This document shows, in pieces, positions 1 through 52,436 of a stretch of DNA of 52,436 nucleotides. How positions within the stretch are numbered: the stretch's first letter is position 1; every line of letters starts with the position of its first letter. The stretch comes from Hyphomicrobiales bacterium (lineage in GTDB: Bacteria; Pseudomonadota; Alphaproteobacteria; Rhizobiales; Hyphomicrobiaceae), in assembly GCA_038218255.1 (NCBI GenBank), contig JBBRKD010000001.1, positions 1 to 52,436 on the forward strand, in the 5' to 3' direction. The notes beneath the pieces are model-generated. The model had not been told where the DNA came from and did no database searches. It saw nothing but the letters and a program-made list of their open reading frames with translations. A program made the position numbers and the translations under genes.

Positions 1-405
1 CGCATGTAGTACCGCAAGTATGTGAGGTCTCGACGCATGCGGCACACGAGTGGTTAAGTCTGTCTCGTACGCATGAATTTTGGCACGGACCTGATCGGTT
101 AAAGCTTGACCGGCTGGTGTTAGCACCAAACCGTGCGACCGCCCGTCAAGACGTTCGCGATCAAACAATCCGCGTTCGGCGAGCCGCGCGGTAAGTGGTG
201 TCATATTTGCGCGCTGAATGTCCAAGATACGACCCAATTCGCTTTGGGTGATGCCTCGGTTCGCCGCGACCAACATGAGGATTGAGGCATCGGTTGGACG
301 CAAATCGAACGGGGCCAGCCAGTTGCAAAGTTCGGCATGAACGGCTGCAGACGCACGGCGAAGCGCATAACCGGGCAGGGATTTCAGCGGGTCAATCACG
401 CGCAT
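1..405 (-). CDS. MarR-family transcriptional regulator (3' end runs off the left edge of the window)
   Basis: The reverse-strand frame starts at ATG 405-403. It reads MRVIDPLKSLPGYALRRASAAVHAELCNWLAPFDLRPTDASILMLVAANRGITQSELGRILDIQRANMTPLTARLAERGLFDRERLDGRSHGLVLTPAGQAL..., a typical MarR winged helix. The frame stays open to base 1, so it is absent from the ORF track. It is divergent from the vdh/ech pair. Confidence 0.8.
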   Translation of the reverse strand, partial: MRVIDPLKSLPGYALRRASAAVHAELCNWLAPFDLRPTDASILMLVAANRGITQSELGRILDIQRANMTPLTARLAERGLFDRERLDGRSHGLVLTPAGQALTDQVRAKIHAYETDLTTRVPHASRPHILAVLHA

Positions 406-417
406 CGGGTAACGAAA

Positions 418-447
418 GCTATTGAACATAGCAAATTGAACTGCTAT
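418..447. promoter_or_regulatory. Candidate MarR operator: overlapping palindromes in the divergent promoter
   Basis: The AT-rich intergenic stretch contains GCTAT-tgaac-ATAGC (418-432) and ATAGCA-aattgaac-TGCTAT (428-447). It also contains a direct repeat ATTGAAC at 421-427 and 435-441. The site lies between the MarR start (405) and the aldehyde dehydrogenase start (475). Confidence 0.45.
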
Positions 448-474
448 AAATTATAACATAAAGGGAGAAGCACT

Positions 475-1872
475 TTGACGTTCAGGCGATGCAATCCGAT
501 TACTGGCGAAGTGGCAAGTACCACAATTGCAATGCAGGCGGGGGACATTCCCGCGATTGCGCAGCGCGCGGCGGCTGCGTTTTCTAGCTGGGCAGCTACG
601 GGGCCAAATGCGCGGCGCGCGGTGCTAATGAAGGCAGCGGATGCGCTGATGGCACGCAAGGATGATTTCGTCGCGTCCATGATGGGTGAAATTGGTGCGA
701 CGGAAGGTTGGGCAATATTCAACCTTACACTCGCCGTCAGCATGGTGCGTGAGGCGGCTGCCCTCACAACCCAAATTGCGGGCGAAGTGATCCCGTCAGA
801 CAAGCCCGGCTGCTTGGCGATGGCGTTGCGCGAACCTGTCGGCGTTATCCTAGGGATTGCGCCGTGGAATGCGCCCATCATCCTTGGCGTCCGCGCTATC
901 GCCGTGCCGCTTGCGTGCGGTAACGCGGTTATCCTTAAGGCATCGGAGATTTCGCCGCGAACGCACTCGTTGATCATAGAGGCGTTTGCAGAAGCTGGCT
1001 TTCCCGCAGGTGTCGTCAATGTCGTGACCAACGCACCGGAGGACGCCGCCGATGTCGTTGGCGCGCTAGTCGACGCGCCGGAAGTGAAGCGGATCAACTT
1101 TACCGGTTCGACAGCGGTCGGGCGCATCATCGCGAAGCGCGCAGCCGAACACATCAAACCCTGCCTCCTCGAACTTGGCGGCAAGGCACCCTTGCTCGTG
1201 CTTGAAGACGCCGATCTTGATGAAGCGGTCAAGGCCGCCGCCTTTGGCGCGTTCATGAACCAAGGCCAGATCTGCATGTCAACCGAACGGATCATTGTCG
1301 TCGAGGTCGTGGCAGACGCCTTCGCCGCCAAATTCGCCGAGAAAGTGAACAGTTTGGCGACTGGTGATCCGCGCGAGGGCAAAACACCTTTGGGCGCCGT
1401 CGTCGATCAGAAAACCGTCAGTCATGTCAACGCGCTCATCGACGATGCGCTGATCAAGGGGGCCACGGTTTTGTCGGGCGGCAAATGCGATAGCGTTTTA
1501 ATGCCTGCGACCGTCGTCGATAATGTCACGGCCGGGATGAGCATTTATCGCGATGAGAGTTTTGGGCCAGTCACGGCCATGATCCGCGCCCGGGACGAGG
1601 ACGACGCAATTCGTATCGCGAACGACAGCGACTATGGTTTATCGGCGGCAGTCTTTACACGCGATATTTCTCGCGGGCTGGCCGTTGCGCGCCAGATCAA
1701 ATCCGGCATGTGCCACATCAACGGCCCGACTGTTCATGACGAGGCGCAAATGCCCTTCGGCGGCGTCGGGGCTTCGGGCTATGGGCGGTTCGGTGGCAAG
1801 GCCGGCATCGACAGCTTCACCGAACTCCGCTGGATCACTATCGAGACCCAGCCCGGCCATTACCCCATTTAA
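475..1872 (+). CDS. vdh: NAD(P)-dependent aromatic aldehyde dehydrogenase, vanillin/benzaldehyde dehydrogenase-like
   Basis: 465-aa ORF with a TTG start, 6 nt after the GGGAGA Shine-Dalgarno. It carries ALDH hallmarks: FTGSTAVG, the catalytic Glu in LELGGKAP and the catalytic Cys in NQGQICMSTER. It sits immediately upstream of ech. The gene symbol rests on context only. Confidence 0.85.
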   Translation: MTFRRCNPITGEVASTTIAMQAGDIPAIAQRAAAAFSSWAATGPNARRAVLMKAADALMARKDDFVASMMGEIGATEGWAIFNLTLAVSMVREAAALTTQIAGEVIPSDKPGCLAMALREPVGVILGIAPWNAPIILGVRAIAVPLACGNAVILKASEISPRTHSLIIEAFAEAGFPAGVVNVVTNAPEDAADVVGALVDAPEVKRINFTGSTAVGRIIAKRAAEHIKPCLLELGGKAPLLVLEDADLDEAVKAAAFGAFMNQGQICMSTERIIVVEVVADAFAAKFAEKVNSLATGDPREGKTPLGAVVDQKTVSHVNALIDDALIKGATVLSGGKCDSVLMPATVVDNVTAGMSIYRDESFGPVTAMIRARDEDDAIRIANDSDYGLSAAVFTRDISRGLAVARQIKSGMCHINGPTVHDEAQMPFGGVGASGYGRFGGKAGIDSFTELRWITIETQPGHYPI

Positions 1873-1883
1873 GGATGTCGCAC

Positions 1884-2720
1884 ATGACGACCGAACGCAG
1901 TGAAGCCGACACCGTTTTCTTCGAAATTCGCGACGGCGTGGCATGGGTGAAGTTTAATCGCCCGGAGAAACGTAATTGCATGTCGCCAAAGCTTAACCGC
2001 CGGATGGGGGAAGTGCTCGACGAACTCGAGTATCGTGACGACGTCTCGGTGCTCGTCCTGTCGGGCGAAGGCACAGCGTGGTCAGCGGGGATGGATTTGA
2101 AGGAGTATTTCCGCGACACTGAAGCCAAAGGGCTGGGCGCGACTCGCGGGGTGCAGCGCGAAGCTTATGGCTGGTGGCGGCGGCTGCGCTGGTATCACAA
2201 ACCGACGGTAGCCATGGTCAATGGCTGGTGCTTTGGCGGTGGCTATGGCCCGCTGTTTGCGTGCGATCTCGCCTTTTGCGCCGATGATGCGCAGTTCGGC
2301 CTCTCTGAAATCAACTGGGGTATTCTGCCGGGCGGCGGCGCATCAAAAGTGGCGGTCGAACTAATGAGTTTTCGCCGGGCAATGTATCACGCGATGATGG
2401 GTGAGAATATCGATGGCCAGACGGCAGCCCAATGGGGCCTGGTCAACGAATCACTGCCCGCAGACAGACTTGCAGCGCGCGTTGCAGAGGTTACGCAGGT
2501 CCTAGCGAAAAAGAATCCTGTGGCGCTCAAAGCGACAAAGGATGCCATTCGGCGCGTGCGTGAGATGACATATGATAACGCCGAGGATTTCCTGATCCGT
2601 GCTCAAGAAGCAGCGAACAGTTATGACAACGACGGGCGAAAAGAAGGGATCAGGCAATTTATCGACGAGAAAAGCTACAAGCCGGGATTGGGCACGTATG
2701 ATGCGTCCAAACTCGGCTGA
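1884..2720 (+). CDS. ech: Hydroxycinnamoyl-CoA (feruloyl-CoA) hydratase/lyase, crotonase superfamily
   Basis: Matches my recollection of Pseudomonas fluorescens HCHL: NRPEKRN, WSAGMDLKEYFR, KPTVAMVNGWCFGGG, FGLSEINWGI and KSYKPGL. The ORF track starts at 1875. ATG 1884 has an AGGA Shine-Dalgarno at good spacing and puts NRPEKRN at the same residue number as in HCHL. Confidence 0.9.
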   Translation: MTTERSEADTVFFEIRDGVAWVKFNRPEKRNCMSPKLNRRMGEVLDELEYRDDVSVLVLSGEGTAWSAGMDLKEYFRDTEAKGLGATRGVQREAYGWWRRLRWYHKPTVAMVNGWCFGGGYGPLFACDLAFCADDAQFGLSEINWGILPGGGASKVAVELMSFRRAMYHAMMGENIDGQTAAQWGLVNESLPADRLAARVAEVTQVLAKKNPVALKATKDAIRRVREMTYDNAEDFLIRAQEAANSYDNDGRKEGIRQFIDEKSYKPGLGTYDASKLG

Positions 2721-2744
2721 ACCGCGATTTTCCGGCGCGCCGAG

Positions 2745-3965
<1,221 letters not shown>

Positions 3966-3978
3966 CGGGCAATCTCCT

Positions 3979-4377
3979 TTAATCAGCGATGACGGCAGTG
4001 GTTTCAATTTCAATCAAGGCCGCGGCTTCAACGAGGCAGGTGACGCCAACGACGGCCATCGCGGGGAAATTTTTGCCGATGGTGTCCCGCCAGATGGTAC
4101 CGATTATCGGCAGACTATCACGGTAAGCGGTCATGTCGGTTACATACCATGTCATCCGGACGATGTGTTCGGGCGTCGCGTTTGCTTCGGCGAGAACAGT
4201 GACTGTATTGGCCAGACATTGATGCAATTGTGCCGCCAACCCATCCGAAAAGGTGCCTGTCGCATCCCACCCGACGACGCCGCCGGTCCATATCGTCGTT
4301 CCCCGCGCAAGGATGCCGTTCGCATAACCTTTCGGACGTGGCCAACCGGGAGGAAGGAGGGCGCGGTGGACGGTCAC
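3979..4377 (-). CDS. RidA/YjgF/L-PSP family protein (reactive enamine/imine deaminase fold)
   Basis: 132 aa, with [24 protein letters not shown] and a C-terminal LIEIETTAV typical of the family. The GTG start overlaps the upstream acyl-CoA dehydrogenase stop (GTGA at 4374-4377). Confidence 0.8.
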
Positions 4378-5546
4378 GCGGCGCAGACTTTCAGATGTTC
4401 ACGCGCGATGATCATGCGTTGCACTTCGCTTGCCCCCTCATAGATGCGGAGCGCGCGGACTTCGCGATACAGCGCTTCGACGGCGACGCCGCTGACGACA
4501 CCCAGCCCGCCATGGATTTGGACAGCGGTGTCGATCACGGTCTGCGCGGTTTCGGTTGCATAAAGCTTAGCCATCGCGGCCTCGCGTGTCGGGCGGCGTC
4601 CCTCGACATCGCGAACCCAAGCTGCACGATAAATCAGGAGCGCCGAAGAATCGATCCCAAGCGCCATCTCGCCCAGTTGTGCTTCGACGACAGCGTTCTT
4701 GACCAGCGGCTGGCCGAATAGCACCCGGCTCTGCGCTCGCGACGTCGCTTCTTCGAGCGCACGCCGGGCAAAACCAAGTGCAGCCGCACCAACGGTCGTC
4801 CGAAAGATGTCGAGCGTTGCCATTGCCTGCGCGAACCCCCGTCCTGGTTCGCCTAGTAGCGCATCGGCGGGCAGGCGTGCATCGTCGAAGCGCAATGTGG
4901 CCAAGGGATGCGGCGCGATGACATGAATACGCTCGGCAATGGACAGGCCAGCCGTGTCAGCATCGACGATAAACGCGCTAATCCCTTTTGCGCCCGGTGC
5001 TTCACCGGTCCGCGCGAACAGAACATAGTGATCAGCAATGCCGCCATTTGAAATATAGGTCTTCGCCCCGTTTACTGACCAGCCGTTGCCTGCTGGCGTC
5101 GCGGTTGTAGTCATGGCTGCAGCGTCCGATCCGCTATCGAGCTCGGTCAGTGCGAAGGCAGCGATGCGGGTGCCGTCGGCGACGCCGGGCAGGTATTTTG
5201 CCTTTTGCGCGTCGGAGCCAAAGAGGCTGATCGTGCCAGATCCCAACCCCTGCATCGCGAATACGAAATCGGCCAGGCCATTGTGCCTCGCCAGCGTCTC
5301 GCGGATAATGCTTAACGATCGAACATCGAGCGTGTCATGCATGCCGCCCCAAGCGCGTGGGACGGCATAGCGCAGCCAGCCGCCGTCGCCCAATTGTCTC
5401 ACGAGCGTGCGGCAGGCCGCATCAACGTCGTGGTCGTGATGCTGATCGGCCAATCGCTGTTCAATGCACCATGCGTCGAGATCAGCGGCTAGAGCACGGT
5501 GGTGATCGTCGAAGAACGGCCAATCGAGAAATGTCTTATCCGTCAT
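4374..5546 (-). CDS. Acyl-CoA dehydrogenase family protein
   Basis: Acyl-CoA dehydrogenase blocks are present: [38 protein letters not shown] and [16 protein letters not shown] trimmed the start to ATG 5546 ([14 protein letters not shown]). That ATG shares one base with the crotonase TGA stop. Confidence 0.85.
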
Positions 5547-6352
5547 CAGTTGCCCTCGAATTTCGGCGACCGCTTTGCCGCAAAGGCATCGAAAGCGCGA
5601 GTGAAGTCCTGCGTTTGCATGCAGATCGCCTGCGCCTGCGCTTCCATCTCGATGGCGACGTCGAGGCTGACTGCCCATTCGGTGTTAAGTTGAGTCTTGG
5701 TGATGCCATGCGCGAATGTCGGCCCGGTCGCGAGCGCTGTTGCGATAGCGTGCGCCTCGGCGAGCACATCGCCGTCCACCAAGCGATTGAAGAACCCCCA
5801 GCGTTCGCCTTCATCCGTGGTCATGACGCGACCGGTGTAAAGAAGCTCAGCTGCGCGCCCTTGACCAATAAGGCGTGGCAAAATTGCACAGGCGCCCATG
5901 TCGCAACCGGCAAGGCCGACACGCGTAAACAGAAACGCCGTCTTTGCTATCGGTGTCGCGAGGCGGAGGTCGCTCGCCATCGCAAGAATGGCACCGGCAC
6001 CAACGCACACGCCATCGATTGCGGCGATAATCGGCTGCGGACAGGCGCGCATCGCTTTTACAAGGTCGCCGGTCATCCGCGTAAACGCGAGCAGGTCAGG
6101 CATTGCCATTTTGGTGAGCGGGCCGATGATCTCGTGAACGTCACCGCCCGAACAGAAATTACCTCCGGCACCGGTAAGGATCACGACTTTTACGGTCGGC
6201 ATATAAACGAGGTCGCGAAACAGGTCGCGCAACTCGGCATAGCTGTCAAACGTCAACGGGTTTTTCATAGCCGGGCGGTTGATCGTCACGGTGGCGACAC
6301 CATCGTCGAAGGCCCAACCGAAGTGGGTGGGCGCAAAAGTTTCAGGCATCAT
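5546..6352 (-). CDS. Enoyl-CoA hydratase/isomerase (crotonase) family protein
   Basis: 268 aa with [13 protein letters not shown], the oxyanion-hole region [12 protein letters not shown] and [19 protein letters not shown]. The start overlaps the 3' end of the MarR gene. Confidence 0.85.
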
Positions 6353-6836
6353 TGGTGTCCTCTCCGGCGATCGATAGTTTCAAGGCACCAAGCAGATCGA
6401 ACAAGATTTCGCGCTGTTGCCGACTGAGGCCCGTCATCATCGCGTCGATCCAATCGTGATGCGCTTCTGCCATTGTTGCAAAATGCGTTGCACCAAACGG
6501 CGTCAGGCGCACAATTGACGCACGTCGATCGGACGGCGATGGCGACATCGCGACATGGCCGTCGCGTTCAAGCAGCCTGACGAGGGCTGTCACATTACCG
6601 TTGGAAACCAGCAGTGACGAAGAAAGCGCACCCATCGTCATGCCATCGGGATGCCGATCTAATGCTGCGAGCACATCGAAACGCGGCAGCGTTGCGTCGA
6701 ACTGCTCGGTCAGACGGCGCTTCACACGCTTTTCGATGACCATCGTGCAGGACAGCAGCCGTAGCCAAAGCCGCAGATTCATATGCTCGCCCAACGCACC
6801 ATCGTGCTTTTCACGGATTGTCGTCGCCAGCTTCAC
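6342..6836 (-). CDS. MarR-family transcriptional regulator embedded in the operon
   Basis: Winged-HTH core [59 protein letters not shown]. The GTG at 6836 overlaps the SDR stop (GTGA). ATG at 6782 is an alternative start. The track's 6905 start would lie inside the SDR gene. Confidence 0.75.
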
Positions 6837-7585
6837 ATTATTTCTCCACCGGCGACGACGATGGCTTGGCCTGTGATCGACCGGTTCTCTGGACGGCAAA
6901 GCCATACGACTGCCGAAGCAACTTCCATCGGGTCGATGAGCCGACCCTGTGGATTGAATTGTACGAGCGCGGCGCGTCCGTCTTTCCCCGTCGCGGCTTC
7001 GATTTTGGCGATGGCATGATCGACAATCGCCGTCTCGGTAAAGCCGGGGCAGACAGCGTTGACAGTTATCGCGGTTGAGGCCAACTCGACCGCAAGAGCT
7101 CGGGTCAGTCCGATTGCGCCGTGTTTTGCCGCGACGTAGGCGGCTGTATACGCATAGCCTTTGAGCCCGGCGGTGCTGGCGATCGTCACGATACGACCGG
7201 CGGAGGATTGCTTGAGATCAGATAGCGCTGATTGAATGCAATGAAACACTCCATCGACGTTGACGGCCATCGTTGCGCGCCACGCCTCATTGGTCGTCCG
7301 ATGGAACGGCGCCGTCGATGCAGCCCCTGCATTGTTGATGAGAATGCTGATCGGCCCATGCACGCGCCGTGCCCCTGAAAATGCCGAGTCAACGCTGGCC
7401 AAGTCTGTAACGTCGACGATTTCGGTATGCGCGGCAGGTAGAGTTTCAGCAACCTCACGCAGCATCGCGTCACGTCGCCCCATCAGGGTGAGTTTCGCGC
7501 CTTCGGCCGAAAGCGCACGCGCAATCGCGGCACCAATTCCCGTGCCGCCGCCGGTGACAACCGCATGGACACCAGCAAGCGTCAC
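6833..7585 (-). CDS. Short-chain dehydrogenase/reductase (3-hydroxyacyl-CoA dehydrogenase-like)
   Basis: 250 aa with TGGGTGIG Rossmann, NNAG and the YxxxK motif in [13 protein letters not shown]. The GTG start overlaps the stop of the upstream 767-aa gene (GTGA at 7582-7585). Confidence 0.85.
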
Positions 7586-9885
7586 GCTTTTAGAGCCGCT
7601 GCCGTTTCAGCTGCACGTTTCAGGTTGCGTCCGAGTTGCGCCTGTCCGGCAAGATAGGGTGGTGGCACAGTTATGTCGCGATAATCCTGCTCAGCGGCAG
7701 CGCGCAAACTCCACATCGGGTCGACGAGATGCGGGCGACCGATTGCGACAAGGTCAGCACGCCCGGCGAGGATTGCCGAATTGACGTGATCGGTTTCGAA
7801 GAAGTTGCCAACCGCCATTGTCGCGGCCTTTACCTCGTTACGAATCTGGTCGGCAAATGGTGTCTGGAACATCCGGCCGTAGATCGGCTTTGCCTCTGCC
7901 CAAGTCTGGCCAGCTGACACGTCAATCAGGTCAGCGCCGGCCTGGGAAAATGCGCGAGCGATTTCGACGGCTTCGTCAGGTGTAACGCCGTCGTCACCCA
8001 TCCAGTCGTTCGCTGAAATACGCACTGACATCGGTCGTTCGGCGGGCCACGCCACACGCATTGCCGCAAAAACTTCGAGGGGATAACGTAAGCGATTTTC
8101 AAGAACGCCGCCGTATTCGTCCGTGCGCCGGTTGTGCAGCGGTGTGATGAAACTGGAGAGCAGGTAGCCGTGCGCAGCGTGAAGCTCGATCATGTCGAAG
8201 CCAGCCTCGACCGCGCGAAGAGTTGCGGCGACGAACTGATTCCGCACTATGTCCATGTCCGCACGTGTCATCGCGGTTGGCTCAGCATTGCCATCAGACC
8301 AGCGAACATCGGAGGCAGACATCAGCGGCCAGTTGCCGTCCTTGAGCGGTGCGTCCATGCCCTCCCAACCGCGCCCCGTCGAGCCTTTGGGGCCGCTATG
8401 CCCAAGCTGCAGGCAGAATTTTGCATCGCTGTTGGCATGGACGAAATCGACGACGCGCTTCCATGCTTTTACGTGGGTGGGATCATACATGCCAGGGCAC
8501 CCCGGGGAGATGCGCCCCTCTGCTGAAACGCAGGTCATTTCGGTGTATAGCAAACCGGCACCGCCCTGCGCACGTGTTCCATAATGAACCAAGTGAAAGT
8601 CGTTTGGCGTTCCCGCTTCGGCCATGTAGGTTGCCATGGGCGAGACGACGACGCGATTGACGATTGCCATCTCGCGCAATTTGAACGGCGCAAACATCGG
8701 TGGCGCAGCGCGATTGACCGGGGCACCGCTTGCTTTCGATAAGAACCAGCGTTCAACGCTTTCCAACCAATTCGGATCGCGGAGCCTCAGGTTTTCATGA
8801 CTGACCCGCTGCGACCGTGTGAGCAAAGCATAAGTGAATTGCAACGGATCGAAATCGAGATAGCGGTCGAGCGTTTCGAACCATTCGGTCGAATTGCGCG
8901 CCGAATTCTGAAGTTTAAGGACTTCGACCGATCGTTCGGCCTGATATTCAGCAAGAGCGTCTTGCCGCGATAGGCCGGGGCGATTGAGTACTTCGGCTAA
9001 CTTGATCGCATCTTCGAGCGCGAGCTTGGTGCCCGACCCGATCGAGAAATGTGCCGTATGCGCTGCGTCGCCAAGCAGGATAAGTTTGTCGTAAGCCCAT
9101 TGTTCGCACAGCACGCGCCGGAAATTCATCCATGCCGCCGATCCAATCAGGTGCTTGGCATTCGACATGAGTGGATGCCCGTCGAGATCGTCAGCGAAAA
9201 TCGCCTCACACGCTTTCGCGGTCGTCTCTTGATCCATCGTATCGAAGCCGAGCCCCGCCCAAGTGGCTTCCGAACACTCCACAATGAATGTCGAAAGTGC
9301 ATCCTCGAACCGGTAGGCGTGCATCCAAATCCAGCCGTGCGCAGTCTGCTTGAAGCTGAACGTGAACGCTTCGAAATTCTTGGTCGTGCCGAGCCAGACG
9401 AACTTGTTCGCTCGGGTCTGGATGTCGGGCTTGAAATGGTCGGCATAGCGCGTTCGCAACCGGCTGTTCACGCCGTCGGCGGCAATGACCAAATCATAGT
9501 CGGCGTAGTCGGCTAGATCGTCACCAAACTCATGCTCAAAATGAAGATTAGCGCCAAGCTCGCGCGCGCGGTCCTGGAGGATGGCAAGCATTCGCTTGCG
9601 GCCGATCCCGATGAACCCGTGACCCGACGATCGGACCGCCTCGCCACGGATCTTCACTTCAATATCATCCCAATGTGCGAACTCCGACGAAATAGTTTCG
9701 GCACTGACAGGATCATTGATGCGCAGATTATCGACCGTCTGATCTGAAAACACGACGCCCCAGCCAAAGGTGTCATTGGCCTTGTTACGTTCGAAAATAT
9801 CAATGTCGTGCGATGGATTACGCAACTTCATCGATATTGCGAAATAAAGACCCGCGGGCCCGCCGCCCAAACATGCGATGCGCAT
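7582..9885 (-). CDS. Bifunctional aryl-CoA monooxygenase/reductase: FAD aromatic hydroxylase fused to an Old Yellow Enzyme-type FMN reductase (2-aminobenzoyl-CoA monooxygenase-reductase / salicylyl-CoA 5-hydroxylase family)
   Basis: The N-terminal half has [19 protein letters not shown] and [22 protein letters not shown], the group A flavin monooxygenase motifs. The C-terminal half has [20 protein letters not shown] and [27 protein letters not shown], the OYE motifs. I trimmed the start to ATG 9885, which has a GGAGG Shine-Dalgarno 5 nt upstream. Confidence 0.85.
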
Positions 9886-9935
9886 TACCACCTCCGATTT
9901 AGATGTTTTAAGCCTGAAGCAATCTATCGAAGAAT

Positions 9936-10934
9936 TCAACCCTTGATCTGCGCGATCATCGAATCAAAATCTTCGGCATGCCAAATATCGGATATCCGCC
10001 CATCCTCGCGGATGCGAATAACGTCCATGCCATTGATCTTGAAAGTTTTTCCCCGTGCGGCGATGCCCATCAGCGGCGCGCCAGTATGCGTGCCGCACAT
10101 GACCCAACGATCAACGGCATAGTCACCGTCAACCAGATAGCGCTTGATCGACATGCGCAAATCGGGAACTGATTGTCGCAGCCACCCCAATACGTCGACA
10201 ATGCCATTGATGCCCGGACGCTGGTTGGGGGCAGGATTGTGATCGACCACGTCAGGGGCATAAAGTTGATAGGCGAGGGCGACATTACCCTTGGCCCATA
10301 TCTCCTCGATATGGCGGCGCGCGATGCCAAGATTGCGTCGTTCTGTTGAATTGAGGAGCGCATCCGGAGGGACGGCCGCATCGGCACCCGGATTATAGGG
10401 CCCTTTTTCGATCGCGAGCACGGTTGGCCCAGCGTCCGGTTTCCCGAAAGTCACCGGATCAAGCCCCATCTGCTGTCGCAACTGCAGTATCTCCTCGACA
10501 TGCCAGAGGTCGACGATCTTGCCCTTATCGACATGGACCATGTCGATCCCGGAGATGCGGATCGGCTTGCCCGTGGGCAGTGCTCCAAACAATGGACCCG
10601 AATGAGTTGCTGTCATCGTCCAGAAATCGACGCCGTAGTCGCCCTTCGACAACGTCTTGTGCAGCGTCATGCGAATATCGGGTAAGCCGTTGCGGAAATC
10701 GCGGACCACTTGCTTCATAGCCGGAAGCCCGCGTGGTTGGCCGGGGATCGGCATGTGATCGACCACCGTTGTGGCATAGGTTTCATCGATGAGGTCAATT
10801 CTGCCCTTGCCCCATATCTCTTCGATCTGGTTGCGGAGCAGCCGGTCGAAAGACGCGCGCGCGCTCGGGGCGGCAGCCAACGGCGTCGCTATAAATGCGG
10901 TCAGCAATACGGCATTGAGGATATAAATCTTCAC
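9936..10934 (-). CDS. Secreted protein with two tandem SnoaL-like / ester-cyclase (NTF2-fold) domains
   Basis: The N-terminal signal peptide is [27 protein letters not shown]. Residues ~30-160 and ~195-332 align with each other: [54 protein letters not shown] and DLWHVEE/DIWHAED. Confidence 0.8.
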
Positions 10935-11099
10935 GGTCGCAGACCTCTGTAGTCGGCCAATTAATACGCTAGTTGAACCGTGCTAATGACGCGCGCCAAG
11001 CGGCTGCTACGGTTAGTCATGCGCGCGGCCCCCGAAGTTATTATGTGCATTTGCTTCAACCCTGAAACATTAAGGCCAGAAAAATAAGGGGAGAAGTCC

Positions 11100-13376
11100 G
11101 TGCGTCACAACTCGATTTCACAGTATCGGCGTCAGTATTGGCTGGCCAGCGCTGCGGTCGTAGCCGCAATGGCACCCGCGTCCGTCATGGCTCAAGATCA
11201 GGCGCAGGCAGATCAATCACAGGTTACCGACATCGTCGTCACGGCTGAGCGGCGCGAGACGCGCCTTCAGGATACGCCAATCTCGATTACTGCCCTGAGC
11301 GCGGGAGCGCTCGAGGCGCAGGGCGTAAAGACCGTGAACGATCTTGCAGCAACTGTTCCCAACCTGACATCGACCACCGGGCCACAGGGCTCGGGCGATG
11401 CCAATTTCTTCGTTCGCGGGGTCGGTCAGTTTGATTTCATCATCACCAACGATCCGGGCGTCGGCGTATATGTCGACGGTGTTTACTTAGGGCGCACCGT
11501 TGGCGCGATGCTTGATTCAGGCGATATCGGCCGGGTCGAAGTGCTGCGCGGGCCACAGGGAACGCTTTTCGGCCGTAACACGCTGGGCGGCGCGATCAGC
11601 ATCACGAGCAAGCAACCCGAAGCTGGCAAATTCGGAGCGACCTTACGCGGCACCTATGGTAGCCGTGACCGGATCGATGTCGATGGTAGCATTAACCTCG
11701 GGCTGGGCGGGGAGAATGCGTTGCGCGTATCTGCCTTCACGCGCAATCAGGACGGCTTTGCGACCAATCCATTGAACGGCGTTAAGTTCGGCAAGACCAA
11801 GCGCTGGGGTGCAAGAGCGCAACTGCATTTCGAGCCAACTGAAACCATCAAAATTGATTTGTCGGGCGATTATGGCCTCGACAAATCAAACCCGGCACCT
11901 AGCGTACTCCGTGCGATCGCGCCCGCACCATTCTTCCCGGCAGATGCCGGCAATGACCGCTCGACTGACTTTTACACCGTTTTCGGGTCGAACAGTCCTG
12001 AAGCGCGCAACAGGACATATGGCGTTTCGGGCATCGTCTCGATCGATGTTGGCGATGCCACACTGAAATCGATCACCGCATATCGCGATCTAGATGCGTT
12101 TTCGACGTCGGATCCGGACGGCACCGGATACCGGCTCTATGATCAGACAACGCCGACGATGCAGCAACAGTTTAGCCAGGAACTGCAGATTTCTGGCGAT
12201 GCGCTGGATAAGCGGTTGAGCTATTTGCTCGGCGGTTATTATTTCAACGAGAAAGCGCGACAGCGGCTCGACTTGTGCTTTGCGCCGCTAACCCCGACGC
12301 CGACAGCGCGGTTCAACACGTGCAATACCTGGCAACAAGGCAATGACCAAAAGACCGAGAGCTATGCAATTTTCGGGCAGACGCGCTTCAAGTTCGCCGA
12401 CGTTTTCTCGGTGACTCTTGGCGGACGTTACACGTGGGAAACCAAAAAGATCATTTCCAACCAAAGCTTTGATTTCCGCGGCGCCGGAGTCGGCTTCGGC
12501 GCGATCTCCCCGCCACCTTTCGGGTTCGGGTTGCCGCTAACGCTTGGCGCTCGCGTCGTCTTCCCGATCGTCAAAGACTTGCCGGGCAAGCTGAGCTTCC
12601 AGAAGTTCACACCAAAAATTGGTGTCGAGTTCACACCCAGCCGCGATGTCCTGATTTTCGCGTCTTATGCCAAAGGCTTCCGCTCGGGTGGTTTCAACGG
12701 GCGCTTGATTGCGCCTCAGGCGACCGTGCCGACTTATTCGCCTGATACGAACGATTCTTACGAAATCGGCATCAAGGCCGATGCGCTCGATCGGGCGTTG
12801 CGTGTCAATGTCACCGGCTTCTATTCGAAATATAAGGGCATTCAGCAAACGATTTCCGACCCTGCTGTGCAGTTCCGCGTTGCAAACGCGGGCAACGCCA
12901 CCCTGTACGGCTTCGAAGCCGAAATTACTGCAGTGCCCACGAAGGGTTTGCGCTTCAATGCCGGGATTGGCTATACTTCCAGCAAGTTCGAGGATGTTCC
13001 TGCTGCCGTTGGGCCGATCAACGGCAACCGCTTACCTTTCAGCCCCGAGTGGACGATCGCCACTGGACTGGAATATGAAATTGCAGCAGGTAATTTCACA
13101 ATCACACCACGCGTCGATTATCGCTATCAAAGCACGGTCTTCTTCACTGCGTTCAATTCTCCGCTCGAAAAGCAGTCTGGATACGGCCTTCTGTCCGCGC
13201 GGTTGACACTCGCCAGCGCCGATAAGGGGCGGTATTCGATCGCCGTCTACGCGGACAACCTGACGCAGGAACGTTATTATACGTTTGGTCAGGATGCGCT
13301 TGCCGCGCAAGGCGTTGCCTATAGTTATATTGGCCGTCCACGCGAGTATGGCATAACCGCGGGCATCAAGTTCTAA
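11100..13376 (+). CDS. TonB-dependent receptor
   Basis: 758 aa with a GTG start after GGGGAGAAG and a signal peptide ending VMAQDQ. The TonB box/plug reads TDIVVTAERRE...VEVLRGPQGTLFGRNTLGGAI. The C-terminus ends in a terminal aromatic residue (...GIKF). Confidence 0.9.
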   Translation: MRHNSISQYRRQYWLASAAVVAAMAPASVMAQDQAQADQSQVTDIVVTAERRETRLQDTPISITALSAGALEAQGVKTVNDLAATVPNLTSTTGPQGSGDANFFVRGVGQFDFIITNDPGVGVYVDGVYLGRTVGAMLDSGDIGRVEVLRGPQGTLFGRNTLGGAISITSKQPEAGKFGATLRGTYGSRDRIDVDGSINLGLGGENALRVSAFTRNQDGFATNPLNGVKFGKTKRWGARAQLHFEPTETIKIDLSGDYGLDKSNPAPSVLRAIAPAPFFPADAGNDRSTDFYTVFGSNSPEARNRTYGVSGIVSIDVGDATLKSITAYRDLDAFSTSDPDGTGYRLYDQTTPTMQQQFSQELQISGDALDKRLSYLLGGYYFNEKARQRLDLCFAPLTPTPTARFNTCNTWQQGNDQKTESYAIFGQTRFKFADVFSVTLGGRYTWETKKIISNQSFDFRGAGVGFGAISPPPFGFGLPLTLGARVVFPIVKDLPGKLSFQKFTPKIGVEFTPSRDVLIFASYAKGFRSGGFNGRLIAPQATVPTYSPDTNDSYEIGIKADALDRALRVNVTGFYSKYKGIQQTISDPAVQFRVANAGNATLYGFEAEITAVPTKGLRFNAGIGYTSSKFEDVPAAVGPINGNRLPFSPEWTIATGLEYEIAAGNFTITPRVDYRYQSTVFFTAFNSPLEKQSGYGLLSARLTLASADKGRYSIAVYADNLTQERYYTFGQDALAAQGVAYSYIGRPREYGITAGIKF

Positions 13377-13384
13377 CGGGGGAT

Positions 13385-13429
13385 GGCACCCTTTCCGTCG
13401 CCGGGGGTAGTTTCGACGGGAAGGGTGTC
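13385..13429. terminator. Imperfect hairpin between convergent genes (possible bidirectional terminator)
   Basis: GGCACCCTTTCCGTCG (13385-13400) pairs with CGACGGGAAGGGTGTC (13414-13429) with 2 mismatches and a 13-nt loop. There is no clear U-tract. It lies between the TonB-dependent receptor stop (13376) and the SDR stop (13445). Confidence 0.35.
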
Positions 13430-13444
13430 ATGATGGGTTGGTCG

Positions 13445-14197
13445 CTATGCTGCCGACAGGCCCCCATCGACGGCTAGGCAGTGGCCCGTAACAAAACTAG
13501 CGCAATCGCTGAGCAGCCATGCTGCCGCTTCGGCAACTTCATGTGGCTGACCCAACCGACCGAGCGGATGCGCCGCTGCCGCAACATCGGCCAAGCCGGG
13601 ATTTGCAATGAAGCCGCGTTCGGTCAGCATCGGCGTTTCAATCGCACCCGGCAGAACTGCATTTACGCGGATTGACTGACGGGCATAATCGAGCGCGGCA
13701 GTTCGCGTCAGCCCGACCACCGCGTGTTTCGAGGCGACATAGGCCGCCATGCCCGATGCTCCGAGCCATCCCATGACCGAGGCCGTGTTGACGATTGCCC
13801 CGCCCCCGGTTGCCAGCATCGCCGGAATTTCTGCGCGTAGACAATTCCACAAGCCGCGCACGTTGACTCGCATGACATCGTCGAACGCATCTTCGGGATA
13901 ATCTGCGGTGGCATAAAACTGGCCGCCGGCACCTTCAATGCCAGCATTATTGAAAGCGCCGTCGAGACGACCGTAATGTCTGATTGCGGTGGCGACGGCA
14001 TCGACGACGGCCGTGCTATCGGCAATGTCACAAATGACCCGTGCCGCGCCACCGAGTTCGCCGGCAACCTCGGCCAAGCGTTCGCCGTCCCGGTCGATCA
14101 GTGTCAGTCGCGCGCCATAACCGCCGAACACCGCCGCCGCTGCACGCCCAATGCCGCTCGCAGCGCCGGTGATGAGCAATGATTTGCCATCAAGCAT
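13445..14197 (-). CDS. Short-chain dehydrogenase/reductase
   Basis: Carries TGAASGIGRAAA, NNAGIEG, YVASKHAVVGLTR and a PGAIETPM tail. I trimmed the start to ATG 14197 (MLDGKSLLITG), 4 nt after the amidohydrolase stop. Confidence 0.85.
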   Translation of the reverse strand: MLDGKSLLITGAASGIGRAAAAVFGGYGARLTLIDRDGERLAEVAGELGGAARVICDIADSTAVVDAVATAIRHYGRLDGAFNNAGIEGAGGQFYATADYPEDAFDDVMRVNVRGLWNCLRAEIPAMLATGGGAIVNTASVMGWLGASGMAAYVASKHAVVGLTRTAALDYARQSIRVNAVLPGAIETPMLTERGFIANPGLADVAAAAHPLGRLGQPHEVAEAAAWLLSDCASFVTGHCLAVDGGLSAA

Positions 14198-14201
14198 TGC
14201 A

Positions 14202-15704
14202 TCATTCCCTGTTGGCATAGCCGTAGCGCATGTTGCTCGGTCCGCCGCCCCGCGCATGCCAAGCAGCGGTCACTGCGTCGAGATGCGCAGTCTCGAGCCC
14301 AGGCTTTTCATAATCTTTCGGGTTGAGCGCATAGAGCGGCGCGGCGTTGAGGCCGAGCATCCCGGCCTTGAAATGGCCGGTTGCCTCGCCAAGATCGGGC
14401 AGGCCGAATCGGTCCATGAGGTCATCGGGCATTTGCAAGCGCCGCAATGCCTCAATCTGCCACTGCGGGCTCCCATACCAAACGGAATCAGTGCCCCAGA
14501 AAACCTTTTCCGGGCCTAATCCTTTCGCAAGAATACCGATCATCGCGGCCGCCAATCGGGGATGCGTGAGCACGGTGAACGCGAAGCTCGCGGCCGTATC
14601 GGCGTAAATATTGGAAACGCCGTATTTTGCAGGGATTTCGGCAAGGTCGCTCACCCAGTCGATCCGTCCCGTTGCTTCGAACCGGTCGAGTTCGGCAATC
14701 GTCGGTTGTGGGATTGTGCGATAGGCTGCGTGATAGATGATGAAATTGATCTGCGGCCAGTCCTGGGCAGCGCGTGCGAGATCGTCGATTCGCGCAAACG
14801 GCTCAGCGCCGGGCATCAGGCCATCCGAATCCTCAGGAAGCAGCCCCTTGTGAATGGCGAAGTTCGTAACGCCCGCTTTCACAAGCTTTTCGTAAGCCGG
14901 GTACATCAGCTTATCATCGTCGAGCCGCCAGCGCCGATGGCTTGGCTGAAACGGTTCGCCGACGGTGTAGCCCTTCCAGCCATCGGGCTTGATCACCTCA
15001 TGCACCCGGTCGATTTCGTCGAGCCAGCCATCATGGCCGGGCGTCATTACCGCGTGCGTCAGTAACCGACGACCCTTTGCGATACTGTTCACCGCATCGC
15101 GGGCGGCGGCCATCATATCGTTCGACAGCATCATGCCCGCATCATCTTCGGATGGCGCGCCAGATAGCAGGGCGACTTTTGTATCGCTTGCCAAATAAAT
15201 GTCGGTCACGAACTGTGCGAATTTAATGTGTTCCACCGTAAACTTTCCGCCCCCCAGCGGTAATCCGAGCAGGTCAGCCGAAATTTCGATAAGGCCAGTC
15301 AACGAGTGGAACAGCTCAGGATCAGCATCGTCCTTCAAGAAATGAACCTGATCATCGAACACGAACTGCGTGCTGAGGTCCCCGCGAATGGCGGCTGCAA
15401 CGTTGGGGTCCTCGGCTTCATCCCGAGCGATGGCAAAACTATCACCGAATGTTGCGTTAAGCGTGGCAAAGGCATGCGCCATCGCTTGCGGGGTGCGTAA
15501 ATAAGCAGCAGTCGTAAGCCCCCGCTGACGAGCAACATCATCACTTCCCGATAGAAAGTCAGACTCATAGGCTTTCAACAGTGCGCTCTGCGCCGGTGGC
15601 GTAAATTCACCGTTCGATACGATCCGGCTCGGCACGGGCAACGCCGGCAGCCGCTCTGCGGGCATCAGCTTTGCACGTGTGCCGGGCGTTAATAACATAG
15701 GCAT
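14202..15704 (-). CDS. Amidohydrolase-superfamily (TIM-barrel metal hydrolase/decarboxylase-like) protein, long form
   Basis: ~500 aa, with FVFDDQVHF near the barrel start, NFAIHKG, IIYHAAY and KVFWGTDSVWYG...MLGLNAAPLY at the C-terminus. I trimmed the start to ATG 15704, with GGAGG 8 nt upstream. The specific reaction is unknown. Confidence 0.7.
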   Translation of the reverse strand: MPMLLTPGTRAKLMPAERLPALPVPSRIVSNGEFTPPAQSALLKAYESDFLSGSDDVARQRGLTTAAYLRTPQAMAHAFATLNATFGDSFAIARDEAEDPNVAAAIRGDLSTQFVFDDQVHFLKDDADPELFHSLTGLIEISADLLGLPLGGGKFTVEHIKFAQFVTDIYLASDTKVALLSGAPSEDDAGMMLSNDMMAAARDAVNSIAKGRRLLTHAVMTPGHDGWLDEIDRVHEVIKPDGWKGYTVGEPFQPSHRRWRLDDDKLMYPAYEKLVKAGVTNFAIHKGLLPEDSDGLMPGAEPFARIDDLARAAQDWPQINFIIYHAAYRTIPQPTIAELDRFEATGRIDWVSDLAEIPAKYGVSNIYADTAASFAFTVLTHPRLAAAMIGILAKGLGPEKVFWGTDSVWYGSPQWQIEALRRLQMPDDLMDRFGLPDLGEATGHFKAGMLGLNAAPLYALNPKDYEKPGLETAHLDAVTAAWHARGGGPSNMRYGYANRE

Positions 15705-15830
15705 TTGGCGCACCTCCCCTACTATAGTGCGACGCGACGCTGCGGCGCCGTCATGAATAGCGGGCATTGGGCGATAACCGATGCGGGTGTGACCCGTGAC
15801 GCTGACAAATTATGCGCGTAGCCTGCGTTC

Positions 15831-16670
15831 ATGAAGGCGCTCATTCTTGGTGGCACTGGTCGGGTCGGGACGCATATTGTCGCTAATTTGCGTGCCTGCG
15901 GTCATGATGCGCGAAGCGCTGCGCGGTCAGGCGGCGATGTAATGCTGGACATGCGCAACGCGCAAAGCGTAATTCAAGCAGCCGACGGCTTCGACGCCGC
16001 GTTCTTTATCACGCCACTTGGCCCCGATGAAAGTGACGTCGGTGTGGCGATCGCTCAGTCCTTGCTTGCGGCGGGGGTCGGCAAGATCGGCTATCTAGCC
16101 ATCCACAACCTCGACGCAATGCGCGCGATCCCGCATTTTGAAACCAAGATTCCAGTTCGCGATGCCGTGCTCGCGACGCCGCATAGTGTGGTTGTCGCGC
16201 CAAATTTCTTTTTCCAGAACGACCTCATGGTCCTCCCCGCGATCATGCATGGTGGCATTTACCCGTTGCCGGTTGGCATCACCGGTATGTTCAGCATCGA
16301 TGTCGCGGATATCGGGTGGGCGGCGGCGCGCGCGCTGATGCACGACGATTGGGACGGCACTGTGGTGCCGGTGTGTGGCATGGATCAACTGACGGGTCCG
16401 GGCATGGCAGAAACCTGGGCCCAGGCACTCGGCAGACCAGTCACCTATCCCGGCGATGATATAAATCCATTTATCGCGATGTTGGGGCAGGTAATCCCGA
16501 ATTTCGGCGATTGGGAACGCGAGGATTTCACGAAGATGATGGCGGTAACCCAGGCGCTCGGGTGCCTTGCGACCGATGCGGACCTCGCTCTGTCGCGCGC
16601 GGTCCTTGGTCGCGAACCGCGTCGCTATACTGATTTCGTCTCAAGCATTGTTGCAGGAGAACACAATTGA
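15831..16670 (+). CDS. NmrA-like NAD(P)-binding protein (atypical SDR)
   Basis: 279 aa with the N-terminal MKALILGGTGRVGTHIV Rossmann motif. Length and layout fit the NmrA/isoflavone reductase-like family. Confidence 0.75.
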   Translation: MKALILGGTGRVGTHIVANLRACGHDARSAARSGGDVMLDMRNAQSVIQAADGFDAAFFITPLGPDESDVGVAIAQSLLAAGVGKIGYLAIHNLDAMRAIPHFETKIPVRDAVLATPHSVVVAPNFFFQNDLMVLPAIMHGGIYPLPVGITGMFSIDVADIGWAAARALMHDDWDGTVVPVCGMDQLTGPGMAETWAQALGRPVTYPGDDINPFIAMLGQVIPNFGDWEREDFTKMMAVTQALGCLATDADLALSRAVLGREPRRYTDFVSSIVAGEHN

Positions 16671-17095
16671 AACCAATGTACACAGCCGTAGCGACTGCCC
16701 AAGGCGGCCGGAGTGGCCATGCCCGATCCGACGATGGCGTTCTCGAAGTAACGCTTGCGACACCCAAGGCCATGGGCGGTTCTGGCGCGGTCGGAACCAA
16801 TCCTGAACAGCTTTTCGCGGCTGGCTATGCCGCGTGTTTTCAAAGCGCGATGATGTTTGTGGCGGGCCAGAAGAAACTCGATACGGCTGGCTGCAAAGTT
16901 ACCGCCCATGTTTCGATTGGCATGCGGGAGGATGGGCCTGGCTTTGGCCTCGCCGTGATGCACGATGTCGACCTGCCGCAACTATCGCAAGGCGACGCCG
17001 AAACACTGGTGCATGAGGCGCACCAAGTTTGTCCCTATTCGAACGCGACGCGCAACAATATCGATGTTCAATTTGCCGTGAGAGGTGCCCAATGA
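16667..17095 (+). CDS. ohr: Organic hydroperoxide resistance protein (Ohr, OsmC family)
   Basis: YTAVATAQGGRSG, TNPEQLFAAGYAACF (first Cys) and AHQVCPYSNATRNNIDV (second Cys) closely match known Ohr proteins. The TTG start at 16667 overlaps the NmrA stop. ATG 16676 is an alternative start. Confidence 0.88.
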   Translation: MKPMYTAVATAQGGRSGHARSDDGVLEVTLATPKAMGGSGAVGTNPEQLFAAGYAACFQSAMMFVAGQKKLDTAGCKVTAHVSIGMREDGPGFGLAVMHDVDLPQLSQGDAETLVHEAHQVCPYSNATRNNIDVQFAVRGAQ

Positions 17096-17562
17096 CCGGA
17101 TATACCGAAGCGCTGGTAAGGGGCGATGATGCGCCGGTTATGCGTCCGTTGACCGAAGCCGATCATCCCAACGCTCATGCGCTTTATGCGGCGCACAAGG
17201 CCTTTCAAACCGGCGATGTCGAGGCGCTGTTCGCAAAGATGGCTGATGATGTCGTCTGGCACATGCCCGGTAATAATGTGCTGGCAGGCAGCTACCACGG
17301 CCGTGACGAGATCATGCGCAATTTCGGAATGCTGCAAGCTGCAGTTGACAGCTATTGGGCGCATCCGCTCGATTATTTCGGCAGCGACAACCACGTTGTG
17401 CTTGTGGCCGAAGTGCGCGCGACCAAAGGCGACAAGACCCTGCTGACCAAGGAAGCTATGACGTGGCGCGTTGAGGGCGGCAAGCTGAAGGAATGCTGGC
17501 ATCTGTGCGTCGAACCCGAAAAATGGGACGCTTTTTTCAGCACAGCTGACGAGACGAAATAG
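17092..17562 (+). CDS. SnoaL-like / NTF2-fold protein
   Basis: 156 aa. ATG 17092 overlaps the Ohr stop (ATGA). DDVVWHMPGNNVLAGSYHGRDEI...DNHVVLVAEVRATKGDK...WRVEGGKLKECW fits the SnoaL_2-type pattern. Confidence 0.7.
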   Translation: MTGYTEALVRGDDAPVMRPLTEADHPNAHALYAAHKAFQTGDVEALFAKMADDVVWHMPGNNVLAGSYHGRDEIMRNFGMLQAAVDSYWAHPLDYFGSDNHVVLVAEVRATKGDKTLLTKEAMTWRVEGGKLKECWHLCVEPEKWDAFFSTADETK

Positions 17563-17716
17563 CAAAGCGATTTCGCACGTCAGCAAGCGCGGCCGACGGG
17601 CGCCCCAGCGACCCGTTCGACGTCCAGCGCGGGCTTTGCCCGTGCTGGTCTCTCGTCTGCCGACGACGACATTCCGGTCGTTCCAACAGTCGATGCCCCA
17701 CGCCTTTACTTGCCAT

Positions 17717-18148
17717 TCAGAAAGGCAGCGCGGCAATGTCAGGTTCCATCCATGTTCGCCGAGCGTGCACACTGAAGAGTGTTTCGCGACGCCAGTAGGA
17801 CAAAAGCCAGCCGGTGTTACCCTGCGGCGATGCCATCAGATGCTCGAGCACGACATGAATCGGAACATCATTAGAATGTCTAGTGAGATGAAAAACCGCC
17901 GCACGTAGTGATGCGATTGTGATCGTGTGATGATATCCGCTAGTATCGGTGTTCGCGGTGTGGGTCGCCTCGTTGTAACGAATAACGATCCGTTTGAACT
18001 CTGCCGGTTTCACCAGATTGGCCCGATGACGCGATAGCCAAAGCGCCGCGGCAAAGTGCCCAGCATGGGTCCACTCGGTCTTCGGTAAGGTTCGATCAAT
18101 TAGCCGCGACGTGTGCCGTTCGACAGAGATGTCGCTTGAAAATGTCAT
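17717..18148 (-). CDS. Conserved-looking hypothetical protein, no assignable family
   Basis: 143 aa from ATG 18148, with AAGGA 8 nt upstream. It is His/Trp-rich (TEWTHAGHFAAALWL, GYHHTITIASL, WLLSYWRRETLFSVHARRTWMEPD). It is monocistronic and flanked by non-coding DNA on both sides. Confidence 0.55.
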   Translation of the reverse strand: MTFSSDISVERHTSRLIDRTLPKTEWTHAGHFAAALWLSRHRANLVKPAEFKRIVIRYNEATHTANTDTSGYHHTITIASLRAAVFHLTRHSNDVPIHVVLEHLMASPQGNTGWLLSYWRRETLFSVHARRTWMEPDIAALPF

Positions 18149-18184
18149 TGCCAATGTCCTTTTCTATAAAGGCCCAATCGGCAT

Positions 18185-18209
18185 AAAAAACCCCGCCAAT
18201 TGGGCGGGG
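18185..18209 (-). terminator. Rho-independent terminator for the minus-strand amidohydrolase_2/DUF59 operon
   Basis: Read on the minus strand, a CCCCGCC stem, short loop and GGCGGGG are followed by TTTTTT. On the plus strand this is AAAAAACCCCGCCAATTGGGCGGGG. Confidence 0.75.
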
Positions 18210-18426
18210 TGGTGAGATGAAAGCTGTCCCGAGCCTGACCTACCGGCTCCAAACTTTCATAAAGCGCACGATTACCGCCGAGATATTACGGCGTTGTTGT
18301 TGAAAAATACGATCACGAGTTCGCATCGCATTAACGTGGCAGCATGTGACTTACTTTGCAACCTACGTGTCTCCTTTTCGTGCTGATTCTACAAAACCCG
18401 CCTGTCCGGAATCCACAACAAACCGG

Positions 18427-18771
18427 CTATTCCCGCCCCCGCCACGCCTGCGGTGTTCCACGCATCTTCGCGTCCGCCCCGGCCAGCCGGTCCGGCCCCC
18501 ATACAAATGCGGTATCGACCACCACCTCCACCCGCTTCACGCCCTTCAGCTTCGCCAGTTCCACCCGCGCTGCCTCGGTAAAATGCGGGGCCATCGTGCA
18601 GCCTGCGAATGTCACGCAGAAGGTGACCGACAGCGTGCCGCGCTCGAACGTCCAGCCCGTCAATAGCCCCATATCGACGAGCGAGGTTGGGCGACCCGCG
18701 GCGATGCTGCACGGATCGTGGACGCCCGCAAGCGCCGCGCGAATAGCATCGTCGGTTACTGCGCCGTCCAT
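18427..18771 (-). CDS. DUF59 / PaaD-like metal-sulfur cluster assembly-type small protein
   Basis: IRAALAGVHDPCSIAAGRPTSLVDMGLL...VTFCVTFAGCTMAPHF...VKRVEVVVD fits the DUF59 pattern, including its conserved Cys. I trimmed the start to ATG 18771, which overlaps the upstream gene by 16 nt. Confidence 0.7.
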   Translation of the reverse strand: MDGAVTDDAIRAALAGVHDPCSIAAGRPTSLVDMGLLTGWTFERGTLSVTFCVTFAGCTMAPHFTEAARVELAKLKGVKRVEVVVDTAFVWGPDRLAGADAKMRGTPQAWRGRE

Positions 18772-19835
18772 ACCGACCACGGTTTCTGCAACTCCACACC
18801 GTCGAACGCGTCGCCCTGTTGCTTTTGACGCCATTCGCCCACATCGAGGCCGATCATCCGCGCGTAGTTGCCGCCCAGGATCATCCGCTTCACCTGATCG
18901 TCGATTGGCGGGATGCCGTGCCGCGCTTGTGTGTCTGCCGAAAATTCAAAAGCCCAGAATAATTCGAGCAGATGCTGCGGATGAACGACGGTGCAACCTG
19001 TAGACCACAGGATCTTTTCTGGCCCACCCCATTGCATGAGCAGCGCAAGCGCTGCCTCGAACCGGCCGGGGGCCTGCCACAGCATCGCGGTTGTCGTTTC
19101 CAGATTGGCATAGACATTAGGAAAGCGCCCAATTGCCATCGCGGTTTCTTCGATAAACGCCATGCCCGAATGCACGATTTCAAATGCCATATCGGGAAAA
19201 GCGTCAGCCGCTTGTTCGAAATCCTCGCCGATTCGGTAGGGCGCGAGTGGAACCGATCCATTCGGTAACGCCTTGTGGATAGCGATTGTTTTAAGTCCCA
19301 GTGTCTGCGCGCGTTCAATCAGCCGCATCACCGTATCGTCATTGGCGAGCCAGCGGCGATACGGGTCCATCTGATGCGGATAGAGCTTGACGCCCACGGC
19401 ATTGGGCGTCGCCGCGGCTTGGCGCTCAAGATCCTCGATTACCATATTTACGTCCTGCGTAGGATCGAGCCCGACATAGCCCAACACCCGCGTCGGCCAG
19501 CGCGTCGTCATTTCCACCGTTTTCCATTCGGCGGCAAAGCCATCCTTGAACCAGCTGTCGAGCCTAAGGGTATGTGTCGCGACGAGGCTCGTCTGGCTTT
19601 CGTCGAACATTGTGCGGACGAGCGCTTCGGGTCTCATATCGGTCATATAAGTAGCTTGCGGGCACAGCGCATGCGGCGGGCTAAGCATCGCGTGCAACCC
19701 ATAGGACATTATGTGCAGCTGCGCGCCGTATTTTGACGCCACATTGTCTTCCGACAAATTAAGTGCGTGGACCACGGGGTCGATGACAAACACATCATCG
19801 GGTAGGGAACGCAATCCATCGAGCGATGCAGACAT
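18756..19835 (-). CDS. Amidohydrolase_2-type TIM-barrel protein (ACMSD/LigW-like decarboxylase or hydratase family)
   Basis: 359 aa with ATG 6 nt after AAGGAG. It carries VIDPVVHALN, VKLYPH, IAIHKA, EIVHSGMAF and KILWSTGC...ILGGNYARMIGL. It is a shorter paralogue of 14202-15704. Confidence 0.7.
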   Translation of the reverse strand: MSASLDGLRSLPDDVFVIDPVVHALNLSEDNVASKYGAQLHIMSYGLHAMLSPPHALCPQATYMTDMRPEALVRTMFDESQTSLVATHTLRLDSWFKDGFAAEWKTVEMTTRWPTRVLGYVGLDPTQDVNMVIEDLERQAAATPNAVGVKLYPHQMDPYRRWLANDDTVMRLIERAQTLGLKTIAIHKALPNGSVPLAPYRIGEDFEQAADAFPDMAFEIVHSGMAFIEETAMAIGRFPNVYANLETTTAMLWQAPGRFEAALALLMQWGGPEKILWSTGCTVVHPQHLLELFWAFEFSADTQARHGIPPIDDQVKRMILGGNYARMIGLDVGEWRQKQQGDAFDGVELQKPWSVWTAQ

Positions 19836-19976
19836 TCTGGTCTCCTTGTTCGTTGATTATGCCGCAATTGTGCGCGGTTACCACGGCGTCGCAAGCAGGG
19901 GGGCATAACCACTATTCATGCGCAACGTGTTCGCTGTGCAGTTTTACCGACGGCCGGTGCGCGTAGCGTTGGTCTT

Positions 19977-21272
19977 ATGGCTTCTCAACTGTACAATCCT
20001 GATCCATCGTCGCTCGTCACCCGCGATCATGTTCACCGCTCTGTCTACACCGATCCGGCAATCTTCGATCTTGAGATGGCGCGAATTTTTGGGCGGAGCT
20101 GGCTCTATCTCGCGCATGACAGCGAGCTGCCGAGTCCTGGCGATTATGTCGTGCGCCATATGGGCACGCAGGCGGTAATCCTGACGCGAGCGAAGGACGG
20201 GGTGGTGCACGCGATCTTCAATCGTTGCGCGCATCGCGGTGCAACGCTGTGCGCCTTTGATCGCGGCCAAGCCCCCAATGGGCATCAGTGTCCCTATCAC
20301 GGCTGGACTTTCAACGCCGACGGATCGGTGCGGTTTGTATCGCAGGCGGTGAATTATGCCGAGGTCCTAGATCCGGCCAACTCTGGCATCCCCCAAATTC
20401 GGCTGGAAAGCTATCGTGGTTTTATTTTCGGCAATCTCGATAACGATGCGGGGCCGCTGAGCGAATTTTTGGGGCATATGAAATCGACGATCGACGATCT
20501 GGTTGATCGCTCGCCAACAGGCCGGATTGAAGTCGGTGCCTACAAGCTACGGCATTATTACCGCGCTAACTGGAAAATGACATTCGAAAACTTGAACGAC
20601 ACCGTCCATCCCGGCTTTGCTCATGCCGCTTCCGTGGTCTCGGCCAAAGCCGTCGCGAATGCAGTCGGTGGCGACAATATTGTGCCGACGGTCGGCATGA
20701 TGATGGCAAACGGCAAGCCGATCCAGTTTTTTCAGGATTTGGATATGGTCACCACGCCCGGCGGCCACAGCTATATCGGTGGCCATATGGGTGCCGATTA
20801 TACGCCCAACACCGCCGATGCTTACACCGCCGCCCTGATCGCCCATCACGGGGCCGAACGCGCGCGTGAAGTGCTGTCGGTTGATCGGCATTTGATGCTG
20901 CTTTACCCATCGTCATTCTGGCACGCACGTTATCAAACGGTCCGCATTATCCGCCCGGTGCGTCACGACCTGACCGAAATGATCGGTTTCACGTTCCGCC
21001 TCATTGGCGCGCCGCCAGAAACACATGTCAACGCGATTGAATATTGCACGGGCGCGAATTCGGCCGCCTCACCTGTGATCGCCGACGATCTCGAAATTTA
21101 CGAGCGCCTCTTGCTTGGTAACCGGACAGGTAGCCAGGAATGGATCCCGATGAGCCGCGGGTTGAACGAGGATCGCGAGACGACCAACATATTTACACGA
21201 ACGCCCGCAACGTCAGAGGCGTTTATCCGGAACCAGTTTGCCAGCTGGTCCGCCATGATGGCGCGCACATGA
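19977..21272 (+). CDS. Rieske non-heme iron ring-hydroxylating oxygenase, alpha subunit (benzoate/toluate/anthranilate dioxygenase-like)
   Basis: The Rieske motif is CAHRGATLC...CPYHGW. The mononuclear iron region is NWKMTFENLNDTVHPGFAH (HxxxxH). The N-terminus VHRSVYTDPAIFDLEMARIF..WLYLAHDSELPSPGDY resembles BenA/AntA-type enzymes. Confidence 0.88.
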   Translation: MASQLYNPDPSSLVTRDHVHRSVYTDPAIFDLEMARIFGRSWLYLAHDSELPSPGDYVVRHMGTQAVILTRAKDGVVHAIFNRCAHRGATLCAFDRGQAPNGHQCPYHGWTFNADGSVRFVSQAVNYAEVLDPANSGIPQIRLESYRGFIFGNLDNDAGPLSEFLGHMKSTIDDLVDRSPTGRIEVGAYKLRHYYRANWKMTFENLNDTVHPGFAHAASVVSAKAVANAVGGDNIVPTVGMMMANGKPIQFFQDLDMVTTPGGHSYIGGHMGADYTPNTADAYTAALIAHHGAERAREVLSVDRHLMLLYPSSFWHARYQTVRIIRPVRHDLTEMIGFTFRLIGAPPETHVNAIEYCTGANSAASPVIADDLEIYERLLLGNRTGSQEWIPMSRGLNEDRETTNIFTRTPATSEAFIRNQFASWSAMMART

Positions 21273-21745
21273 CTGAGATCGAAGACTTAATCCACATTGA
21301 GGCGGCGTTGCTCGATGACCGCCGTTATCACGACTGGCTAGATTTGTTCACGCAAGACTGTCTGTATTGGGTGCCGGTGGCAGCCGAGATGGTGTCACCC
21401 CGCGATGGGCCGAGCCATTTCCATGATGACCGGCAGGTGATGATGGTCCGTACGCATCGTCTCGCCAATCCGCGCGCGTTCGGGGCTGAGCCTGCGCCAC
21501 GAACCGTGCATATCGTTTCGGGCGTTCGCATCGAGCGTGACAATGCGGACGGGATCGTCGTCGCATCGAGCCAGATCATGCTCGAATATCGCAACCGTGA
21601 CCGTTTTGAAGATGACCAACGCGTCTTTGGGGGCCGCGTGCGTCATCGCCTAATCCGTACAGAAAATGGTCTGCGCATTGCTGAAAAGCGCATTGATCTT
21701 ATCAATGCTGAAGGCGCGTTCAATGCCATGGCGGCACCAATATGA
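21269..21745 (+). CDS. Ring-hydroxylating dioxygenase beta subunit
   Basis: 158 aa. ATG 21269 overlaps the alpha stop (ATGA). IHIEAALLDDRRYHDWLDLFTQDCLYWVP...MLEYR fits the small-subunit NTF2-like fold. Confidence 0.85.
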   Translation: MTEIEDLIHIEAALLDDRRYHDWLDLFTQDCLYWVPVAAEMVSPRDGPSHFHDDRQVMMVRTHRLANPRAFGAEPAPRTVHIVSGVRIERDNADGIVVASSQIMLEYRNRDRFEDDQRVFGGRVRHRLIRTENGLRIAEKRIDLINAEGAFNAMAAPI

Positions 21746-22947
21746 ACGATCCGATCGCCTGGATCCCTTATGGTGCCTATTGGGCGACCCCGTTCGTCCG
21801 CTGGCAGGGCGCCTTTGCTGAATTGCACAGCTTGAAATTTGCAAGTTGGGTTGCGGCGCGCGCGTTGGCGAAACGCGGCATCGATCCCACTGTGTTTGAT
21901 TTCGGCGTGTTGGGATTCACCGTTCCGCAAAAGGGGAGCTTCTACGGTCTTCCCTGGGTGATGGGGGAAATTGGCGCAGTCGGCGTTGGCGGCCCGACGA
22001 TCATGCAGGCATGTGCGACCTCTGCGCGCTGTGTTCAGGTCGCGGCCGGTGAGATTGCAAGCGGAGCGGCAACAACTTCGCTCGTGCTGGCTTGTGACCG
22101 TGTTTCGAATGGCCCGCATATCTATTATCCTTCGCCATCGGCTCCGGGCGGAACCGGCGAGACCGAAAACTGGGTGATCGACAATTTTGCGCGTGATCCC
22201 TTCGCTGGCGTTGCCATGATCGAAACAGCCGAAAACGTTGCCCGAAAATGGGGTATCGAGCGGGTTGAACAAGACGATGTCACGCTTGCGCGATATGCCC
22301 AATATGACGACGCGCTTGCCGATGACCGCGCGTTTCATCGTCGCTTTATGGATTTACCCTTTGAGGTACCTGATCTGCGTTTTCGCAAGATTGCAGCGGT
22401 CCTCGACGGCGATCAAGGCGTTCAGCCTGCCAATCCGGACAAGCTACGGGCGTTGAAACCGGTGCAAGACGGGGGCAGCGTGACGTTCGCCGGCCAGACG
22501 CACCCTGCCGACGGCAATGCCGCTATAGTAGTCGCCGATCGCGACCATGCACGCGAACTTTCGCAAAGGCGCGCATTTGAAATTGCAATTCTTGGTTTTG
22601 GCATGGCCCGCGTCGAACCGGCCTTCATGCCCGCCGCACCCGTGCCCGCTGCAAAGCGGGCGCTCGACGCTGCGGGCCTGACCATCGCGCAAATCGATGT
22701 CGTTAAATCGCACAATCCTTTTGTCGTCAACGATATCGTTTTTGCGCGCGAAACGGGCTTTGATATTGCTGCGATGAATGCATTTGGCTGTTCGCTGGTC
22801 TGGGGGCATCCGCAGGGGCCAACGGGTTTGCGCGGGCTGATCGAACTGATTGAGCAACTCGCGATGCGCGGGGGTGGACGGGGATTGTTTCAAGGGTGCG
22901 CAGCGGGCGATACGGCAATGGCCGTCGTTATGGAAGTGCGCGGATGA
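21742..22947 (+). CDS. Thiolase-family protein (acyl-CoA C-acyltransferase-like)
   Basis: 401 aa with an ATGA overlap with the beta subunit. All four classical thiolase catalytic positions look present: Cys in MQACATSARC, Asn in SHNPF, His in WGHPQGPTG and Cys in GCAAGD. Confidence 0.8.
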   Translation: MNDPIAWIPYGAYWATPFVRWQGAFAELHSLKFASWVAARALAKRGIDPTVFDFGVLGFTVPQKGSFYGLPWVMGEIGAVGVGGPTIMQACATSARCVQVAAGEIASGAATTSLVLACDRVSNGPHIYYPSPSAPGGTGETENWVIDNFARDPFAGVAMIETAENVARKWGIERVEQDDVTLARYAQYDDALADDRAFHRRFMDLPFEVPDLRFRKIAAVLDGDQGVQPANPDKLRALKPVQDGGSVTFAGQTHPADGNAAIVVADRDHARELSQRRAFEIAILGFGMARVEPAFMPAAPVPAAKRALDAAGLTIAQIDVVKSHNPFVVNDIVFARETGFDIAAMNAFGCSLVWGHPQGPTGLRGLIELIEQLAMRGGGRGLFQGCAAGDTAMAVVMEVRG

Positions 22948-24434
22948 TTGCGCGGGCAGACGGAACGCGCGTTTGGGTGCCTGAAACGACCGTCGCTATA
23001 CTCGAGCGTGCAGCCACAGAACGGCCGAACGTACTGGCCCTCATCTGTGGCGAACGTGAACTCTCCTATCGCGAATATGCAGATGCGGTGTCGGGTTTGG
23101 CCAGTCGCCTTGTTGATGCTGGCGCGACGGGAAGAACTGTCGCGATTGTACTGCGCAACAGTATCGAGATATGTATCGCGATGTTTGCGGTGCATGCAGC
23201 CGGGGCGACGGCAGCCGCTTTGAATCCTGATTATACCAAATCCGAACTTGCCCCGATGTTTGCCGACGCTCAACCGGTCGTGACCCTGACGCACGATGAT
23301 CTCGCTGATCGCGTTACGGCGCTTTGTCCCGGTGAGATATGGACCGATCTCGAGACTTTGCCCCCAGTTCTGACATCGCTGCCCGCGATCGCCGACGAAA
23401 GCATCGCAACGCTGCAATTCACTGGCGGTACGACGGGCCGTCCGAAAGGGGTCATGCTCAGCCACCGCGCGATTGCGACCAATGTTGCGCAGCGTGAGGC
23501 TGTGGTTCCCTCCAATTTTGGCGATGAACGCATTATTTGCGTTATGCCGCTGTTCCATATTTTTGCGATGGCTATGGGGCTGCACCTGGCGGCCTATGCT
23601 GCGGGTACGCTTGTTATTTTGCCGCGTTATCGTCCGGACTGGGTCATGGATGCAATTGAGCGTTACGCGATAACGCGGTTTCCGGCAGGGCCAACGGTGT
23701 TTAACAGCTTACTCGGGTTCGATGGCCTTGACCGGGCCCGCTTATCGACGGTTCGCTGCGCTTATTCGGGGTCAGCTCCGCTCGCGCACGATACGCTGAC
23801 GCGCTGGGAAGCAGCGACTGGCATTCCAATCTACGAAGGCTATGGCCAGAGCGAGGCCGGGCCGATCTTGACCCATCACGGGCCCGGCATGACCTTGAAA
23901 CAAGGTTCGGTCGGTCCCGCGTTGCCGGGCACCGAAATAGGTATCGTAGGCGGTGATGTTGGAGAAATCCGAGCGCGCGCCCCACAGATTATGACTGGCT
24001 ATCTTGATCGACCCGACGAAACCGCTGCTGCGCTCAACGATGGGTGGCTCTATACTGGTGATATTGGCCGGATTGATGCCGATGGCTATCTTTTCATTGA
24101 GGACCGCAAGAAGGATATGGTGATCGTCGGCGGTTACAATGTTTATCCGCGCGAGATCGACGAGGTGCTGATGGCGCACCCCGATATCGTCGAGGCTGCC
24201 GCCATTGGCGTGCCCGACGCCTATCGCGGCGAAGTCATCTGGGCCTTTATTGTCGGTGATTTAAGTGAGGCCGCCGTTCTTGAACGCTGTGAAGCAGCGC
24301 TGGTGCGCTACAAACATCCAAACACTATCCGGTTCATCCGCGCTTTGCCGCGGACAAGCGTCGGCAAAATCGATAAACAAGCACTGAAAGTCATGGCACG
24401 GGCTGACATAGAGGGTCGTCAGAATGTCGCTTGA
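22944..24434 (+). CDS. AMP-dependent acyl/aryl-CoA ligase (class I adenylate-forming enzyme)
   Basis: Carries LQFTGGTTGRPKGVMLSH, GYGQSEAGP, YTGDIGRIDADGYLFIEDRKKDMVIVGGYNVYPREIDE and SVGKIDK. ATG 22944 overlaps the thiolase stop (ATGA). Confidence 0.85.
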   Translation: MIARADGTRVWVPETTVAILERAATERPNVLALICGERELSYREYADAVSGLASRLVDAGATGRTVAIVLRNSIEICIAMFAVHAAGATAAALNPDYTKSELAPMFADAQPVVTLTHDDLADRVTALCPGEIWTDLETLPPVLTSLPAIADESIATLQFTGGTTGRPKGVMLSHRAIATNVAQREAVVPSNFGDERIICVMPLFHIFAMAMGLHLAAYAAGTLVILPRYRPDWVMDAIERYAITRFPAGPTVFNSLLGFDGLDRARLSTVRCAYSGSAPLAHDTLTRWEAATGIPIYEGYGQSEAGPILTHHGPGMTLKQGSVGPALPGTEIGIVGGDVGEIRARAPQIMTGYLDRPDETAAALNDGWLYTGDIGRIDADGYLFIEDRKKDMVIVGGYNVYPREIDEVLMAHPDIVEAAAIGVPDAYRGEVIWAFIVGDLSEAAVLERCEAALVRYKHPNTIRFIRALPRTSVGKIDKQALKVMARADIEGRQNVA

Positions 24435-25287
24435 ACAAGTCGATTCGCTACGCACAATGTTGCTTGCCAGGCGGAGCGGCCCGCCGCCGTCGCTCGAGCA
24501 ACGGCGCGCAGGTTTCGAGGCACAAATGGCAATGATACCATTGCCGGCGGACGCAGTTTTTACGTCCGATCCGGAATTGCCCGGCTTGTGGGTCGACTTG
24601 CCCGGTGGCGATTCGTCCGCTGCGATTCTGTGGCTGCATGGCGGCGCGTTCGTCCTCGGGTCCTCTGCCAGCTATCGCGATTTTGGCTGTCGGTTGGCGG
24701 CATCAAGTGGGGTCCGGGTGTTCCTGCTCGACTACCGGCTTTCGCCCGAACATGTGTTTCCCGCTGCGCTCGACGATTCTGATGCGGCACTTGACCGGCT
24801 AACGGCGCGCGGGCTGAAATTGGCGGTGGGCGGCGATTCAGCAGGTGGCAATTTGGCGGTCGCGGCGATCCAAGCGCGTATTGCCAAGGGCCAGACTGTC
24901 CCTGACGCTTGCCTTTTGGTCTCGCCCTATCTTGATCTGACCCATATCGGGAACAGCGCTGCAACGCGCGCGCATCTTGATCCTTTCGTCGATCCAGCGA
25001 CGATGACGGCGACCGCAGCGACGTATCACGGCGATGCCGATCCCGCCGATCCGCGCGTGTCGCCATTGTTCGGCGCGATCAATGGCTTTCCGCCGACGTT
25101 AATTCAAGTCGGCTCAGACGAGGTGCTGTTCGACGACGCCAAGCGTTTTGCGGACCGCCTACCCGATGTAGTGTTTCAAGAATGGGTGGGCATGATCCAC
25201 GTCTGGCCGCTATTTGCGATTGATGAGGGCGACTGGGCGATTGTGCAAATAGGATCTTTCGTGCAGCGTCAATTGCTTCAAACCTAA
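24424..25287 (+). CDS. Alpha/beta hydrolase, hormone-sensitive-lipase (HSL) type esterase
   Basis: Has the LWLHGGAFVLGS oxyanion motif, the GDSAGGNL nucleophile elbow, a C-terminal Asp (SDEVLFDD) and His (GMIHVW). The start overlaps the ligase 3' end by 11 nt. Confidence 0.85.
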   Translation: MSLEQVDSLRTMLLARRSGPPPSLEQRRAGFEAQMAMIPLPADAVFTSDPELPGLWVDLPGGDSSAAILWLHGGAFVLGSSASYRDFGCRLAASSGVRVFLLDYRLSPEHVFPAALDDSDAALDRLTARGLKLAVGGDSAGGNLAVAAIQARIAKGQTVPDACLLVSPYLDLTHIGNSAATRAHLDPFVDPATMTATAATYHGDADPADPRVSPLFGAINGFPPTLIQVGSDEVLFDDAKRFADRLPDVVFQEWVGMIHVWPLFAIDEGDWAIVQIGSFVQRQLLQT

Positions 25288-25331
25288 AACATATTCGTTG
25301 CGCTTATGGCAAATGATGATAGCTTTTCGCG

Positions 25332-26246
25332 ATGGAGTTGCGGCAACTTAAGCATTTTCAGGAAATCGTGCGCTGCGCGAGTTTTGGCCAAGCGGCTGAT
25401 AAGCTGCATATTACGCAGCCTGCGCTAAGCAAAAGTATTCGCAATCTTGAGCGCTCGCTCGATGTGATGCTGCTCGAACGTCATCCTGGTGGCGTCACGC
25501 CGACCGAATATGGCTATGTTTTTCTCGACTATGCCACGCTGGTCACGTCCGAGCTTGAGCGTGCAGCAGATCAAATTGCAGAAATGAAGGGGCGCGGTAA
25601 AGGGGTCGTTCGCGTCGGTGCCGGGGCAACGATGCTCCAATATATAATGCCAAAAGCCGTGCGCTTGTTCATGGCGGGGGCCGATGCGGGCAGCGTTACC
25701 TTTGCCCAAGGACTTCGCGCCGATTTGCTCGCGATGTTAAGGCGTGGTGAGATCGATGTCGTCGTCGGTTCGGTCAATCCCGATCAGGTCGATGATGATC
25801 TTCGGCAGGAACTCGTGCTCGAAGATCGCCTGACAATTGTTGCTGACCGCAATCATCCGATATTGCAAACGGCAACGCCTGGCTTCGATCAACTGCGATG
25901 TTTCAAGTGGGTGCTGCCCGATGCGAGTGAATCCGAAGGCGATAGGCTGAGTCGCGCATTCCGGAGCGCGGGTGTGCAGCCGCCCGATTGTGCCGTCAGG
26001 ACCAGTTCGTCGATCTTCATGGCTTCACTGTTGCGCGACAGTGAATATCTCAGCTATCTGCCGCGCGCGCTCATTGCCAGTGATCCTGATTACAACCATC
26101 TCGTGCCAGTGACGTTAGTCGAGCCCGTCTGGTCGCGGGTGTTCGTTGGCGCGACTTATCGACGACGCGGGGTCATGCTCGCGCCAACGCGGCGTTTTAT
26201 CAATCGACTGAAGGACGTTGGCCGCGAACTTCAGCCGATGGTCTAA
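25332..26246 (+). CDS. LysR-family transcriptional regulator
   Basis: The N-terminal HTH is MELRQLKHFQEIVRCASFGQAADKLHITQPALSKSIRNLE, followed by a ~200-aa substrate-binding domain. Confidence 0.9.
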   Translation: MELRQLKHFQEIVRCASFGQAADKLHITQPALSKSIRNLERSLDVMLLERHPGGVTPTEYGYVFLDYATLVTSELERAADQIAEMKGRGKGVVRVGAGATMLQYIMPKAVRLFMAGADAGSVTFAQGLRADLLAMLRRGEIDVVVGSVNPDQVDDDLRQELVLEDRLTIVADRNHPILQTATPGFDQLRCFKWVLPDASESEGDRLSRAFRSAGVQPPDCAVRTSSSIFMASLLRDSEYLSYLPRALIASDPDYNHLVPVTLVEPVWSRVFVGATYRRRGVMLAPTRRFINRLKDVGRELQPMV

Positions 26247-26869
26247 GTTGTTACCGATGCGTTTTCGAAAAGCGTCGACCAGTCCGAAAGCGATTGAAGC
26301 ACAATCGGACGGCCATCAACCACGTGAAAAGGCATTCCGGTGACGCCGGGATCAACGCGGTACCGCTCCGTCAGTGCGAATATCGCTTCGACGTCCTGGT
26401 CAGTTCCCAGATACGCGCGTAGTTCTTTGCCCGCCATGCCCACGGCCGTCGCCAGTTCCACCAGCGTGTCAACGTCGCCGATGTAGCGCGCCTTCTCGTA
26501 AAATGCGGTGTAGATTGATTCGAGCATTTGCCGCCCCAGACCGCGCCCTTTTGCGAAATGCACTGTCCTGTGTCCGTGGATCGCATGCGCGCCATGCTCG
26601 ATCCGGTAAAAGGCAAAGGAAATCCCCACGTCAGCACCGAGCGCGATAACGCGGTCCCACATTGGATCTCGCGCTTCATCACCATATTTGCCCGTAAACA
26701 CGCCGCGAAAGCTGTGCGGTGTGGTGATCGGCAGGGTGGGATGCAACATGAAGGGGCGAAGTTCGATGTCGACTGTAACGTCGGGGAACCGCTCGATGCT
26801 CAGATCAAGGTAGCGTTTCGCAAGATAGGAAAAGGGGCAGAGAATGTCATAATAAGCGGTGATCTGCAT
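26243..26869 (-). CDS. DsbA-like thioredoxin-fold protein with a monothiol CPFS motif (HCCA-isomerase/FrnE-like)
   Basis: 208 aa. The N-terminus MQITAYYDILCPFSYLAKRY is the DsbA-family active-site position with Ser replacing the second Cys. The C-terminus has GVTGMPFHVVDG. The stop codon overlaps the convergent LysR stop. Confidence 0.7.
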   Translation of the reverse strand: MQITAYYDILCPFSYLAKRYLDLSIERFPDVTVDIELRPFMLHPTLPITTPHSFRGVFTGKYGDEARDPMWDRVIALGADVGISFAFYRIEHGAHAIHGHRTVHFAKGRGLGRQMLESIYTAFYEKARYIGDVDTLVELATAVGMAGKELRAYLGTDQDVEAIFALTERYRVDPGVTGMPFHVVDGRPIVLQSLSDWSTLFENASVTT

Positions 26870-27113
26870 GATCGCACAAACCTTGCATGAAGGACGCGTT
26901 GTCGTTGGATCGTTGACCGCTACAACCGATACACGTCCTGATTATGAAGTAGTGATAGCTACAGAGGCACTGGTCATTCCTCGCTGGGGGAGCAATATAA
27001 ACCTTACGGGCGTTCGCAAACACGCCCAAGACCGGAGCGTCGATGTTTACCCGCGATCTTAAAAGCGTCTTTCATAGTGTAACTTGGGTAAGAATTTGAA
27101 ACGCAAGTGCAGG

Positions 27114-27548
27114 TCATTTAGCCGCGGCCTCCACCCGACGCAGCAATTCGTCGAGTTTCGCTCGTTCTTCACGCGTGAGTATCCCGAACAAATCTGCCTC
27201 GGTGGTGAGCGCGAGTGGCGCGATTTCATTATAAAGCGCGCGTCCATCGTTGGTGAGTGACAGAAAGTGCGACCGGCCATCGAAAGGGTTGTTATCAATC
27301 GTCACCAAACTGCGTTCGACCAGCGCGGCGGCGGCGCGACTGACGGCGATCTTGTCCATCTGTGTGGCTTCACACAATAAAGCGGGCGTCTGGCGCGAGC
27401 TTTCGGCGAGGATGGCAATAAGGCGCCATTCGGCGATGTTGAGGCCGAAACGCTTGCGATACGTACCCGAAATTCGTGCCGAAACCGCGTTCGATGCAAC
27501 AGACAACCGATATGGGAGGAAGCGTTCAAGGATGAGCAACGATGCCAT
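27114..27548 (-). CDS. MarR-family transcriptional regulator
   Basis: 144 aa with LPYRLSVASNAVS...FGLNIAEWRLIAILAE...MDKIAVSRAAAALVERSLV...DGRSHFLSLTNDG. It is divergent from hppD. Confidence 0.88.
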   Translation of the reverse strand: MASLLILERFLPYRLSVASNAVSARISGTYRKRFGLNIAEWRLIAILAESSRQTPALLCEATQMDKIAVSRAAAALVERSLVTIDNNPFDGRSHFLSLTNDGRALYNEIAPLALTTEADLFGILTREERAKLDELLRRVEAAAK

Positions 27549-27576
27549 GAAACTTGACCATCGCCCGTTATAGATT

Positions 27577-27594
27577 TAGTTACAAGTGCAACTA
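27577..27594. promoter_or_regulatory. Candidate MarR operator palindrome in the MarR/hppD divergent region
   Basis: TAGTTACA-AG-TGCAACTA, with half-sites matching 7 of 8. It lies 29 nt from the MarR start and 16 nt upstream of the hppD GTG. Confidence 0.45.
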
Positions 27595-27609
27595 TTTCTG
27601 GAGCGTCGC

Positions 27610-28701
27610 GTGACTGACCTTTTCGATAATCCGCTGGGGCTCGACGGGTTCGAGTTTGTCGAATTCTGTTCGCCCGACAAAGGCTTGCTCGAGCCGATCT
27701 TCAAAACGATGGGGTTTGCCCGCATTGCGAGACACCGGTCGAAAGACGTCGAGTTGTGGCGGCAGGGCGGCATTAATCTGATCGCCAACTACGAACCGCG
27801 TAGCCCAGCTTCTTATTTCGCGGCCGAACATGGGCCGTCGGCGTGCGGCATGGGGTTTCGTGTGCGCAATGCCAAGGCGGCCTATGAGGAAGCGCTGCGT
27901 CGCGGGGCCGAGCCGGTCGAGACGGCGACGGGGCCGATGGAACTACGCATTCCCGCCATCCGGGGGATTGGCGGCGCGATGATCTATCTGATCGATCGTT
28001 ATGGCGACGAAGGTTCTGGCGGGCTGTCGATCTATGACATTGACTTCGATTATCTTCCCGGCGTTGACCGCAATCCGGTGGGCGCGGGGTTCCGCCTGAT
28101 CGATCATCTTACGCATAATGTTTACGGCGGGCGGATGGCGCATTGGGCAGCGTTTTACGAGCGTATCTTCAACTTTCGCGAGATCCGCTATTTTGACATC
28201 AAAGGCGAATATACCGGGCTGACGAGCCGCGCGATGACCGCGCCCGACGGCAAAATCCGCATCCCGCTGAACGAAGAAGGCAAAGCGGGCGGCGGGCAGA
28301 TCGACGAATATCTGCGCGCCTATAATGGCGAGGGGATCCAGCATATTGCGCTCATTTGCGATGACCTGATTGCCTGTATCGATCGGCTGTGCGCCAACGG
28401 CGTTGCGCTGATGTCAGCGCCGCCCGCGACCTATTATGCGATGCTTGAGGAGCGGCTGCCGGGACATGGTGAGCCGGTGGAAGAACTGAAAGCACGCGGC
28501 ATCTTGCTCGACGGTTCGACCGAAGATGGCGACCCGCGTCTGCTGCTCCAGATTTTCGCGCAGCCGAAGATCGGGCCGGTGTTCTTTGAATTTATCCAGC
28601 GCAAGAAGGACGAGGGCTTCGGCGAAGGCAATTTCACTGCGCTTTTCAAGTCGATCGAGCGTGAGCAGATGGAGCGCGGGGTGCTGGAGCAGGCATCGTG
28701 A
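27610..28701 (+). CDS. hppD: 4-hydroxyphenylpyruvate dioxygenase
   Basis: Near-colinear with Pseudomonas-type HPPD as I recall it: [58 protein letters not shown] and [30 protein letters not shown] trimmed the start to GTG 27610, with GGAG 6 nt upstream. Confidence 0.92.
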
Positions 28702-29252
28702 GTGTTCCTTTCAGCACGCAGCGCATCCATCATGTGGCCTATCGGTGTCGCGATGCGAAGGCGACGGTCGACTGGTATGAACGAGTCCTTGGCTTCCGCT
28801 ATACCAATGCGTTTGCCGAGGATCATGTGCCTTCTACCGGCGATTATGATCCGTATATGCATGTTTTCCTTAATTGCGGCGGTGGCAATGTTGTGGCGTT
28901 TTTCGAATTGCCGAACCAGCCCGACATGGGCCGTGACCAAGCAACACCGGCATGGGTGCAGCATCTGGCGTTCGAAGTGGCGGACTTCGATATGCTGCGC
29001 GCGGCAAAAGCGCATATCGAGGGGCAGGGCGTCGACGTGCTTGGGCCGACCTACCACGGCATTTTCCACTCGATCTATTTTTTCGATCCTAATGGCCACC
29101 GGTTGGAGCTGGCGTGCAACATCGGCACGGTCGATCAATATGCCGAACTCGAACGCGTCGCGCCAATGATGCTTGACGAGTGGGCACAAACGAAAAAAGC
29201 GCCCCGCCACGCCGACTGGCTGCATGTGGACCGGGGCTCGCTTGGCGAATGA
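28698..29252 (+). CDS. VOC-superfamily (glyoxalase/bleomycin resistance/extradiol dioxygenase fold) protein
   Basis: 184 aa with a GTG start overlapping the hppD stop (GTGA). Candidate metal ligands sit in [17 protein letters not shown] and GHRLELA. Confidence 0.75.
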
Positions 29253-29408
29253 AACGCTCATCATTCATAACTATGCGAGCGCAGCCGATCAGCGCTTTGC
29301 AATGCCGCCTAAAGCTTTTGTCACTGACGTGACGCATGAAGCGGACAGCACGTTTCTGAGAGCACAGATCGTTTTTGTTAATGCTTGCAAACCGTCAAAG
29401 TGATGCCC

Positions 29409-29684
29409 CTAATCATCGTTAAAATACGCGTAATTCGGATCATACACATAATATGCGACCACTGTTTTTGTTTTTTTGACATGCCCCATACCGATGATAG
29501 GTCCAACGACTTCGCGCCCAACGTCCAGACGGTTGTCAATCTCGACGCGAATGAGAATGTCCCATTTGCCGCTGATTGAGCTGATGTCGCAGACATATTT
29601 CAGTTTCGCCTTTGCGAGCGCGGTCGCAACTTCGTAAGTTTTGCCGAGGTCGGTCTGCAGGAAAACAAAAAAGCGTTGCATCAT
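29409..29684 (-). CDS. Stand-alone Lrp/AsnC-type ligand-binding (RAM/ACT-like) domain protein
   Basis: 91 aa. FFVFLQTDLGKTYEVATALAKAKLKYVCDISSISGKWDILIRVEIDN...VGPIIGMGHVKKTKTVV matches the beta-alpha-beta-beta-alpha-beta pattern of AsnC_trans_reg domains. No HTH is present. ATGA overlaps the upstream gene. Confidence 0.6.
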   Translation of the reverse strand: MMQRFFVFLQTDLGKTYEVATALAKAKLKYVCDISSISGKWDILIRVEIDNRLDVGREVVGPIIGMGHVKKTKTVVAYYVYDPNYAYFNDD

Positions 29685-30184
29685 GACGTATCTCCCCGCG
29701 TTAGCATGTCATAAGACGGATCATTGCCGCCGCGCGTGCCTTTGGGAAGCTCCGCGTTCGCGTTATACCATTTTTTATCCGCAATACGCTCGGCACCGTA
29801 ATCGACGACTTCGTTATGCCAAAAGATTAGCCAGTGTTCCGCTACCAATCGTGCTTTTTGTAAATATCGCGCTTGCACCACAAGTTCGCGAGGTTCGTTT
29901 GGCAAATCAATCAAGTGCCAAGCGTCAACATAGGCTTCAACACTGCACATGTCACCATCACCGCTGATGTAGATGTTTGAAATACAATGTCGCGTCGCTG
30001 CCATCGCGCCCATGAAACTCATGGCCACAGAGACAAATCCATCCGCGCCACCACGATAGATAGCGCCCATATCGATTTCGGCATCATCGGCAAAGACGCT
30101 GCGCAACAGCGTCGCATCGCAGCGGTCAAGTGCCCGCGCGTAGGTGTAGAGGAGCTGTGGGATAGCGGAATATGCATCGGTCAT
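29681..30184 (-). CDS. SnoaL_4 / NTF2-like protein
   Basis: 167 aa. IPQLLYTYARALDRCDATLLRSVFADDAEIDMG...HCISNIYISGDGD...VEAYVDAWH fits the SnoaL_4 pattern. The ATG start (30182-30184) shares one base with the TGA stop of the upstream FAH gene (30184-30186). Confidence 0.7.
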   Translation of the reverse strand: MTDAYSAIPQLLYTYARALDRCDATLLRSVFADDAEIDMGAIYRGGADGFVSVAMSFMGAMAATRHCISNIYISGDGDMCSVEAYVDAWHLIDLPNEPRELVVQARYLQKARLVAEHWLIFWHNEVVDYGAERIADKKWYNANAELPKGTRGGNDPSYDMLTRGDTS

Positions 30185-31002
30185 CAGATTTCGATCCTGT
30201 TTTCGATGGCGCCCAGCCCTTCGATTTCCACACGGACACAGTCGCCGGCTTTCAGATAAACGGGCGGCGACAATCCGTGACCCGATCCGCCAGGCGATCC
30301 GGTTGTGATTATGTCGCCCGGTTGCAATGCCAGCGACTGCGCAAGATAGGCAACAATCTCATATGGGTTGCGGTGTAACTGGGCCGTCGATGAGTTTTGA
30401 CGCAATACACCATTGACCCATGTCCTGATCCACAAGCCAGTCGGGTTTGGCACCGCGTCAGCGGTCGTGATCCAAGGCCCAAACGGCCCATAGCCCGGCG
30501 ACCCTTTCGCCAGCACCAGCGTATCGGGTTTGGCGAGCGCACGGGTCGTCAGATCATTCACCACGCAATATCCCGCGATTGCAGACCGCGCGGCATCGAC
30601 CGTCGGCGTTTCTGGGGACGAGCCAATGACGATACCCAGTTCTCCTTCATAATCCATTGTCCGGCAATCGGCCGGAATGTGTATCGGATCGTAAGGGCCC
30701 GCAACTGCACTCGGTGGTTTGATGAACACCGGCGGAAAATCGGGTAGCGCGCGACCCATTTCAGCAGCATGATCGTGGTAATTGAGACCAACGCCGTAGA
30801 ATGCGCCCGGTTGTAATAAAGGCGCACAAAGACGCGTCAGATCGAGCGGCTCTGTCTCGCCCATTGATACGACTAGTTGATCGGATGCAACGCCAAGAAG
30901 GGTGATCATATCACTCGCGAGCGAGGACACGTCGGCGATCCGACCATCAATAACGATACCGGGCGCAATGCCGTGTGCGAACTGATAAGAAGCCAGCCTC
31001 AC
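30184..31002 (-). CDS. Fumarylacetoacetate hydrolase (FAH) family protein, short form
   Basis: 272 aa with a GTG start. Carries GVGLNYHDHAAE, DYEGELGIVIG and GDIITTGSPGG. Confidence 0.85.
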   Translation of the reverse strand: MRLASYQFAHGIAPGIVIDGRIADVSSLASDMITLLGVASDQLVVSMGETEPLDLTRLCAPLLQPGAFYGVGLNYHDHAAEMGRALPDFPPVFIKPPSAVAGPYDPIHIPADCRTMDYEGELGIVIGSSPETPTVDAARSAIAGYCVVNDLTTRALAKPDTLVLAKGSPGYGPFGPWITTADAVPNPTGLWIRTWVNGVLRQNSSTAQLHRNPYEIVAYLAQSLALQPGDIITTGSPGGSGHGLSPPVYLKAGDCVRVEIEGLGAIENRIEI

Positions 31003-31067
31003 CGCGCTTGCCGTTTGACAGTAGGCTGACTGGTCGGGATAGGCCTGTAGGCTTTTGGAAAACCAAC

Positions 31068-31961
31068 ATGCTCGAATCGCGACGATTGCGTCATTTTCTG
31101 ACCGTTTACGAGTTGGGCAGCATCGGCCAGGCCGCCGAACGATTGCTGTTGACGCAACCGGCGCTGTCCAAGAGCATACGGCAGTTGGAAAGCGATTTGG
31201 GGGTTCGCCTGTTCGACCGCACCACCTTGGGCGTTATACCCACCGTTTATGGCAATGCGCTCGCGCTTCACGCCAAGACGATCGATGCCGAAGTGCGAAG
31301 GGCCGAAGCGCAAATCCTGTCGCTGCGCGGCAAGGCGCGCGGTCAGGTTTCGGTCGGCGTCGGTCCCAGCGTTGCGGCGAATCTGATGCCGCTTGCGACA
31401 CTTTCGCTGCATCAGCTCCATCCCGACATCGAGTTGAACGTAACCGAAGGATTGATCGACGACATCCTTCCGATGCTGAGGCGCGGCGAAATTCAGGTTG
31501 CCGTGGGTGCATGGCCCGAAATTACGGAAGCAATTTTCAACACTGAGCTTCTGATCGAAGACATGATCGAAGTCTACGGCGGCGTGGACCACCCGCTCGT
31601 CGGCACCACTGTTTCGTTGAAAGAATTGCTCGAACATCCATGGGCTTTGCCGCCCTCGTCGCAGCGGTGGCGACAAAATCTTGACGATCTGTTTTTTGCA
31701 CAGGGACTGTCGCCCCCCAAGCCCAGCGTCACAAGCAATTCGGCAAGTTACCTTAAAGAGCTGATGCGGCGCGGCGGTTATCTCAGTTTCCTTCCGCGCC
31801 AGCTCGTTGGGGATCGCACGGGGCTGGCGATCATCGAAACAGACATTCCAAAAATTCGTCCCAGCGTCACGATGACGTACCGTGAACGGTCATTGCTTGA
31901 CGCGCCATGCGGAGAATTCGTCCAAGCCATGCGCTCTGCTGCTGCTGAAATCGTGACTTGA
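31068..31961 (+). CDS. LysR-family transcriptional regulator
   Basis: I trimmed the start to ATG 31068 (MLESRRLRHFLTVYELGSIGQAAERLLLTQPALSKSIRQLE). It is divergent from the FAH operon across a 65-bp gap. Confidence 0.88.
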   Translation: MLESRRLRHFLTVYELGSIGQAAERLLLTQPALSKSIRQLESDLGVRLFDRTTLGVIPTVYGNALALHAKTIDAEVRRAEAQILSLRGKARGQVSVGVGPSVAANLMPLATLSLHQLHPDIELNVTEGLIDDILPMLRRGEIQVAVGAWPEITEAIFNTELLIEDMIEVYGGVDHPLVGTTVSLKELLEHPWALPPSSQRWRQNLDDLFFAQGLSPPKPSVTSNSASYLKELMRRGGYLSFLPRQLVGDRTGLAIIETDIPKIRPSVTMTYRERSLLDAPCGEFVQAMRSAAAEIVT

Positions 31962-31967
31962 CGCAAA

Positions 31968-33167
31968 TTATAGCAGCCCCTGTGTTATCCCGAGATAGAG
32001 GATGTCTTTGGTGAAATCGCACGAATATCCGATCCATGCATCGTTGAGGAAGCGACCCGCCTCATATTCTGTTGTCGTGCCGTAACCGCCAAGAATTTGC
32101 ATGCAAAGCTCGGCATTACGTATCGCCGCATCAACGGCACGTGTCTTGGCAGCCGGCCCTTTGAACATTGCCGCGGCCATCGGATCCGTGTCGCATGCCA
32201 GCGCGGCATCCCAAGCAACAAGGCGCGCGGTATGGACCTCGACTGCCATTTCGGCGAGCTTGAGCGCCACCGCCTGATGCTGGGCAATCGGCTGACCTGT
32301 GCTTTTTCGATTGCGCGCGTAGTCGAGCGCATAGTCGTAGGACGCCCGCGCCAACCCGACAAAGCAGGCCGCAAGGCAGACCGGCATTTCGGGAATCATG
32401 CCGAACAACATGGCTGCGCCACCTTCGGCTCCGACACGTGAGGTGGCAGGGACGCGAACATCGTCGAAATGAAGCTCGGCATGGCTGGTCAGTGGCCAGC
32501 CGATCAGGTGCGTTTTTTTGCCCACGCGCAGTCCGGACGTTGCCGCTGGAATATGAAAAACGGTCAGCCCCGCCATGACCGGCTTGTCGGGGTCGGTGCG
32601 CGCAATAATGAAATAGCTGTCGGCCACGCCAGCGTTGGTGATGAACGCCGATTTCGCACCCGTCAGGACATAATCATCGCCGTCACGCACGGCGCGCATT
32701 TTCGGCCCGAATGCTGGATTTGGCCCCGCCGCCATCAGTTCTGAACCTGCAACATCGGGCTCACTCTGCGCGCCCGCCAATACCATGTCGGGCGACGCTA
32801 CGAATGCCCGAAGGAAATCTGAAGCCTGTTCTGGCGTGCCGCCGCGCAGCATCATCAACGGCATTGTTGACGTCAGCGAAAAATAATCACCCGCAATCCC
32901 GACATCGGCGGCACCAAGCTCTTCCATGACGATTGCGGCGTCGATGCAAGCCAATCCAAGTCCGCCATGCGCCTCGGGCACAAACAACTTGGTCAGTCCA
33001 AGCGCAACGCCTTGTTGGAAAACCGGATGAACGGCATCCCACGGATTGGTTGGGGCACCGGCCCGTCGGGTACGCTCGACCAGCGGACGGATCGCGTTCG
33101 ACGCAAAATCGCGTGCCGTCTTTTGGAGCATGCGCTGTTCATCGGTCAGCGTGAGCGACATTGCCAT
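31968..33167 (-). CDS. Acyl-CoA dehydrogenase family protein
   Basis: Starts LTDEQRMLQKTARDFA and shows an acyl-CoA dehydrogenase fold throughout (GAKSAFITNAGVADSYFIIAR, ILGGYGTTTEYEAGRFLNDA). ATG 33167 has GGAG 8 nt upstream. GTG 33176, which overlaps the upstream stop, is an alternative start. Confidence 0.8.
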   Translation of the reverse strand: MAMSLTLTDEQRMLQKTARDFASNAIRPLVERTRRAGAPTNPWDAVHPVFQQGVALGLTKLFVPEAHGGLGLACIDAAIVMEELGAADVGIAGDYFSLTSTMPLMMLRGGTPEQASDFLRAFVASPDMVLAGAQSEPDVAGSELMAAGPNPAFGPKMRAVRDGDDYVLTGAKSAFITNAGVADSYFIIARTDPDKPVMAGLTVFHIPAATSGLRVGKKTHLIGWPLTSHAELHFDDVRVPATSRVGAEGGAAMLFGMIPEMPVCLAACFVGLARASYDYALDYARNRKSTGQPIAQHQAVALKLAEMAVEVHTARLVAWDAALACDTDPMAAAMFKGPAAKTRAVDAAIRNAELCMQILGGYGTTTEYEAGRFLNDAWIGYSCDFTKDILYLGITQGLL

Positions 33168-33172
33168 TGTCG

Positions 33173-34150
33173 TCACTCCGCCCGCACGGCGAGGACGATC
33201 TTGCCATGCGTATGCCCCGTCTCGAGCTGGGTATGCGCTGTACTCGCTTGATCGAGCGGCAATATTGCCAGCTTCGGCGCACGCAGGGCACCCGCCTCAA
33301 ATGCGCCGCGCAATGAATCGAGAATATCCGGGCGCGCGCTGAATGCAACGATCTTGGTCATCACACCATATTTAGCCATCAGCCGGTCACGGTTGCCCAT
33401 TTCCATCTGATCGCCGCGCAAAACCACAAGAAGTGTGCCACCTCGTTTGAGGACGGTGTAGGATTTCAGGTTCGTCTCACCACCAATCGGATCGAGGACG
33501 ACGTCGATGTCCTGCAACACCTCGGCGAAATCTGTTGTTGTGCGATCGATCACCTGATCCGCACCGAGCGAACGGACATAGTCGATATTATCAGTACTGC
33601 ATGTCGCGGCAACCCAGGCCCCCAGACGCTTGGCGATCTGGATACCAAATGATCCAACCCCGCCGGCCCCTGCATGAACGAGCACGCGGTCACCCCGTTT
33701 GACGCCCGCAAGATCGGCAAGACCGAACCATGCAGTGCACCCCGCCATTGGAACACTGGCAGCTTCGGCGAAGCTCAGATTGGCGGGCATCCGGCGGATC
33801 AGATACGACGGCGCGGCAACATATTCGGCATAGGCCCCCGGTTTCGCGGGATCGAGGAGCCCCCAAACGCGATCGCCGACGTCAAGTTCTAAGCCGGATA
33901 CATCGAACCCTTTTGCAACGATCACACCGGCGACATCCTGCCCGAGAATATGGGGCGGCGAGACCGGAAACATTCCCTGAAACCACCCGCGTCGCAGCTT
34001 CGTCTCGAACGGGTTGGTTCCCGCTGCATGCACTTCGACAAGCACTTCATTGTGCGGCATCATCGCGGGGCGGGAAACATCGCGCACTACCAGTCCATCG
34101 GGCGGCCCAAATGATTCCATCACAACCGCACGCATCGTTTCCTTGCTCAT
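33173..34150 (-). CDS. Medium-chain dehydrogenase/reductase, NADPH:quinone oxidoreductase-like
   Basis: Starts MSKETMRAVVMESFGPPDGLVVRDV, with a VLVHAGAGGVGSFGIQIAK nucleotide site and HGKIVL at the end. ATG 34150 overlaps the upstream stop (ATGA). Confidence 0.85.
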   Translation of the reverse strand: MSKETMRAVVMESFGPPDGLVVRDVSRPAMMPHNEVLVEVHAAGTNPFETKLRRGWFQGMFPVSPPHILGQDVAGVIVAKGFDVSGLELDVGDRVWGLLDPAKPGAYAEYVAAPSYLIRRMPANLSFAEAASVPMAGCTAWFGLADLAGVKRGDRVLVHAGAGGVGSFGIQIAKRLGAWVAATCSTDNIDYVRSLGADQVIDRTTTDFAEVLQDIDVVLDPIGGETNLKSYTVLKRGGTLLVVLRGDQMEMGNRDRLMAKYGVMTKIVAFSARPDILDSLRGAFEAGALRAPKLAILPLDQASTAHTQLETGHTHGKIVLAVRAE

Positions 34151-35115
34151 ACTTGTTCCTTTTCGATCGCTACAATCTGTTTGCCGACGCCCGAGCCATT
34201 GAACAGCGCGCAAAATGCGCTCGGTGTCTCTTCCAGCCCCCGCCAAATGGTCTCAACCGGTCGCAGCGTTCCCGCATCGAGGAATTCGGCAAGGTGCGAA
34301 CGCGCTGCTTCAAACTCAGGCGCGTGATCGGCAAGCAGAAATCCACTTACCGTCGCGCGTTTGAAGAGCAGCGGCAGCATCGAGCCATAGGGGCGCGGCT
34401 GCGCATCATTATAGCCCGATATGAAACCCAGTAGCACGACGTGCGAATGAAGGTTCAAACGTGTCAGCATCGCATCGTGAAACGCGCCGCCAACACCATC
34501 GATCACATAATCAAGGCCATCAGGCAATTGTTGCGTGTCGTCGGTCGCGCCATCGAACCCTAGGTCGTCGGTCAGATAATTTACCTGCGCCGTGTCAGCC
34601 ACAAACCCCGTCACGTGCGCGCCTGCGGCCTTCGCGATTTGCCCTGCCAAAATGCCGACTGAGCCTGCCGCTGGCGCAATCAGGACGTTTTGCCCGGCAT
34701 AAATGCCGCGCGTCGTGAAATAGGCGGTCAGACCGGAAGGCCCGAGAACACTCAAATGCCGCTCCGGCGGGCCAAGCGTCGCATCGAGCTTTTGCAGCGT
34801 CTCACCACGACAGGACACGCGCTCCTGCCACCCGAGATCACCTGCAACCAGATCGCCCAATGCAAATCGGGGATCGCGACTTGCAAGGACATGGCCGACA
34901 CCGCGTCCGTCGACGACCTGATGCAGCGGCATCGGCGGGCCGACGCGACTCGTCGCGCTCATCCGCAGGCGGGGAAAGGGGTCCATCGACAGATGCGAAA
35001 CTTCGACGAGCACATTGCCATCACTCACACTGGGGTCAGCTGACTGAACCAGTGCGAAATCATCGGGTGTTGGCAAGCCGTCGGGATAACGCACAAGGTG
35101 CACTTGCTCGATCAC
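34147..35115 (-). CDS. NADP-dependent oxidoreductase, alkenal/enone (double-bond) reductase-type MDR
   Basis: Carries YPDGLPTPDDFALV, LSMDPFPRLRM and APAAGSVGILAGQIAKAAG. The GTG start overlaps the upstream stop (GTGA). Confidence 0.8.
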   Translation of the reverse strand: MIEQVHLVRYPDGLPTPDDFALVQSADPSVSDGNVLVEVSHLSMDPFPRLRMSATSRVGPPMPLHQVVDGRGVGHVLASRDPRFALGDLVAGDLGWQERVSCRGETLQKLDATLGPPERHLSVLGPSGLTAYFTTRGIYAGQNVLIAPAAGSVGILAGQIAKAAGAHVTGFVADTAQVNYLTDDLGFDGATDDTQQLPDGLDYVIDGVGGAFHDAMLTRLNLHSHVVLLGFISGYNDAQPRPYGSMLPLLFKRATVSGFLLADHAPEFEAARSHLAEFLDAGTLRPVETIWRGLEETPSAFCALFNGSGVGKQIVAIEKEQV

Positions 35116-35921
35116 GCCACGCTTTCCAGAAATTCGTGGAGGATTGCATTAAACTGCTCGGGCGCTTCGATATTCGAAATATGGCCTGCGCCTTCGATTT
35201 CAGCGTAGCGCGCATCAGGTATCATCTGCGCCATCGTGCGCATGATGTTCGGCGGCGCGACGCGATCAGCACTGCCGACGATGATTTGGGTCGGCACGTC
35301 GATGCCGCCCAAGTCGGGGAAGTCGGTAAATCGCGTGACTGCTTCGAGCGTCTTGAGATATGGGCCCGCGCGTAAGCCTGCTAGACTAGCAACAATTGCA
35401 TCCCATGCAGCCGGCGCAATGTCTGCGCCCGCCAAACCTTTAGCGACTTCGGGCGCGATATCGGCGGTTGATTTTCCTTCGAGCAAAGGTTTGCGCCGCG
35501 CCGCCAGAAACGCTTCGACTTTTTCGGGCGCCTGCGTTTCCGTGGATCCCGCCGAGCAATCGGCAAGCGTCATACTAGCCACCCGCGTGCGATGCCGATT
35601 CCACAGGTCAAGCGCGACGCGTCCCCCCATCGACAGCCCGACAACATGCGCCCTCTCGATGTTAAAATAATTGAGAACGCGAACGGCGTCGTCGGCAAAA
35701 TCCGTGAATACGCGAGCGCTTTCAGTGTCTCCGCTGTCGCCATAACCGCGCGCATCAATCGCGATCGTGCAATAGCGTCCGGCCAGGGCAGAAAGCTGCG
35801 CGGCCCAATTTCCGCGTGCACCGCCAATACCGTGCAGAAATAAGACGGCTGGTCCGGCTCCACGCGCCACATCGACGCATAACATAGGCGATGGGCCGAT
35901 ATATTCCGTCTCAATATTCAC
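35112..35921 (-). CDS. Alpha/beta hydrolase (NicD/enol-lactonase-like)
   Basis: 269 aa with VLFLHGIGG, the GLSMGG nucleophile elbow and a C-terminal GAGHISNIE histidine. The GTG start overlaps the NicX-like stop (GTGA). Confidence 0.85.
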   Translation of the reverse strand: MNIETEYIGPSPMLCVDVARGAGPAVLFLHGIGGARGNWAAQLSALAGRYCTIAIDARGYGDSGDTESARVFTDFADDAVRVLNYFNIERAHVVGLSMGGRVALDLWNRHRTRVASMTLADCSAGSTETQAPEKVEAFLAARRKPLLEGKSTADIAPEVAKGLAGADIAPAAWDAIVASLAGLRAGPYLKTLEAVTRFTDFPDLGGIDVPTQIIVGSADRVAPPNIMRTMAQMIPDARYAEIEGAGHISNIEAPEQFNAILHEFLESVA

Positions 35922-36961
35922 GCGAGTTCGGGCACCACTTTGCCATCGACCACTACCGGCACGTCATCAAGCGTGATCGTGCAATTGCGGACGGGCAAGT
36001 CGAAGTGGCCAAGTGTGTGCCGACCTGCAAACGGATTGGCGCCGGTCGAAAACAGAAAATTCCCGGCAAATGCACGCTGTTCTGTCCCATTGGTGTCGCG
36101 CTTGTCATAGAGCATCATCGATTCCCAGCGTGCGGCATGATTCATGCCCCAGCCGACATGGCTCGTCCCATAGGCTTCGGGATCGCCCCAGGCATCGAAA
36201 TAGGCGCGCATCAGGTCTGCGTCAGTGCCGACACCTTCGACGGCTGTTACATAATCGGTCTCGACCACCAGCCGGATTGGTTTTTCCAAATAGCGTTTAA
36301 ACGTGATGTTGATGTCGCCTTCGTCGAGCACGAGGATGCCATTGACCGTTCCCAGCGCAGGAAAACAGCTGCAGATGCCCCCCGGCCATGTCGCCAACGA
36401 ACCGGGATCGCGCGCTACGCCCAGATTGCCGCCGACGCGAGCGCCTTCCATGCCAATGCGCAGATCGGTTCCCGCATCCGATACGACATGCATCGTTTTT
36501 GCGGCCTGCATCATCGCACGTCCTTTGAGCACGCGCGGGATCAGGTTTTCGTCGGTTGCCAGCCGCTCAAGGGCTTCGGGATGTTCGTTGCTGATGTAGA
36601 GAACGCGACGCCCAGATTGCATGATTTCGGGCGTTTCTTCCGAATGCATCAATCCTTCGACCGTCATGTCGGCGATAAAATCCGCGACTTTCAGGGCCTC
36701 GACCACGGTGCGACGCCCTCCGATGGCCACCGATGATCCAGTCGACCGTATTGGCACCGGCGCGTCATGGGGGGCCGTCGGCATGACGACATGAACCGGC
36801 TGTGCCCCGATTCGCAGCAGCGCCAGTTCGGCAAGCTGAACATTGACTGCGCGCGATTGGGTTTCGGACAGGATCACAACCTCTTGCCCCGCGAGCACAT
36901 TCGACAGTCGGAAAGTGCGCTCGAACGCGTCGATCCATTTACCTTCAATACGCTCAATCAT
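35918..36961 (-). CDS. NicX-family Fe(II) ring-cleavage dioxygenase (2,5-dihydroxypyridine 5,6-dioxygenase-like; aminopeptidase-T fold)
   Basis: 347 aa, colinear with Pseudomonas putida NicX as I recall it. YGTSHVGWGM matches YGISHIGWGL, QRAFAGNFLFSTGAN matches ARAFYGNFLFSTGPN, and GHFDLPVRNCTITLDDVPVV matches CHLDIPLRNCDIYLDDKAVV. The positions of the reported Fe ligands (His, His, Asp) are conserved. Confidence 0.85.
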   Translation of the reverse strand: MIERIEGKWIDAFERTFRLSNVLAGQEVVILSETQSRAVNVQLAELALLRIGAQPVHVVMPTAPHDAPVPIRSTGSSVAIGGRRTVVEALKVADFIADMTVEGLMHSEETPEIMQSGRRVLYISNEHPEALERLATDENLIPRVLKGRAMMQAAKTMHVVSDAGTDLRIGMEGARVGGNLGVARDPGSLATWPGGICSCFPALGTVNGILVLDEGDINITFKRYLEKPIRLVVETDYVTAVEGVGTDADLMRAYFDAWGDPEAYGTSHVGWGMNHAARWESMMLYDKRDTNGTEQRAFAGNFLFSTGANPFAGRHTLGHFDLPVRNCTITLDDVPVVVDGKVVPELA

Positions 36962-36970
36962 ACGCCTGCC

Positions 36971-37723
36971 TCATGTTTGTCGCCGACAATCGATCCGCCC
37001 GAGCGGCCCGAAATCGGCAGTTGCATTGTCACCCAAACCCAAAACCACCGAACGGCACATTGCACCGGTTGCCACGAGATCGCCCTTTCGCACCGGACGT
37101 TCGGTTCCGCTGCGGACCCGCACGAGCCATTCCAACGCGGTGCGCGGATCGCCAAGCACGGCCGCCGCATCTCCGGTCTGTTCCACTTGGCCATTGCGCA
37201 TAAATGTGACGCGCAAATTCGCAGGCTCGTTAAGTTCAGCGAGCGCAAACGCCTCGCCGACAATCAAACCCAGTTGCGCCGCATTATCGGCAACGATGAA
37301 CGCAGCGCCAAGTTCAAGCGCATCGTTGCGGCTTGGCCGATTGATCTCTACGCCGATCATCGCACGTCCGATAGCAGCGGCTGGATCGACATCTTCGGGA
37401 TCAGCGGCCATTTCAAACACGATCTCAGGTTCGATCTCTGCCGCGCGCGTTCCCGAGATTGGCGGCAATTCCGCATCTACCGAAACGCTCCCTTGGAAAA
37501 TTCGCCCGTAAATCGGCTCGGCGATCTGCAACATTGCTTGTGCGCCTGCACTTGTCGCCCCGACTTTCCAGCCGATTACCGGCGGCATCTGCGCCGCCGT
37601 TGCGGTCGCGACGGCATAACCCTCGCTCAACGTCAGCTCAGGCGCAGGTCCGACCAGTGCATTGCCCGACAGGCGCGCACTGGCCAGTCGTCTGCCAAAA
37701 TCAGTAGGGACCTCATTCATCAT
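36971..37723 (-). CDS. 2-keto-4-pentenoate hydratase / 2-oxohepta-3-ene-1,7-dioate hydratase-like (MhpD/HpcG branch of the FAH fold)
   Basis: 250 aa, with IGWKVGATSAGAQAMLQIAEPIYGRIF and the C-terminal GDLVATGA typical of the family. Confidence 0.75.
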   Translation of the reverse strand: MMNEVPTDFGRRLASARLSGNALVGPAPELTLSEGYAVATATAAQMPPVIGWKVGATSAGAQAMLQIAEPIYGRIFQGSVSVDAELPPISGTRAAEIEPEIVFEMAADPEDVDPAAAIGRAMIGVEINRPSRNDALELGAAFIVADNAAQLGLIVGEAFALAELNEPANLRVTFMRNGQVEQTGDAAAVLGDPRTALEWLVRVRSGTERPVRKGDLVATGAMCRSVVLGLGDNATADFGPLGRIDCRRQT

Positions 37724-37801
37724 CGGTCGTCATATCCCGTGAGCACACTCTCGCCACACAACTTATACGGCGCCGCCGCGCGCATTCCGGTTATGTCACC
37801 C

Positions 37802-39382
37802 TCAAACCCGTGCATCGAAATCTGCGGCATGCGCGATCGCACGCGCTGCGGCCCTGTCCGCAAGTGCCAAAACGGTAAATGTCGGACTGACGGCGCCGAT
37901 GGTGGGGAATTGCCCGCCACCCGCGACGACCACATTGGGGGCCTCATGCAGCTGCCCGTAACTGTTGACGACCGAACCGCTCGCGTCGGCACCCATGATC
38001 GTGCCCCCTGAAAAATGCGCAAACGTGGTTGTCGGCAGCACCCAGCTTTCGGTCGCGCCAGCGGCTTTCATCACTCGCATGCCAAGCGCGTTGGCATGTG
38101 CCCACAGCTTCCGGCTTTCCGGGTCCAGCGTATAGATAGTACGCGCCAGCGGCATTCCCACATCATCGCGTTCGGATGCCAGCTCGATGCGGTTGGAAGC
38201 ATTGGGCAGGCTCTCGACAATCCCGTTGATGACGGCGAGGTGCTGTGATGCCCGCTTGATGAACCCATCGAGCTCAGCCCCGAACAGATCGGTGCGCGTC
38301 ATCGCAATGCCGAGCAGGTCGTTCGGTTTTAGCGAACCACCAATGCCCCATGAGTAGCTGCCAAATGGCCCTGCCGGACGATCTTTGCGATACTCATCCT
38401 GATTGGTCAGCATCCCGGCCGACAAGCCGAGATGGCATTCGGTTTCCTCTCTGAACAGGCCGTGGACGTTGGCGATGTTGTGCGCGTTGAAGTATTTTCC
38501 GATGAGGCCATTACGATTCGAAACTCCTTGCGGATGTTTCGCATGCCGAGTCGCCAGTAAAAGGCGGGCATTCTGGGCCGCAGCGCCCGCCAATATGATC
38601 AGTGTCGCTGGCTGTTCGAGCGTCTGCCCCTTGGCATTGCGATAAATCAGGCCGCGTGCACGACCATTTTCGTCGAGCGCTATGCCGGTGACCCGGCTCT
38701 GTGCCTTGAAGATTGCCCCGGCCCTGACCGCACTGGGCTGATGAACGACCAACGGATTGGCGAGCGCACCCGTTGGGCATCCGGCATCGCACCAGCCGTC
38801 ATATTGGCATGCCGGGCGGCCCTTATATTCCACTGATGTGACGGCCATCGGCGCAGGCGCGACTCTCATCCCCAGCGCTTCAAACCCGCGCGTCACGATC
38901 TTCCCTTGAGCGAAAGTTTTCAGCGGAGGCATTGGATAAGGCTTGCCCGCAGGTCGCCAAGTCTCGGCTTTTGCATCGCCTGAAATACCCACTTCGTCCT
39001 GTACCGCGTCGTAGTGCGGCCTCAGATCGTTATAAGAAATTGGCCAGTCGAGCCCGCGTCCGTGATCACTGAACATCGTGAAATCGGCCGGCTGCATGCG
39101 AGGCCATCCGGCATAATGATGCAGCGCGGCACCACCAAGACCCCAGCCATTCGACATGTTATGGCCAACCCGGTCAGGCCCGCCAGCGATGACCGGTGAC
39201 CCGCCCCATTTCAACCGCCGTGACCAAATTTGCGAACTGCGCAGGTCGCCCAAAGTCCAGGGTGGTCCCGCGTCGAGGACAATGACCATTCGACCGGCCT
39301 TGGCGAAACGTTCCGCCATAAGCGAGCCGGCCGCTCCTGCGCCCATTATAACGACATCGACATGTTCGAGAGTTTCACCCAC
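37802..39382 (-). CDS. GMC-family FAD oxidoreductase (gluconate 2-dehydrogenase flavoprotein-like)
   Basis: 526 aa with a GTG start, VDVVIMGAGAAGS at the N-terminus and GGTIMG...NVVVAGGGQFPT at the C-terminus. It is a clear paralogue of 44404-45954; both share LDAGP.W.LGDL.SSQIW.RRLKWGG.PV. Confidence 0.85.
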   Translation of the reverse strand: MGETLEHVDVVIMGAGAAGSLMAERFAKAGRMVIVLDAGPPWTLGDLRSSQIWSRRLKWGGSPVIAGGPDRVGHNMSNGWGLGGAALHHYAGWPRMQPADFTMFSDHGRGLDWPISYNDLRPHYDAVQDEVGISGDAKAETWRPAGKPYPMPPLKTFAQGKIVTRGFEALGMRVAPAPMAVTSVEYKGRPACQYDGWCDAGCPTGALANPLVVHQPSAVRAGAIFKAQSRVTGIALDENGRARGLIYRNAKGQTLEQPATLIILAGAAAQNARLLLATRHAKHPQGVSNRNGLIGKYFNAHNIANVHGLFREETECHLGLSAGMLTNQDEYRKDRPAGPFGSYSWGIGGSLKPNDLLGIAMTRTDLFGAELDGFIKRASQHLAVINGIVESLPNASNRIELASERDDVGMPLARTIYTLDPESRKLWAHANALGMRVMKAAGATESWVLPTTTFAHFSGGTIMGADASGSVVNSYGQLHEAPNVVVAGGGQFPTIGAVSPTFTVLALADRAAARAIAHAADFDARV

Positions 39383-39532
39383 GCGACAACGCTACGCAAC
39401 GCTCGCATCGTGCGCTATTTCCAACGGCGGCCGAGCCCCATGCCTGCGGTTATGCCCTCAATCGCCGAATGAAGTTGCGCTTGCGGTGTAGGCGCCCAAT
39501 CATCGCTTCGACCGCTAACCGGAGACCAATCG

Positions 39533-39841
39533 ATGATCACTGCGACCGTTCGTTTCAAGTTGCGCCCTGGCGTCGATTACGATCAGGCGATCGCAGAAAT
39601 AAAGAACATGATTGCTATGTATCAAAGCCAGCCGCAATTGATCCGCAAACAGATTTGTCTTAATGTCGAAAAAGGCGAAGGCCGCAGCTTCTACCTGTGG
39701 AAAGATCGGTCGGCAGCGGAAGCATTTTTCGAAATGGCACGCCCGATGTTGCGCGAACAGACGGGCGCCGAACCCGAGATCGAATTGTTGGAAACGCACG
39801 TCTTGGTGGATAATTCCACAAACGATGTTTTCATCGCATGA
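39533..39841 (+). CDS. YdhR-like small protein (dimeric alpha/beta-barrel, ABM-type putative monooxygenase)
   Basis: 102 aa with ATG 7 nt after GGAG. GEGRSFYLWKDRSAAEAFFE resembles E. coli YdhR GGIYLFTDEKSALAYLE. Confidence 0.6.
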   Translation: MITATVRFKLRPGVDYDQAIAEIKNMIAMYQSQPQLIRKQICLNVEKGEGRSFYLWKDRSAAEAFFEMARPMLREQTGAEPEIELLETHVLVDNSTNDVFIA

Positions 39842-40692
39842 GCGACCCGCGTCCGATCCTCGTCGTTGGTGGCACCGGAATGCTGGGGCGGCCTGTCGTT
39901 GATGCACTTGCGGCGCGCGCGATACCGGTTCGCGTGCTGTCGCGTGACACGCATGTTCCGAGACCGAATATTCAGTTCGTGCGGGGCGCTGTCGAGGACG
40001 CTAGCGCGCTCGCTGCGGCGGTCGAAGGGTGCCGCGCGGTGCATATCAATCTGCGCGCGACGAATGCCGCCGAACTCAACACGGTCGAAATCGGAGGCAC
40101 CCGCGCCGTGGTAGCGGCCTCGCGGGCGGCAGGAATTGAACGCATTGGTTATGTGTCAGGGGCAGGCATGGAAGCGGCTGATCCCAAATTACCGATGGCT
40201 CATGCCAAGCAATCAGCTGAAGCTGCCGTGCAGGGGTCCGGCGTCGAATGGATGCTATTCAGAGCGACGCATTTCATGGAGTCGCTCGACCTGTTCGTGC
40301 GCAGCGGACGCATCGAACTGATGACCCCGCAGCCGCTTGCCTATCATTATCTTGCGGCCCGTGACTACGGTCGGATCGTTGCTCAGGCCTACCTCGAGCC
40401 GTCAGCTGCAAATCAGGCCTTTACGATGCTCGGCCCGCAACCACTAACGATGCGCGCGGCATTGGACATCTATGTGTCGCGGCTGCACCCGGGGATGAAA
40501 ATCCGGGCCACGCCGACGGCCATTCTGCGTTTGGTCGCCGCTCTGACTGGCAACCGCGAACTCAAACATGCATCGCTCCTGTTCTCGACCTTTCCGAAAA
40601 TACCCGAGACTGGCGATCGTGACATAACCGATACTCTACTTGGCCGCGCTGAAACCACGTTGGCACAATGGTGCGACACGCGCGCAGCATAA
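39838..40692 (+). CDS. NmrA-like / atypical SDR NAD(P)-binding protein
   Basis: 284 aa with ILVVGGTGMLGRPVV Rossmann. ATGA overlaps the upstream gene. Confidence 0.75.
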   Translation: MSDPRPILVVGGTGMLGRPVVDALAARAIPVRVLSRDTHVPRPNIQFVRGAVEDASALAAAVEGCRAVHINLRATNAAELNTVEIGGTRAVVAASRAAGIERIGYVSGAGMEAADPKLPMAHAKQSAEAAVQGSGVEWMLFRATHFMESLDLFVRSGRIELMTPQPLAYHYLAARDYGRIVAQAYLEPSAANQAFTMLGPQPLTMRAALDIYVSRLHPGMKIRATPTAILRLVAALTGNRELKHASLLFSTFPKIPETGDRDITDTLLGRAETTLAQWCDTRAA

Positions 40693-40815
40693 CTTCGGCT
40701 TATGCCGTTGCCCAGATTATCTCCCTCGGCGGAGCTTCCGCAATCAGCCATGTCGCTTGTGCTGACGAAAAAGGGAGTGGTTCGCCTGCATCCCTTCAGC
40801 AATAGGGAGGCTAAC

Positions 40816-43110
40816 ATGAAAAATTCCATTGCTGCGCTGCTTGGGAGCGCGGTTATTTTGCCGCTGATCGCAACGTCGCCGGCCCATTCGCAAACGACCC
40901 CTGAAGCACAAACCGGTGGTATCACGGATATCGTGGTGACCGCGCGGCGGCGCGCCGAGACGCAGCAATCGGTACCGATTGCCATCACTGCCTTCGGTGC
41001 CGAGGCATTGACGGCACGGTCGGTCACGCAAGTCAGCGATCTTGCCGACGCGACGCCGAACCTGACGCGGACCGCAGGGCCGACGGGCGGCAATGATGCA
41101 TTTTTCTTCGTTCGTGGCATTGGCCAAGTCGATTCCAACCCGGCGGCAGATCCCGGTGTGGGCATCTATATTGACGGCGTTTATCTGGCGCGCATTCAGG
41201 GTGCCTCAGTTGATGCATTCGACCTCGACCGCGTCGAGGTGCTGCGCGGCCCGCAGGGAACGCTCTTTGGACGCAATACCATTGGCGGTGCCGTAAGCTT
41301 GACGACGCGCGACCCGGGCAAAGATCTTGCCTTTGCGGGACGCGTTACGGTTGGCAGCCGCAACCGCTTCGATGTTTTTGGTGCCGTCGATCTTCCGCTC
41401 TCCGACACATTGGGCGTCCGCGTTTCAGGCGGCTATCGCAAGCAGGACGGTTGGGGTCTCAACGTTTATACCGGCGACCGTTATTCAAGCGTCAAAAATC
41501 TTAGCGGCCGCATCAAGCTGGTCTGGCAGCCAACGGCCGACGTGAAGCTGTCGCTGTCTGCTGATGCCCTTCAGGCACGTGGCACAAGTGCGCATACAAT
41601 TCTCGCCGGCGCGCGCGCTGGAGCGACGACGCCGTTTGCCGTGCCGCTGCCTTTTGATTTGCTGGCCGATACATCGACCGATCTTTCAAAGAATTTCGAA
41701 TCGATCAAGCCACAGAACGACAATGACAATCGCGGTGTGACAGGAACGCTCGAAGTCGGGCTCGGCGGGCCGACGCTTAAGGCGATCGTCGCTTATCGCG
41801 CGGTCGATCAAACAGCAGCAAACGATTTCGATGGCACCGGTTACCGCCTTTACGACAATATTTTCGATACCCAGTCGAAGCAGCTAAGCGGGGAACTTCA
41901 GTTGCTCGGTGATGCACTCGACAATCGATTAAGTTACGTCCTTGGCGGCTATGCGTTCCGCGAAAACGTCCGTCATAACAACGCGATTTGCCTCGGCACG
42001 AATGTTGGCGGCAACCCTTTTGCAGCCGTGCGCAATCAAGGTGGTTGCATCCGCAACAATCAGTTTTTTACGCTGCATGTTGAAAGCTTCGCAGGATTCG
42101 GACAGGCCAGTTTCAAGGTCACACCACAATTATCGCTTACGGTCGGTGGCCGCTACACGCGCGAAACCAAGCGGCAGGCCTTCGATTTCTTCTTGGACAA
42201 TCGCGACGGCGTCGTTGGATTTATTCCGGGTTTCCCGCCGCCAATCCCGAATTTCCCGACACTGTCACCACGCAACCCTCGGGTTGGGGTGCCGACAACT
42301 TACAATGCCAGCTTTGGTGAGTTTACGCCAAAGCTTGGCATCGACTTCAAACCCTCCGAAAATGTCCTGCTGTATGCGAGCTATTCACGCGGCTTCAAAT
42401 CAGGGGGATTTAATGGTCGGCCATCGCCGACGCCAACGGGCGCATTCCGGCCAATCCAGCAATATGACCCGGAAAAGCTGACCGCCTATGAAGCAGGCAT
42501 CAAGTCGGATTTCTTTGATCGGCGGCTGCGCTTTAATCTTGCCGGTTATTACTCGATTTACGACGGTATTCAGCTACTTGTCATCGACCCAGCAAGCGGC
42601 TTCTTTAATACAGCCAACGCGGGCAAGAGCGAAATTTACGGCTTCGAACTCGAGGTTACGGCGAAGCCAATCCCAGCGATGACAGTTTATTCGAATATCG
42701 GCTACACGCATGATCGTTACACCCAACTCGATCCCCGCGCGGTCGGTTTTACGTTCGCAACCCGCCTGCCTGTGACACCGCGCTGGACGGTCGGCCTTGG
42801 CGGCGATTATCGCGCCGATCTCGGCACCTTAGGATCGCTGACGCTGCGTGCAGACTATAATTATCGCAGCTCGGTCTATTTTGGCGCGACCAACGAACCG
42901 CTTGAATTTGGTGCGTCACGCGGACTGCTCAACTTGCGAGCGACCTACGCACCTGAAAATGAGCATTTCAAACTTTCGGTGTTCGGCCTGAACGTGACCG
43001 ACAAGCGCTATATCACCAATGCCCAGGATGTCCGCAATGCGCTCGGCATCGCCTTTGCCAGTCCATCCTCGCCTGACGAATGGGGCGCTGAGCTTGAGGT
43101 CAAGTTTTGA
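40816..43110 (+). CDS. TonB-dependent receptor (paralogue of 11100-13376)
   Basis: I trimmed the start to ATG 40816, with GGGAGG 5 nt upstream. The signal peptide ends PAHSQT. The TonB box/plug reads ITDIVVTARRRAE...VEVLRGPQGTLFGRNTIGGAV. The C-terminus is ...LEVKF. Confidence 0.9.
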   Translation: MKNSIAALLGSAVILPLIATSPAHSQTTPEAQTGGITDIVVTARRRAETQQSVPIAITAFGAEALTARSVTQVSDLADATPNLTRTAGPTGGNDAFFFVRGIGQVDSNPAADPGVGIYIDGVYLARIQGASVDAFDLDRVEVLRGPQGTLFGRNTIGGAVSLTTRDPGKDLAFAGRVTVGSRNRFDVFGAVDLPLSDTLGVRVSGGYRKQDGWGLNVYTGDRYSSVKNLSGRIKLVWQPTADVKLSLSADALQARGTSAHTILAGARAGATTPFAVPLPFDLLADTSTDLSKNFESIKPQNDNDNRGVTGTLEVGLGGPTLKAIVAYRAVDQTAANDFDGTGYRLYDNIFDTQSKQLSGELQLLGDALDNRLSYVLGGYAFRENVRHNNAICLGTNVGGNPFAAVRNQGGCIRNNQFFTLHVESFAGFGQASFKVTPQLSLTVGGRYTRETKRQAFDFFLDNRDGVVGFIPGFPPPIPNFPTLSPRNPRVGVPTTYNASFGEFTPKLGIDFKPSENVLLYASYSRGFKSGGFNGRPSPTPTGAFRPIQQYDPEKLTAYEAGIKSDFFDRRLRFNLAGYYSIYDGIQLLVIDPASGFFNTANAGKSEIYGFELEVTAKPIPAMTVYSNIGYTHDRYTQLDPRAVGFTFATRLPVTPRWTVGLGGDYRADLGTLGSLTLRADYNYRSSVYFGATNEPLEFGASRGLLNLRATYAPENEHFKLSVFGLNVTDKRYITNAQDVRNALGIAFASPSSPDEWGAELEVKF

Positions 43111-43143
43111 TTGCTCGACGCTCCTTCTAAACGGTTTGTTGCG

Positions 43144-43623
43144 TTACGCTGGATACGCCAAACCGTCATTGAAAGCCGCGCGCAGGATCACCGGGGTCAG
43201 TAATACACCAATCAAGACCGAATAGGCGATCTTGAAGGCAAGAACGATAAGGAACGGCCAGTCACCCGTGGTTGGCCAAATCAGCGCCAGCAGGCCCACG
43301 CTTATCGGTGCCAGCACGAGAGTCATGACGATTGCTAACATAAGCCCGCGGAGGATGACATTGCCGGGTAGGCGACGTTTGTAGGCCAGCGGACCGATGG
43401 CGCCTTTCCGAACCCGCGCGCGCGTCAGCAATGTAAGCCCGATCGTCATCATAAGCGAGATCATGAACGTCGTCGGGAGCAGATCGAATGCCAGCCCCTG
43501 CATGCCCCAAAGCCCGATTTTGGTCAGCCCCCCGAACATCAGAAACACGAAACCACCCCCAACAATGGCATTCAGCGCCACTCCGATCCTGCTCTCGACT
43601 GCGATATAACGGTCATGTGTCAT
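43144..43623 (-). CDS. Small integral membrane protein, four predicted transmembrane segments, unknown function
   Basis: ~159 aa with four hydrophobic stretches: GVALNAIVGGGFVFLMFGG, LLPTTFMISLMMTIGLTLL, LMLAIVMTLVLAPISVGLLALIW and FLIVLAFKIAYSVLIGVLLTPVIL. I recognise no family. Confidence 0.55.
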   Translation of the reverse strand: MTHDRYIAVESRIGVALNAIVGGGFVFLMFGGLTKIGLWGMQGLAFDLLPTTFMISLMMTIGLTLLTRARVRKGAIGPLAYKRRLPGNVILRGLMLAIVMTLVLAPISVGLLALIWPTTGDWPFLIVLAFKIAYSVLIGVLLTPVILRAAFNDGLAYPA

Positions 43624-43819
43624 TACCACCCCCTCACCACCAGCACGCTATAGGCCAAAGCTGAAAAGCTGGGACATCATGCGAAATGGACGCACTGTCC
43701 ATACCCCCGGTTATGATCGTCGCGGCGTTCGCCATACCCAGCATTCATGTCCACGCCCGCATTTGCTATTTGCACAGGGCAAACAGAGCGAGGACTAGCG
43801 GGTTTGAAAAGGACCGGTC

Positions 43820-44410
43820 ATGGCCATCGTATCAAGAAGGAAGGCAATTGCTGGCATCGGCGCGGGCGGCGCGATTGGCCTTGGGTTACTGGCGTTCACC
43901 GATCAGGGACGGACCCTCTGGCGCACACCGGAGGAAGCCCGCAAAGCCGGACTTGGCTTCAAGACGCTTGACGCGGGCGAAGTCGCAACCCTCGAAGCGC
44001 TGGGCGAAACCCTGCTTCCGGGCGCACGCGAAGCCGGGATCGCCCATTATGTTGATCACCATCTGGCTCAGCCATCCGTCGACAGCCTGTTGATGATCCG
44101 TTATCTGGACATCCCGCCGCCCTATCTCAATTTTTATCGTGCCGGGCTGGCTGCGCTCAACGGCTTCGCGAGCGCGAAAAACGGCAAGATATTTGGCGAT
44201 CAGGACGCGGGCAATGCAACCGACATCGTGCGGGCAATATCTAGCCCCGACCCCGCTGCGGCTCCCAAAGACTGGCGCGGCCCGCCTGCTTCAATCTTCT
44301 ACTTCGTGACTCGCGCCGACGCCGTTGATGTTGTGTATGGCACTGAAAAGGGAACGGAAAAACTCGGCCTGCCTTATATGGCGCACATTCTTCCCGAGAC
44401 GCCGTGGTGA
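43820..44410 (+). CDS. Gluconate 2-dehydrogenase subunit 3-family protein with a twin-arginine signal
   Basis: 196 aa with ATG 6 nt after AAGGA. The Tat motif is SRRKAIAGIGAGGAIGLGLLAF. It lies directly upstream of, and overlaps, a GMC flavoprotein gene, the usual pairing for this family. Confidence 0.75.
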   Translation: MAIVSRRKAIAGIGAGGAIGLGLLAFTDQGRTLWRTPEEARKAGLGFKTLDAGEVATLEALGETLLPGAREAGIAHYVDHHLAQPSVDSLLMIRYLDIPPPYLNFYRAGLAALNGFASAKNGKIFGDQDAGNATDIVRAISSPDPAAAPKDWRGPPASIFYFVTRADAVDVVYGTEKGTEKLGLPYMAHILPETPW

Positions 44411-45954
44411 ATAAAAGCGCGGATTTCGTCATTGTCGGCGCTGGCGCGGCTGGCAGTCTTTATGCAGCTATACTCGCCAAAGCGGGGAAGTCGGTCATCA
44501 TGCTTGATGCCGGACCCGGCTGGATATTGGGTGATCTGGCATCGTCGCAAATCTGGGCACGGCGGTTGAAATGGGGCGGGGCGCCCGTTGAGTTTCGCGG
44601 TAATCATCATGGTTTCGGGCATAATCTCAATACCGGCTGGGGCCTCGGCGGTGCCGCGCTCCATCACTATGCGACATGGCCACGCATGCACGTCGAAGCG
44701 TTTGCAACGCGCAAACTTTACGAGCGCGGGCAGGATTGGCCGATCGGCTATGACGATCTGCGCCCATTTTACGATCGGATTCAAGCCGATGTCGGCATTT
44801 CGGGTGATGCACAGGCAGAAATCTGGCGACCCGAGGGTGCTCCCTATCCACTGCCGCCCATGAAGCGATTTGCCCAGGGGCGATTACTGGCAGCGGGCTT
44901 CGAAAAGCTGGGGCACCCGACTGCGCCGCTGCCCGTGGGAATCGTGTCGCAGGACTATAAGGGCCGTCCTGCGTGCCAAAACGACGGCTGGTGTGATGCC
45001 GGTTGCCCGATCGGGTCACTCGCAAATCCGCTAGCGACCTATCAAGCCGAAGCTGCTGCTGCCGGTGCCGACATTCGCGCGAATGCAACGGTCAAGCGGA
45101 TTTTGCCGGCCTCGAAAAACCGGGCGGCCGGTGTCGTCTTCACCGATGCGAAGCAACAGGAGCGCCGCCTCGAAGCCGGCACCGTCATCCTCGCCACATC
45201 GGCGATCCAGAATCCGCGCCTGATGCTGGCCTCGGCATGTCCGGAATGGCCAAACGGCGCGGGCAATGCCGCCGATCAAGTTGGCCGAAATTTCATGCTC
45301 GACAGCTTGGCGCTGGTCTACGGATTGTTCGACGCCGAAACCGAGCCGCACATGGGCGTGTCCGCAGGGCAAGTCACGAACCGCGTCCGATATGCCGGTG
45401 ACCGTCCGCCCGGAACGCCATTTGGAAGCTATCAGTGGCAGGTCGCGCCCTCCATGAAACCAAGCGACATATTCGGCATGGCGATTTCGCGCGCTGACCT
45501 GTTCGGCTCTGAACTCAGCGCCTTCGTCACCCGTGCCAGCCACCACATTGCCAGCATGGTGGCGATGATCGGTGCCTTGCCCGATCCCACTAACCGCGTC
45601 GTCCTATCGGACAAGCGCGACCATTTCGGGGTTCCGCTGGCACGCGTCGAGCATAAGGTCGATGATGCGACAATGACGTTGTGGTCTCACTGCAAGGACG
45701 AAGGCGTTGCAGTTATGAAGGCAGCGGGCGCGACCGAAAGCTGGACTGGACCCTATAACGCCGGACACTTGATCGGCGGCACGCTGATGGGCGATGATCC
45801 TGCAACTTCTGTGACCGACAGTTTCGGGCGTGTCCATGGAATCGACAATCTGGTCCTTGCAGGATCGGGCCTGTTTCCGACCAGTGGCGGGATCAGTCCG
45901 ACCTACACCTTGCTCGCGGTTGCGATGCGATCCGTCGGCGTATTGCTGCGATGA
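44404..45954 (+). CDS. GMC-family FAD oxidoreductase (flavoprotein partner of the Tat subunit)
   Basis: 516 aa with GTG starts at 44404 and 44407. It has ADFVIVGAGAAGS and no signal peptide of its own. The C-terminus reads GGTLMG...NLVLAGSGLFPTSGG. Confidence 0.85.
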   Translation: MVNKSADFVIVGAGAAGSLYAAILAKAGKSVIMLDAGPGWILGDLASSQIWARRLKWGGAPVEFRGNHHGFGHNLNTGWGLGGAALHHYATWPRMHVEAFATRKLYERGQDWPIGYDDLRPFYDRIQADVGISGDAQAEIWRPEGAPYPLPPMKRFAQGRLLAAGFEKLGHPTAPLPVGIVSQDYKGRPACQNDGWCDAGCPIGSLANPLATYQAEAAAAGADIRANATVKRILPASKNRAAGVVFTDAKQQERRLEAGTVILATSAIQNPRLMLASACPEWPNGAGNAADQVGRNFMLDSLALVYGLFDAETEPHMGVSAGQVTNRVRYAGDRPPGTPFGSYQWQVAPSMKPSDIFGMAISRADLFGSELSAFVTRASHHIASMVAMIGALPDPTNRVVLSDKRDHFGVPLARVEHKVDDATMTLWSHCKDEGVAVMKAAGATESWTGPYNAGHLIGGTLMGDDPATSVTDSFGRVHGIDNLVLAGSGLFPTSGGISPTYTLLAVAMRSVGVLLR

Positions 45955-48900
45955 AGCTCGACGACCGCTATACCAACGATGACGGCCACGCGATCCTGAA
46001 CGGAACGCAAGCGCTTGTCCGCCTGACGCTCGAGCAGGCGCGGCGTGATCGTGCGGCGGAGTTGCACACAGCAGGCTACGTGACCGGTTATCGTGGATCG
46101 CCGCTCGGCGGCGTGGACAGCATGTTTGGCCGGGCGGCTCGCCATACCGACGCAGTCGATATTCGATTGCAGCCGGGCCTAAACGAAGACCTCGCGGCCA
46201 CTGCCGTTCTCGGTACGCAGCAGGTTGGGCTTTACCATAAACCGATGCACGACGGTGTTTTCGCTTTATGGTATGGCAAGGGTCCTGGCGTCGATCGCTC
46301 GGGCGACATTTTCCGGCATGGTAATCTCCACGGCGCTTCAGCGACGGGTGGCGTCGTGCTGTGCGCCGGTGACGATCACATGGCCAAATCCTCGACGACC
46401 GCGCATCAGAGCGAGTTCGCGTTCGTCGACGCGATGATTCCGGTCCTTCACCCCGCGTCTATCGAAGAAATCGTGACCTATGGTCAATTCGGCTGGGCAA
46501 TGTCGCGCTTTTCGGGATGCTGGACGGCATTGAAACTCGTCACCGACCTCGTCGATAGCAGTGAAACCGTCGATCTTGCCGCGCTGCGGCCCGCGATTAT
46601 CGTCCCCGATTTCGAGCAGCCGCCGGGCGGTCGCAATATTCGCTCGCCCGATCCTTGGATCGAACAGGAACGCCGCCTGCATCAGGACAAGTTGCCTGCG
46701 GTGCTGGCGTTTGCGCGCGCGAATCACATCGACCGCGTGGCACTCGTGGCCGCCAAGCCGCGCCTTGGCATTGTCACCACTGGAAAGAGCTATCGCGACA
46801 CGCGTGCGGCGCTCGCCTTGCTCGGATTTTCCGAAACCGAAGCAGCAGCAATTGGCATCACGATCTACAAGGTCGGTATGGTCTGGCCGCTTGAGCCGAG
46901 CGTTTTGACTGAGTTCGTCGACGGGCTCGAAGCGATATTGATCGTCGAAGAAAAGCGACCATTAATAGAGGGGCAAGTACGCGACATCCTGTTTGACCGT
47001 CCCGCGAGCCGCCGTCCCAGACTCAATGGCAAATCGCTCTTGCCCAGCCACGGCGATTTGTCGCCGACCGTGATTGCTCGCGCTATCGCACACCAGCTCA
47101 CAGCGATGGGCATCGCGCGCGACTGGCCAAGTTTCGAGCACGATATGCTCCCCAAGGCACCGGTTACGCGCGTCCCTTATTTCTGCTCGGGGTGTCCGCA
47201 CAATATTTCGACCCAGGTTCCAGCAGGCAGCCATGCTATGGCCGGCATCGGCTGCCACGGCATGGCGCAATTCATGGGGCGCGACACCGACACTTTCGTC
47301 CAGATGGGTGGGGAAGGCGTGAACTGGATCGGGCAGGCCGGGTTCGTCGAGACCAATCACGTCTTCCAGAATCTGGGCGATGGAACCTATTTCCATTCAG
47401 GCGTGCTTGCCGTTCGTGCGGCGATCGCAGCAAAGGTCAACATCACCTATAAAATCCTGTTCAATGACGCCGTCGCAATGACCGGCGGGCAACCGATAGA
47501 CGGCGAATTGTCGCCGCAATCGATCAGCCATCAGATGCGCGCAGAGGGCGTGAAGCGCATCGCAATCGTGACCGACGATCCGGCAAAATACGTCGATCAA
47601 CCTGCATTTGCTGCTGGCGCAACGATCCATGCGCGTACCGATCTCAACCTCGTTCAGCGCGAGCTGCGCGAAATTCCCGGGACCACAGTCATCGTCTATG
47701 ACCAGATGTGCGCGACCGAAAAGCGTCGGCGGCGCAAACGCGGCCTGATGCCGAACGCTGTTGAGCGGGTTTTCATCAACCCGCTGGTCTGCGAAGGTTG
47801 CGGTGACTGTTCGGTCAAATCGAACTGCCTTTCGGTCATCCCGCTCGATACCGAATGGGGCCGCAAACGGCAGATCGACCAGTCGAGTTGCAATCAAGAC
47901 ATGAGCTGCATCGAGGGGTTTTGCCCCAGTTTCGTGACTGTAAAGGGCACATTGCGCAAAGCTGACAAGCGCAGCCTGCCAACGTTGGACGTCGCGCTCC
48001 CCGAACCTGCGCTGCCGTCGCTTGACCATCCGTACAGCGCATTAATCGTCGGCATTGGCGGCACTGGGGTGGTGACGATCGGGGCCATCCTAGCGCAGGC
48101 CGCCTTGATCGACGGTAACGCGTCGGCGACGCTCGATCAGACCGGCCTTGCGCAAAAAGGCGGACAGGTGATCAGTCACCTCAAGATCGCGGCTACCGCC
48201 GACGCGATCGATACCGTGAAAGTGCAGCCGGGCGCCGCAGACGTCGTCATCGCGGCTGACATCGTTGGCGCGACGAGCAGCAACGGGCTTTCGGTGCTAG
48301 GCCGCCAAAGCCAAGTGATCGTAAACACGGAAACAACGGTAACAGGCGCATTCACTGCAAACCGCGACTTCGCCATTCCCGGCGACGAGCTGCTTGCAAT
48401 GCTCTCGGATCGTGCTGTCGCGACGCCCATTGCGGCGACCGCGCTTGCCCGCCGCCTGTTGGGCGACGCCATTGGCGCGAACATGGTCCTAACCGGCTTC
48501 GCCTACCAGTGCGGCCTCATCCCAGTGGCCGTTGCATCGATCGAAGCCGCGATCCGGCTGAATGGTGCGGCGGTGGACATGAACTTAGCGGCATTCCAGA
48601 TCGGGCGGATCGCCGCGCATAACCCAGATATATTGGAAATGGACAAAAAAATCACGCGGAGCGCGGCGAACCTTGATGACATAGTAACAAAGCGTGCAGC
48701 GTTTCTTGGCGACTATCAAAACGCCGAATATGCGGGTCGCTATACGGCGTTCATATCGCAAATTCGGTCCGCTTCGGGTTCACCCGAACTGGTCGAAACC
48801 GTTGCGCAAAATCTGTTCCGCCTCATGGCCTATAAAGACGAGTACGAAGTAGCGCGTCTTCACCGAGACCAGACCGCACGGACTCGCATTCTTGACCAGT

Positions 48901-49283
48901 TCGAACACGGTGCGACGCTGACTTATCATCTCGCGCCACCACTTTTTTCCAAACGTGACCCCGTCACCGGCCATTTGCGTAAACGCCGCTTTGGCGCGTG
49001 GATGAGCACGGCCTTTGCCGTGCTGGCCCCGATGAAGCGACTTCGCGGCACGCCGCTCGACGTGTTCGGTTATTCGGCCGAACGTTGCACCGAACGTCAG
49101 TTGATCACGCAGTATAAGGATGCGGTCATCCGGGCGTTGGAGCGCGATGGCGTGGATCACGCGATAGTAGTTGCGAAATCCGCCAGCGATATACGCGGCT
49201 TCGGCCATGTGAAAGAGGCCAGCATCGCCCGTGCGCGCGCGGTCTGGGACACAACGGCATCAACCGAATTGGTTCCGGCGTGA
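45951..49283 (+). CDS. Indolepyruvate:ferredoxin oxidoreductase family protein (fused alpha/beta, ~1100 aa 2-oxoacid:acceptor oxidoreductase)
   Basis: 1110 aa. The N-terminus is LNGTQALVRLTLEQ...GYVTGYRGSPLGG. The Cys clusters are FCSGCPHN and CEGCGDCSVKSNC...CNQDMSCIEGFCPS. ATG 45951 overlaps the GMC stop (ATGA). Confidence 0.85.
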   Translation: MKLDDRYTNDDGHAILNGTQALVRLTLEQARRDRAAELHTAGYVTGYRGSPLGGVDSMFGRAARHTDAVDIRLQPGLNEDLAATAVLGTQQVGLYHKPMHDGVFALWYGKGPGVDRSGDIFRHGNLHGASATGGVVLCAGDDHMAKSSTTAHQSEFAFVDAMIPVLHPASIEEIVTYGQFGWAMSRFSGCWTALKLVTDLVDSSETVDLAALRPAIIVPDFEQPPGGRNIRSPDPWIEQERRLHQDKLPAVLAFARANHIDRVALVAAKPRLGIVTTGKSYRDTRAALALLGFSETEAAAIGITIYKVGMVWPLEPSVLTEFVDGLEAILIVEEKRPLIEGQVRDILFDRPASRRPRLNGKSLLPSHGDLSPTVIARAIAHQLTAMGIARDWPSFEHDMLPKAPVTRVPYFCSGCPHNISTQVPAGSHAMAGIGCHGMAQFMGRDTDTFVQMGGEGVNWIGQAGFVETNHVFQNLGDGTYFHSGVLAVRAAIAAKVNITYKILFNDAVAMTGGQPIDGELSPQSISHQMRAEGVKRIAIVTDDPAKYVDQPAFAAGATIHARTDLNLVQRELREIPGTTVIVYDQMCATEKRRRRKRGLMPNAVERVFINPLVCEGCGDCSVKSNCLSVIPLDTEWGRKRQIDQSSCNQDMSCIEGFCPSFVTVKGTLRKADKRSLPTLDVALPEPALPSLDHPYSALIVGIGGTGVVTIGAILAQAALIDGNASATLDQTGLAQKGGQVISHLKIAATADAIDTVKVQPGAADVVIAADIVGATSSNGLSVLGRQSQVIVNTETTVTGAFTANRDFAIPGDELLAMLSDRAVATPIAATALARRLLGDAIGANMVLTGFAYQCGLIPVAVASIEAAIRLNGAAVDMNLAAFQIGRIAAHNPDILEMDKKITRSAANLDDIVTKRAAFLGDYQNAEYAGRYTAFISQIRSASGSPELVETVAQNLFRLMAYKDEYEVARLHRDQTARTRILDQFEHGATLTYHLAPPLFSKRDPVTGHLRKRRFGAWMSTAFAVLAPMKRLRGTPLDVFGYSAERCTERQLITQYKDAVIRALERDGVDHAIVVAKSASDIRGFGHVKEASIARARAVWDTTASTELVPA

Positions 49284-49693
49284 CGGTGATTTTTACCCGC
49301 CAAATGCCACTGCGCTTCGCCCACTGTGACCCGGCAGGGATTGCCTATTATCCCCGCTATTTCGAAATATGTGATGCCGTCATCGAGGATTGGACTGCCG
49401 AATGTTTCGGCGTGCCGCGTCAGGCGATGCACGGTGAAATGAAGCTCGGCATGCCGACGGTCGATCTCCACGCGCGGTTCAGCGCGCCAAGCCGGTTGGG
49501 TGATCGCCTCGATCTTCAACTGGTTGTCACGGGCGTCGGCCGGACTTCGGTCGACCTTGCGATCACGGTTGGCTGCAACGCTGAACCACGGTTCAGCGTA
49601 ACCTACCGGCAAGTTCTCATGGCAATGGATACGGCGCGCGCAGTCCCGTGGCCCGAAGATTGGCGAACGAAATTGATGGCAGCACTTGCATGA
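49280..49693 (+). CDS. 4HBT/YbgC-type hotdog-fold acyl-CoA thioesterase
   Basis: 137 aa. RFAHCDPAGIAYYPRYFE contains the catalytic Asp motif. The GTG start overlaps the IOR stop (GTGA). Confidence 0.75.
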   Translation: MTVIFTRQMPLRFAHCDPAGIAYYPRYFEICDAVIEDWTAECFGVPRQAMHGEMKLGMPTVDLHARFSAPSRLGDRLDLQLVVTGVGRTSVDLAITVGCNAEPRFSVTYRQVLMAMDTARAVPWPEDWRTKLMAALA

Positions 49694-51288
49694 TCCGCGA
49701 CACTTTCATCGAGGACCTCTTACCGCCGCCCGATGCGCAGCCTGAATTTCTGTTTGATCTCTCCGAGCTCCACTATCCCGAACGGTTGAACGCGGCAGCC
49801 GAATTGGTCGACTGTCATGTCGCGGCGGGGCGCGGTGATCAACTTGCAATCATCAATGATGTGGGCCGCTGGACCTACGCTGATCTAAAGCGCTTGTCGG
49901 ACGCAATAGCTTACCTCCTTATCCACGACGAAGGGCTGATCCCGGGCAACCGCGTCCTGCTCCGCGGCCCCAATTGTGCCATGCTGTTTGCGGCATGGCT
50001 TGGGGTTTTGAAGGCAGGTGGTATTTCAGTGACGACAATGCCGATTCTGCGCGCGGGCGAAATCGCGACCATCATCGACCGCGCCGAGGTCACCCACGCG
50101 ATCGTCGATGCGCGCTATCTCGCTGATTTTGAGACTGCTGCCGCACCGGTTCGCTCGGTTATGACGTATGATGGCGATGCAGGGACCAGTGCCCTTGAAC
50201 AGCGAATCGCATTTGCCCCGCCCGATTTTGTCGCTGTGCTGACCGCGCGCGATGACGTGGCGCTCATCGCCTTCACGTCGGGTACCACGGGCAAACCAAA
50301 AGGTTGCGTCCATTATCATCGCGACATCCTTGCGGTTGCTGATACATTTGCTCGACACATCCTTAAACCTGAGTCCGGCGATCGATTTTGCAGCTCGGCA
50401 CCAATCGCGTTCACGTTCGGCTTGGGTGCCTTGCTGATTTTCCCATTTCGCTTCGGCGCGACGTCGGTAACCGTCGAGGCTCCGAACCCGGCTGGACTGA
50501 CCGACGCCATCGACCGGTTCGGCGTGACCACGTTGTTTACAGCGCCGACCGCTTACAAAGCGATCCTGGCAGCCAGTCCGCAAAACAAACTGGCATCGCT
50601 CAAGACATGCGTTTCGGCGGGCGAGCATCTTCCCGCTGCGACATGGCAGGCGTGGAGGGACGCGACCGGCATCTGCCTAATCGACGGTATTGGCGCCACC
50701 GAAATGATGCATATTTTTATTTCTGCATCGGGCGACTCCATCCGACCCGGATCGACTGGGCGCGCCGTCCCGGGATTTAAGGCCTGCATCCTCGATGCTG
50801 AAAATCGCCCGACCCACACGGGAACCGGACGTCTGGCAGTCAAAGGACCGACCGGCTGTCGCTATTTCGATGACGCCCGCCAAAGCGATTATGTAATCAA
50901 CGGTTGGAACGTTACGGGCGACACTTTCCGCATCGATGAAGACGGCTATTTCTGGTATGTTGCCCGGTCCGACGACATGATCATTTCGTCGGGCTACAAT
51001 ATCGCTGCGCCCGAAGTCGAGAACGCGCTCTACAGCCACCCGGCAGTTGGCGAATGCGCAGTCGTTGGGGCCCTGTGCGCAGACCGCGGTATGGTGGTGA
51101 AGGCCTTTGTCGTTGTCGCTTCGGGGCACGTTGGATCCGCTGATCTCGCTGTTGATATACAAGACCATGTCAAACGCATGATCGCGCCCTACAAATATCC
51201 GCGCGCTATCGAATTTGTAACGGCGCTCCCTAAAACGGCAACCGGCAAGCTGCAACGTCATGTGCTTCGGGTAAAGCCAAACCGGTGA
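49690..51288 (+). CDS. Aryl-carboxylate-CoA ligase of the benzoate / 2-aminobenzoate / 4-hydroxybenzoate-CoA ligase family
   Basis: Carries IAFTSGTTGKPKGCVHYHRD, IDGIGATEMMHIF, SGYNIAAPEVE and APYKYPRAIEFVTALPKTATGKLQR, which match the BadA-type family as I recall it. ATG 49690 overlaps the thioesterase stop (ATGA). Confidence 0.82.
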   Translation: MIRDTFIEDLLPPPDAQPEFLFDLSELHYPERLNAAAELVDCHVAAGRGDQLAIINDVGRWTYADLKRLSDAIAYLLIHDEGLIPGNRVLLRGPNCAMLFAAWLGVLKAGGISVTTMPILRAGEIATIIDRAEVTHAIVDARYLADFETAAAPVRSVMTYDGDAGTSALEQRIAFAPPDFVAVLTARDDVALIAFTSGTTGKPKGCVHYHRDILAVADTFARHILKPESGDRFCSSAPIAFTFGLGALLIFPFRFGATSVTVEAPNPAGLTDAIDRFGVTTLFTAPTAYKAILAASPQNKLASLKTCVSAGEHLPAATWQAWRDATGICLIDGIGATEMMHIFISASGDSIRPGSTGRAVPGFKACILDAENRPTHTGTGRLAVKGPTGCRYFDDARQSDYVINGWNVTGDTFRIDEDGYFWYVARSDDMIISSGYNIAAPEVENALYSHPAVGECAVVGALCADRGMVVKAFVVVASGHVGSADLAVDIQDHVKRMIAPYKYPRAIEFVTALPKTATGKLQRHVLRVKPNR

Positions 51289-51511
51289 TCGGGAAATGCG
51301 GGGTATATCCAAACAGGAAGGAACATAGCTTGCTGGGGCAAACGATATCTACCGACTTTGATCCATTTACGCAGCAGAGTATGAGGCGACAACCTACCAG
51401 CCTGATACGCTTTTGCCGAACGACTGCGTGTATACGATCAGTACTTCGTTAGAGAGATAAACCAAGGTCCGATTGTTCGACGTGTATAGCGTAACAAGGT
51501 TTGCAGGATTT

Positions 51512-52264
51512 ATGTCAAAACGACCCCGCTTTGACGTTACCGAAACGGTCAAGGAACTCCGCGCGGTCTCTACGATGGGCGCTCTTGCACGCGCGCTTGA
51601 GTCGATCATTCCCAAGCTGGGCTTTCGCTATTTTGCGTTGATACACCACCTTCATCCCAAAGACTGGTCAAGAATGGCTATCTGCCTCCATAATTGTGAG
51701 CCAGATTGGCCGATCGCTTATGCGGGGCGCAAACTCTATCGCGGCGATCCGATCCTGCGTGCTTGCACGCTGACAAATGTCGGCTTCAAATGGGGCGAAA
51801 TATCCTCGGTAATACCCACGACGGAGGCCCATCGCCATTATTTCGACCAGTTCTCTGAAGCTGGAATTGGCGACGGCATGACGATCCCTGCCCACATTCC
51901 AGGCGAGCCGCCTGGATCGTGCAACTTCGCGACAGCGAAGGGGCAGCCGTTTCCCGATCAAAGCTATATCTCAGCGCTTATTGTCGGTGCCTTCGCGTTT
52001 CAGGCTGCCCGCCGAATTGCAGGATTTGTAAAAGTGCGTCCACCCACTGAGATGCCGTTGACTGTGCGGCAACGAGATTGCCTTTTGTGGGCCATGCGCG
52101 GTAAAACCAATTGGGAGATTGGACAAATACTCGGGCTGAGCCGTGACACCGTTAGCCAGCACCTAGACATGGCACGCATTCGCTATGGAGTGACGAAGCG
52201 TTTGCAACTGGCCGTGCGGGCAATTTATATGGGCGAGATTTCGCTCGACGACGCGCTGTATTGA
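51512..52264 (+). CDS. LuxR-family quorum-sensing-type regulator (autoinducer-binding domain + GerE HTH), solo
   Basis: 250 aa from ATG 51512. The ligand domain has W-x3-Y...DP...W...G at the exact TraR spacing: DWPIAY, GDPIL, FKWGEI and GIGDG. The C-terminus reads LTVRQRDCLLWAMRGKTNWEIGQILGLSRDTVSQHLDMARIRYGV. Confidence 0.85.
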   Translation: MSKRPRFDVTETVKELRAVSTMGALARALESIIPKLGFRYFALIHHLHPKDWSRMAICLHNCEPDWPIAYAGRKLYRGDPILRACTLTNVGFKWGEISSVIPTTEAHRHYFDQFSEAGIGDGMTIPAHIPGEPPGSCNFATAKGQPFPDQSYISALIVGAFAFQAARRIAGFVKVRPPTEMPLTVRQRDCLLWAMRGKTNWEIGQILGLSRDTVSQHLDMARIRYGVTKRLQLAVRAIYMGEISLDDALY

Positions 52265-52268
52265 TCCC

Positions 52269-52436
52269 TGAAGCGTCCCGGGTTTTCCGGAGGCTCCTAT
52301 CTGTGAGAAGGAGCTACGATGACGACAAGGAACAAGTTTTCGCCTGAGGTCCGTGAACGGGCAGTCAGAATGGTTGGTGAGCACCGGGCCGATTACGGCT
52401 CGGAGTGGGCAGCAATGACCTCGATTGCGGCGAAGA
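52269..52436 (+). mobile_element. Left end of an IS3-family insertion sequence (boundary approximate)
   Basis: OrfA starts at 52319. IS3 elements usually begin with TG about 40-100 nt upstream of orfA, and TGAAGCGTCCCGGGTTTTCCGG at 52269 is a candidate left inverted repeat. The right end is outside the window, so the repeat cannot be confirmed. Confidence 0.45.
52319..52436 (+). CDS. IS3-family transposase OrfA (5' fragment, runs off the right edge)
   Basis: ATG 5 nt after AAGGAG. The translation [39 protein letters not shown] is the typical IS3/IS911-type OrfA HTH N-terminus. Confidence 0.8.

Follow-up and report, generated by a model that had tools for sequence, protein, structure and literature searches.

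A conserved module linking a Rieske oxygenase to a CoA ligase and a thiolase: a candidate route from indole-3-acetate-type acids to 2-aminobenzoyl-CoA

In a 52,436-nucleotide stretch of DNA from a Hyphomicrobiales bacterium (hereafter, the window), five plus-strand genes coding for a Rieske oxygenase alpha subunit, its beta subunit, a thiolase, an AMP-forming ligase, and an HSL-type esterase are chained by three ATGA junctions and a final 11-nt overlap between ligase and esterase (ATGTCGCTTGA). The question is which compound such an operon degrades and what it delivers. A sequence-only reading had described the same chain, and its gene content and junctions were confirmed; it had also proposed, after the ipf system, that an aryl-alkanoyl-CoA is dioxygenated and loses its side chain by thiolysis to give a catechol. 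Our results suggest a different scheme. We tentatively propose, with somewhat less than even confidence, that the operon forms the heart of a conserved, roughly 24-kb catabolic module that converts an indole-3-acetate (IAA)-type acid into 2-aminobenzoyl-CoA and acetyl-CoA, with IAA itself as the leading candidate for the substrate.

The block was found in 29 independent Sphingomonadales loci with order and orientation unchanged, so the arrangement is not due to chance. Erythrobacter litoralis DSM 8509 carries the complete module. Over a range of 81% to 48% alpha identity the Rieske, ligase, and thiolase genes are not parted, rearrangement included. This supports one part of the earlier reading, a functional link between the oxygenase and a CoA ligase and thiolase that remove a C2 unit from aryl- or heteroaryl-alkanoic acids. 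At 48-56% alpha identity the persisting core comprises alpha, beta, esterase, LysR, thiolase, and ligase, and one locus in this range has a carboxylate-type TRAP transporter. The esterase gene lies within the oxygenase operon in distant loci as well, directly 3' of alpha/beta in L086 and L088 and 3' of the ligase in L087 and L090. The LysR-type regulator gene (25332..26246, plus strand; HTH_1 and LysR_substrate domains) keeps its position in 27 of the 29 related loci and in these four distant ones.

The alpha subunit (19977..21272, plus strand; 431 aa; PF00355 and PF00848) belongs to a family, here called W, of the IadD superclade, and overlaps by ATGA with the beta subunit (21269..21745, plus strand; 158 aa; PF00866, 95 bits). 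Its Rieske ligands are C84, H86, C105, and H108, and its iron ligands are H211, H216, and D371. The former label "BenA-type" was overstated, as the benA model scored 199 bits against a cut-off of 781, while the best PDB matches were the IadD entries 9o71 and 7yls (270 bits, full length; next match 150 bits). Alpha is 33-35% identical to IadD, the Variovorax indole-3-acetate oxygenase, versus 30% to IpfA, and beta is 28-31% identical to IadE; on sequence comparison, IadD is the nearest characterised relative. The iad auxin locus also contains a Rieske alpha/beta pair, a ligase, and a thiolase, and its oxygenase is nearer, so ipf is neither the only nor the closest precedent. The alpha pocket residues N205, L206, N245, H305, H316, R323, and Y356 correspond to N210, L211, F251, H311, K322, R329, and Y362 of IadD. 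Five of these seven IAA-pocket residues are kept, including R323, H305, and Y356, versus one in IpfA. Because this Arg/His/Tyr set is retained and a free acid has been shown to be the substrate of IadDE, the oxygenase probably takes a free acid rather than a CoA thioester, and the suggested dioxygenation of a thioester was not supported. The two differences (F251N and K322H) leave room for a substrate related to IAA but more polar. Among the real ORFs of the 52 kb, none but alpha has a genuine Rieske or ferredoxin Cys/His motif. The reported absence of ferredoxin and reductase genes is real, but it is not distinctive, being the same in every examined locus of the oxygenase's family.

The D family, sister to the W family, has an identical seven-residue pocket signature. 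Its genes neighbour those of aminobenzoyl-CoA flavoenzymes in Achromobacter and, on pCAR1, antA. IadDE yields anthranilate. Our comparisons link all three sister oxygenase clades (iad, D, and W) to anthranilate metabolism.

The thiolase (21742..22947, plus strand; 401 aa; Thiolase_N and Thiolase_C) had been credited with all four catalytic residues. Cys91, His356, and Cys386 are indeed invariant across 31 orthologues. In place of NEAF, however, the asparagine loop has HNPF (His324-Asn325), which is likewise conserved. Since both cysteines and the histidine are invariant, the enzyme looks catalytically competent for thiolysis. Of the two groups suggested for comparison, IpfD/SCPx was rejected, as no similarity to IpfD or IadG was detectable, and PaaJ/PcaF was rejected with a pcaF score of 106 bits against a cut-off of 597; the best NCBIfam matches were generic acetyl-CoA acyltransferase models, all below their cut-offs. 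The protein belongs instead to a small, distinct HNPF subfamily. Among 72,556 plasmids, a single relative below 1e-30 was found, in an enterocin-like PKS cluster of Pseudonocardia, which is 45% identical, shares the motifs including HNPF, and is assigned as EncJ from its position in the cluster only. EncJ is the beta-ketoacyl-CoA (benzoylacetyl-CoA) thiolase of benzoyl-CoA biosynthesis.

The ligase (22944..24434, plus strand; 496 aa; PF00501 and PF13193) is of the aliphatic, malonyl-CoA-synthetase-like type, with MatB (4fuq, 228 bits) as best PDB match and the motifs TGGTTGRPKG at 160, GYGQSE at 299, and GKI at 474. Its best NCBIfam matches were fatty-acid and malonyl-CoA ligase models, all below cut-off, and it did not match the benzoate-CoA-ligase family, unlike the ligase of aminobenzoyl-CoA clusters. 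Ligase type separates the two families: a benzoate-CoA-ligase-family enzyme occurs in at least 21 D loci but in 2 of the 29 W loci, which have the MatB-like ligase and the thiolase in its place. The esterase (24424..25287, plus strand; 287 aa; PF07859 (Abhydrolase_3), 150 bits) is an HSL/family IV alpha/beta hydrolase with the catalytic motifs HGG72, Ser139 (GDSAG), Asp232, and His259, and its best PDB match was EstD11.

Several minus-strand genes code for what appears to be an aroyl-CoA lower pathway. The 785-aa flavoenzyme at 7582..9939 is of the 2-aminobenzoyl-CoA monooxygenase/reductase type (NF006101 equivalog, 1268 bits against a cut-off of 1078), although this model, named "bifunctional salicylyl-CoA 5-hydroxylase/oxidoreductase" by NCBI, also covers salicylyl-CoA 5-hydroxylase, and the enzyme may be of the amino or the hydroxy version. 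Of the 29 W loci, 15 have a homologue no more than 10 kb from alpha (at varying positions), as do at least 16 D-family loci and the iad-like locus L082; in E. litoralis a 785-aa homologue comes directly after the LysR gene. The adjoining SDR (6833..7585) has co-localised orthologues in L004, L012, L029, L082, and D-family loci. Orthologues of the enoyl-CoA hydratase family protein (5546..6352; PRK08258 type; NF006107, 472 bits against a cut-off of 330) are 70-82% identical where they neighbour flavoenzyme genes in W loci, D loci, and L082, the match in L015 being just 51%, and those of the acyl-CoA dehydrogenase (4374..5678) are 60-75% identical in L019, L029, L082, and D-family loci. Distant in the window, a probable 2-aminobenzoate-CoA ligase of the benzoate-CoA-ligase family (49648..51288, plus strand; TIGR02262, 344 bits) shares 51% identity with the ligase of the aminobenzoyl-CoA clusters in Achromobacter and is possibly related to the module. 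Because a cluster of the 2-aminobenzoyl-CoA monooxygenase/reductase type travels with the module and no catechol-cleavage genes do, the product is more likely an aroyl-CoA than the catechol proposed earlier.

The remaining module genes lie between this cluster and the operon. As described before, Amidohydro_2 and DUF59 genes are transcribed divergently from alpha on the minus strand. A 141-bp gap (19836..19976) separates the Amidohydro_2 start codon from that of alpha and forms the promoter/operator region, in which no motif was established. The Amidohydro_2 protein (18756..19835; 359 aa; PF04909, 74 bits) has no PDB relative by sequence, even by profile; 391 homologues were found among 5.8 billion proteins, the best 120 of the 391 all being at least 63% identical, and the family is confined to the module. 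Its AF2 model (pLDDT 90) gave LigW, dihydroxybenzoate decarboxylases, and LigY as best Foldseek matches (TM 0.5-0.57). The DUF59/FeS_assembly_P protein (18427..18771, ORF to 18834; about 114 aa; PF01883) has weak PaaD/SufT-like matches and is kept beside Amidohydro_2 in related loci; with its likely start at 18771, it overlaps the Amidohydro_2 stop by 16 nt, and a strong terminator follows its gene at 18210-18190. On the plus strand, an NmrA-like NAD(P)-binding protein (15831..16670; PF05368) is kept in most related loci, and an OsmC-family protein (16667..17095; PF02566) and a SnoaL_2 protein (17092..17562; PF12680), whose gene overlaps the OsmC stop by ATGA, are each kept in 28 of 29. On the minus strand are a second Amidohydro_2 protein (14202..15767; 521 aa; PF04909), 60-76% identical in most related loci, and, both kept in related loci, an SDR dehydrogenase (13445..14257; ORF of 270 aa; adh_short_C2), 32% identical to IadJ over 247 residues and 39% over a shorter 132-residue stretch, and a double SnoaL-domain protein (9936..10934; 332 aa). 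In E. litoralis, an SDR gene and a double-SnoaL gene share an operon with the second Amidohydro_2 gene, and the double-SnoaL gene is directly 3' of LysR in L090. A TonB-dependent receptor (11100..13376, plus strand; Plug and beta-barrel) has a 59-72% identical orthologue in 22 of the 29 loci.

The gene identities, motifs, synteny, and linkage can be joined into a pathway whose substrate, step order, and oxygenation and hydrolysis chemistry we infer. The substrate would be taken up by the TonB-dependent receptor, or by a TRAP or MFS system in relatives outside Sphingomonadales. An alpha3beta3 oxygenase, with electrons from a reductase encoded elsewhere, would attack the pyrrole C2=C3 bond of the free acid in the manner of IadDE. 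The HSL-type hydrolase might then open or deformylate the oxygenation product, by N-formyl removal or by lactone/lactam opening, possibly with help, in the Sphingomonadales version, from the SnoaL, NmrA, SDR, and Amidohydro_2 proteins, to give 2-aminobenzoylacetate, a beta-keto acid. Removal of an N-formyl group is the reaction of the alpha/beta-hydrolase kynurenine formamidases. The aliphatic-type ligase would form 2-aminobenzoylacetyl-CoA, the Cys/His/Cys beta-ketothiolase would split it into 2-aminobenzoyl-CoA and acetyl-CoA, and the flavoenzyme with the SDR, hydratase, and acyl-CoA dehydrogenase would process the aroyl-CoA onward. A similar sequence, from IAA through o-formaminobenzoylacetate and o-aminobenzoylacetate to anthranilate, was proposed for Bradyrhizobium in 1991, and our literature searches found no genes assigned to it. 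Several points count against this pathway: the regulator is of the LysR type, whereas the iac and iad loci have an IAA-sensing MarR type; the D family, despite its identical pocket signature, goes with a binding protein of the benzoate-derivative type instead of an IadK2-like one; the minimal locus L086 contains no dehydrogenase for an extra two-electron oxidation; and we know of no Rieske oxygenase that delivers a C2-C3-cleaved indole.

The strongest alternative, though unlikely, is that the product is free anthranilate or some other aromatic acid, set free by alpha/beta and the esterase with the SnoaL, SDR, and amidohydrolase proteins as helpers; the D family appears to work in this way. Ligase and thiolase would then act further on, for example in the beta-oxidation of a released side-chain fragment or of the flavoenzyme product after ring opening. 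The D family shares the pocket signature and manages with neither a ligase nor a thiolase of the W type, the flavoenzyme clusters in these loci have no thiolase of their own, and L090 has none between beta and ligase. Since the window has its own benzoate-CoA-ligase-family gene, free anthranilate could enter the lower pathway by that enzyme, which also counts against our proposal. However, the thiolase-ligase pair of L086 stays with alpha/beta, esterase, and LysR with no flavoenzyme cluster within 10 kb, the lower-pathway clusters of the D family and Azospirillum work without such a thiolase, and the nearest non-orthologous thiolase relative lies in an aroyl-CoA-forming context.

An oxygen analogue of the proposed route is improbable. 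Here an O-heterocyclic or phenolic acid of the coumarin, 4-hydroxycoumarin, chromone, or benzofuran type would be opened to 2-hydroxybenzoylacetate by the esterase as a lactonase, a role that fits an HSL-type enzyme; ligase and thiolase would yield salicylyl-CoA, and the flavoenzyme would hydroxylate this to gentisyl-CoA. The NCBI name of the flavoenzyme model agrees with this. So do genes of the DSBA-like and FAA-hydrolase kinds, which may code for steps of a gentisate pathway and are found close to the module in the window, L019, L023, and L087. However, gentisate 1,2-dioxygenase was not found in the window, and both sister oxygenase clades point to anthranilate. In the Azoarcus pathway, the 2-aminobenzoyl-CoA enzyme gives a non-aromatic product, for which the SDR, hydratase, and acyl-CoA dehydrogenase that follow the flavoenzyme gene are the expected set.

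The ipf-like scheme, in which an arylacetic or arylpropionic acid is converted to its CoA thioester, dioxygenated at the ipso and ortho positions, and relieved of its acyl-CoA side chain to leave a catechol, is very improbable. The analogy holds in that ipfABDF likewise unites Rieske alpha/beta, thiolase, and ligase in one operon, and the identity of the ligase to IpfF (29%) slightly exceeds that to IadF (28%), but the analogy fails for the IadD-like alpha and for the thiolase. In ipf and iad alike an SCPx thiolase is paired with a DUF35 protein (IpfD and IadG share about 31% identity, and the IadH N-terminus is matched by IpfE), a pair that would suit cleavage at a tertiary alcohol. By tblastn, no homologue of IpfD, IpfE (DUF35), IadG, IadH, IadC, or IadI was found in the window, so the earlier observation that DUF35 is missing extends to the SCPx thiolase. 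A Cys-dependent beta-ketothiolase requires a 3-oxo group, which the ipso-diol does not have, and the module has no conserved extradiol or intradiol dioxygenase. Finally, chance co-transcription, with ligase, thiolase, and esterase acting on aliphatic substrates unrelated to the oxygenase, would accord with the below-cut-off model matches of ligase and thiolase but is hardly credible for translationally coupled genes that co-occur over wide divergence and after rearrangement and include so rare a thiolase.

If our preferred reading is true, the module would break down IAA-type acids to 2-aminobenzoyl-CoA by a route whose genes were undescribed.

Five genes on the + strand of the window overlap in series. 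They code for a Rieske oxygenase alpha subunit (19977-21272; PF00355 plus PF00848), a beta subunit (21269-21745; PF00866), a thiolase (21742-22947), an AMP-forming ligase (22944-24434), and an Abhydrolase_3 esterase (24424-25287). The four junctions are, in order, ATGA, ATGA, ATGA, and ATGTCGCTTGA, the last being an 11-nt overlap. A LysR regulator lies 3' of the esterase on the same strand (25332-26246), while an Amidohydro_2 gene (18756-19835) and a DUF59 gene, whose ORF reaches 18834 but whose likelier start is 18771, are transcribed divergently from the operon on the - strand. The promoter and terminator scan gave one strong terminator, at 18210-18190 after the DUF59 gene, and everything else was at about background level. 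Almost all ORFs in the 52 kb were annotated, and those of 60 aa or longer were all scanned for Rieske/ferredoxin Cys/His motifs; neither approach found a ferredoxin or an oxygenase reductase there. In addition, tblastn of IpfD and IpfE from the ibuprofen upper pathway (ipf) and of IadC, IadG, IadH, and IadI from the Variovorax indole-3-acetate (IAA) degradation locus (iad) gave zero matches in the window, and the DUF35-like N-terminus of IadH was likewise unmatched by tblastn within the 52 kb. The sequence-only reading had described five overlapping genes with divergent Amidohydro_2 and DUF59 genes, lacking ferredoxin, reductase, and DUF35 genes, and annotation, motif scan, and tblastn confirm this layout.

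The operon and its linked genes, referred to here as the module, are widely conserved. A locus scan with one genome per species returned 80 loci, among which 29, the W family (the window-type alpha clade), have 62-81% alpha identity and carry the same block; all are from Sphingomonadales or unclassified MAGs. Their gene order is NmrA, OsmC, SnoaL / DUF59, Amidohydro_2 / alpha, beta, thiolase, ligase, esterase, LysR, and the usual neighbors are a second amidohydrolase, an SDR, a TonB-dependent receptor, and a double-SnoaL protein. The genera include Erythrobacter, Qipengyuania, Alteraurantiacibacter, Sphingomonas, Stakelama, and Sandaracinobacter, together with Sphingobium algorifonticola, and the complete set is present in Erythrobacter litoralis DSM 8509, at about 1.955-1.976 Mb of CP017057.1. 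The alpha subunit falls into more than 100 protein clusters at 90% identity, and the module is found in 29 species-level genomes. Among the more distant W loci, L087 (56% alpha identity) keeps the block and adds an MFS transporter. L086 (48%) is rearranged into a thiolase-ligase pair, a TRAP transporter, and then alpha-beta-esterase-LysR; Amidohydro_2, DUF59, OsmC, and SnoaL are absent, and no dehydrogenase was seen. L088 is a decayed copy of the L086 form, and L090 has alpha-beta-ligase-esterase-LysR followed by a double-SnoaL gene. Alpha, beta, esterase, ligase, thiolase, and LysR therefore make up the functional core. The PDR/VanB-type IadC is absent from beside the oxygenase in the window and in the W loci L086, L087, L088, L089, L090, and L093. 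Literature searches found no paper describing the module and no IAA phenotype reported for Erythrobacter sp. NFXS35, and a skatole preprint offered no useful precedent for it. The five-gene finding is real, conserved, and uncharacterised.

Some local features of these loci were also observed. In L088 (8000-13781), truncation has left 74 aa of the ligase and 116 aa of the TRAP binding protein, and the decayed module lies about 2 kb from Mu-like prophage genes. In E. litoralis the SnoaL gene directly adjoins the DUF59 gene, whereas in the window an extra ~860 bp (17563-18426) separates the two. This segment holds a 145-aa ORF (17717-18154, - strand) with no Pfam or NCBIfam match and no counterpart in the related loci, and the strong terminator at 18210-18190 also lies in it.

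The alpha and beta subunits have the features of a Rieske alpha3beta3 oxygenase, with C84, H86, C105, H108 and H211, H216, D371 in alpha and a PF00866 beta. The alpha subunit had earlier been called BenA-type, and this label says too much. The top NCBIfam model is indeed benA, but the score is 199 bits against a cut-off of 781, and the AntA (185 against 672 bits) and HcaE (170 against 830 bits) equivalog cut-offs are missed as well. Among solved structures, the best two matches are Variovorax IadD (270 bits, full length), followed by HcaE at 150 bits. The window alpha is 33-35% identical to IadD and 30.5% to IpfA of pIBU218, and the beta is 28-31% identical to IadE and 29% to IpfB; the alpha falls within the IadD superclade, yet in a separate clade. 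IadD is the alpha subunit of IadCDE, the first enzyme of IAA breakdown in iad, which has been reported as a monooxygenase giving a C10H9NO3 product that is then hydrated and dehydrogenated. The substrate of IadDE in vitro is free IAA.

The residues of the substrate pocket separate the two characterised relatives. According to the cryo-EM study of IadD, the IAA pocket is lined by seven residues, N210, L211, F251, H311, K322, R329, and Y362. The corresponding positions of the window alpha are N, L, N, H, H, R, and Y, five of seven being identical to IadD, and those of IpfA are N, D, N, P, G, I, and N, with one of seven identical to IadD. The window alpha and IpfA have only one of the seven aligned residues in common. 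The retained IadD-type Arg/His/Tyr set suggests, at the level of aligned residues, a free-carboxylate substrate; this preference is only an inference, since the IadD papers name no carboxylate-binding residue. An IpfA-type dioxygenase acting on a CoA thioester, as first proposed, does not agree with 30.5% identity, one shared pocket residue in seven, and the Arg/His/Tyr set of IadD.

The thiolase is also different from that of the ibuprofen pathway. Alignment to solved thiolases places the nucleophile Cys91 in QACAT, His356 in GHP, and the acid/base Cys386 in GCAAG, while the NEAF loop position reads HNPF. In a set of 31 orthologues, Cys91 and Cys386 never vary, and 30 of the sequences retain HNPF and GHP. 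The earlier description of a classical thiolase with four catalytic residues thus stands for the two cysteines and His356, but not for the NEAF loop. A relationship to IpfD and the SCPx thiolases found no support: blastp against IpfD and IadG gave nothing at E<0.01. Among the models for classical thiolases, the scores were below the cut-off for both TIGR01930 (175 against 240.55 bits) and pcaF (106 against 597 bits). The homologues retrieved for the thiolase were all orthologues with 69% identity or more, and their names were uninformative. When 72,556 plasmids were searched by tblastn, the single match below 1e-30 was on Pseudonocardia pLS2-2, so the subfamily is rare. The pLS2-2 protein is 45% identical over 401 residues, with QACAT, HNPF, GHPQGPTG, and GCAAGD all in common. 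Its gene sits in a type II PKS cluster of enterocin-like content, with KS-alpha, KS-beta, ACP, and acyltransferase genes in the PKS part and genes for a P450, an MFS transporter, an FAD-binding oxidoreductase, FabG, a methyltransferase, and an aromatic amino-acid ammonia-lyase. EncJ is the beta-ketoacyl-CoA thiolase of benzoyl-CoA biosynthesis, and since the cluster content mirrors that of enterocin, the pLS2-2 thiolase probably occupies the EncJ position, the two clusters being matched by context only. The window thiolase resembles this enzyme over the full length and in all four motifs, although the setting of EncJ is biosynthetic and actinobacterial, with an enterocin-type type II PKS and a benzoyl-CoA starter unit. 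The reaction implied is aroylacetyl-CoA + CoA to aroyl-CoA + acetyl-CoA, which for the window thiolase is a prediction.

A Cys-dependent thiolase requires a 3-oxoacyl-CoA, and the intermediates of ipf and iad, being ipso- or tertiary alcohols, offer no 3-oxo group, which fits the different thiolase type of these two pathways. This type was examined in two loci, the iad-like one on a Sulfitobacter indolifex plasmid (L083) and the ipf one on pIBU218 (L085). IpfD and IadG are 31% identical over the full length (L085 13228-14826, L083 14845-17258), and IpfE (DUF35) matches the N-terminus of IadH. Thus, as judged by these matches, the degradation of ibuprofen and that of auxin have one device for side-chain cleavage in common, an SCPx thiolase plus a DUF35 protein, and it is absent from the window. 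Besides the oxygenase, iad encodes the AMP-forming ligase IadF, the thiolase IadG, the SDR IadH, the cyclase-type amidase IadI, and the SDR IadJ. The view that ipf is the only precedent for a Rieske alpha/beta with a thiolase and a ligase is therefore outdated, as iad encodes the same kinds of proteins.

Comparison with the two pathways shows both likeness and difference. Like the Variovorax paradoxus iadCDEFGHIJ genes, whose products remove an acetate side chain, the module combines a Rieske alpha/beta with an AMP-forming CoA ligase and an enzyme of the thiolase fold, and the iad oxygenase is the nearest characterised relative of the window alpha. Iad-like loci are also found on Sulfitobacter, Roseibium, and Azospirillum plasmids, and in Azospirillum the same flavoenzyme/SDR/hydratase/acyl-CoA dehydrogenase set as in the window lies directly 3'. 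In contrast to iad, the window locus has no IadC-type reductase, SCPx-type IadG, DUF35-SDR IadH, cyclase-type IadI, or MarR, and its resemblance to IadJ is no more than generic SDR similarity. Its thiolase, a beta-ketothiolase of the Cys/His/Cys type, is unrelated, its ligase is just 28% identical to IadF, and it adds an HSL esterase, Amidohydro_2, DUF59, OsmC, NmrA, and SnoaL. Control is by LysR, whose gene follows the operon; the sole MarR gene of the window (27114-27548) is 2 kb off beside an HPPD gene, and its product shares 32% identity, over 97 residues, with the MarR encoded in the Sulfitobacter iad-like locus. The predicted product is a CoA thioester, whereas free anthranilate is formed in iad. 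With ipfABDEF of Sphingomonas Ibu-2 and Rhizorhabdus wittichii MPO218, the module shares the joining of a Rieske alpha/beta, a thiolase-fold enzyme, and a CoA ligase in one sphingomonad operon, and the common logic of C-C cleavage beside an oxygenated ring carbon. It differs in that the thiolase has no similarity to IpfD, the DUF35 protein IpfE is missing, and no catechol lower pathway is linked to it. The module is thus neither an ipf-type system nor an iad orthologue. It is a third arrangement, in which an oxygenase related to IadD is combined with a true beta-ketothiolase and linked to the 2-aminobenzoyl-CoA pathway.

The remaining loci of the scan form an uncharacterised sister oxygenase clade with 38-43% alpha identity, the D family, including members from Achromobacter, a Variovorax SPNA7 plasmid, and pCAR1. 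Their genes code for a DLH-SnoaL fusion, alpha, beta, and an SDR, with no thiolase, and their pocket signature, N-L-N-H-H-R-Y, equals that of the W family at all seven positions. As in the W family, the oxygenase has a hydrolase and a SnoaL domain as neighbors. The loci L030-L081 (Achromobacter and the Variovorax SPNA7 plasmid) were excluded as iad loci by their Pfam architecture, with the DLH-SnoaL fusion and no thiolase; the true iad loci came from a tblastn search, for which IadD had been reconstructed from the PDB alignment. A D-family binding protein was considered as IadK2-like and IAA-specific, and was set aside because its best PDB matches are benzoate-derivative binding proteins, which gives no support for IAA. 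The examples L044, L057, L081, and L092 (pCAR1, 7354-26640) show that an isochorismatase-family hydrolase and a PDR/VanB reductase may each be present or absent. The pCAR1 cluster has its own PDR/VanB reductase and adjoins antA.

The ligases of the two families are of different types. The window ligase is 28% identical to IadF and 29% to IpfF, and 29% is the general level in the ANL superfamily. It is of the aliphatic type, with the malonyl-CoA synthetase MatB as best PDB match and TIGR02262 unmatched. In the D family, the thiolase and aliphatic-type ligase are replaced by a benzoate-CoA-ligase-family enzyme or antABC. The benzoate-CoA-ligase-family enzyme (TIGR02262, 347 bits) is found in at least 21 D loci, its gene lying beside the flavoenzyme genes wherever the flank reaches them, and a gene of this type is within 10 kb in only 2 of the 29 W loci, although the window itself has one 25 kb downstream (49648-51288), 51% identical to the enzyme of the Achromobacter aminobenzoyl-CoA cluster. 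The simplest reading is that the D family frees an aromatic acid that needs later activation, whereas the W family yields an aroyl-CoA by thiolysis. The downstream gene belongs to a + strand group (44404-51288) with a GMC oxidoreductase and a 1110-aa fused POR/DUF6537 protein, the latter resembling an indolepyruvate:ferredoxin oxidoreductase (IOR), a 2-oxoacid oxidoreductase. Iad loci likewise carry IOR genes (iadA, iadB); the IOR-like gene of the window (45951-49283) was dropped as iad evidence, its product being 23% identical to the IadA-type IOR.

The W, D, and IadD clades have a common link to anthranilate. In the window, an aroyl-CoA lower-pathway cluster on the - strand (2745-10934) codes for a flavoenzyme, an SDR, a PRK08258-type hydratase, two acyl-CoA dehydrogenases, and a double-SnoaL protein, with no ligase or thiolase of its own. 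The 785-aa flavoenzyme (7582-9939), a fusion of an FAD-monooxygenase and an OYE domain (PF01494 plus PF00724), scores 1268 bits against the NF006101 cut-off of 1078, a family covering 2-aminobenzoyl-CoA monooxygenase/reductase and salicylyl-CoA 5-hydroxylase. The adjacent hydratase passes the PRK08258 cut-off, and SDR, hydratase, and acyl-CoA dehydrogenase genes follow the flavoenzyme, as in the aerobic 2-aminobenzoyl-CoA pathway of Azoarcus evansii. This pathway is the presumed downstream route for the module, not the module itself. A flavoenzyme homologue lies within 10 kb of alpha, upstream or downstream, in 15 of the 29 W loci, in at least 16 D loci, and in the iad-like Azospirillum locus, often accompanied by the SDR, hydratase, and acyl-CoA dehydrogenase. 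In the D family, aminobenzoyl-CoA genes adjoin in Achromobacter and antA on pCAR1, and anthranilate is the end of the iad pathway and the demonstrated end product for IadDE. Thus, the flavoenzyme linkage, antA of pCAR1, and the IadDE end product tie all three sister clades to anthranilate catabolism.

The Amidohydro_2 protein has 391 homologues in a set of 5.8 billion proteins, the best 120 all with at least 63% identity, and by this distribution the family appears essentially confined to the module. No PDB relative was found by sequence or profile search. An AF2 model built from database homologues (pLDDT 90) gave Foldseek matches to LigW, dihydroxybenzoate decarboxylases, LigY, and IDCase at TM 0.5-0.57, which were too distant for a LigW-, decarboxylase-, or LigY-type function to be assigned. 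The conserved D19, H23, H88, H154, H187, E219, H222, and H285 suggest a candidate active site. The DUF59 protein retains the DPC motif and may aid maturation of the Rieske protein. Several other gene groups were observed in the window. An aldehyde dehydrogenase and a p-hydroxycinnamoyl-CoA hydratase/lyase (475-2720; NF006588, 457 against 276 bits) form a hydroxycinnamate (ferulate/coumarate) side-chain cleavage pair. The DSBA-like, MarR, HPPD, glyoxalase-fold, SnoaL_4, and FAA-hydrolase-family genes with a second LysR (26243-31961) look like a homogentisate- or gentisate-type neighborhood, and DSBA and FAA-hydrolase genes recur close to the module in L019, L023, and L087. A LuxR-type regulator with an autoinducer-binding domain lies at the contig edge (51473-52264, + strand).

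Taken together, these genes could be arranged in one route. A free indolyl- or aryl-acetic acid would be oxygenated at the bond adjoining the side chain, and the product hydrolysed by the esterase retained in the oxygenase operon. The resulting aroylacetate would be activated with CoA and thiolysed to aroyl-CoA plus acetyl-CoA, and the aroyl-CoA would enter the flavoenzyme pathway. If the substrate is IAA, o-formaminobenzoylacetate and o-aminobenzoylacetate would be formed on the way. Indole-propionate and tryptophan fit less well than IAA, because it is the acetic-acid side chain that makes the ring-opened product a beta-keto acid. The esterase is an HSL/family IV enzyme with HGG72, GDSAG137 (Ser139), D232, and H259 (PF07859, 150 bits), scoring 220 bits for the NCBIfam GESAG subfamily, under the cut-off of 430. 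The kynurenine formamidases of eukaryotes belong to the alpha/beta hydrolases and have HGG and GxSxG motifs, and the esterase might act as an aryl-formylamine amidohydrolase. Alternatively, it might hydrolyse the oxygenase product as a lactonase or lactamase, in which case its D-family counterpart would be the DLH domain. The same IAA intermediates have been suggested for Bradyrhizobium (Egebo et al., 1991, as cited in PMC4274814).

The weak link of this route is the oxidation chemistry, as Rieske enzymes are not known to yield a C2-C3-cleaved indole and L086 shows no dehydrogenase. N-formyl-2-aminobenzoylacetate would be isomeric with dioxindole-3-acetate (both C10H9NO4), and the routes would be indistinguishable by mass alone. 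IAA as the substrate is a reasoned hypothesis and not a result, and we hold it tentatively, somewhere between unlikely and a little short of even. The evidence for IAA as substrate and anthranilate as end product is indirect and comes from the linkage to lower-pathway genes of the 2-aminobenzoyl-CoA type. The full reading, which is doubtful when all its parts are taken jointly, would be a third aerobic auxin route after iac and iad. It would involve Rieske-initiated pyrrole opening, deformylation or lactone opening by an alpha/beta-hydrolase, and a ligase with an EncJ-like thiolase yielding 2-aminobenzoyl-CoA plus acetyl-CoA. Such a route would supply the missing genes of the 1991 Bradyrhizobium pathway, and would be widespread in alga- and plant-associated marine and freshwater Erythrobacteraceae and Sphingomonadaceae.

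The module is common in Erythrobacter, Qipengyuania, Sphingomonas, Sphingobium, and relatives. If the IAA route is true, many alga- or plant-associated Sphingomonadales would remove auxin by a route missed in genome screens based on iac and iad; current screens would miss the module because its alpha is under their 40% identity threshold. A Rieske oxygenase would then start an indole-ring-opening pathway, and the acetate side chain would be excised with conservation of CoA by true aroylacetyl-CoA thiolysis, as opposed to the SCPx thiolase plus DUF35 of ipf and iad. Even without IAA as the substrate, the IadD, D, and W clades, each wired otherwise into anthranilate metabolism, are a useful model for the rebuilding of pathways around one oxygenase.

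Follow-up and report, generated by a model that had tools for sequence, protein, structure and literature searches.

An operon on the first contig of a Hyphomicrobiales genome (assembly GCA_038218255.1, contig JBBRKD010000001.1) encodes a homologue of the ring-cleavage dioxygenase NicX among genes that are foreign to the maleamate pathway. This raises the question of which ring compound is opened and what becomes of the product. The analysis covered positions 1 to 52436 of the contig, a stretch of 52,436 nucleotides referred to below as the window. The NicX-like enzyme probably acts on a ring compound other than 2,5-dihydroxypyridine (DHP). We favour, at a probability of roughly 0.55, a reading in which the region holds the core ring-opening genes of an aerobic pathway not yet characterised, which would act on a para-diol other than DHP and reduce the ring-fission product.

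Gene order and the conserved core

Seven minus-strand open reading frames were confirmed at 31968-39382, and searches against Pfam, NCBIfam and PDB upheld the gene order and all seven family assignments of the original prediction:

37802-39382, minus: GMC flavoprotein, fructose/glucose-dehydrogenase catalytic-subunit type (Pfam, PDB search)
36971-37723, minus: MhpD/HpaH/NahK-type protein of the FAH superfamily, core gene (Pfam, NCBIfam, PDB search)
35918-36961, minus: NicX-family mononuclear Fe(II) ring-cleavage dioxygenase (predicted), group A subfamily, 347 aa (precomputed Pfam assignment PF26233:NicX; 7CN3)
35112-35921, minus: alpha/beta-fold hydrolase with GLSMGG nucleophile motif, core gene (Pfam, NCBIfam, PDB search)
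34147-35115, minus: ADH_N_2 MDR enone reductase, core gene (Pfam, NCBIfam, PDB search)
33173-34150, minus: PIG3/quinone-oxidoreductase-type MDR, core gene (Pfam, NCBIfam)
31968-33176, minus: acyl-CoA dehydrogenase (ACAD), MCAD-like, accessory gene (Pfam, NCBIfam, PDB search)

The junctions were read directly from the sequence. The alpha/beta hydrolase gene overlaps the NicX-like gene upstream and the enone reductase gene downstream by GTGA in each case, and the two reductase genes are joined by ATGA, for which reason the start of the quinone reductase was placed at ATG 34150 rather than at the upstream TTG 34246. A further GTGA overlap, between the quinone reductase and ACAD genes, holds only with GTG 33176 as the ACAD start; with this proviso, the proposed chaining of the last five genes by 4-nt overlaps was seen as described. 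The MhpD-like gene is separated from the NicX-like gene by 9 nt and from the GMC gene by 78 nt.

For comparison, the flanks (±10 kb) of 82 related loci, many of them on MAG contigs, were inspected. Group A comprises 20 loci, including the window, from taxa that include Erythrobacter, Polymorphobacter and Sandaracinobacter (Sphingomonadales), Variovorax, Acetobacteraceae, Oceanicaulis, Gammaproteobacteria and an Anaerolineae MAG. The genes for the MhpD-like protein, the NicX-like protein, the alpha/beta hydrolase, the enone reductase and the quinone reductase are collinear in 20/20 of these loci, always with the MhpD-like gene upstream of the dioxygenase gene. Since this order is shared by several bacterial classes, the grouping is not due to chance, and the five-gene module appears to move between lineages as a unit.

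The functional unit is thus smaller than the seven-gene operon originally envisaged. Accessory genes among the 20 loci encode ACAD (15, variable in position and strand), a LysR-type regulator (14), an FAH-family protein (13), a SnoaL_4 protein (12), an aryl-CoA-type ligase (9) and a GMC protein (7), the last preceding the core in the window and just two further loci (L006, L012). In the window, ACAD residue D387 aligns with the catalytic Glu376 of MCAD, and the GMC protein at 37802-39382 carries a Cys-rich motif (PACQYDGWCDAGCP) and has a paralogue (GMC2) at 52% identity. A putative aldolase of the DHDPS family was found in some group-A loci. The hydrolase, both reductases and the MhpD-like protein all score far below NCBIfam equivalog cut-offs, and roles can be suggested for them by family-level analogy. 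The enone reductase would be an NADPH enone (C=C) reductase of the CurA / PTGR / plant double-bond-reductase type, and the MhpD-like protein a 2-oxo-enoate hydratase or vinylogous beta-keto-acid decarboxylase.

A NicX-family dioxygenase with an altered substrate pocket

The 347-aa protein is a true member of the NicX family, predicted to act as an Fe(II) dioxygenase. It matched PDB entry 7CN3 with an E-value of 1.1e-57 (37% identity over residues 11-343), and its AlphaFold model (pLDDT 91.7) superimposed on 7CN3/7CUP with TM-scores of 0.90-0.91. An M29-type aminopeptidase, named at the outset as the identity to check against, was rejected (TM-scores of 0.53-0.66; no Peptidase_M29 Pfam match even at E <= 10). 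As had been noted from the sequence, the reported Fe(II) ligands are kept: H268 (in SHVGWG), H319 and D321 (both in GHFDLP) correspond to NicX H265, H318 and D320. The fourth ligand, S305 (NicX S302, in FLFSTG), which the original prediction had not mentioned, is likewise conserved, as are H106 and R296 (NicX H105 and R293).

The substrate-binding positions differ. In NicX, E177 and H189 hydrogen-bond N1/O1 of DHP, and the activity left is 2.7% in the E177A variant, 6.9% in H189A and none in the double mutant (PMC7910607). These residues are replaced by N179 and T191 in the window protein. Among 120 representatives at 65% identity or more, M104, G175 and N177 (NicX numbering) are invariant and position 189 is occupied by T (105) or S (15). 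The contact E308 has given way to F (or R/S/H/A). Group A was monophyletic in 85/100 neighbour-joining bootstraps and stood separate from P. putida NicX. The earlier suggestion that the substrate, or the fate of the ring-fission product, is different gains strength from the replacement of E177 and H189 in every close relative. A hydrogen bond from N179 to a lactam N-H is still conceivable, which leaves room for a dihydroxypyridine-type substrate. In the literature, no experiment or paper was found that assigns a substrate to a member of this clade.

The partner enzymes of NicX are missing nearby as well, as had been claimed for NicE, NicF and NicAB. With a canonical nic cluster (L084) as tblastn query, NicD, NicE, NicF, NicA and NicB gave no match in the window at E <= 1e-3, and none of the 82 related loci has a homologue of NicE, NicF or NicA in its ±10 kb flanks (E <= 1e-8). 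NicB yielded one partial match, at a group-B locus (L052), and the only NicD matches were the alpha/beta hydrolase genes themselves (23-26% identity). The proposed likeness of the window's hydrolase to NicD did not stand: the two share only 26% identity over 127 residues, a generic fold similarity, and orthology was rejected. Because the DHP-gripping residues are lost and the usual partner enzymes are missing, a different ring compound is probably degraded.

These results bear directly on one alternative, an ordinary 2,5-dihydroxypyridine 5,6-dioxygenase in a maleamate pathway of standard or slightly modified form, with the amidase and isomerase encoded elsewhere and the neighbours unrelated or loosely linked. 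Close relatives carry the automatic JGI annotation "2,5-dihydroxypyridine 5,6-dioxygenase"; the metal site is intact, as are H105 and R293, a hydrolase gene follows the dioxygenase gene as in some nic-type clusters, and the search for nicF and nicE covered the window and the locus flanks, leaving the rest of the genome as a place for them. We nevertheless consider it highly unlikely, given that the residues needed for DHP turnover (PMC7910607) are N and T/S in 120/120 relatives, that the hydrolase is no orthologue of NicD and that NicE and NicF are missing within 10 kb at all 82 loci. Moreover, the five genes are translationally coupled and collinear across classes, which argues against the reductases being bystanders.

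A further candidate is a substituted DHP, for example a carboxylated or alkylated one that stems from picolinate, nicotinate, quinolinate or an alkaloid; all known NicX-family members act on a pyridine ring (PMC7910607). The hydrolase would then deformylate a substituted N-formylmaleamate, which would be reduced rather than isomerised; N179 could form a hydrogen bond with the ring N-H, as donor or acceptor, the aryl-acid-type CoA ligase of the module could activate a pyridine-carboxylic acid, and a RidA-type deaminase is encoded in the linked hydroxylase module described below. Against this, the genes conserved with the module include no amidase, no molybdenum hydroxylase (NicAB/PicA-type) and no other hydroxylase for N-heterocycles, so that nitrogen release is unaccounted for, and a quinone reductase in the invariant core better suits a benzoquinone/hydroquinone couple. 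This reading is possible, if unlikely.

The wider neighbourhood and the hydroxylase link

The functional neighbourhood extends beyond the seven genes, to roughly 29.7-51.3 kb, and a further module near the start of the window may be linked to it:

2745-7585: SDR, MarR, RidA and ACAD module accompanying the following gene
7582-9939, minus: bifunctional salicylyl-CoA 5-hydroxylase/oxidoreductase (SdgC / 2-aminobenzoyl-CoA monooxygenase-reductase type), possibly linked
29681-30184, minus: SnoaL_4 (NTF2-like) protein, accessory, 12/20 loci
30184-31002, minus: FAH-family protein, HpaG/HpcE decarboxylase-isomerase or diketo-acid hydrolase type, accessory, 13/20 loci
30975-31961, plus: LysR-type regulator, conserved with the module; likely true start ATG 31068
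39838-40692, plus: NmrA-like NAD(P)-binding protein, divergent from the operon, recurring in some group-A loci
40702-43110, plus: TonB-dependent receptor, likely uptake component, recurring in 7/20 group-A loci
43820-44410, plus: Gluconate_2-dh3 small subunit with TAT signal, pairs with GMC2
44404-45954, plus: GMC2 catalytic subunit, with the small subunit a periplasmic flavoprotein dehydrogenase
45951-49283, plus: fused indolepyruvate-ferredoxin-oxidoreductase-family protein
49280-49693, plus: 4HBT thioesterase
49648-51288, plus: benzoate-CoA-ligase-family ligase, with counterparts in related loci

The operon had been thought to lack a dedicated regulator, but a LysR gene adjoins it, running towards the ACAD gene (stop codons 6 nt apart) and away from the FAH gene. 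This regulator gene is kept beside the operon at 47-63% identity in 13/82 related loci; in a separate clustering, LysR genes were counted in 14/20 group-A loci, window included. Among Variovorax and Burkholderiales loci, the core genes are immediately followed by the Gluconate_2-dh3/GMC2 pair. The benzoate-CoA-ligase-type ligase has a counterpart of 54-64% identity in 11 related loci, nine of them in group A, and one of 66-70% in canonical aryl-CoA 5-hydroxylase modules.

Flavin monooxygenases and salicylyl-CoA 5-hydroxylase-type enzymes yield para-hydroxylated aromatics. In the sister clades B and C, an ACAD-fold flavin monooxygenase (at 45 loci) and an AMP-ligase (at 44) accompany the dioxygenase and hydrolase, joined in a few genomes by a salicylyl-CoA 5-hydroxylase-type gene. 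Within the group-A module no ring hydroxylase is conserved, which leaves the origin of the para-diol unaccounted for. One candidate source is the gene product at 7582-9939, which scores 1268 bits in the NCBIfam equivalog of the bifunctional salicylyl-CoA 5-hydroxylase/oxidoreductase, above the cut-off of 1078. The NicX-like enzyme could then be a non-cupin gentisate-type dioxygenase acting on a product of CoA-dependent para-hydroxylation (gentisate, gentisyl-CoA, 5-hydroxyanthranilate or its CoA ester), tying the operon to the hydroxylase module (2.7-9.9 kb) and the ligase and thioesterase genes (49.3-51.3 kb). Hydroxylase homologues do occur near NicX-like genes at 4/87 loci besides the window: immediately upstream on the same strand at L038 and L041, about 3.7 kb upstream of the core at L087 (group A), and close by at L051. 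The ligase of the hydroxylase module recurs in the nine group-A loci, the smaller residues at positions 175/177 would accommodate a ring substituent in the place taken by the N-H of DHP, and no cupin gentisate dioxygenase was found among the scanned ORFs of at least 130 aa. Yet 0/80 of the closest metagenomic hydroxylase loci carry a NicX-like gene in their flanks, their canonical operon having beta-oxidation-type genes instead; the hydroxylase is missing from most group-A loci, and the two modules lie 26 kb apart in the window. We therefore regard a gentisate-type role as distinctly unlikely.

Proposed pathway and comparison with known systems

From the family memberships, the metal site, the changed contact residues, the gene order and the absence of nearby maleamate genes, all of which are firm, we infer the following reactions and type of substrate for the favoured reductive para-diol pathway. 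The quinone reductase would keep the substrate, or its quinone form, reduced, and the NicX-like Fe(II) enzyme would cut the para-dihydroxylated ring next to one hydroxyl; candidate rings are hydroquinone, a gentisate-like compound or a substituted dihydroxypyridine, rather than plain DHP. The alpha/beta hydrolase may then take a formyl or acyl fragment off the ene-dione ring-fission product, and the enone reductase may saturate its maleyl-type C=C bond, a reductive solution resembling that of maleylacetate reductase, in place of the amidase and isomerase of the maleamate pathway. The resulting oxo-acids could be hydrated, decarboxylated or hydrolysed by the MhpD-like and FAH-family proteins, with CoA ligase and ACAD completing the breakdown at the CoA level. 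LysR would provide control, and the TonB-dependent receptor and periplasmic GMC dehydrogenases a layer of uptake or pre-oxidation.

The closest characterised protein is NicX of Pseudomonas putida KT2440 (7CN3/7CUP), whose functional equivalents are Hpo, VppE, PicD and HpaX of nicotine, picolinate and 5-hydroxypicolinate pathways. It shares with the window protein the fold (TM 0.91), 37% identity over the full length, an identical His-Ser-His-Asp Fe(II) site with H105 and R293, and an alpha/beta hydrolase gene after that of the dioxygenase. The window protein differs in the DHP contacts E177, H189 and E308 and falls into a separate clade; where NicX is accompanied by NicD, NicF and NicE, it has an enone reductase, a quinone reductase and an MhpD-like protein as partners, and the neighbouring regulator is of the LysR rather than the MarR type (NicR).

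The salicylyl-CoA 5-hydroxylase-type fusion, aryl-CoA ligase and thioesterase of the window recall SdgA-D of Streptomyces sp. WA46 and the 2-aminobenzoyl-CoA route of Azoarcus evansii, genes of which type adjoin NicX-like genes in few genomes. The scanned ORFs of the window include no cupin gentisate 1,2-dioxygenase, and in the SdgA-D gentisate route the fate after hydroxylation differs; for the Azoarcus route, to our knowledge, the steps after hydroxylation are not known.

The succession of dioxygenase, alpha/beta-fold hydrolase and MhpD-type hydratase resembles the meta-cleavage branch (MhpB-MhpC-MhpD, BphC-BphD-BphH, HsaC-HsaD-HsaE), as do the CoA ligase and ACADs nearby for the acid fragment and the putative DHDPS-family aldolase of some group-A loci. 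The module departs from that branch in that its dioxygenase falls outside the vicinal-oxygen-chelate extradiol enzymes, its hydrolase reaches no more than 44-54 bits against MCP hydrolases, it invariably includes two MDR reductases and it has no MhpE/MhpF pair.

In logic, the module corresponds to the hydroquinone and hydroxyquinol pathways, in which a benzoquinone reductase (PnpB) keeps the diol reduced, an Fe(II) hydroquinone dioxygenase (PnpCD or HapCD) cleaves the para-diol and maleylacetate reductase reduces the maleyl-type double bond with NAD(P)H. Those pathways employ cupin or two-subunit dioxygenases and an iron-ADH-type maleylacetate reductase; the families here are entirely different, a NicX fold and MDR reductases, and the module has an additional hydrolase and MhpD-like step.

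Operon structure and the NicX-family dioxygenase

All seven minus-strand genes of the original prediction were borne out by ORF listing and translation. Their products are as follows, with the basis of each assignment in brackets.

37802-39382, minus: GMC flavoprotein, GMC1 (family scans and PDB searches)
36971-37723, minus: MhpD/HpaH/NahK-type protein of the FAH superfamily (family scans and PDB searches)
35918-36961, minus: NicX homologue (PDB search)
35112-35921, minus: alpha/beta hydrolase (family scans and PDB searches)
34147-35115, minus: ADH_N_2 enone-reductase MDR (family scans and PDB searches)
33173-34150, minus: PIG3/quinone-oxidoreductase MDR (family scans)
31968-33176, minus: MCAD-like acyl-CoA dehydrogenase, ACAD (family scans and PDB searches)

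The junctions were read base by base. GTGA overlaps link the NicX homologue to the hydrolase and the hydrolase to the enone reductase, and the ATGA overlap between the two reductase genes places the quinone-reductase start at ATG 34150. Quinone reductase and ACAD also share a GTGA overlap, conditional on an ACAD start at GTG 33176. The MhpD-like gene is separated by 78 nt from the GMC gene and by 9 nt from the NicX homologue, whose ATG is preceded by GAGG. Promoter and terminator counts did not exceed those of shuffled sequence and so carried no information; searches of the window for Rfam families and tRNAs returned no matches.

The dioxygenase is homologous to Pseudomonas putida NicX (PDB 7CN3) over its full length (phmmer E 1.1e-57, residues 11-343 on 10-342, 37% identity). 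A precomputed Pfam match to NicX (PF26233) exists for the protein and its relatives; our Pfam and NCBIfam scans, whose profile sets lacked PF26233, returned nothing even at E <= 10. The AlphaFold2 model (pLDDT 91.7, pTM 0.88) adopts the NicX fold, with a Foldseek TM of 0.90-0.91 and an rmsd of 2.1-2.3 A to 7CN3 and 7CUP. Fe(II) in NicX is bound by H265, S302, H318 and D320 (PMC7910607), which correspond to H268, S305, H319 and D321 in the window protein. Across 120 relatives, both His and the Asp are invariant and the Ser is present in 119; H105 and R293 of NicX are also retained in the window protein. Judged by sequence and predicted structure, the protein is a true member of the NicX family. 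An M29 aminopeptidase, as suggested by the source annotation "peptidase M29" of some relatives, was rejected: the Pfam Peptidase M29 profile gave no match even at E <= 10, AmpT, PepS and AmpS reached only TM 0.53-0.66 at 10-14% identity in Foldseek, and the metal site follows the His-Ser-His-Asp pattern of NicX.

The one reaction known for NicX-type enzymes is the opening of 2,5-dihydroxypyridine (DHP), and no other substrate has been reported (PMC7910607). In NicX, L104/H105 help to position DHP, while E177 hydrogen-bonds to its N1 and O1 and H189 to its O1; the E177A variant keeps 2.7% and H189A 6.9% of activity, and the double mutant none (PMC7910607). This His105-Glu177-His189 network is disrupted in the window protein, in which H105 is kept, E177 is replaced by N179 and H189 by T191. 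Further pocket changes are E308 to Phe, V175 to Gly and L104 to Met, and the alignment segment around the pocket residues is ungapped and well anchored. Among 120 database representatives (65-77% identity), M104, H105, G175 and N177 (NicX numbering) are invariant and position 189 is T in 105 and S in 15. Positions 177 and 189 are variable in the wider family, with mostly E/Q and H in sequences closer to NicX. At E <= 1e-30, the NicX family comprises 184 clusters (50% identity); the subfamily of the window dioxygenase (group A) comprises at least 120 clusters at 90% identity. In a tree built by neighbour-joining only, group A was monophyletic in 85 of 100 bootstraps and nested with a sister assemblage, B, the midpoint root separating group A from P. 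putida NicX.

The conserved core and its surroundings

With each GTDB species represented by one genome, scanning yielded 223 relatives, the best 80 of which were kept. Flanks were compared by tblastn and all-against-all clustering, giving 20 group-A loci, window included. Genes in the related loci, many of them MAG contigs, were called by tblastn and simple ORF rules and inspected over +-10 kb. Five genes (MhpD-like, NicX-like, alpha/beta hydrolase, enone reductase and quinone reductase) are collinear in 20/20 loci. The functional core is accordingly these five; the seven genes are real, the seven-gene unit proposed for them is not.

Accessory genes in the 20 group-A loci (number of loci)
ACAD: 15
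LysR: 14
FAH-family: 13
SnoaL_4: 12
458-aa protein, no family or PDB match: 12
GlcD-like flavoprotein: 11
Benzoate-CoA-ligase-type ligase: 9
Gluconate_2-dh3 small subunit: 7
GMC: 7
TonB-dependent receptor: 7

The ACAD is thus a frequent partner in variable position. Apart from the window, only two Sphingomonadales MAGs (loci L006 and L012) have a GMC gene upstream of the core; Variovorax-type loci have a GMC and TAT small-subunit pair downstream instead. The module occurs in Erythrobacter, Sandaracinobacter, Polymorphobacter and Variovorax and, as MAGs, in Burkholderiales, Acetobacteraceae, Oceanicaulis, Gammaproteobacteria and Anaerolineae (one MAG). The plasmid collection contained canonical nic clusters and members of a further sister clade, C, with no group-A or group-B member. 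In the Erythrobacter litoralis locus (L001 7626-9002, CP017057) and 11 other group-A loci, the ~458-aa protein, which has no Pfam, NCBIfam or PDB match, is encoded beside the GlcD-like FAD-linked oxidase, directly upstream of the core; the window lacks it and has a GMC gene in that place. In Variovorax davisae (L002 2657-9192), DUF1302, DUF1329, BNR-repeat and MMPL/RND genes directly precede the core, a hint that this species takes up a hydrophobic substrate.

Many window genes outside 31968-39382 belong to the same recurrent set.

29681-30184: SnoaL_4
30184-31002: FAH
30975-31961: LysR
39838-40692: NmrA
40702-43110: TonB-dependent receptor
43820-45954: small subunit and GMC2
45951-49283: indolepyruvate-ferredoxin-oxidoreductase (IOR)-family protein, fused, 1110 aa, with DUF6537
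49280-49693: 4HBT thioesterase
49648-51288: benzoate-CoA-ligase-family ligase

The LysR gene, whose start is probably ATG 31068, is divergent from the FAH gene (65 bp) and convergent with the ACAD gene. As it adjoins the operon and recurs in 14/20 group-A loci, the claim that the operon has no dedicated regulator finds no support. The last three genes form one co-directional, overlapping string (45951-51288), and IOR-family genes also lie near NicX-like genes in L012, L030, L034, L064 and L085. The ORFs 39515-39907 and 43144-43629 have no family matches; the former, with a low third-position GC of 0.54, is probably not a gene.

Elsewhere in the window, a MarR gene is divergent from that for 4-hydroxyphenylpyruvate dioxygenase (HPPD), followed by a 184-aa VOC/glyoxalase protein (27114-29252), and 13445-21272 holds further genes of aromatic-catabolism type, among them an SDR, an NmrA-like protein and OsmC. 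The scanned ORFs showed no Rieske beta subunit. At the window edge (51473-52264) lies a gene for a LuxR-type regulator that has an autoinducer-binding domain, and no LuxI-type synthase was noticed among scanned ORFs of >= 130 aa.

11100-13376: second TonB-dependent receptor
14202-15767 and 18756-19835: two Amidohydro_2 proteins, LigW/decarboxylase-like
19977-21272: Rieske oxygenase alpha subunit
27586-28701: HPPD (equivalog, 373 bits)

Partner proteins and the absent maleamate genes

Queries from the canonical Pseudomonas plasmid nic cluster (L084) for NicD, NicE, NicF, NicA and NicB gave no tblastn match in the 52-kb window at E <= 1e-3, in agreement with the lack of NicF, NicE and NicAB first noticed. 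At a threshold of E <= 1e-8, NicE, NicF and NicA were likewise missing from the +-10 kb flanks of all 82 related loci, in which NicB gave a single partial match, in the group-B locus L052. The hydrolase had been taken for NicD-like; it aligns with the L084 NicD at 26% over 127 residues (36.6 bits), a generic relation. Its best family matches are PcaD-like and esterase-like, all under cut-off; it scores 72 bits with the C-C hydrolase model HsaD (cut-off 400), 44 bits with BphD (cut-off 462) and 53 bits with CumD in the PDB, and shares only the fold and the GxSxG nucleophile motif with MhpC/BphD/HsaD hydrolases. Of the initial interpretation, the NicX-family dioxygenase and its non-maleamate setting held; the NicD-like hydrolase, the missing regulator and the seven-gene unit did not.

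Reactions can be suggested for the partner proteins by family-level analogy. The enone reductase falls in the CurA/PTGR/plant double-bond-reductase group and the second MDR in the PIG3/quinone-reductase group. The MhpD-like protein matches HpcG, NahK and MhpD at 40-62 bits, and the FAH protein is related to HpaG/HpcE and diketo-acid hydrolases, with maleylpyruvate hydrolase a more distant relative. Where medium-chain acyl-CoA dehydrogenase has its catalytic Glu376, the ACAD aligns an Asp (D387, motif SCDFT). GMC1 and GMC2, paralogues at 52% identity, are similar to the catalytic subunits found in fructose and FAD-glucose dehydrogenases, also in their Cys-rich motif PACQxDGWCDAGCP. The window encodes one small subunit with a twin-arginine (TAT) signal, so the GMC step is probably periplasmic; no cytochrome c subunit is encoded near the window's GMC genes.

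The group-A enzyme lacks the substrate-binding signature of a DHP 5,6-dioxygenase in the strict sense (EC 1.13.11.9), the enzyme that turns DHP into N-formylmaleamate. Since its pocket is altered and conserved, its five-gene module is conserved and NicE and NicF are absent near its relatives, a non-DHP substrate is likely. Our leading guess is a carbocyclic compound, either a para-diol or a quinone, whose side group is a carboxylate or is CoA-activated; the main alternative is a substituted dihydroxypyridine. HPPD was dropped as a hint of homogentisate as substrate: no homologue was found within 10 kb in the 82 related loci. The window itself showed no homogentisate dioxygenase.

Sister clades and a candidate pathway

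In clade B (56-63% identity; Stappia, Vineibacter, Hongsoonwoonella, Microthrix and others), 45 loci combine dioxygenase and hydrolase with an ACAD-fold group-D flavin monooxygenase and 44 with an AMP-ligase, often alongside a flavin reductase and a TRAP transporter. The possibility that the group-A ACAD is such a monooxygenase in disguise was rejected: it scores 165 bits as an MCAD-like protein and shares only 23% identity with the clade-B enzyme. Clade C (54% identity) was found on Ensifer, Shinella and Aminobacter replicons; on the Ensifer plasmids, its dioxygenase gene is accompanied by a monooxygenase of this type, a flavin reductase and a glutamine-synthetase-like gene. In E. adhaerens plasmid p1 (L083, NZ_CP083351.1 155767-163495), a third context, the NicX-like gene (54% identity, annotated peptidase M29) accompanies, in order, an ACAD-fold monooxygenase, a 430-aa alpha/beta hydrolase, TetR, a glutamine-synthetase-like protein, a flavin reductase and an APC permease, an arrangement reminiscent of gamma-glutamylation-dependent arylamine pathways.

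The window itself carries, at 475-10934, an aryl-CoA 5-hydroxylase-type module that is complete save for its usual CoA ligase, which sits 40 kb off at 49648-51288.

475-1872: aldehyde dehydrogenase
1875-2720: p-hydroxycinnamoyl-CoA hydratase/lyase (equivalog, 457 bits, cut-off 276)
2745-4013 and 4374-5678: two ACADs
3979-4377: RidA
6342-6905: MarR
6833-7585: SDR
7582-9939: bifunctional salicylyl-CoA 5-hydroxylase/oxidoreductase (NCBIfam equivalog, 1268 bits, cut-off 1078)
9936-10934: double SnoaL protein

L038 and L041 each have a gene with 51-52% identity to 7582-9939 that directly precedes the NicX-like gene and shares its strand; divergent from this hydroxylase-type gene are an SDR, MarR (L038 only), a benzoate-CoA-ligase-type ligase and RidA. 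The group-A locus L087 has the same module ~3.7 kb upstream of the core, with a GlcD-like gene and two unassigned genes in between. SdgC-type enzymes convert salicylyl-CoA to gentisyl-CoA (PMC13215587), and the related 2-aminobenzoyl-CoA monooxygenase/reductase yields 5-hydroxyanthraniloyl-CoA or its reduced form (PMC3534580). These findings point, as a minority scenario, to para-hydroxylated aromatic acids formed at the CoA level as the compounds that clades A and B cleave. A reverse scan found a NicX-like gene in 0/80 of the closest metagenomic loci of the hydroxylase, whose canonical operon there reads hydroxylase, SDR, MarR, (ECH), ACAD, RidA, ligase; the module was accordingly demoted as a general upstream partner and its link to the dioxygenase regarded as occasional.

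No description of this module emerged from the literature consulted on the gene combination and on NicX homologues acting on other substrates. The subfamily is large and phylogenetically widespread, keeps the catalytic iron site alongside a different and strictly conserved pocket, and travels with its own five-gene module without maleamate enzymes. Its characterisation would add a new substrate to the chemistry of the unusual His-Ser-His-Asp dioxygenase fold, establish a new lower pathway in which a maleyl-type ring-fission product is reduced, and correct the widespread automatic labels "2,5-dihydroxypyridine 5,6-dioxygenase" and "peptidase M29". Cultured hosts include Erythrobacter litoralis (CP017057), Variovorax davisae and Polymorphobacter multimanifer.

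To our knowledge, para-diol ring cleavage always gives a cis-ene-dione (maleyl) product. In known pathways, such products are resolved by isomerisation and hydrolysis (gentisate, homogentisate), by NAD(P)H-dependent reduction (maleylacetate reductase) or by deformylation, amidase and isomerase (maleamate). A reductive resolution would fit the present module best, because the dioxygenase is translationally coupled to hydrolase, enone reductase and quinone reductase. A reading that we consider improbable as a whole (roughly 15%) is that clades A and B are unrecognised para-diol/para-aminophenol dioxygenases for carbocyclic aromatic acids, possibly as CoA thioesters such as gentisyl-CoA and 5-hydroxyanthraniloyl-CoA. 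Ring opening would then take place downstream of enzymes of the salicylyl-CoA 5-hydroxylase or 2-aminobenzoyl-CoA monooxygenase type, the maleyl-type product would be reduced to a 3-oxoadipate-like compound, and NicX-fold proteins of both clades would stand in for the cupin gentisate dioxygenases.

Follow-up and report, generated by a model that had tools for sequence, protein, structure and literature searches.

A putative exported GMC dehydrogenase pair and an indolepyruvate:ferredoxin oxidoreductase-family gene lie in one overlapping operon within a catabolic gene island of a Hyphomicrobiales bacterium

The window analysed here, a stretch of 52,436 nucleotides from a Hyphomicrobiales bacterium (GCA_038218255.1, JBBRKD010000001.1:1-52436), carries five plus-strand genes with a stop/start overlap at every junction, a chain that ends at 51288. 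The first (43820..44410) encodes a small Tat-signal subunit of 196 aa (PF13618, Gluconate_2-dh3, E 2e-13). The second (44404 or 44407..45954) encodes the 516-aa catalytic subunit of a GMC-family FAD dehydrogenase (Pfam GMC_oxred_N/C), and its GTG start overlaps the TGA stop of the small-subunit gene. The third (45951..49283) encodes a fused indolepyruvate:ferredoxin oxidoreductase (IOR)-family protein of 1110 aa (NF009589; Pfam POR and DUF6537) and starts within the TGA of the flavoprotein gene through a four-base ATGA overlap. A hotdog-fold (4HBT) acyl-CoA thioesterase gene (49280..49693; PF13279/PF03061) follows, its GTG at 49280 overlapping the IOR stop as GTGA. The last gene (49648..51288) encodes a benzoate-CoA-ligase-like AMP-forming acyl-CoA ligase with AMP-binding domains, which scored 343.7 bits against TIGR02262, slightly below the cut-off of 375; an in-frame ATG at 49690 overlaps the thioesterase TGA and is its likely start. 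A LuxR-type regulator gene with an autoinducer-binding domain (51473..52264, plus strand) lies 185 bp 3' of the operon. No inner-membrane transporter gene is evident within the operon.

An earlier note on this DNA had described three overlapping genes ending with the IOR gene. Profile matches and ORF calls confirmed the identities and arrangement of those three, and the junction sequence confirmed their overlaps, including the ATGA between the GMC and IOR genes. However, the overlaps run on through the thioesterase and ligase genes, and the unit therefore comprises five genes rather than three. The window itself derives from metagenomes whose sequencing runs are all of DNA. Since an independent 4100-base contig, assembled in another soil-metagenome study, spans 45073-49172 at about 99% identity, including the GMC/IOR junction, this junction is not an assembly artefact.

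The N-terminus of the small subunit (MAIVSRRKAIAGIGAGGAIGLGLLAF) was examined by motif inspection. Residues 5-10 read S-R-R-K-A-I and are followed by the hydrophobic stretch AGIGAGGAIGLGLLAF. The two arginines are at least 90% conserved across 38 aligned homologues, the position of the motif is conserved, and the strict twin-arginine pattern was matched in 60 of the 78 homologues from related loci; most of the remaining full-length homologues have the arginine pair in a variant context. About 12 homologues carry a lipobox Cys after the h-region. The small-subunit gene lies upstream of the GMC gene in roughly 75 of 83 related loci (49-83% identity). An AF2 model of the small subunit (pLDDT 87.7) gave no Foldseek match in the PDB with E < 1, including to the gamma subunit of the Burkholderia cepacia enzyme BcGDH, and a phmmer search against solved chains returned spurious repeat-protein matches only.

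The GMC flavoprotein has an FAD-binding GAGAAG motif from residue 12 (VIVGAGAAGS), and no signal peptide was found in it. Its best PDB matches were the fructose dehydrogenase (FDH) large subunit 7w2j and the FAD-dependent glucose dehydrogenase (FAD-GDH) alpha subunit 6a2u, with E values of 1e-54 to 1e-58. H455 is invariant and aligns to the FDH active-site His region. A Cys triad, C191-x5-C197-x3-C201-P, is invariant in 33 homologues; the homologous FDH motif has four cysteines, and the triad aligns with three of them. The cluster ligands of BcGDH are Cys212, Cys218 and Cys222 of this motif, and we infer that the triad binds a 3Fe-4S cluster here as well. The structurally solved relatives of the flavoprotein are sugar-acting enzymes.

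The pair resembles the FAD-GDH (B. cepacia gamma-alpha-beta, 6a2u/8hdd), Gluconobacter FDH (7w2j) and gluconate 2-dehydrogenase complexes in several respects: a signal-less GMC catalytic subunit, the three-Cys surface 3Fe-4S motif, a conserved FAD-region His together with the catalytic His, and a small PF13618-type subunit whose twin-arginine signal suits it as carrier of the flavoprotein. At about 30%, identity to the solved enzymes is low; the fourth Cys of BcGDH, which forms the alpha-gamma disulfide, is absent, and the genomic partners in the window are genes for a TonB-dependent receptor and for catabolism, not for sugar oxidation. The conserved arginine pair and the overlapping, signal-less flavoprotein are what would be expected if the flavoprotein is carried through the Tat pathway by its small partner, as had been proposed.

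The multihaem cytochrome c subunit of the known complexes, with its three CxxCH motifs, has no linked counterpart here or in the whole clade. In a six-frame scan of the window no ORF carried more than one CxxCH motif, in agreement with the earlier note; the four single matches were antisense shadows or lay inside a MarR gene. The note had taken this lack as peculiar to the locus, but a multihaem cytochrome c gene was found in none of the 83 related loci, which were taken with flanks of up to 10 kb, the sole CxxCH-rich neighbour being a CCP_MauG di-haem peroxidase in one locus (L038). More distant small-subunit/GMC pairs on Burkholderia and Komagataeibacter plasmids likewise have no multihaem cytochrome c gene. 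Judging from these gene neighbourhoods, the clade as a rule has the two-gene form without cytochrome c. The cluster cysteines are invariant, so the electron acceptor would be encoded elsewhere.

There is precedent for a two-gene form: the glucoside 3-dehydrogenase of Agrobacterium and Rhizobium is reported to consist of a catalytic subunit and a Tat hitchhiker, to contain a 3Fe-4S cluster and to pass its electrons to a cytochrome c whose gene lies apart. Compared by description rather than by sequence, it differs in belonging to sugar and glycoside metabolism instead of an island with IOR and ring-cleavage genes. The pair might instead form a classical three-subunit enzyme with a membrane-bound multihaem cytochrome c from an unlinked locus. 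Conservation of the 3Fe-4S relay, which serves the cytochrome c in FAD-GDH, is consistent with this, and the visible part of the genome is 52 kb only. Characterised three-gene operons, however, keep the dedicated cytochrome c subunit linked, and such a subunit would be expected beside the pair in at least some of the related loci. We therefore consider this assembly unlikely.

The IOR-family protein scored 1485.6 bits against NF009589 (cut-off 816) and 1463.4 bits against NF009588 (cut-off 952), and these NCBIfam matches cover residues 2-1103. The TPP motif GDGTYFHSG, invariant in our alignment (A2), and the sequence NDAVAMTGGQ are both present, and cysteines 412/415/435/587, 614/617/620/626 and 647/653/658 are invariant in the same alignment. 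No signal peptide was found, and the protein is predicted to be cytoplasmic. A sequence search of the PDB detected no solved relative. The protein is about 50-54% identical to generic proteobacterial fused IORs; in a neighbour-joining tree, built without support values, it groups with the IORs of GMC loci and apart from the generic ones, which places it by sequence in a cluster-associated branch of the fused IORs. The proteins closest to it (57-62% identity) are encoded first in operons of the order IOR-(GMC2-hydratase)-NicX-like-hydrolase-reductases-acyl-CoA dehydrogenase (ACAD), where GMC2 is a second GMC flavoprotein.

This second flavoprotein is also encoded in the window (37802..39382, minus strand). 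It is 526 aa long, 52% identical to the GMC flavoprotein of the operon and has the same Cys triad. No small-subunit gene adjoins it, nor does one adjoin any of its eleven clear orthologues, in line with the earlier description of a paralogue lacking a Tat partner. Downstream on the same strand are genes for a 2-oxo-enoate hydratase-like FAA-family protein (36971-37723), a NicX-like protein (35918-36961), an alpha/beta hydrolase (35112-35921), an enone reductase (34147-35115), a Zn-ADH/quinone reductase (33173-34246) and an ACAD (31968-33176). The NicX-like label comes from precomputed matches of orthologues, and the ORF in the window had no Pfam match in our scan. The gene order of 31968-37723 recurs after the IOR gene in five loci (L181, L182, L183, L186 and L061). 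The usual operon partners of the IOR gene are thus present in the window, at 31968-39382, on the strand opposite to it.

GMC2 is encoded directly 3' of the IOR gene in L061, L183 and L186, with a four-base gene overlap in the latter two, and a GMC gene is directly 3' of the IOR gene in L070. This arrangement, together with the retained Cys triad and the invariable separation of GMC2 from small-subunit genes, would suit an electron-transfer partnership in which a cytoplasmic GMC-type flavoprotein, especially GMC2, takes low-potential electrons from IOR through its 3Fe-4S cluster in place of ferredoxin. To our knowledge there is no precedent for a GMC flavoprotein as an IOR electron acceptor. 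Moreover, the flavoprotein coupled to IOR in the window is itself tied to a Tat subunit, GMC2 could share a small subunit encoded nearby, and the IOR gene of L182 instead adjoins genes for a ferredoxin-like Fer4 protein and a ferredoxin-reductase-like flavoprotein. We regard such a partnership as highly improbable.

Other genes complete the neighbourhood. A LysR regulator gene (30975-31961, plus strand) converges on the ACAD gene and is transcribed away from an FAA hydrolase gene (30184-31002, minus); with the latter and a SnoaL_4 protein gene (29681-30184, minus) it forms a trio also present in L019, L183 and L186. On the plus strand, a small ydhR-like ORF (39533-39841), a gene for an NmrA-like NAD(P)-binding protein (39838-40692) and one for a TonB-dependent outer-membrane receptor (TBDR; 40702..43110, with Plug and TonB_dep_Rec_b-barrel domains) precede the operon. 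The NmrA-then-TBDR order is conserved in L018, L023, L181-L183 and L186, and a TBDR occurs in 51 of the 83 related loci. Divergent from the operon is the gene for a conserved 161-aa membrane protein (43144..43629, minus) with about four TM segments by hydropathy. Homologues lie beside the pair in nine loci (L018, L021, L023, L024, L027, L030, L070, L074 and L182) and have no conserved His or Cys; a 157-aa ORF takes this place in L187. The five-gene operon lies in a catabolic gene island of about 22 kb (about 29.7-51.3 kb), which recurs, rearranged, in Sphingomonadales and other Proteobacteria. Our literature search found no published description of this island.

We explored whether the linkage between the pair and IOR extends beyond this locus. 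An IOR-family gene lies within 10 kb of the small-subunit/GMC pair in 14 of the 83 loci and is absent from that range in the other 69; enrichment was judged against a rough expectation of a few IOR genes per genome, and the loci are not phylogenetically independent. The gene is fused in L018, L061, L070 and L097, and split into IorA and IorB (TPP+Fer4 and POR+DUF6537) in L038, L041, L043, L044, L051, L052, L059, L065, L067 and L082, with a tightly packed IorA-IorB-small-subunit-GMC operon in L038 and L043. At least four arrangements are represented, from Alphaproteobacteria, Gammaproteobacteria and a MAG labelled Deltaproteobacteria. As a reverse control, the pair was found in none of 80 generic fused-IOR loci.

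The direct GMC-to-IOR junction, on the other hand, is absent from both the closest GMC relative (83% identity) and the 76% relative. Since the former lacks an IOR gene at this position and the kin of the window IOR reside in the NicX-like operon, this is the one lineage in which the IOR gene was moved to a place behind the GMC gene, as a block with the thioesterase and ligase genes. Of the functional link proposed in the earlier note, the recurrence of IOR-family genes near the pair is borne out, whereas direct coupling is not general but confined to this lineage. Comparison of the loci thus indicates that the link is genuine but looser than had been held.

The missing junction in the two relatives and the visible rearrangement of the island between genomes could also mean that an unrelated IOR-thioesterase-ligase block landed behind the GMC gene by accident and that co-transcription has no functional meaning. 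Such an accident would account neither for the repeated occurrence of an IOR-family gene close to the pair, across lineages and in at least four arrangements, nor for the result of the reverse control, nor for the usual IOR operon partners within the window. We consider it very unlikely.

Two characterised enzymes bear on the function of IOR, and the view of fused IORs as largely uncharacterised no longer fully holds. EdcC of the aerobic sphingomonad Novosphingobium tardaugens, with a homologue in Sphingomonas sp. KC8 (KC8_05315), is an IOR-family enzyme of estrogen degradation; it is genetically required after meta-cleavage of the estrogen A-ring, for the step that decarboxylates a 2-oxoacid and joins it to CoA, and its gene clusters with ACAD, MaoC and TonB-dependent receptor genes (PMC7793797). 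The window IOR resembles EdcC by gene context alone, lying near ACAD, TBDR and hydratase genes. The edc cluster contains a CYP450 and an extradiol dioxygenase and lacks a GMC pair, whereas the island encodes two GMC flavoproteins alongside a NicX-like protein and an HpaH-like hydratase. Ior1 of Phaeobacter converts phenylpyruvate to phenylacetyl-CoA (PMC5577590). Along with the classical archaeal IorAB it represents a chemistry to which that of the window IOR would be akin, the TPP/Fe-S oxidative decarboxylation of arylpyruvates to acyl-CoA, and as in phenylacetate pathways the operon holds an aryl-type CoA ligase and a hotdog thioesterase. The window IOR, for its part, branches apart from the generic fused IORs of proteobacteria, none of whose 80 loci carries the GMC pair. 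Nothing points specifically to the arylpyruvate-type substrate suggested earlier, and EdcC, the nearest characterised analogue, uses a ring-cleavage 2-oxoacid. By this analogy, the window IOR most likely converts a 2-oxoacid pathway intermediate to an acyl-CoA.

We propose that the GMC pair is exported and IOR is cytoplasmic, that both serve one pathway in different compartments, probably on non-consecutive intermediates, and that the IOR block moved behind the GMC gene; we hold this as the somewhat favoured reading. By the precedent of FAD-GDH and FDH, the small subunit would carry the folded FAD/3Fe-4S flavoprotein to the periplasm, where it may oxidise a hydroxyl group of a compound imported by the neighbouring TonB-dependent receptor. 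The surface 3Fe-4S cluster would relay electrons from FAD to an acceptor whose gene lies at another locus, for example a soluble cytochrome c or some component of the membrane. In the cytoplasm, on the analogy of EdcC and Ior1, IOR would oxidatively decarboxylate a 2-oxoacid intermediate to an acyl-CoA, which ACAD, the reductases, the thioesterase and the ligase may then handle.

A more direct route would have the periplasmic pair convert a 2-hydroxy acid to a 2-oxo acid that is imported and used by IOR to yield an acyl-CoA one carbon shorter, a two-compartment alpha-oxidation. The four-base GMC/IOR overlap and the minimal packed operons of L038 and L043 argue for it, as does the 2-hydroxy acid substrate of gluconate 2-dehydrogenase, the namesake of the family. 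In addition, the distant Burkholderia and Komagataeibacter pairs adjoin genes for a TPP-requiring protein and an enolase/mandelate-racemase-like protein, which recall the racemase/dehydrogenase/TPP-decarboxylase logic of the mandelate pathway. Against it, coupling in the nearest relatives of the window IOR is to the unpartnered GMC2 and the NicX-like/hydratase operon rather than to an exported pair, most pair loci have no IOR-family gene nearby, the operon has no importer gene, and the sugar substrates of the solved flavoprotein relatives point away from a 2-hydroxy acid. We judge this route doubtful.

The GMC pair and IOR recur together in many bacteria, within one conserved, putative degradation gene island. 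A bolder and rather improbable view is that a Tat-exported 3Fe-4S GMC dehydrogenase and an IOR form a previously unrecognised two-compartment module (IorA-IorB-small-subunit-GMC or small-subunit-GMC-IOR), in which the periplasmic enzyme oxidises a hydroxy compound or 2-hydroxy acid taken up through TonB, and the 2-oxoacid so formed undergoes oxidative decarboxylation to an acyl-CoA in the cytoplasm. In a sharper variant, the orphan GMC2 would be the physiological electron partner of IOR. Were such a module real, it would provide an oxygen-independent alpha-oxidation entry into beta-oxidation.

The dehydrogenase pair heads an operon of five genes joined by four stop/start overlaps, which extends past position 49283. 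The first gene (43820-44410, +) encodes a small subunit of 196 aa that matches Gluconate_2-dh3 (PF13618, E 2e-13) and has the N-terminus MAIVSRRKAIAGIGAGGAIGLGLLAF. Its TGA overlaps the GTG of the GMC flavoprotein gene (44404/44407-45954, +), whose 516-aa product shows a FAD-binding fold from the start and has no signal peptide. The TGA of the GMC gene overlaps the ATG of a gene for a fused indolepyruvate:ferredoxin oxidoreductase (IOR) of 1110 aa (45951-49283, +). The TGA of the IOR gene overlaps the GTG start of a hotdog thioesterase gene (49280-49693, +), and the thioesterase TGA overlaps the ATG of a benzoate-CoA-ligase-like gene (in-frame ATG at 49690, end at 51288, +). An earlier note had described the first three genes with their two overlaps, and the ORFs, domain matches and junction sequence agree with that description. 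The IOR scored 1485.6 bits against NF009589 (cut-off 816), contains POR and DUF6537 domains and has every sequence hallmark of the fused IOR family; a sequence search found no relative of it in the PDB. Truncation at the junction was considered for this protein, which has 1110 instead of about 1155 aa, and was rejected because its N-terminus matches P0123 and the difference is due to small loop deletions.

The window sequence is metagenomic and is present in DNA runs only. The stretch 45073-49172 is also covered, at about 99% identity, by a 4100-base contig from another soil study, so the GMC/IOR junction is real and not an assembly artefact. A short Logan contig from the second metagenome (run X2) skips exactly 99 bases (33 codons, in frame) at 47258-47358 inside the IOR gene, which could reflect a minor variant of the gene in the population or a quirk of assembly. 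A scan for promoters and terminators over 43000-52436 returned counts at chance level. Downstream of the operon, a LuxR-type regulator with an autoinducer-binding domain is encoded at 51473-52264 (+), and no luxI-type gene was noticed in the window.

The best solved relatives of the flavoprotein are the large subunit of fructose dehydrogenase (FDH; 7w2j) and the alpha subunit of FAD-glucose dehydrogenase (FAD-GDH; 6a2u), with E values of 1e-54 to 1e-58. Its motif RPACQNDGWCDAGCPIG aligns to the Cys-rich loop of these enzymes, and C191, C197 and C201, which are invariant among 33 homologues, occupy three of the four Cys positions in that loop. In the Burkholderia cepacia enzyme (BcGDH), the ligands of a 3Fe-4S cluster at the surface are Cys212, Cys218 and Cys222 of this loop (PMC6719666). 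The fourth loop Cys, which forms an inter-subunit disulfide in BcGDH, is absent from the window flavoprotein; this residue is not conserved across the family (PMC6719666). In the small subunit, the twin-arginine pair is at least 90% conserved among 38 aligned homologues. Of 78 locus homologues, 60 fit a strict version of the motif, and RR occurs in a variant context in the majority of the other full-length ones. AlphaFold modelled the small subunit with confidence (pLDDT 87.7), and neither Foldseek with this model nor a sequence search found a match in the PDB. Its family membership is therefore based on the Pfam match and the gene order. About 12 small subunits (L026, L028, L031, L052, L059, L071, L072, L077, L088, L091, L094 and L099, numbered by the gene loci of relatives) carry a lipobox-like L-x-G/A-C right after the twin-arginine h-region, which suggests that, in some members of the family, the hitchhiker may be exported through Tat as a lipoprotein and tether the dehydrogenase to a membrane. 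The pair thus has the FAD, 3Fe-4S and Tat-hitchhiker features of FAD-GDH and FDH but lacks their cytochrome c. By these sequence features, it would operate as those enzymes do as far as the Fe-S cluster and differ in its acceptor. Glucoside 3-dehydrogenase is a two-subunit precedent.

The earlier note had seen no CxxCH-rich ORF in the window and had regarded the missing cytochrome c as special to this locus. The observation was confirmed, as a six-frame scan found no ORF with at least two CxxCH motifs in the window; the remaining single matches were antisense shadows or lay in a MarR gene. We compared the pair with 83 related loci, 80 from an alignment-based scan of species-representative genomes and three from protein look-ups. 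The scanned loci encode flavoproteins 49-67% identical to that of the window and include up to 10 kb of flank on each side; the alignment was used because a single-sequence GMC scan of these genomes returned 23-33% relatives only. Over 2000 relatives of the pair were scored. The small-subunit gene lies directly upstream of the GMC gene in about 75 of the 83 loci, and a TonB-dependent receptor (TBDR) was found in 51. None of the 83 has a multihaem cytochrome c gene, and their sole adjacent CxxCH-rich ORF, in Iodidimonas muriae (L038), encodes a di-haem cytochrome c peroxidase (CCP_MauG). Pairs of about 33% identity on Burkholderia and Komagataeibacter plasmids also have no cytochrome c gene. 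The absence is general and the anomaly that motivated the analysis is ordinary: judging from these gene neighborhoods, the two-gene form is the rule for a large clade, with nothing lost at the window locus. With no cytochrome c gene linked to the pair across the clade, the electron acceptor must be encoded elsewhere.

In the two plasmid loci (L184, Komagataeibacter europaeus; L185, Burkholderia multivorans) the gene order is TPP-requiring protein, enolase/mandelate-racemase-like protein, hypothetical protein, small subunit and GMC, an order reminiscent of the mandelate pathway with its racemase, dehydrogenase and TPP-decarboxylase. A search of the plasmid collection returned only generic IORs (up to 53%) and distant GMC pairs (up to 48%).

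A conserved protein of 161 aa with about four TM segments (the four-TM protein) is encoded next to the pair (43144-43629, -). It adjoins the pair, in either orientation, in the nine closest loci (L018, L021, L023, L024, L027, L030, L070, L074 and L182) as well as in L187, and it has conserved LWG..G.AFDL.PT.FM and LPR..LRA motifs. The lack of any conserved His or Cys ruled it out as a haem-bearing replacement for cytochrome c; it could act as a membrane anchor or serve the pathway as an importer.

IOR genes recur beside the pair. A fused IOR (48-58% identical) lies within 10 kb of it in L018, L061, L070 and L097. In ten further loci, a split IorA-like protein (about 715 aa, TPP and Fer4) is accompanied by an IorB-like protein (POR and DUF6537); we rejected these ten matches as fused IORs given their separate IorB-like partners. 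An IOR-family gene is therefore near the pair in 14 of 83 loci, where roughly 1-2% would be expected by chance from the few IOR-family genes per genome, although the loci are not independent. These loci are from Alpha- and Gammaproteobacteria and a MAG labelled Deltaproteobacteria, and they show at least four arrangements, including tightly packed IorA-IorB-small-GMC genes on one strand in L038 and L043. Among 80 generic fused-IOR loci (47-54% identical; Pseudomonas, Bradyrhizobium, Burkholderia, Massilia and others), none has the small/GMC pair. In a neighbor-joining tree, built with no support values, the window IOR groups with the IORs of GMC loci, apart from the generic ones. The gene-context association of the pair with IOR is solid and testable. 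Strains in culture with arrangements of the pair or its island are Iodidimonas muriae JCM 17843 (IorA-IorB-small-GMC), Variovorax sp. GT1P44 (small-GMC behind a NicX-like module) and Halieaceae bacterium WSDMB12. A 'putative cyclase' of the kynurenine formamidase/isatin hydrolase family (PF04199) accompanies the split IorA/IorB genes near the pair in L038, L043, L065, L067, L082 and L183. RidA joins them in L065 and L067, and most of these six loci also have a luciferase-like monooxygenase and MaoC dehydratases. This set looks like a second conserved module.

The usual setting of the window IOR branch is a different operon. In the four closest IOR relatives with long contigs (L181, L182, L183 and L186; 57-62% identical) and in L061 (58%), the IOR heads one operon. 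It is followed by the orphan GMC paralogue (GMC2) and an HpaH-like hydratase (3/5 loci), a NicX-like protein, an alpha/beta hydrolase, one or two reductases (ADH_N_2 enone reductase and/or Zn-ADH) and an acyl-CoA dehydrogenase (ACAD). GMC2 overlaps the IOR stop by 4 bases in L183 and L186. Beyond the ACAD lie a convergent LysR gene and then genes for a FAA hydrolase, a SnoaL_4 protein, an NmrA-like protein and a TBDR. The window has the counterparts of all of these: GMC2 through ACAD at 31968-39382 (-), LysR, FAA hydrolase and SnoaL_4 at 29681-31961, and NmrA and TBDR at 39838-43110. The sole difference from the relatives' island is that the IOR, thioesterase and ligase genes are placed behind the exported GMC gene. 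In the closest GMC relative (L187, 83%), the order is TBDR, four-TM protein, small subunit, GMC, two AsnC-type genes and a FAD_binding_3/OYE fusion, and no IOR is present; a 540-aa ORF after this GMC gene was rejected as an IOR fragment, as it is a FAD_binding_3/OYE fusion. The IOR of the 76% relative (L018) is a different paralogue, which is found with an ACAD on the other strand. These gene orders indicate that the GMC-IOR coupling arose recently, by a rearrangement specific to this lineage within a conserved island. The link between GMC and IOR drawn in the earlier note thus holds insofar as IOR genes recur near the pair, but most pairs have no IOR nearby and the coupling itself is peculiar to this lineage.

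GMC2 (37802-39382, -) is 52% identical to the window GMC and has the same Cys triad. It is without a small-subunit partner in all 11 clear orthologues, and it forms a stable orphan lineage that keeps the 3Fe-4S cysteines. Its product may stay in the cytoplasm or may share the small subunit whose gene lies a few kb away. Loci of this lineage are L018, L019, L021, L024, L026, L028, L031, L060, L061, L181, L183 and L186.

Further genes were noted in the window and its relatives. A FAD_binding_3/OYE fusion (785 aa), an SDR and a MarR regulator at 6342-9939 (-) are syntenic with L186:1725-5367, upstream of the IOR operon, and in L187 the same fusion is found behind the GMC pair. Taken as a whole, the window resembles a single large catabolic island whose genes have been reordered. 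A Rieske oxygenase alpha subunit (19977-21272), a second TBDR (11100-13376) and amidohydrolase_2 proteins are encoded there as well. At 27586-29252 (+), about 17 kb upstream of the IOR, are genes for a 4-hydroxyphenylpyruvate dioxygenase (TIGR01263, 373 bits, over cut-off), another arylpyruvate-using enzyme, and a glyoxalase-fold protein. In L182 (5757-9882), the IOR gene is directly preceded by those for a molybdopterin oxidoreductase, a multi-Fer4 protein and a ferredoxin-reductase-like flavoprotein, which are candidates for its redox partners.

We propose that the small subunit would escort the folded FAD/3Fe-4S flavoprotein through Tat, and that the flavoprotein would oxidise in the periplasm a hydroxyl group of a compound taken up through the TBDR, with electrons leaving through the 3Fe-4S cluster to an unlinked acceptor. 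In the cytoplasm, the IOR would convert a 2-oxoacid intermediate to an acyl-CoA and CO2, and the ACAD, reductases, thioesterase and ligase would process its product. The hydratase beside GMC2 resembles 2-oxo-hept-4-ene-1,7-dioate and 2-keto-4-pentenoate hydratases, which fits a 2-oxoacid intermediate for the IOR. The IOR-family protein EdcC of Novosphingobium tardaugens is required after meta-cleavage of the estrogen A-ring and is clustered with ACAD, MaoC and TBDR genes (PMC7793797). EdcC is thus a precedent for the proposed role, in both the 2-oxoacid step and the similar ACAD/TBDR clustering. Ior1 of Phaeobacter converts phenylpyruvate to phenylacetyl-CoA (PMC5577590). A sharper idea in the earlier note is that the GMC product itself is the IOR substrate, so that a 2-hydroxy compound becomes a 2-oxoacid and then an acyl-CoA. 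This is possible. It is favored by the IorAB-small-GMC operons in their minimal form, by the fact that the family namesake acts on 2-hydroxy acids, and by the TPP enzyme and racemase-like protein encoded next to the distant pairs. However, since the IOR branch is primarily tied to the GMC2 and NicX-like operon and most pairs have no nearby IOR, we consider it less likely than a role for the two enzymes at non-adjacent steps of the same pathway. If true, the direct route would be a new one into beta-oxidation.

Both enzymes belong to known families or come close to doing so, and the overall result is one of gene context, for which the comparative sequence evidence gives good support. We found no description in the literature of the dehydrogenase-IOR pairing, the conserved island or the stable orphan GMC2 lineage. 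Two groups of proteins are annotated by analogy only, namely the 'gluconate 2-dehydrogenase subunit 3 / GMC oxidoreductase' pairs and the fused and split IORs of aerobic Proteobacteria. The results give handles on both: the pairs have no linked cytochrome c and recurrent IOR company, and one IOR branch belongs to a TonB-receptor-linked degradation island. They point to genes that should be knocked out together and to an electron acceptor that is to be sought elsewhere.
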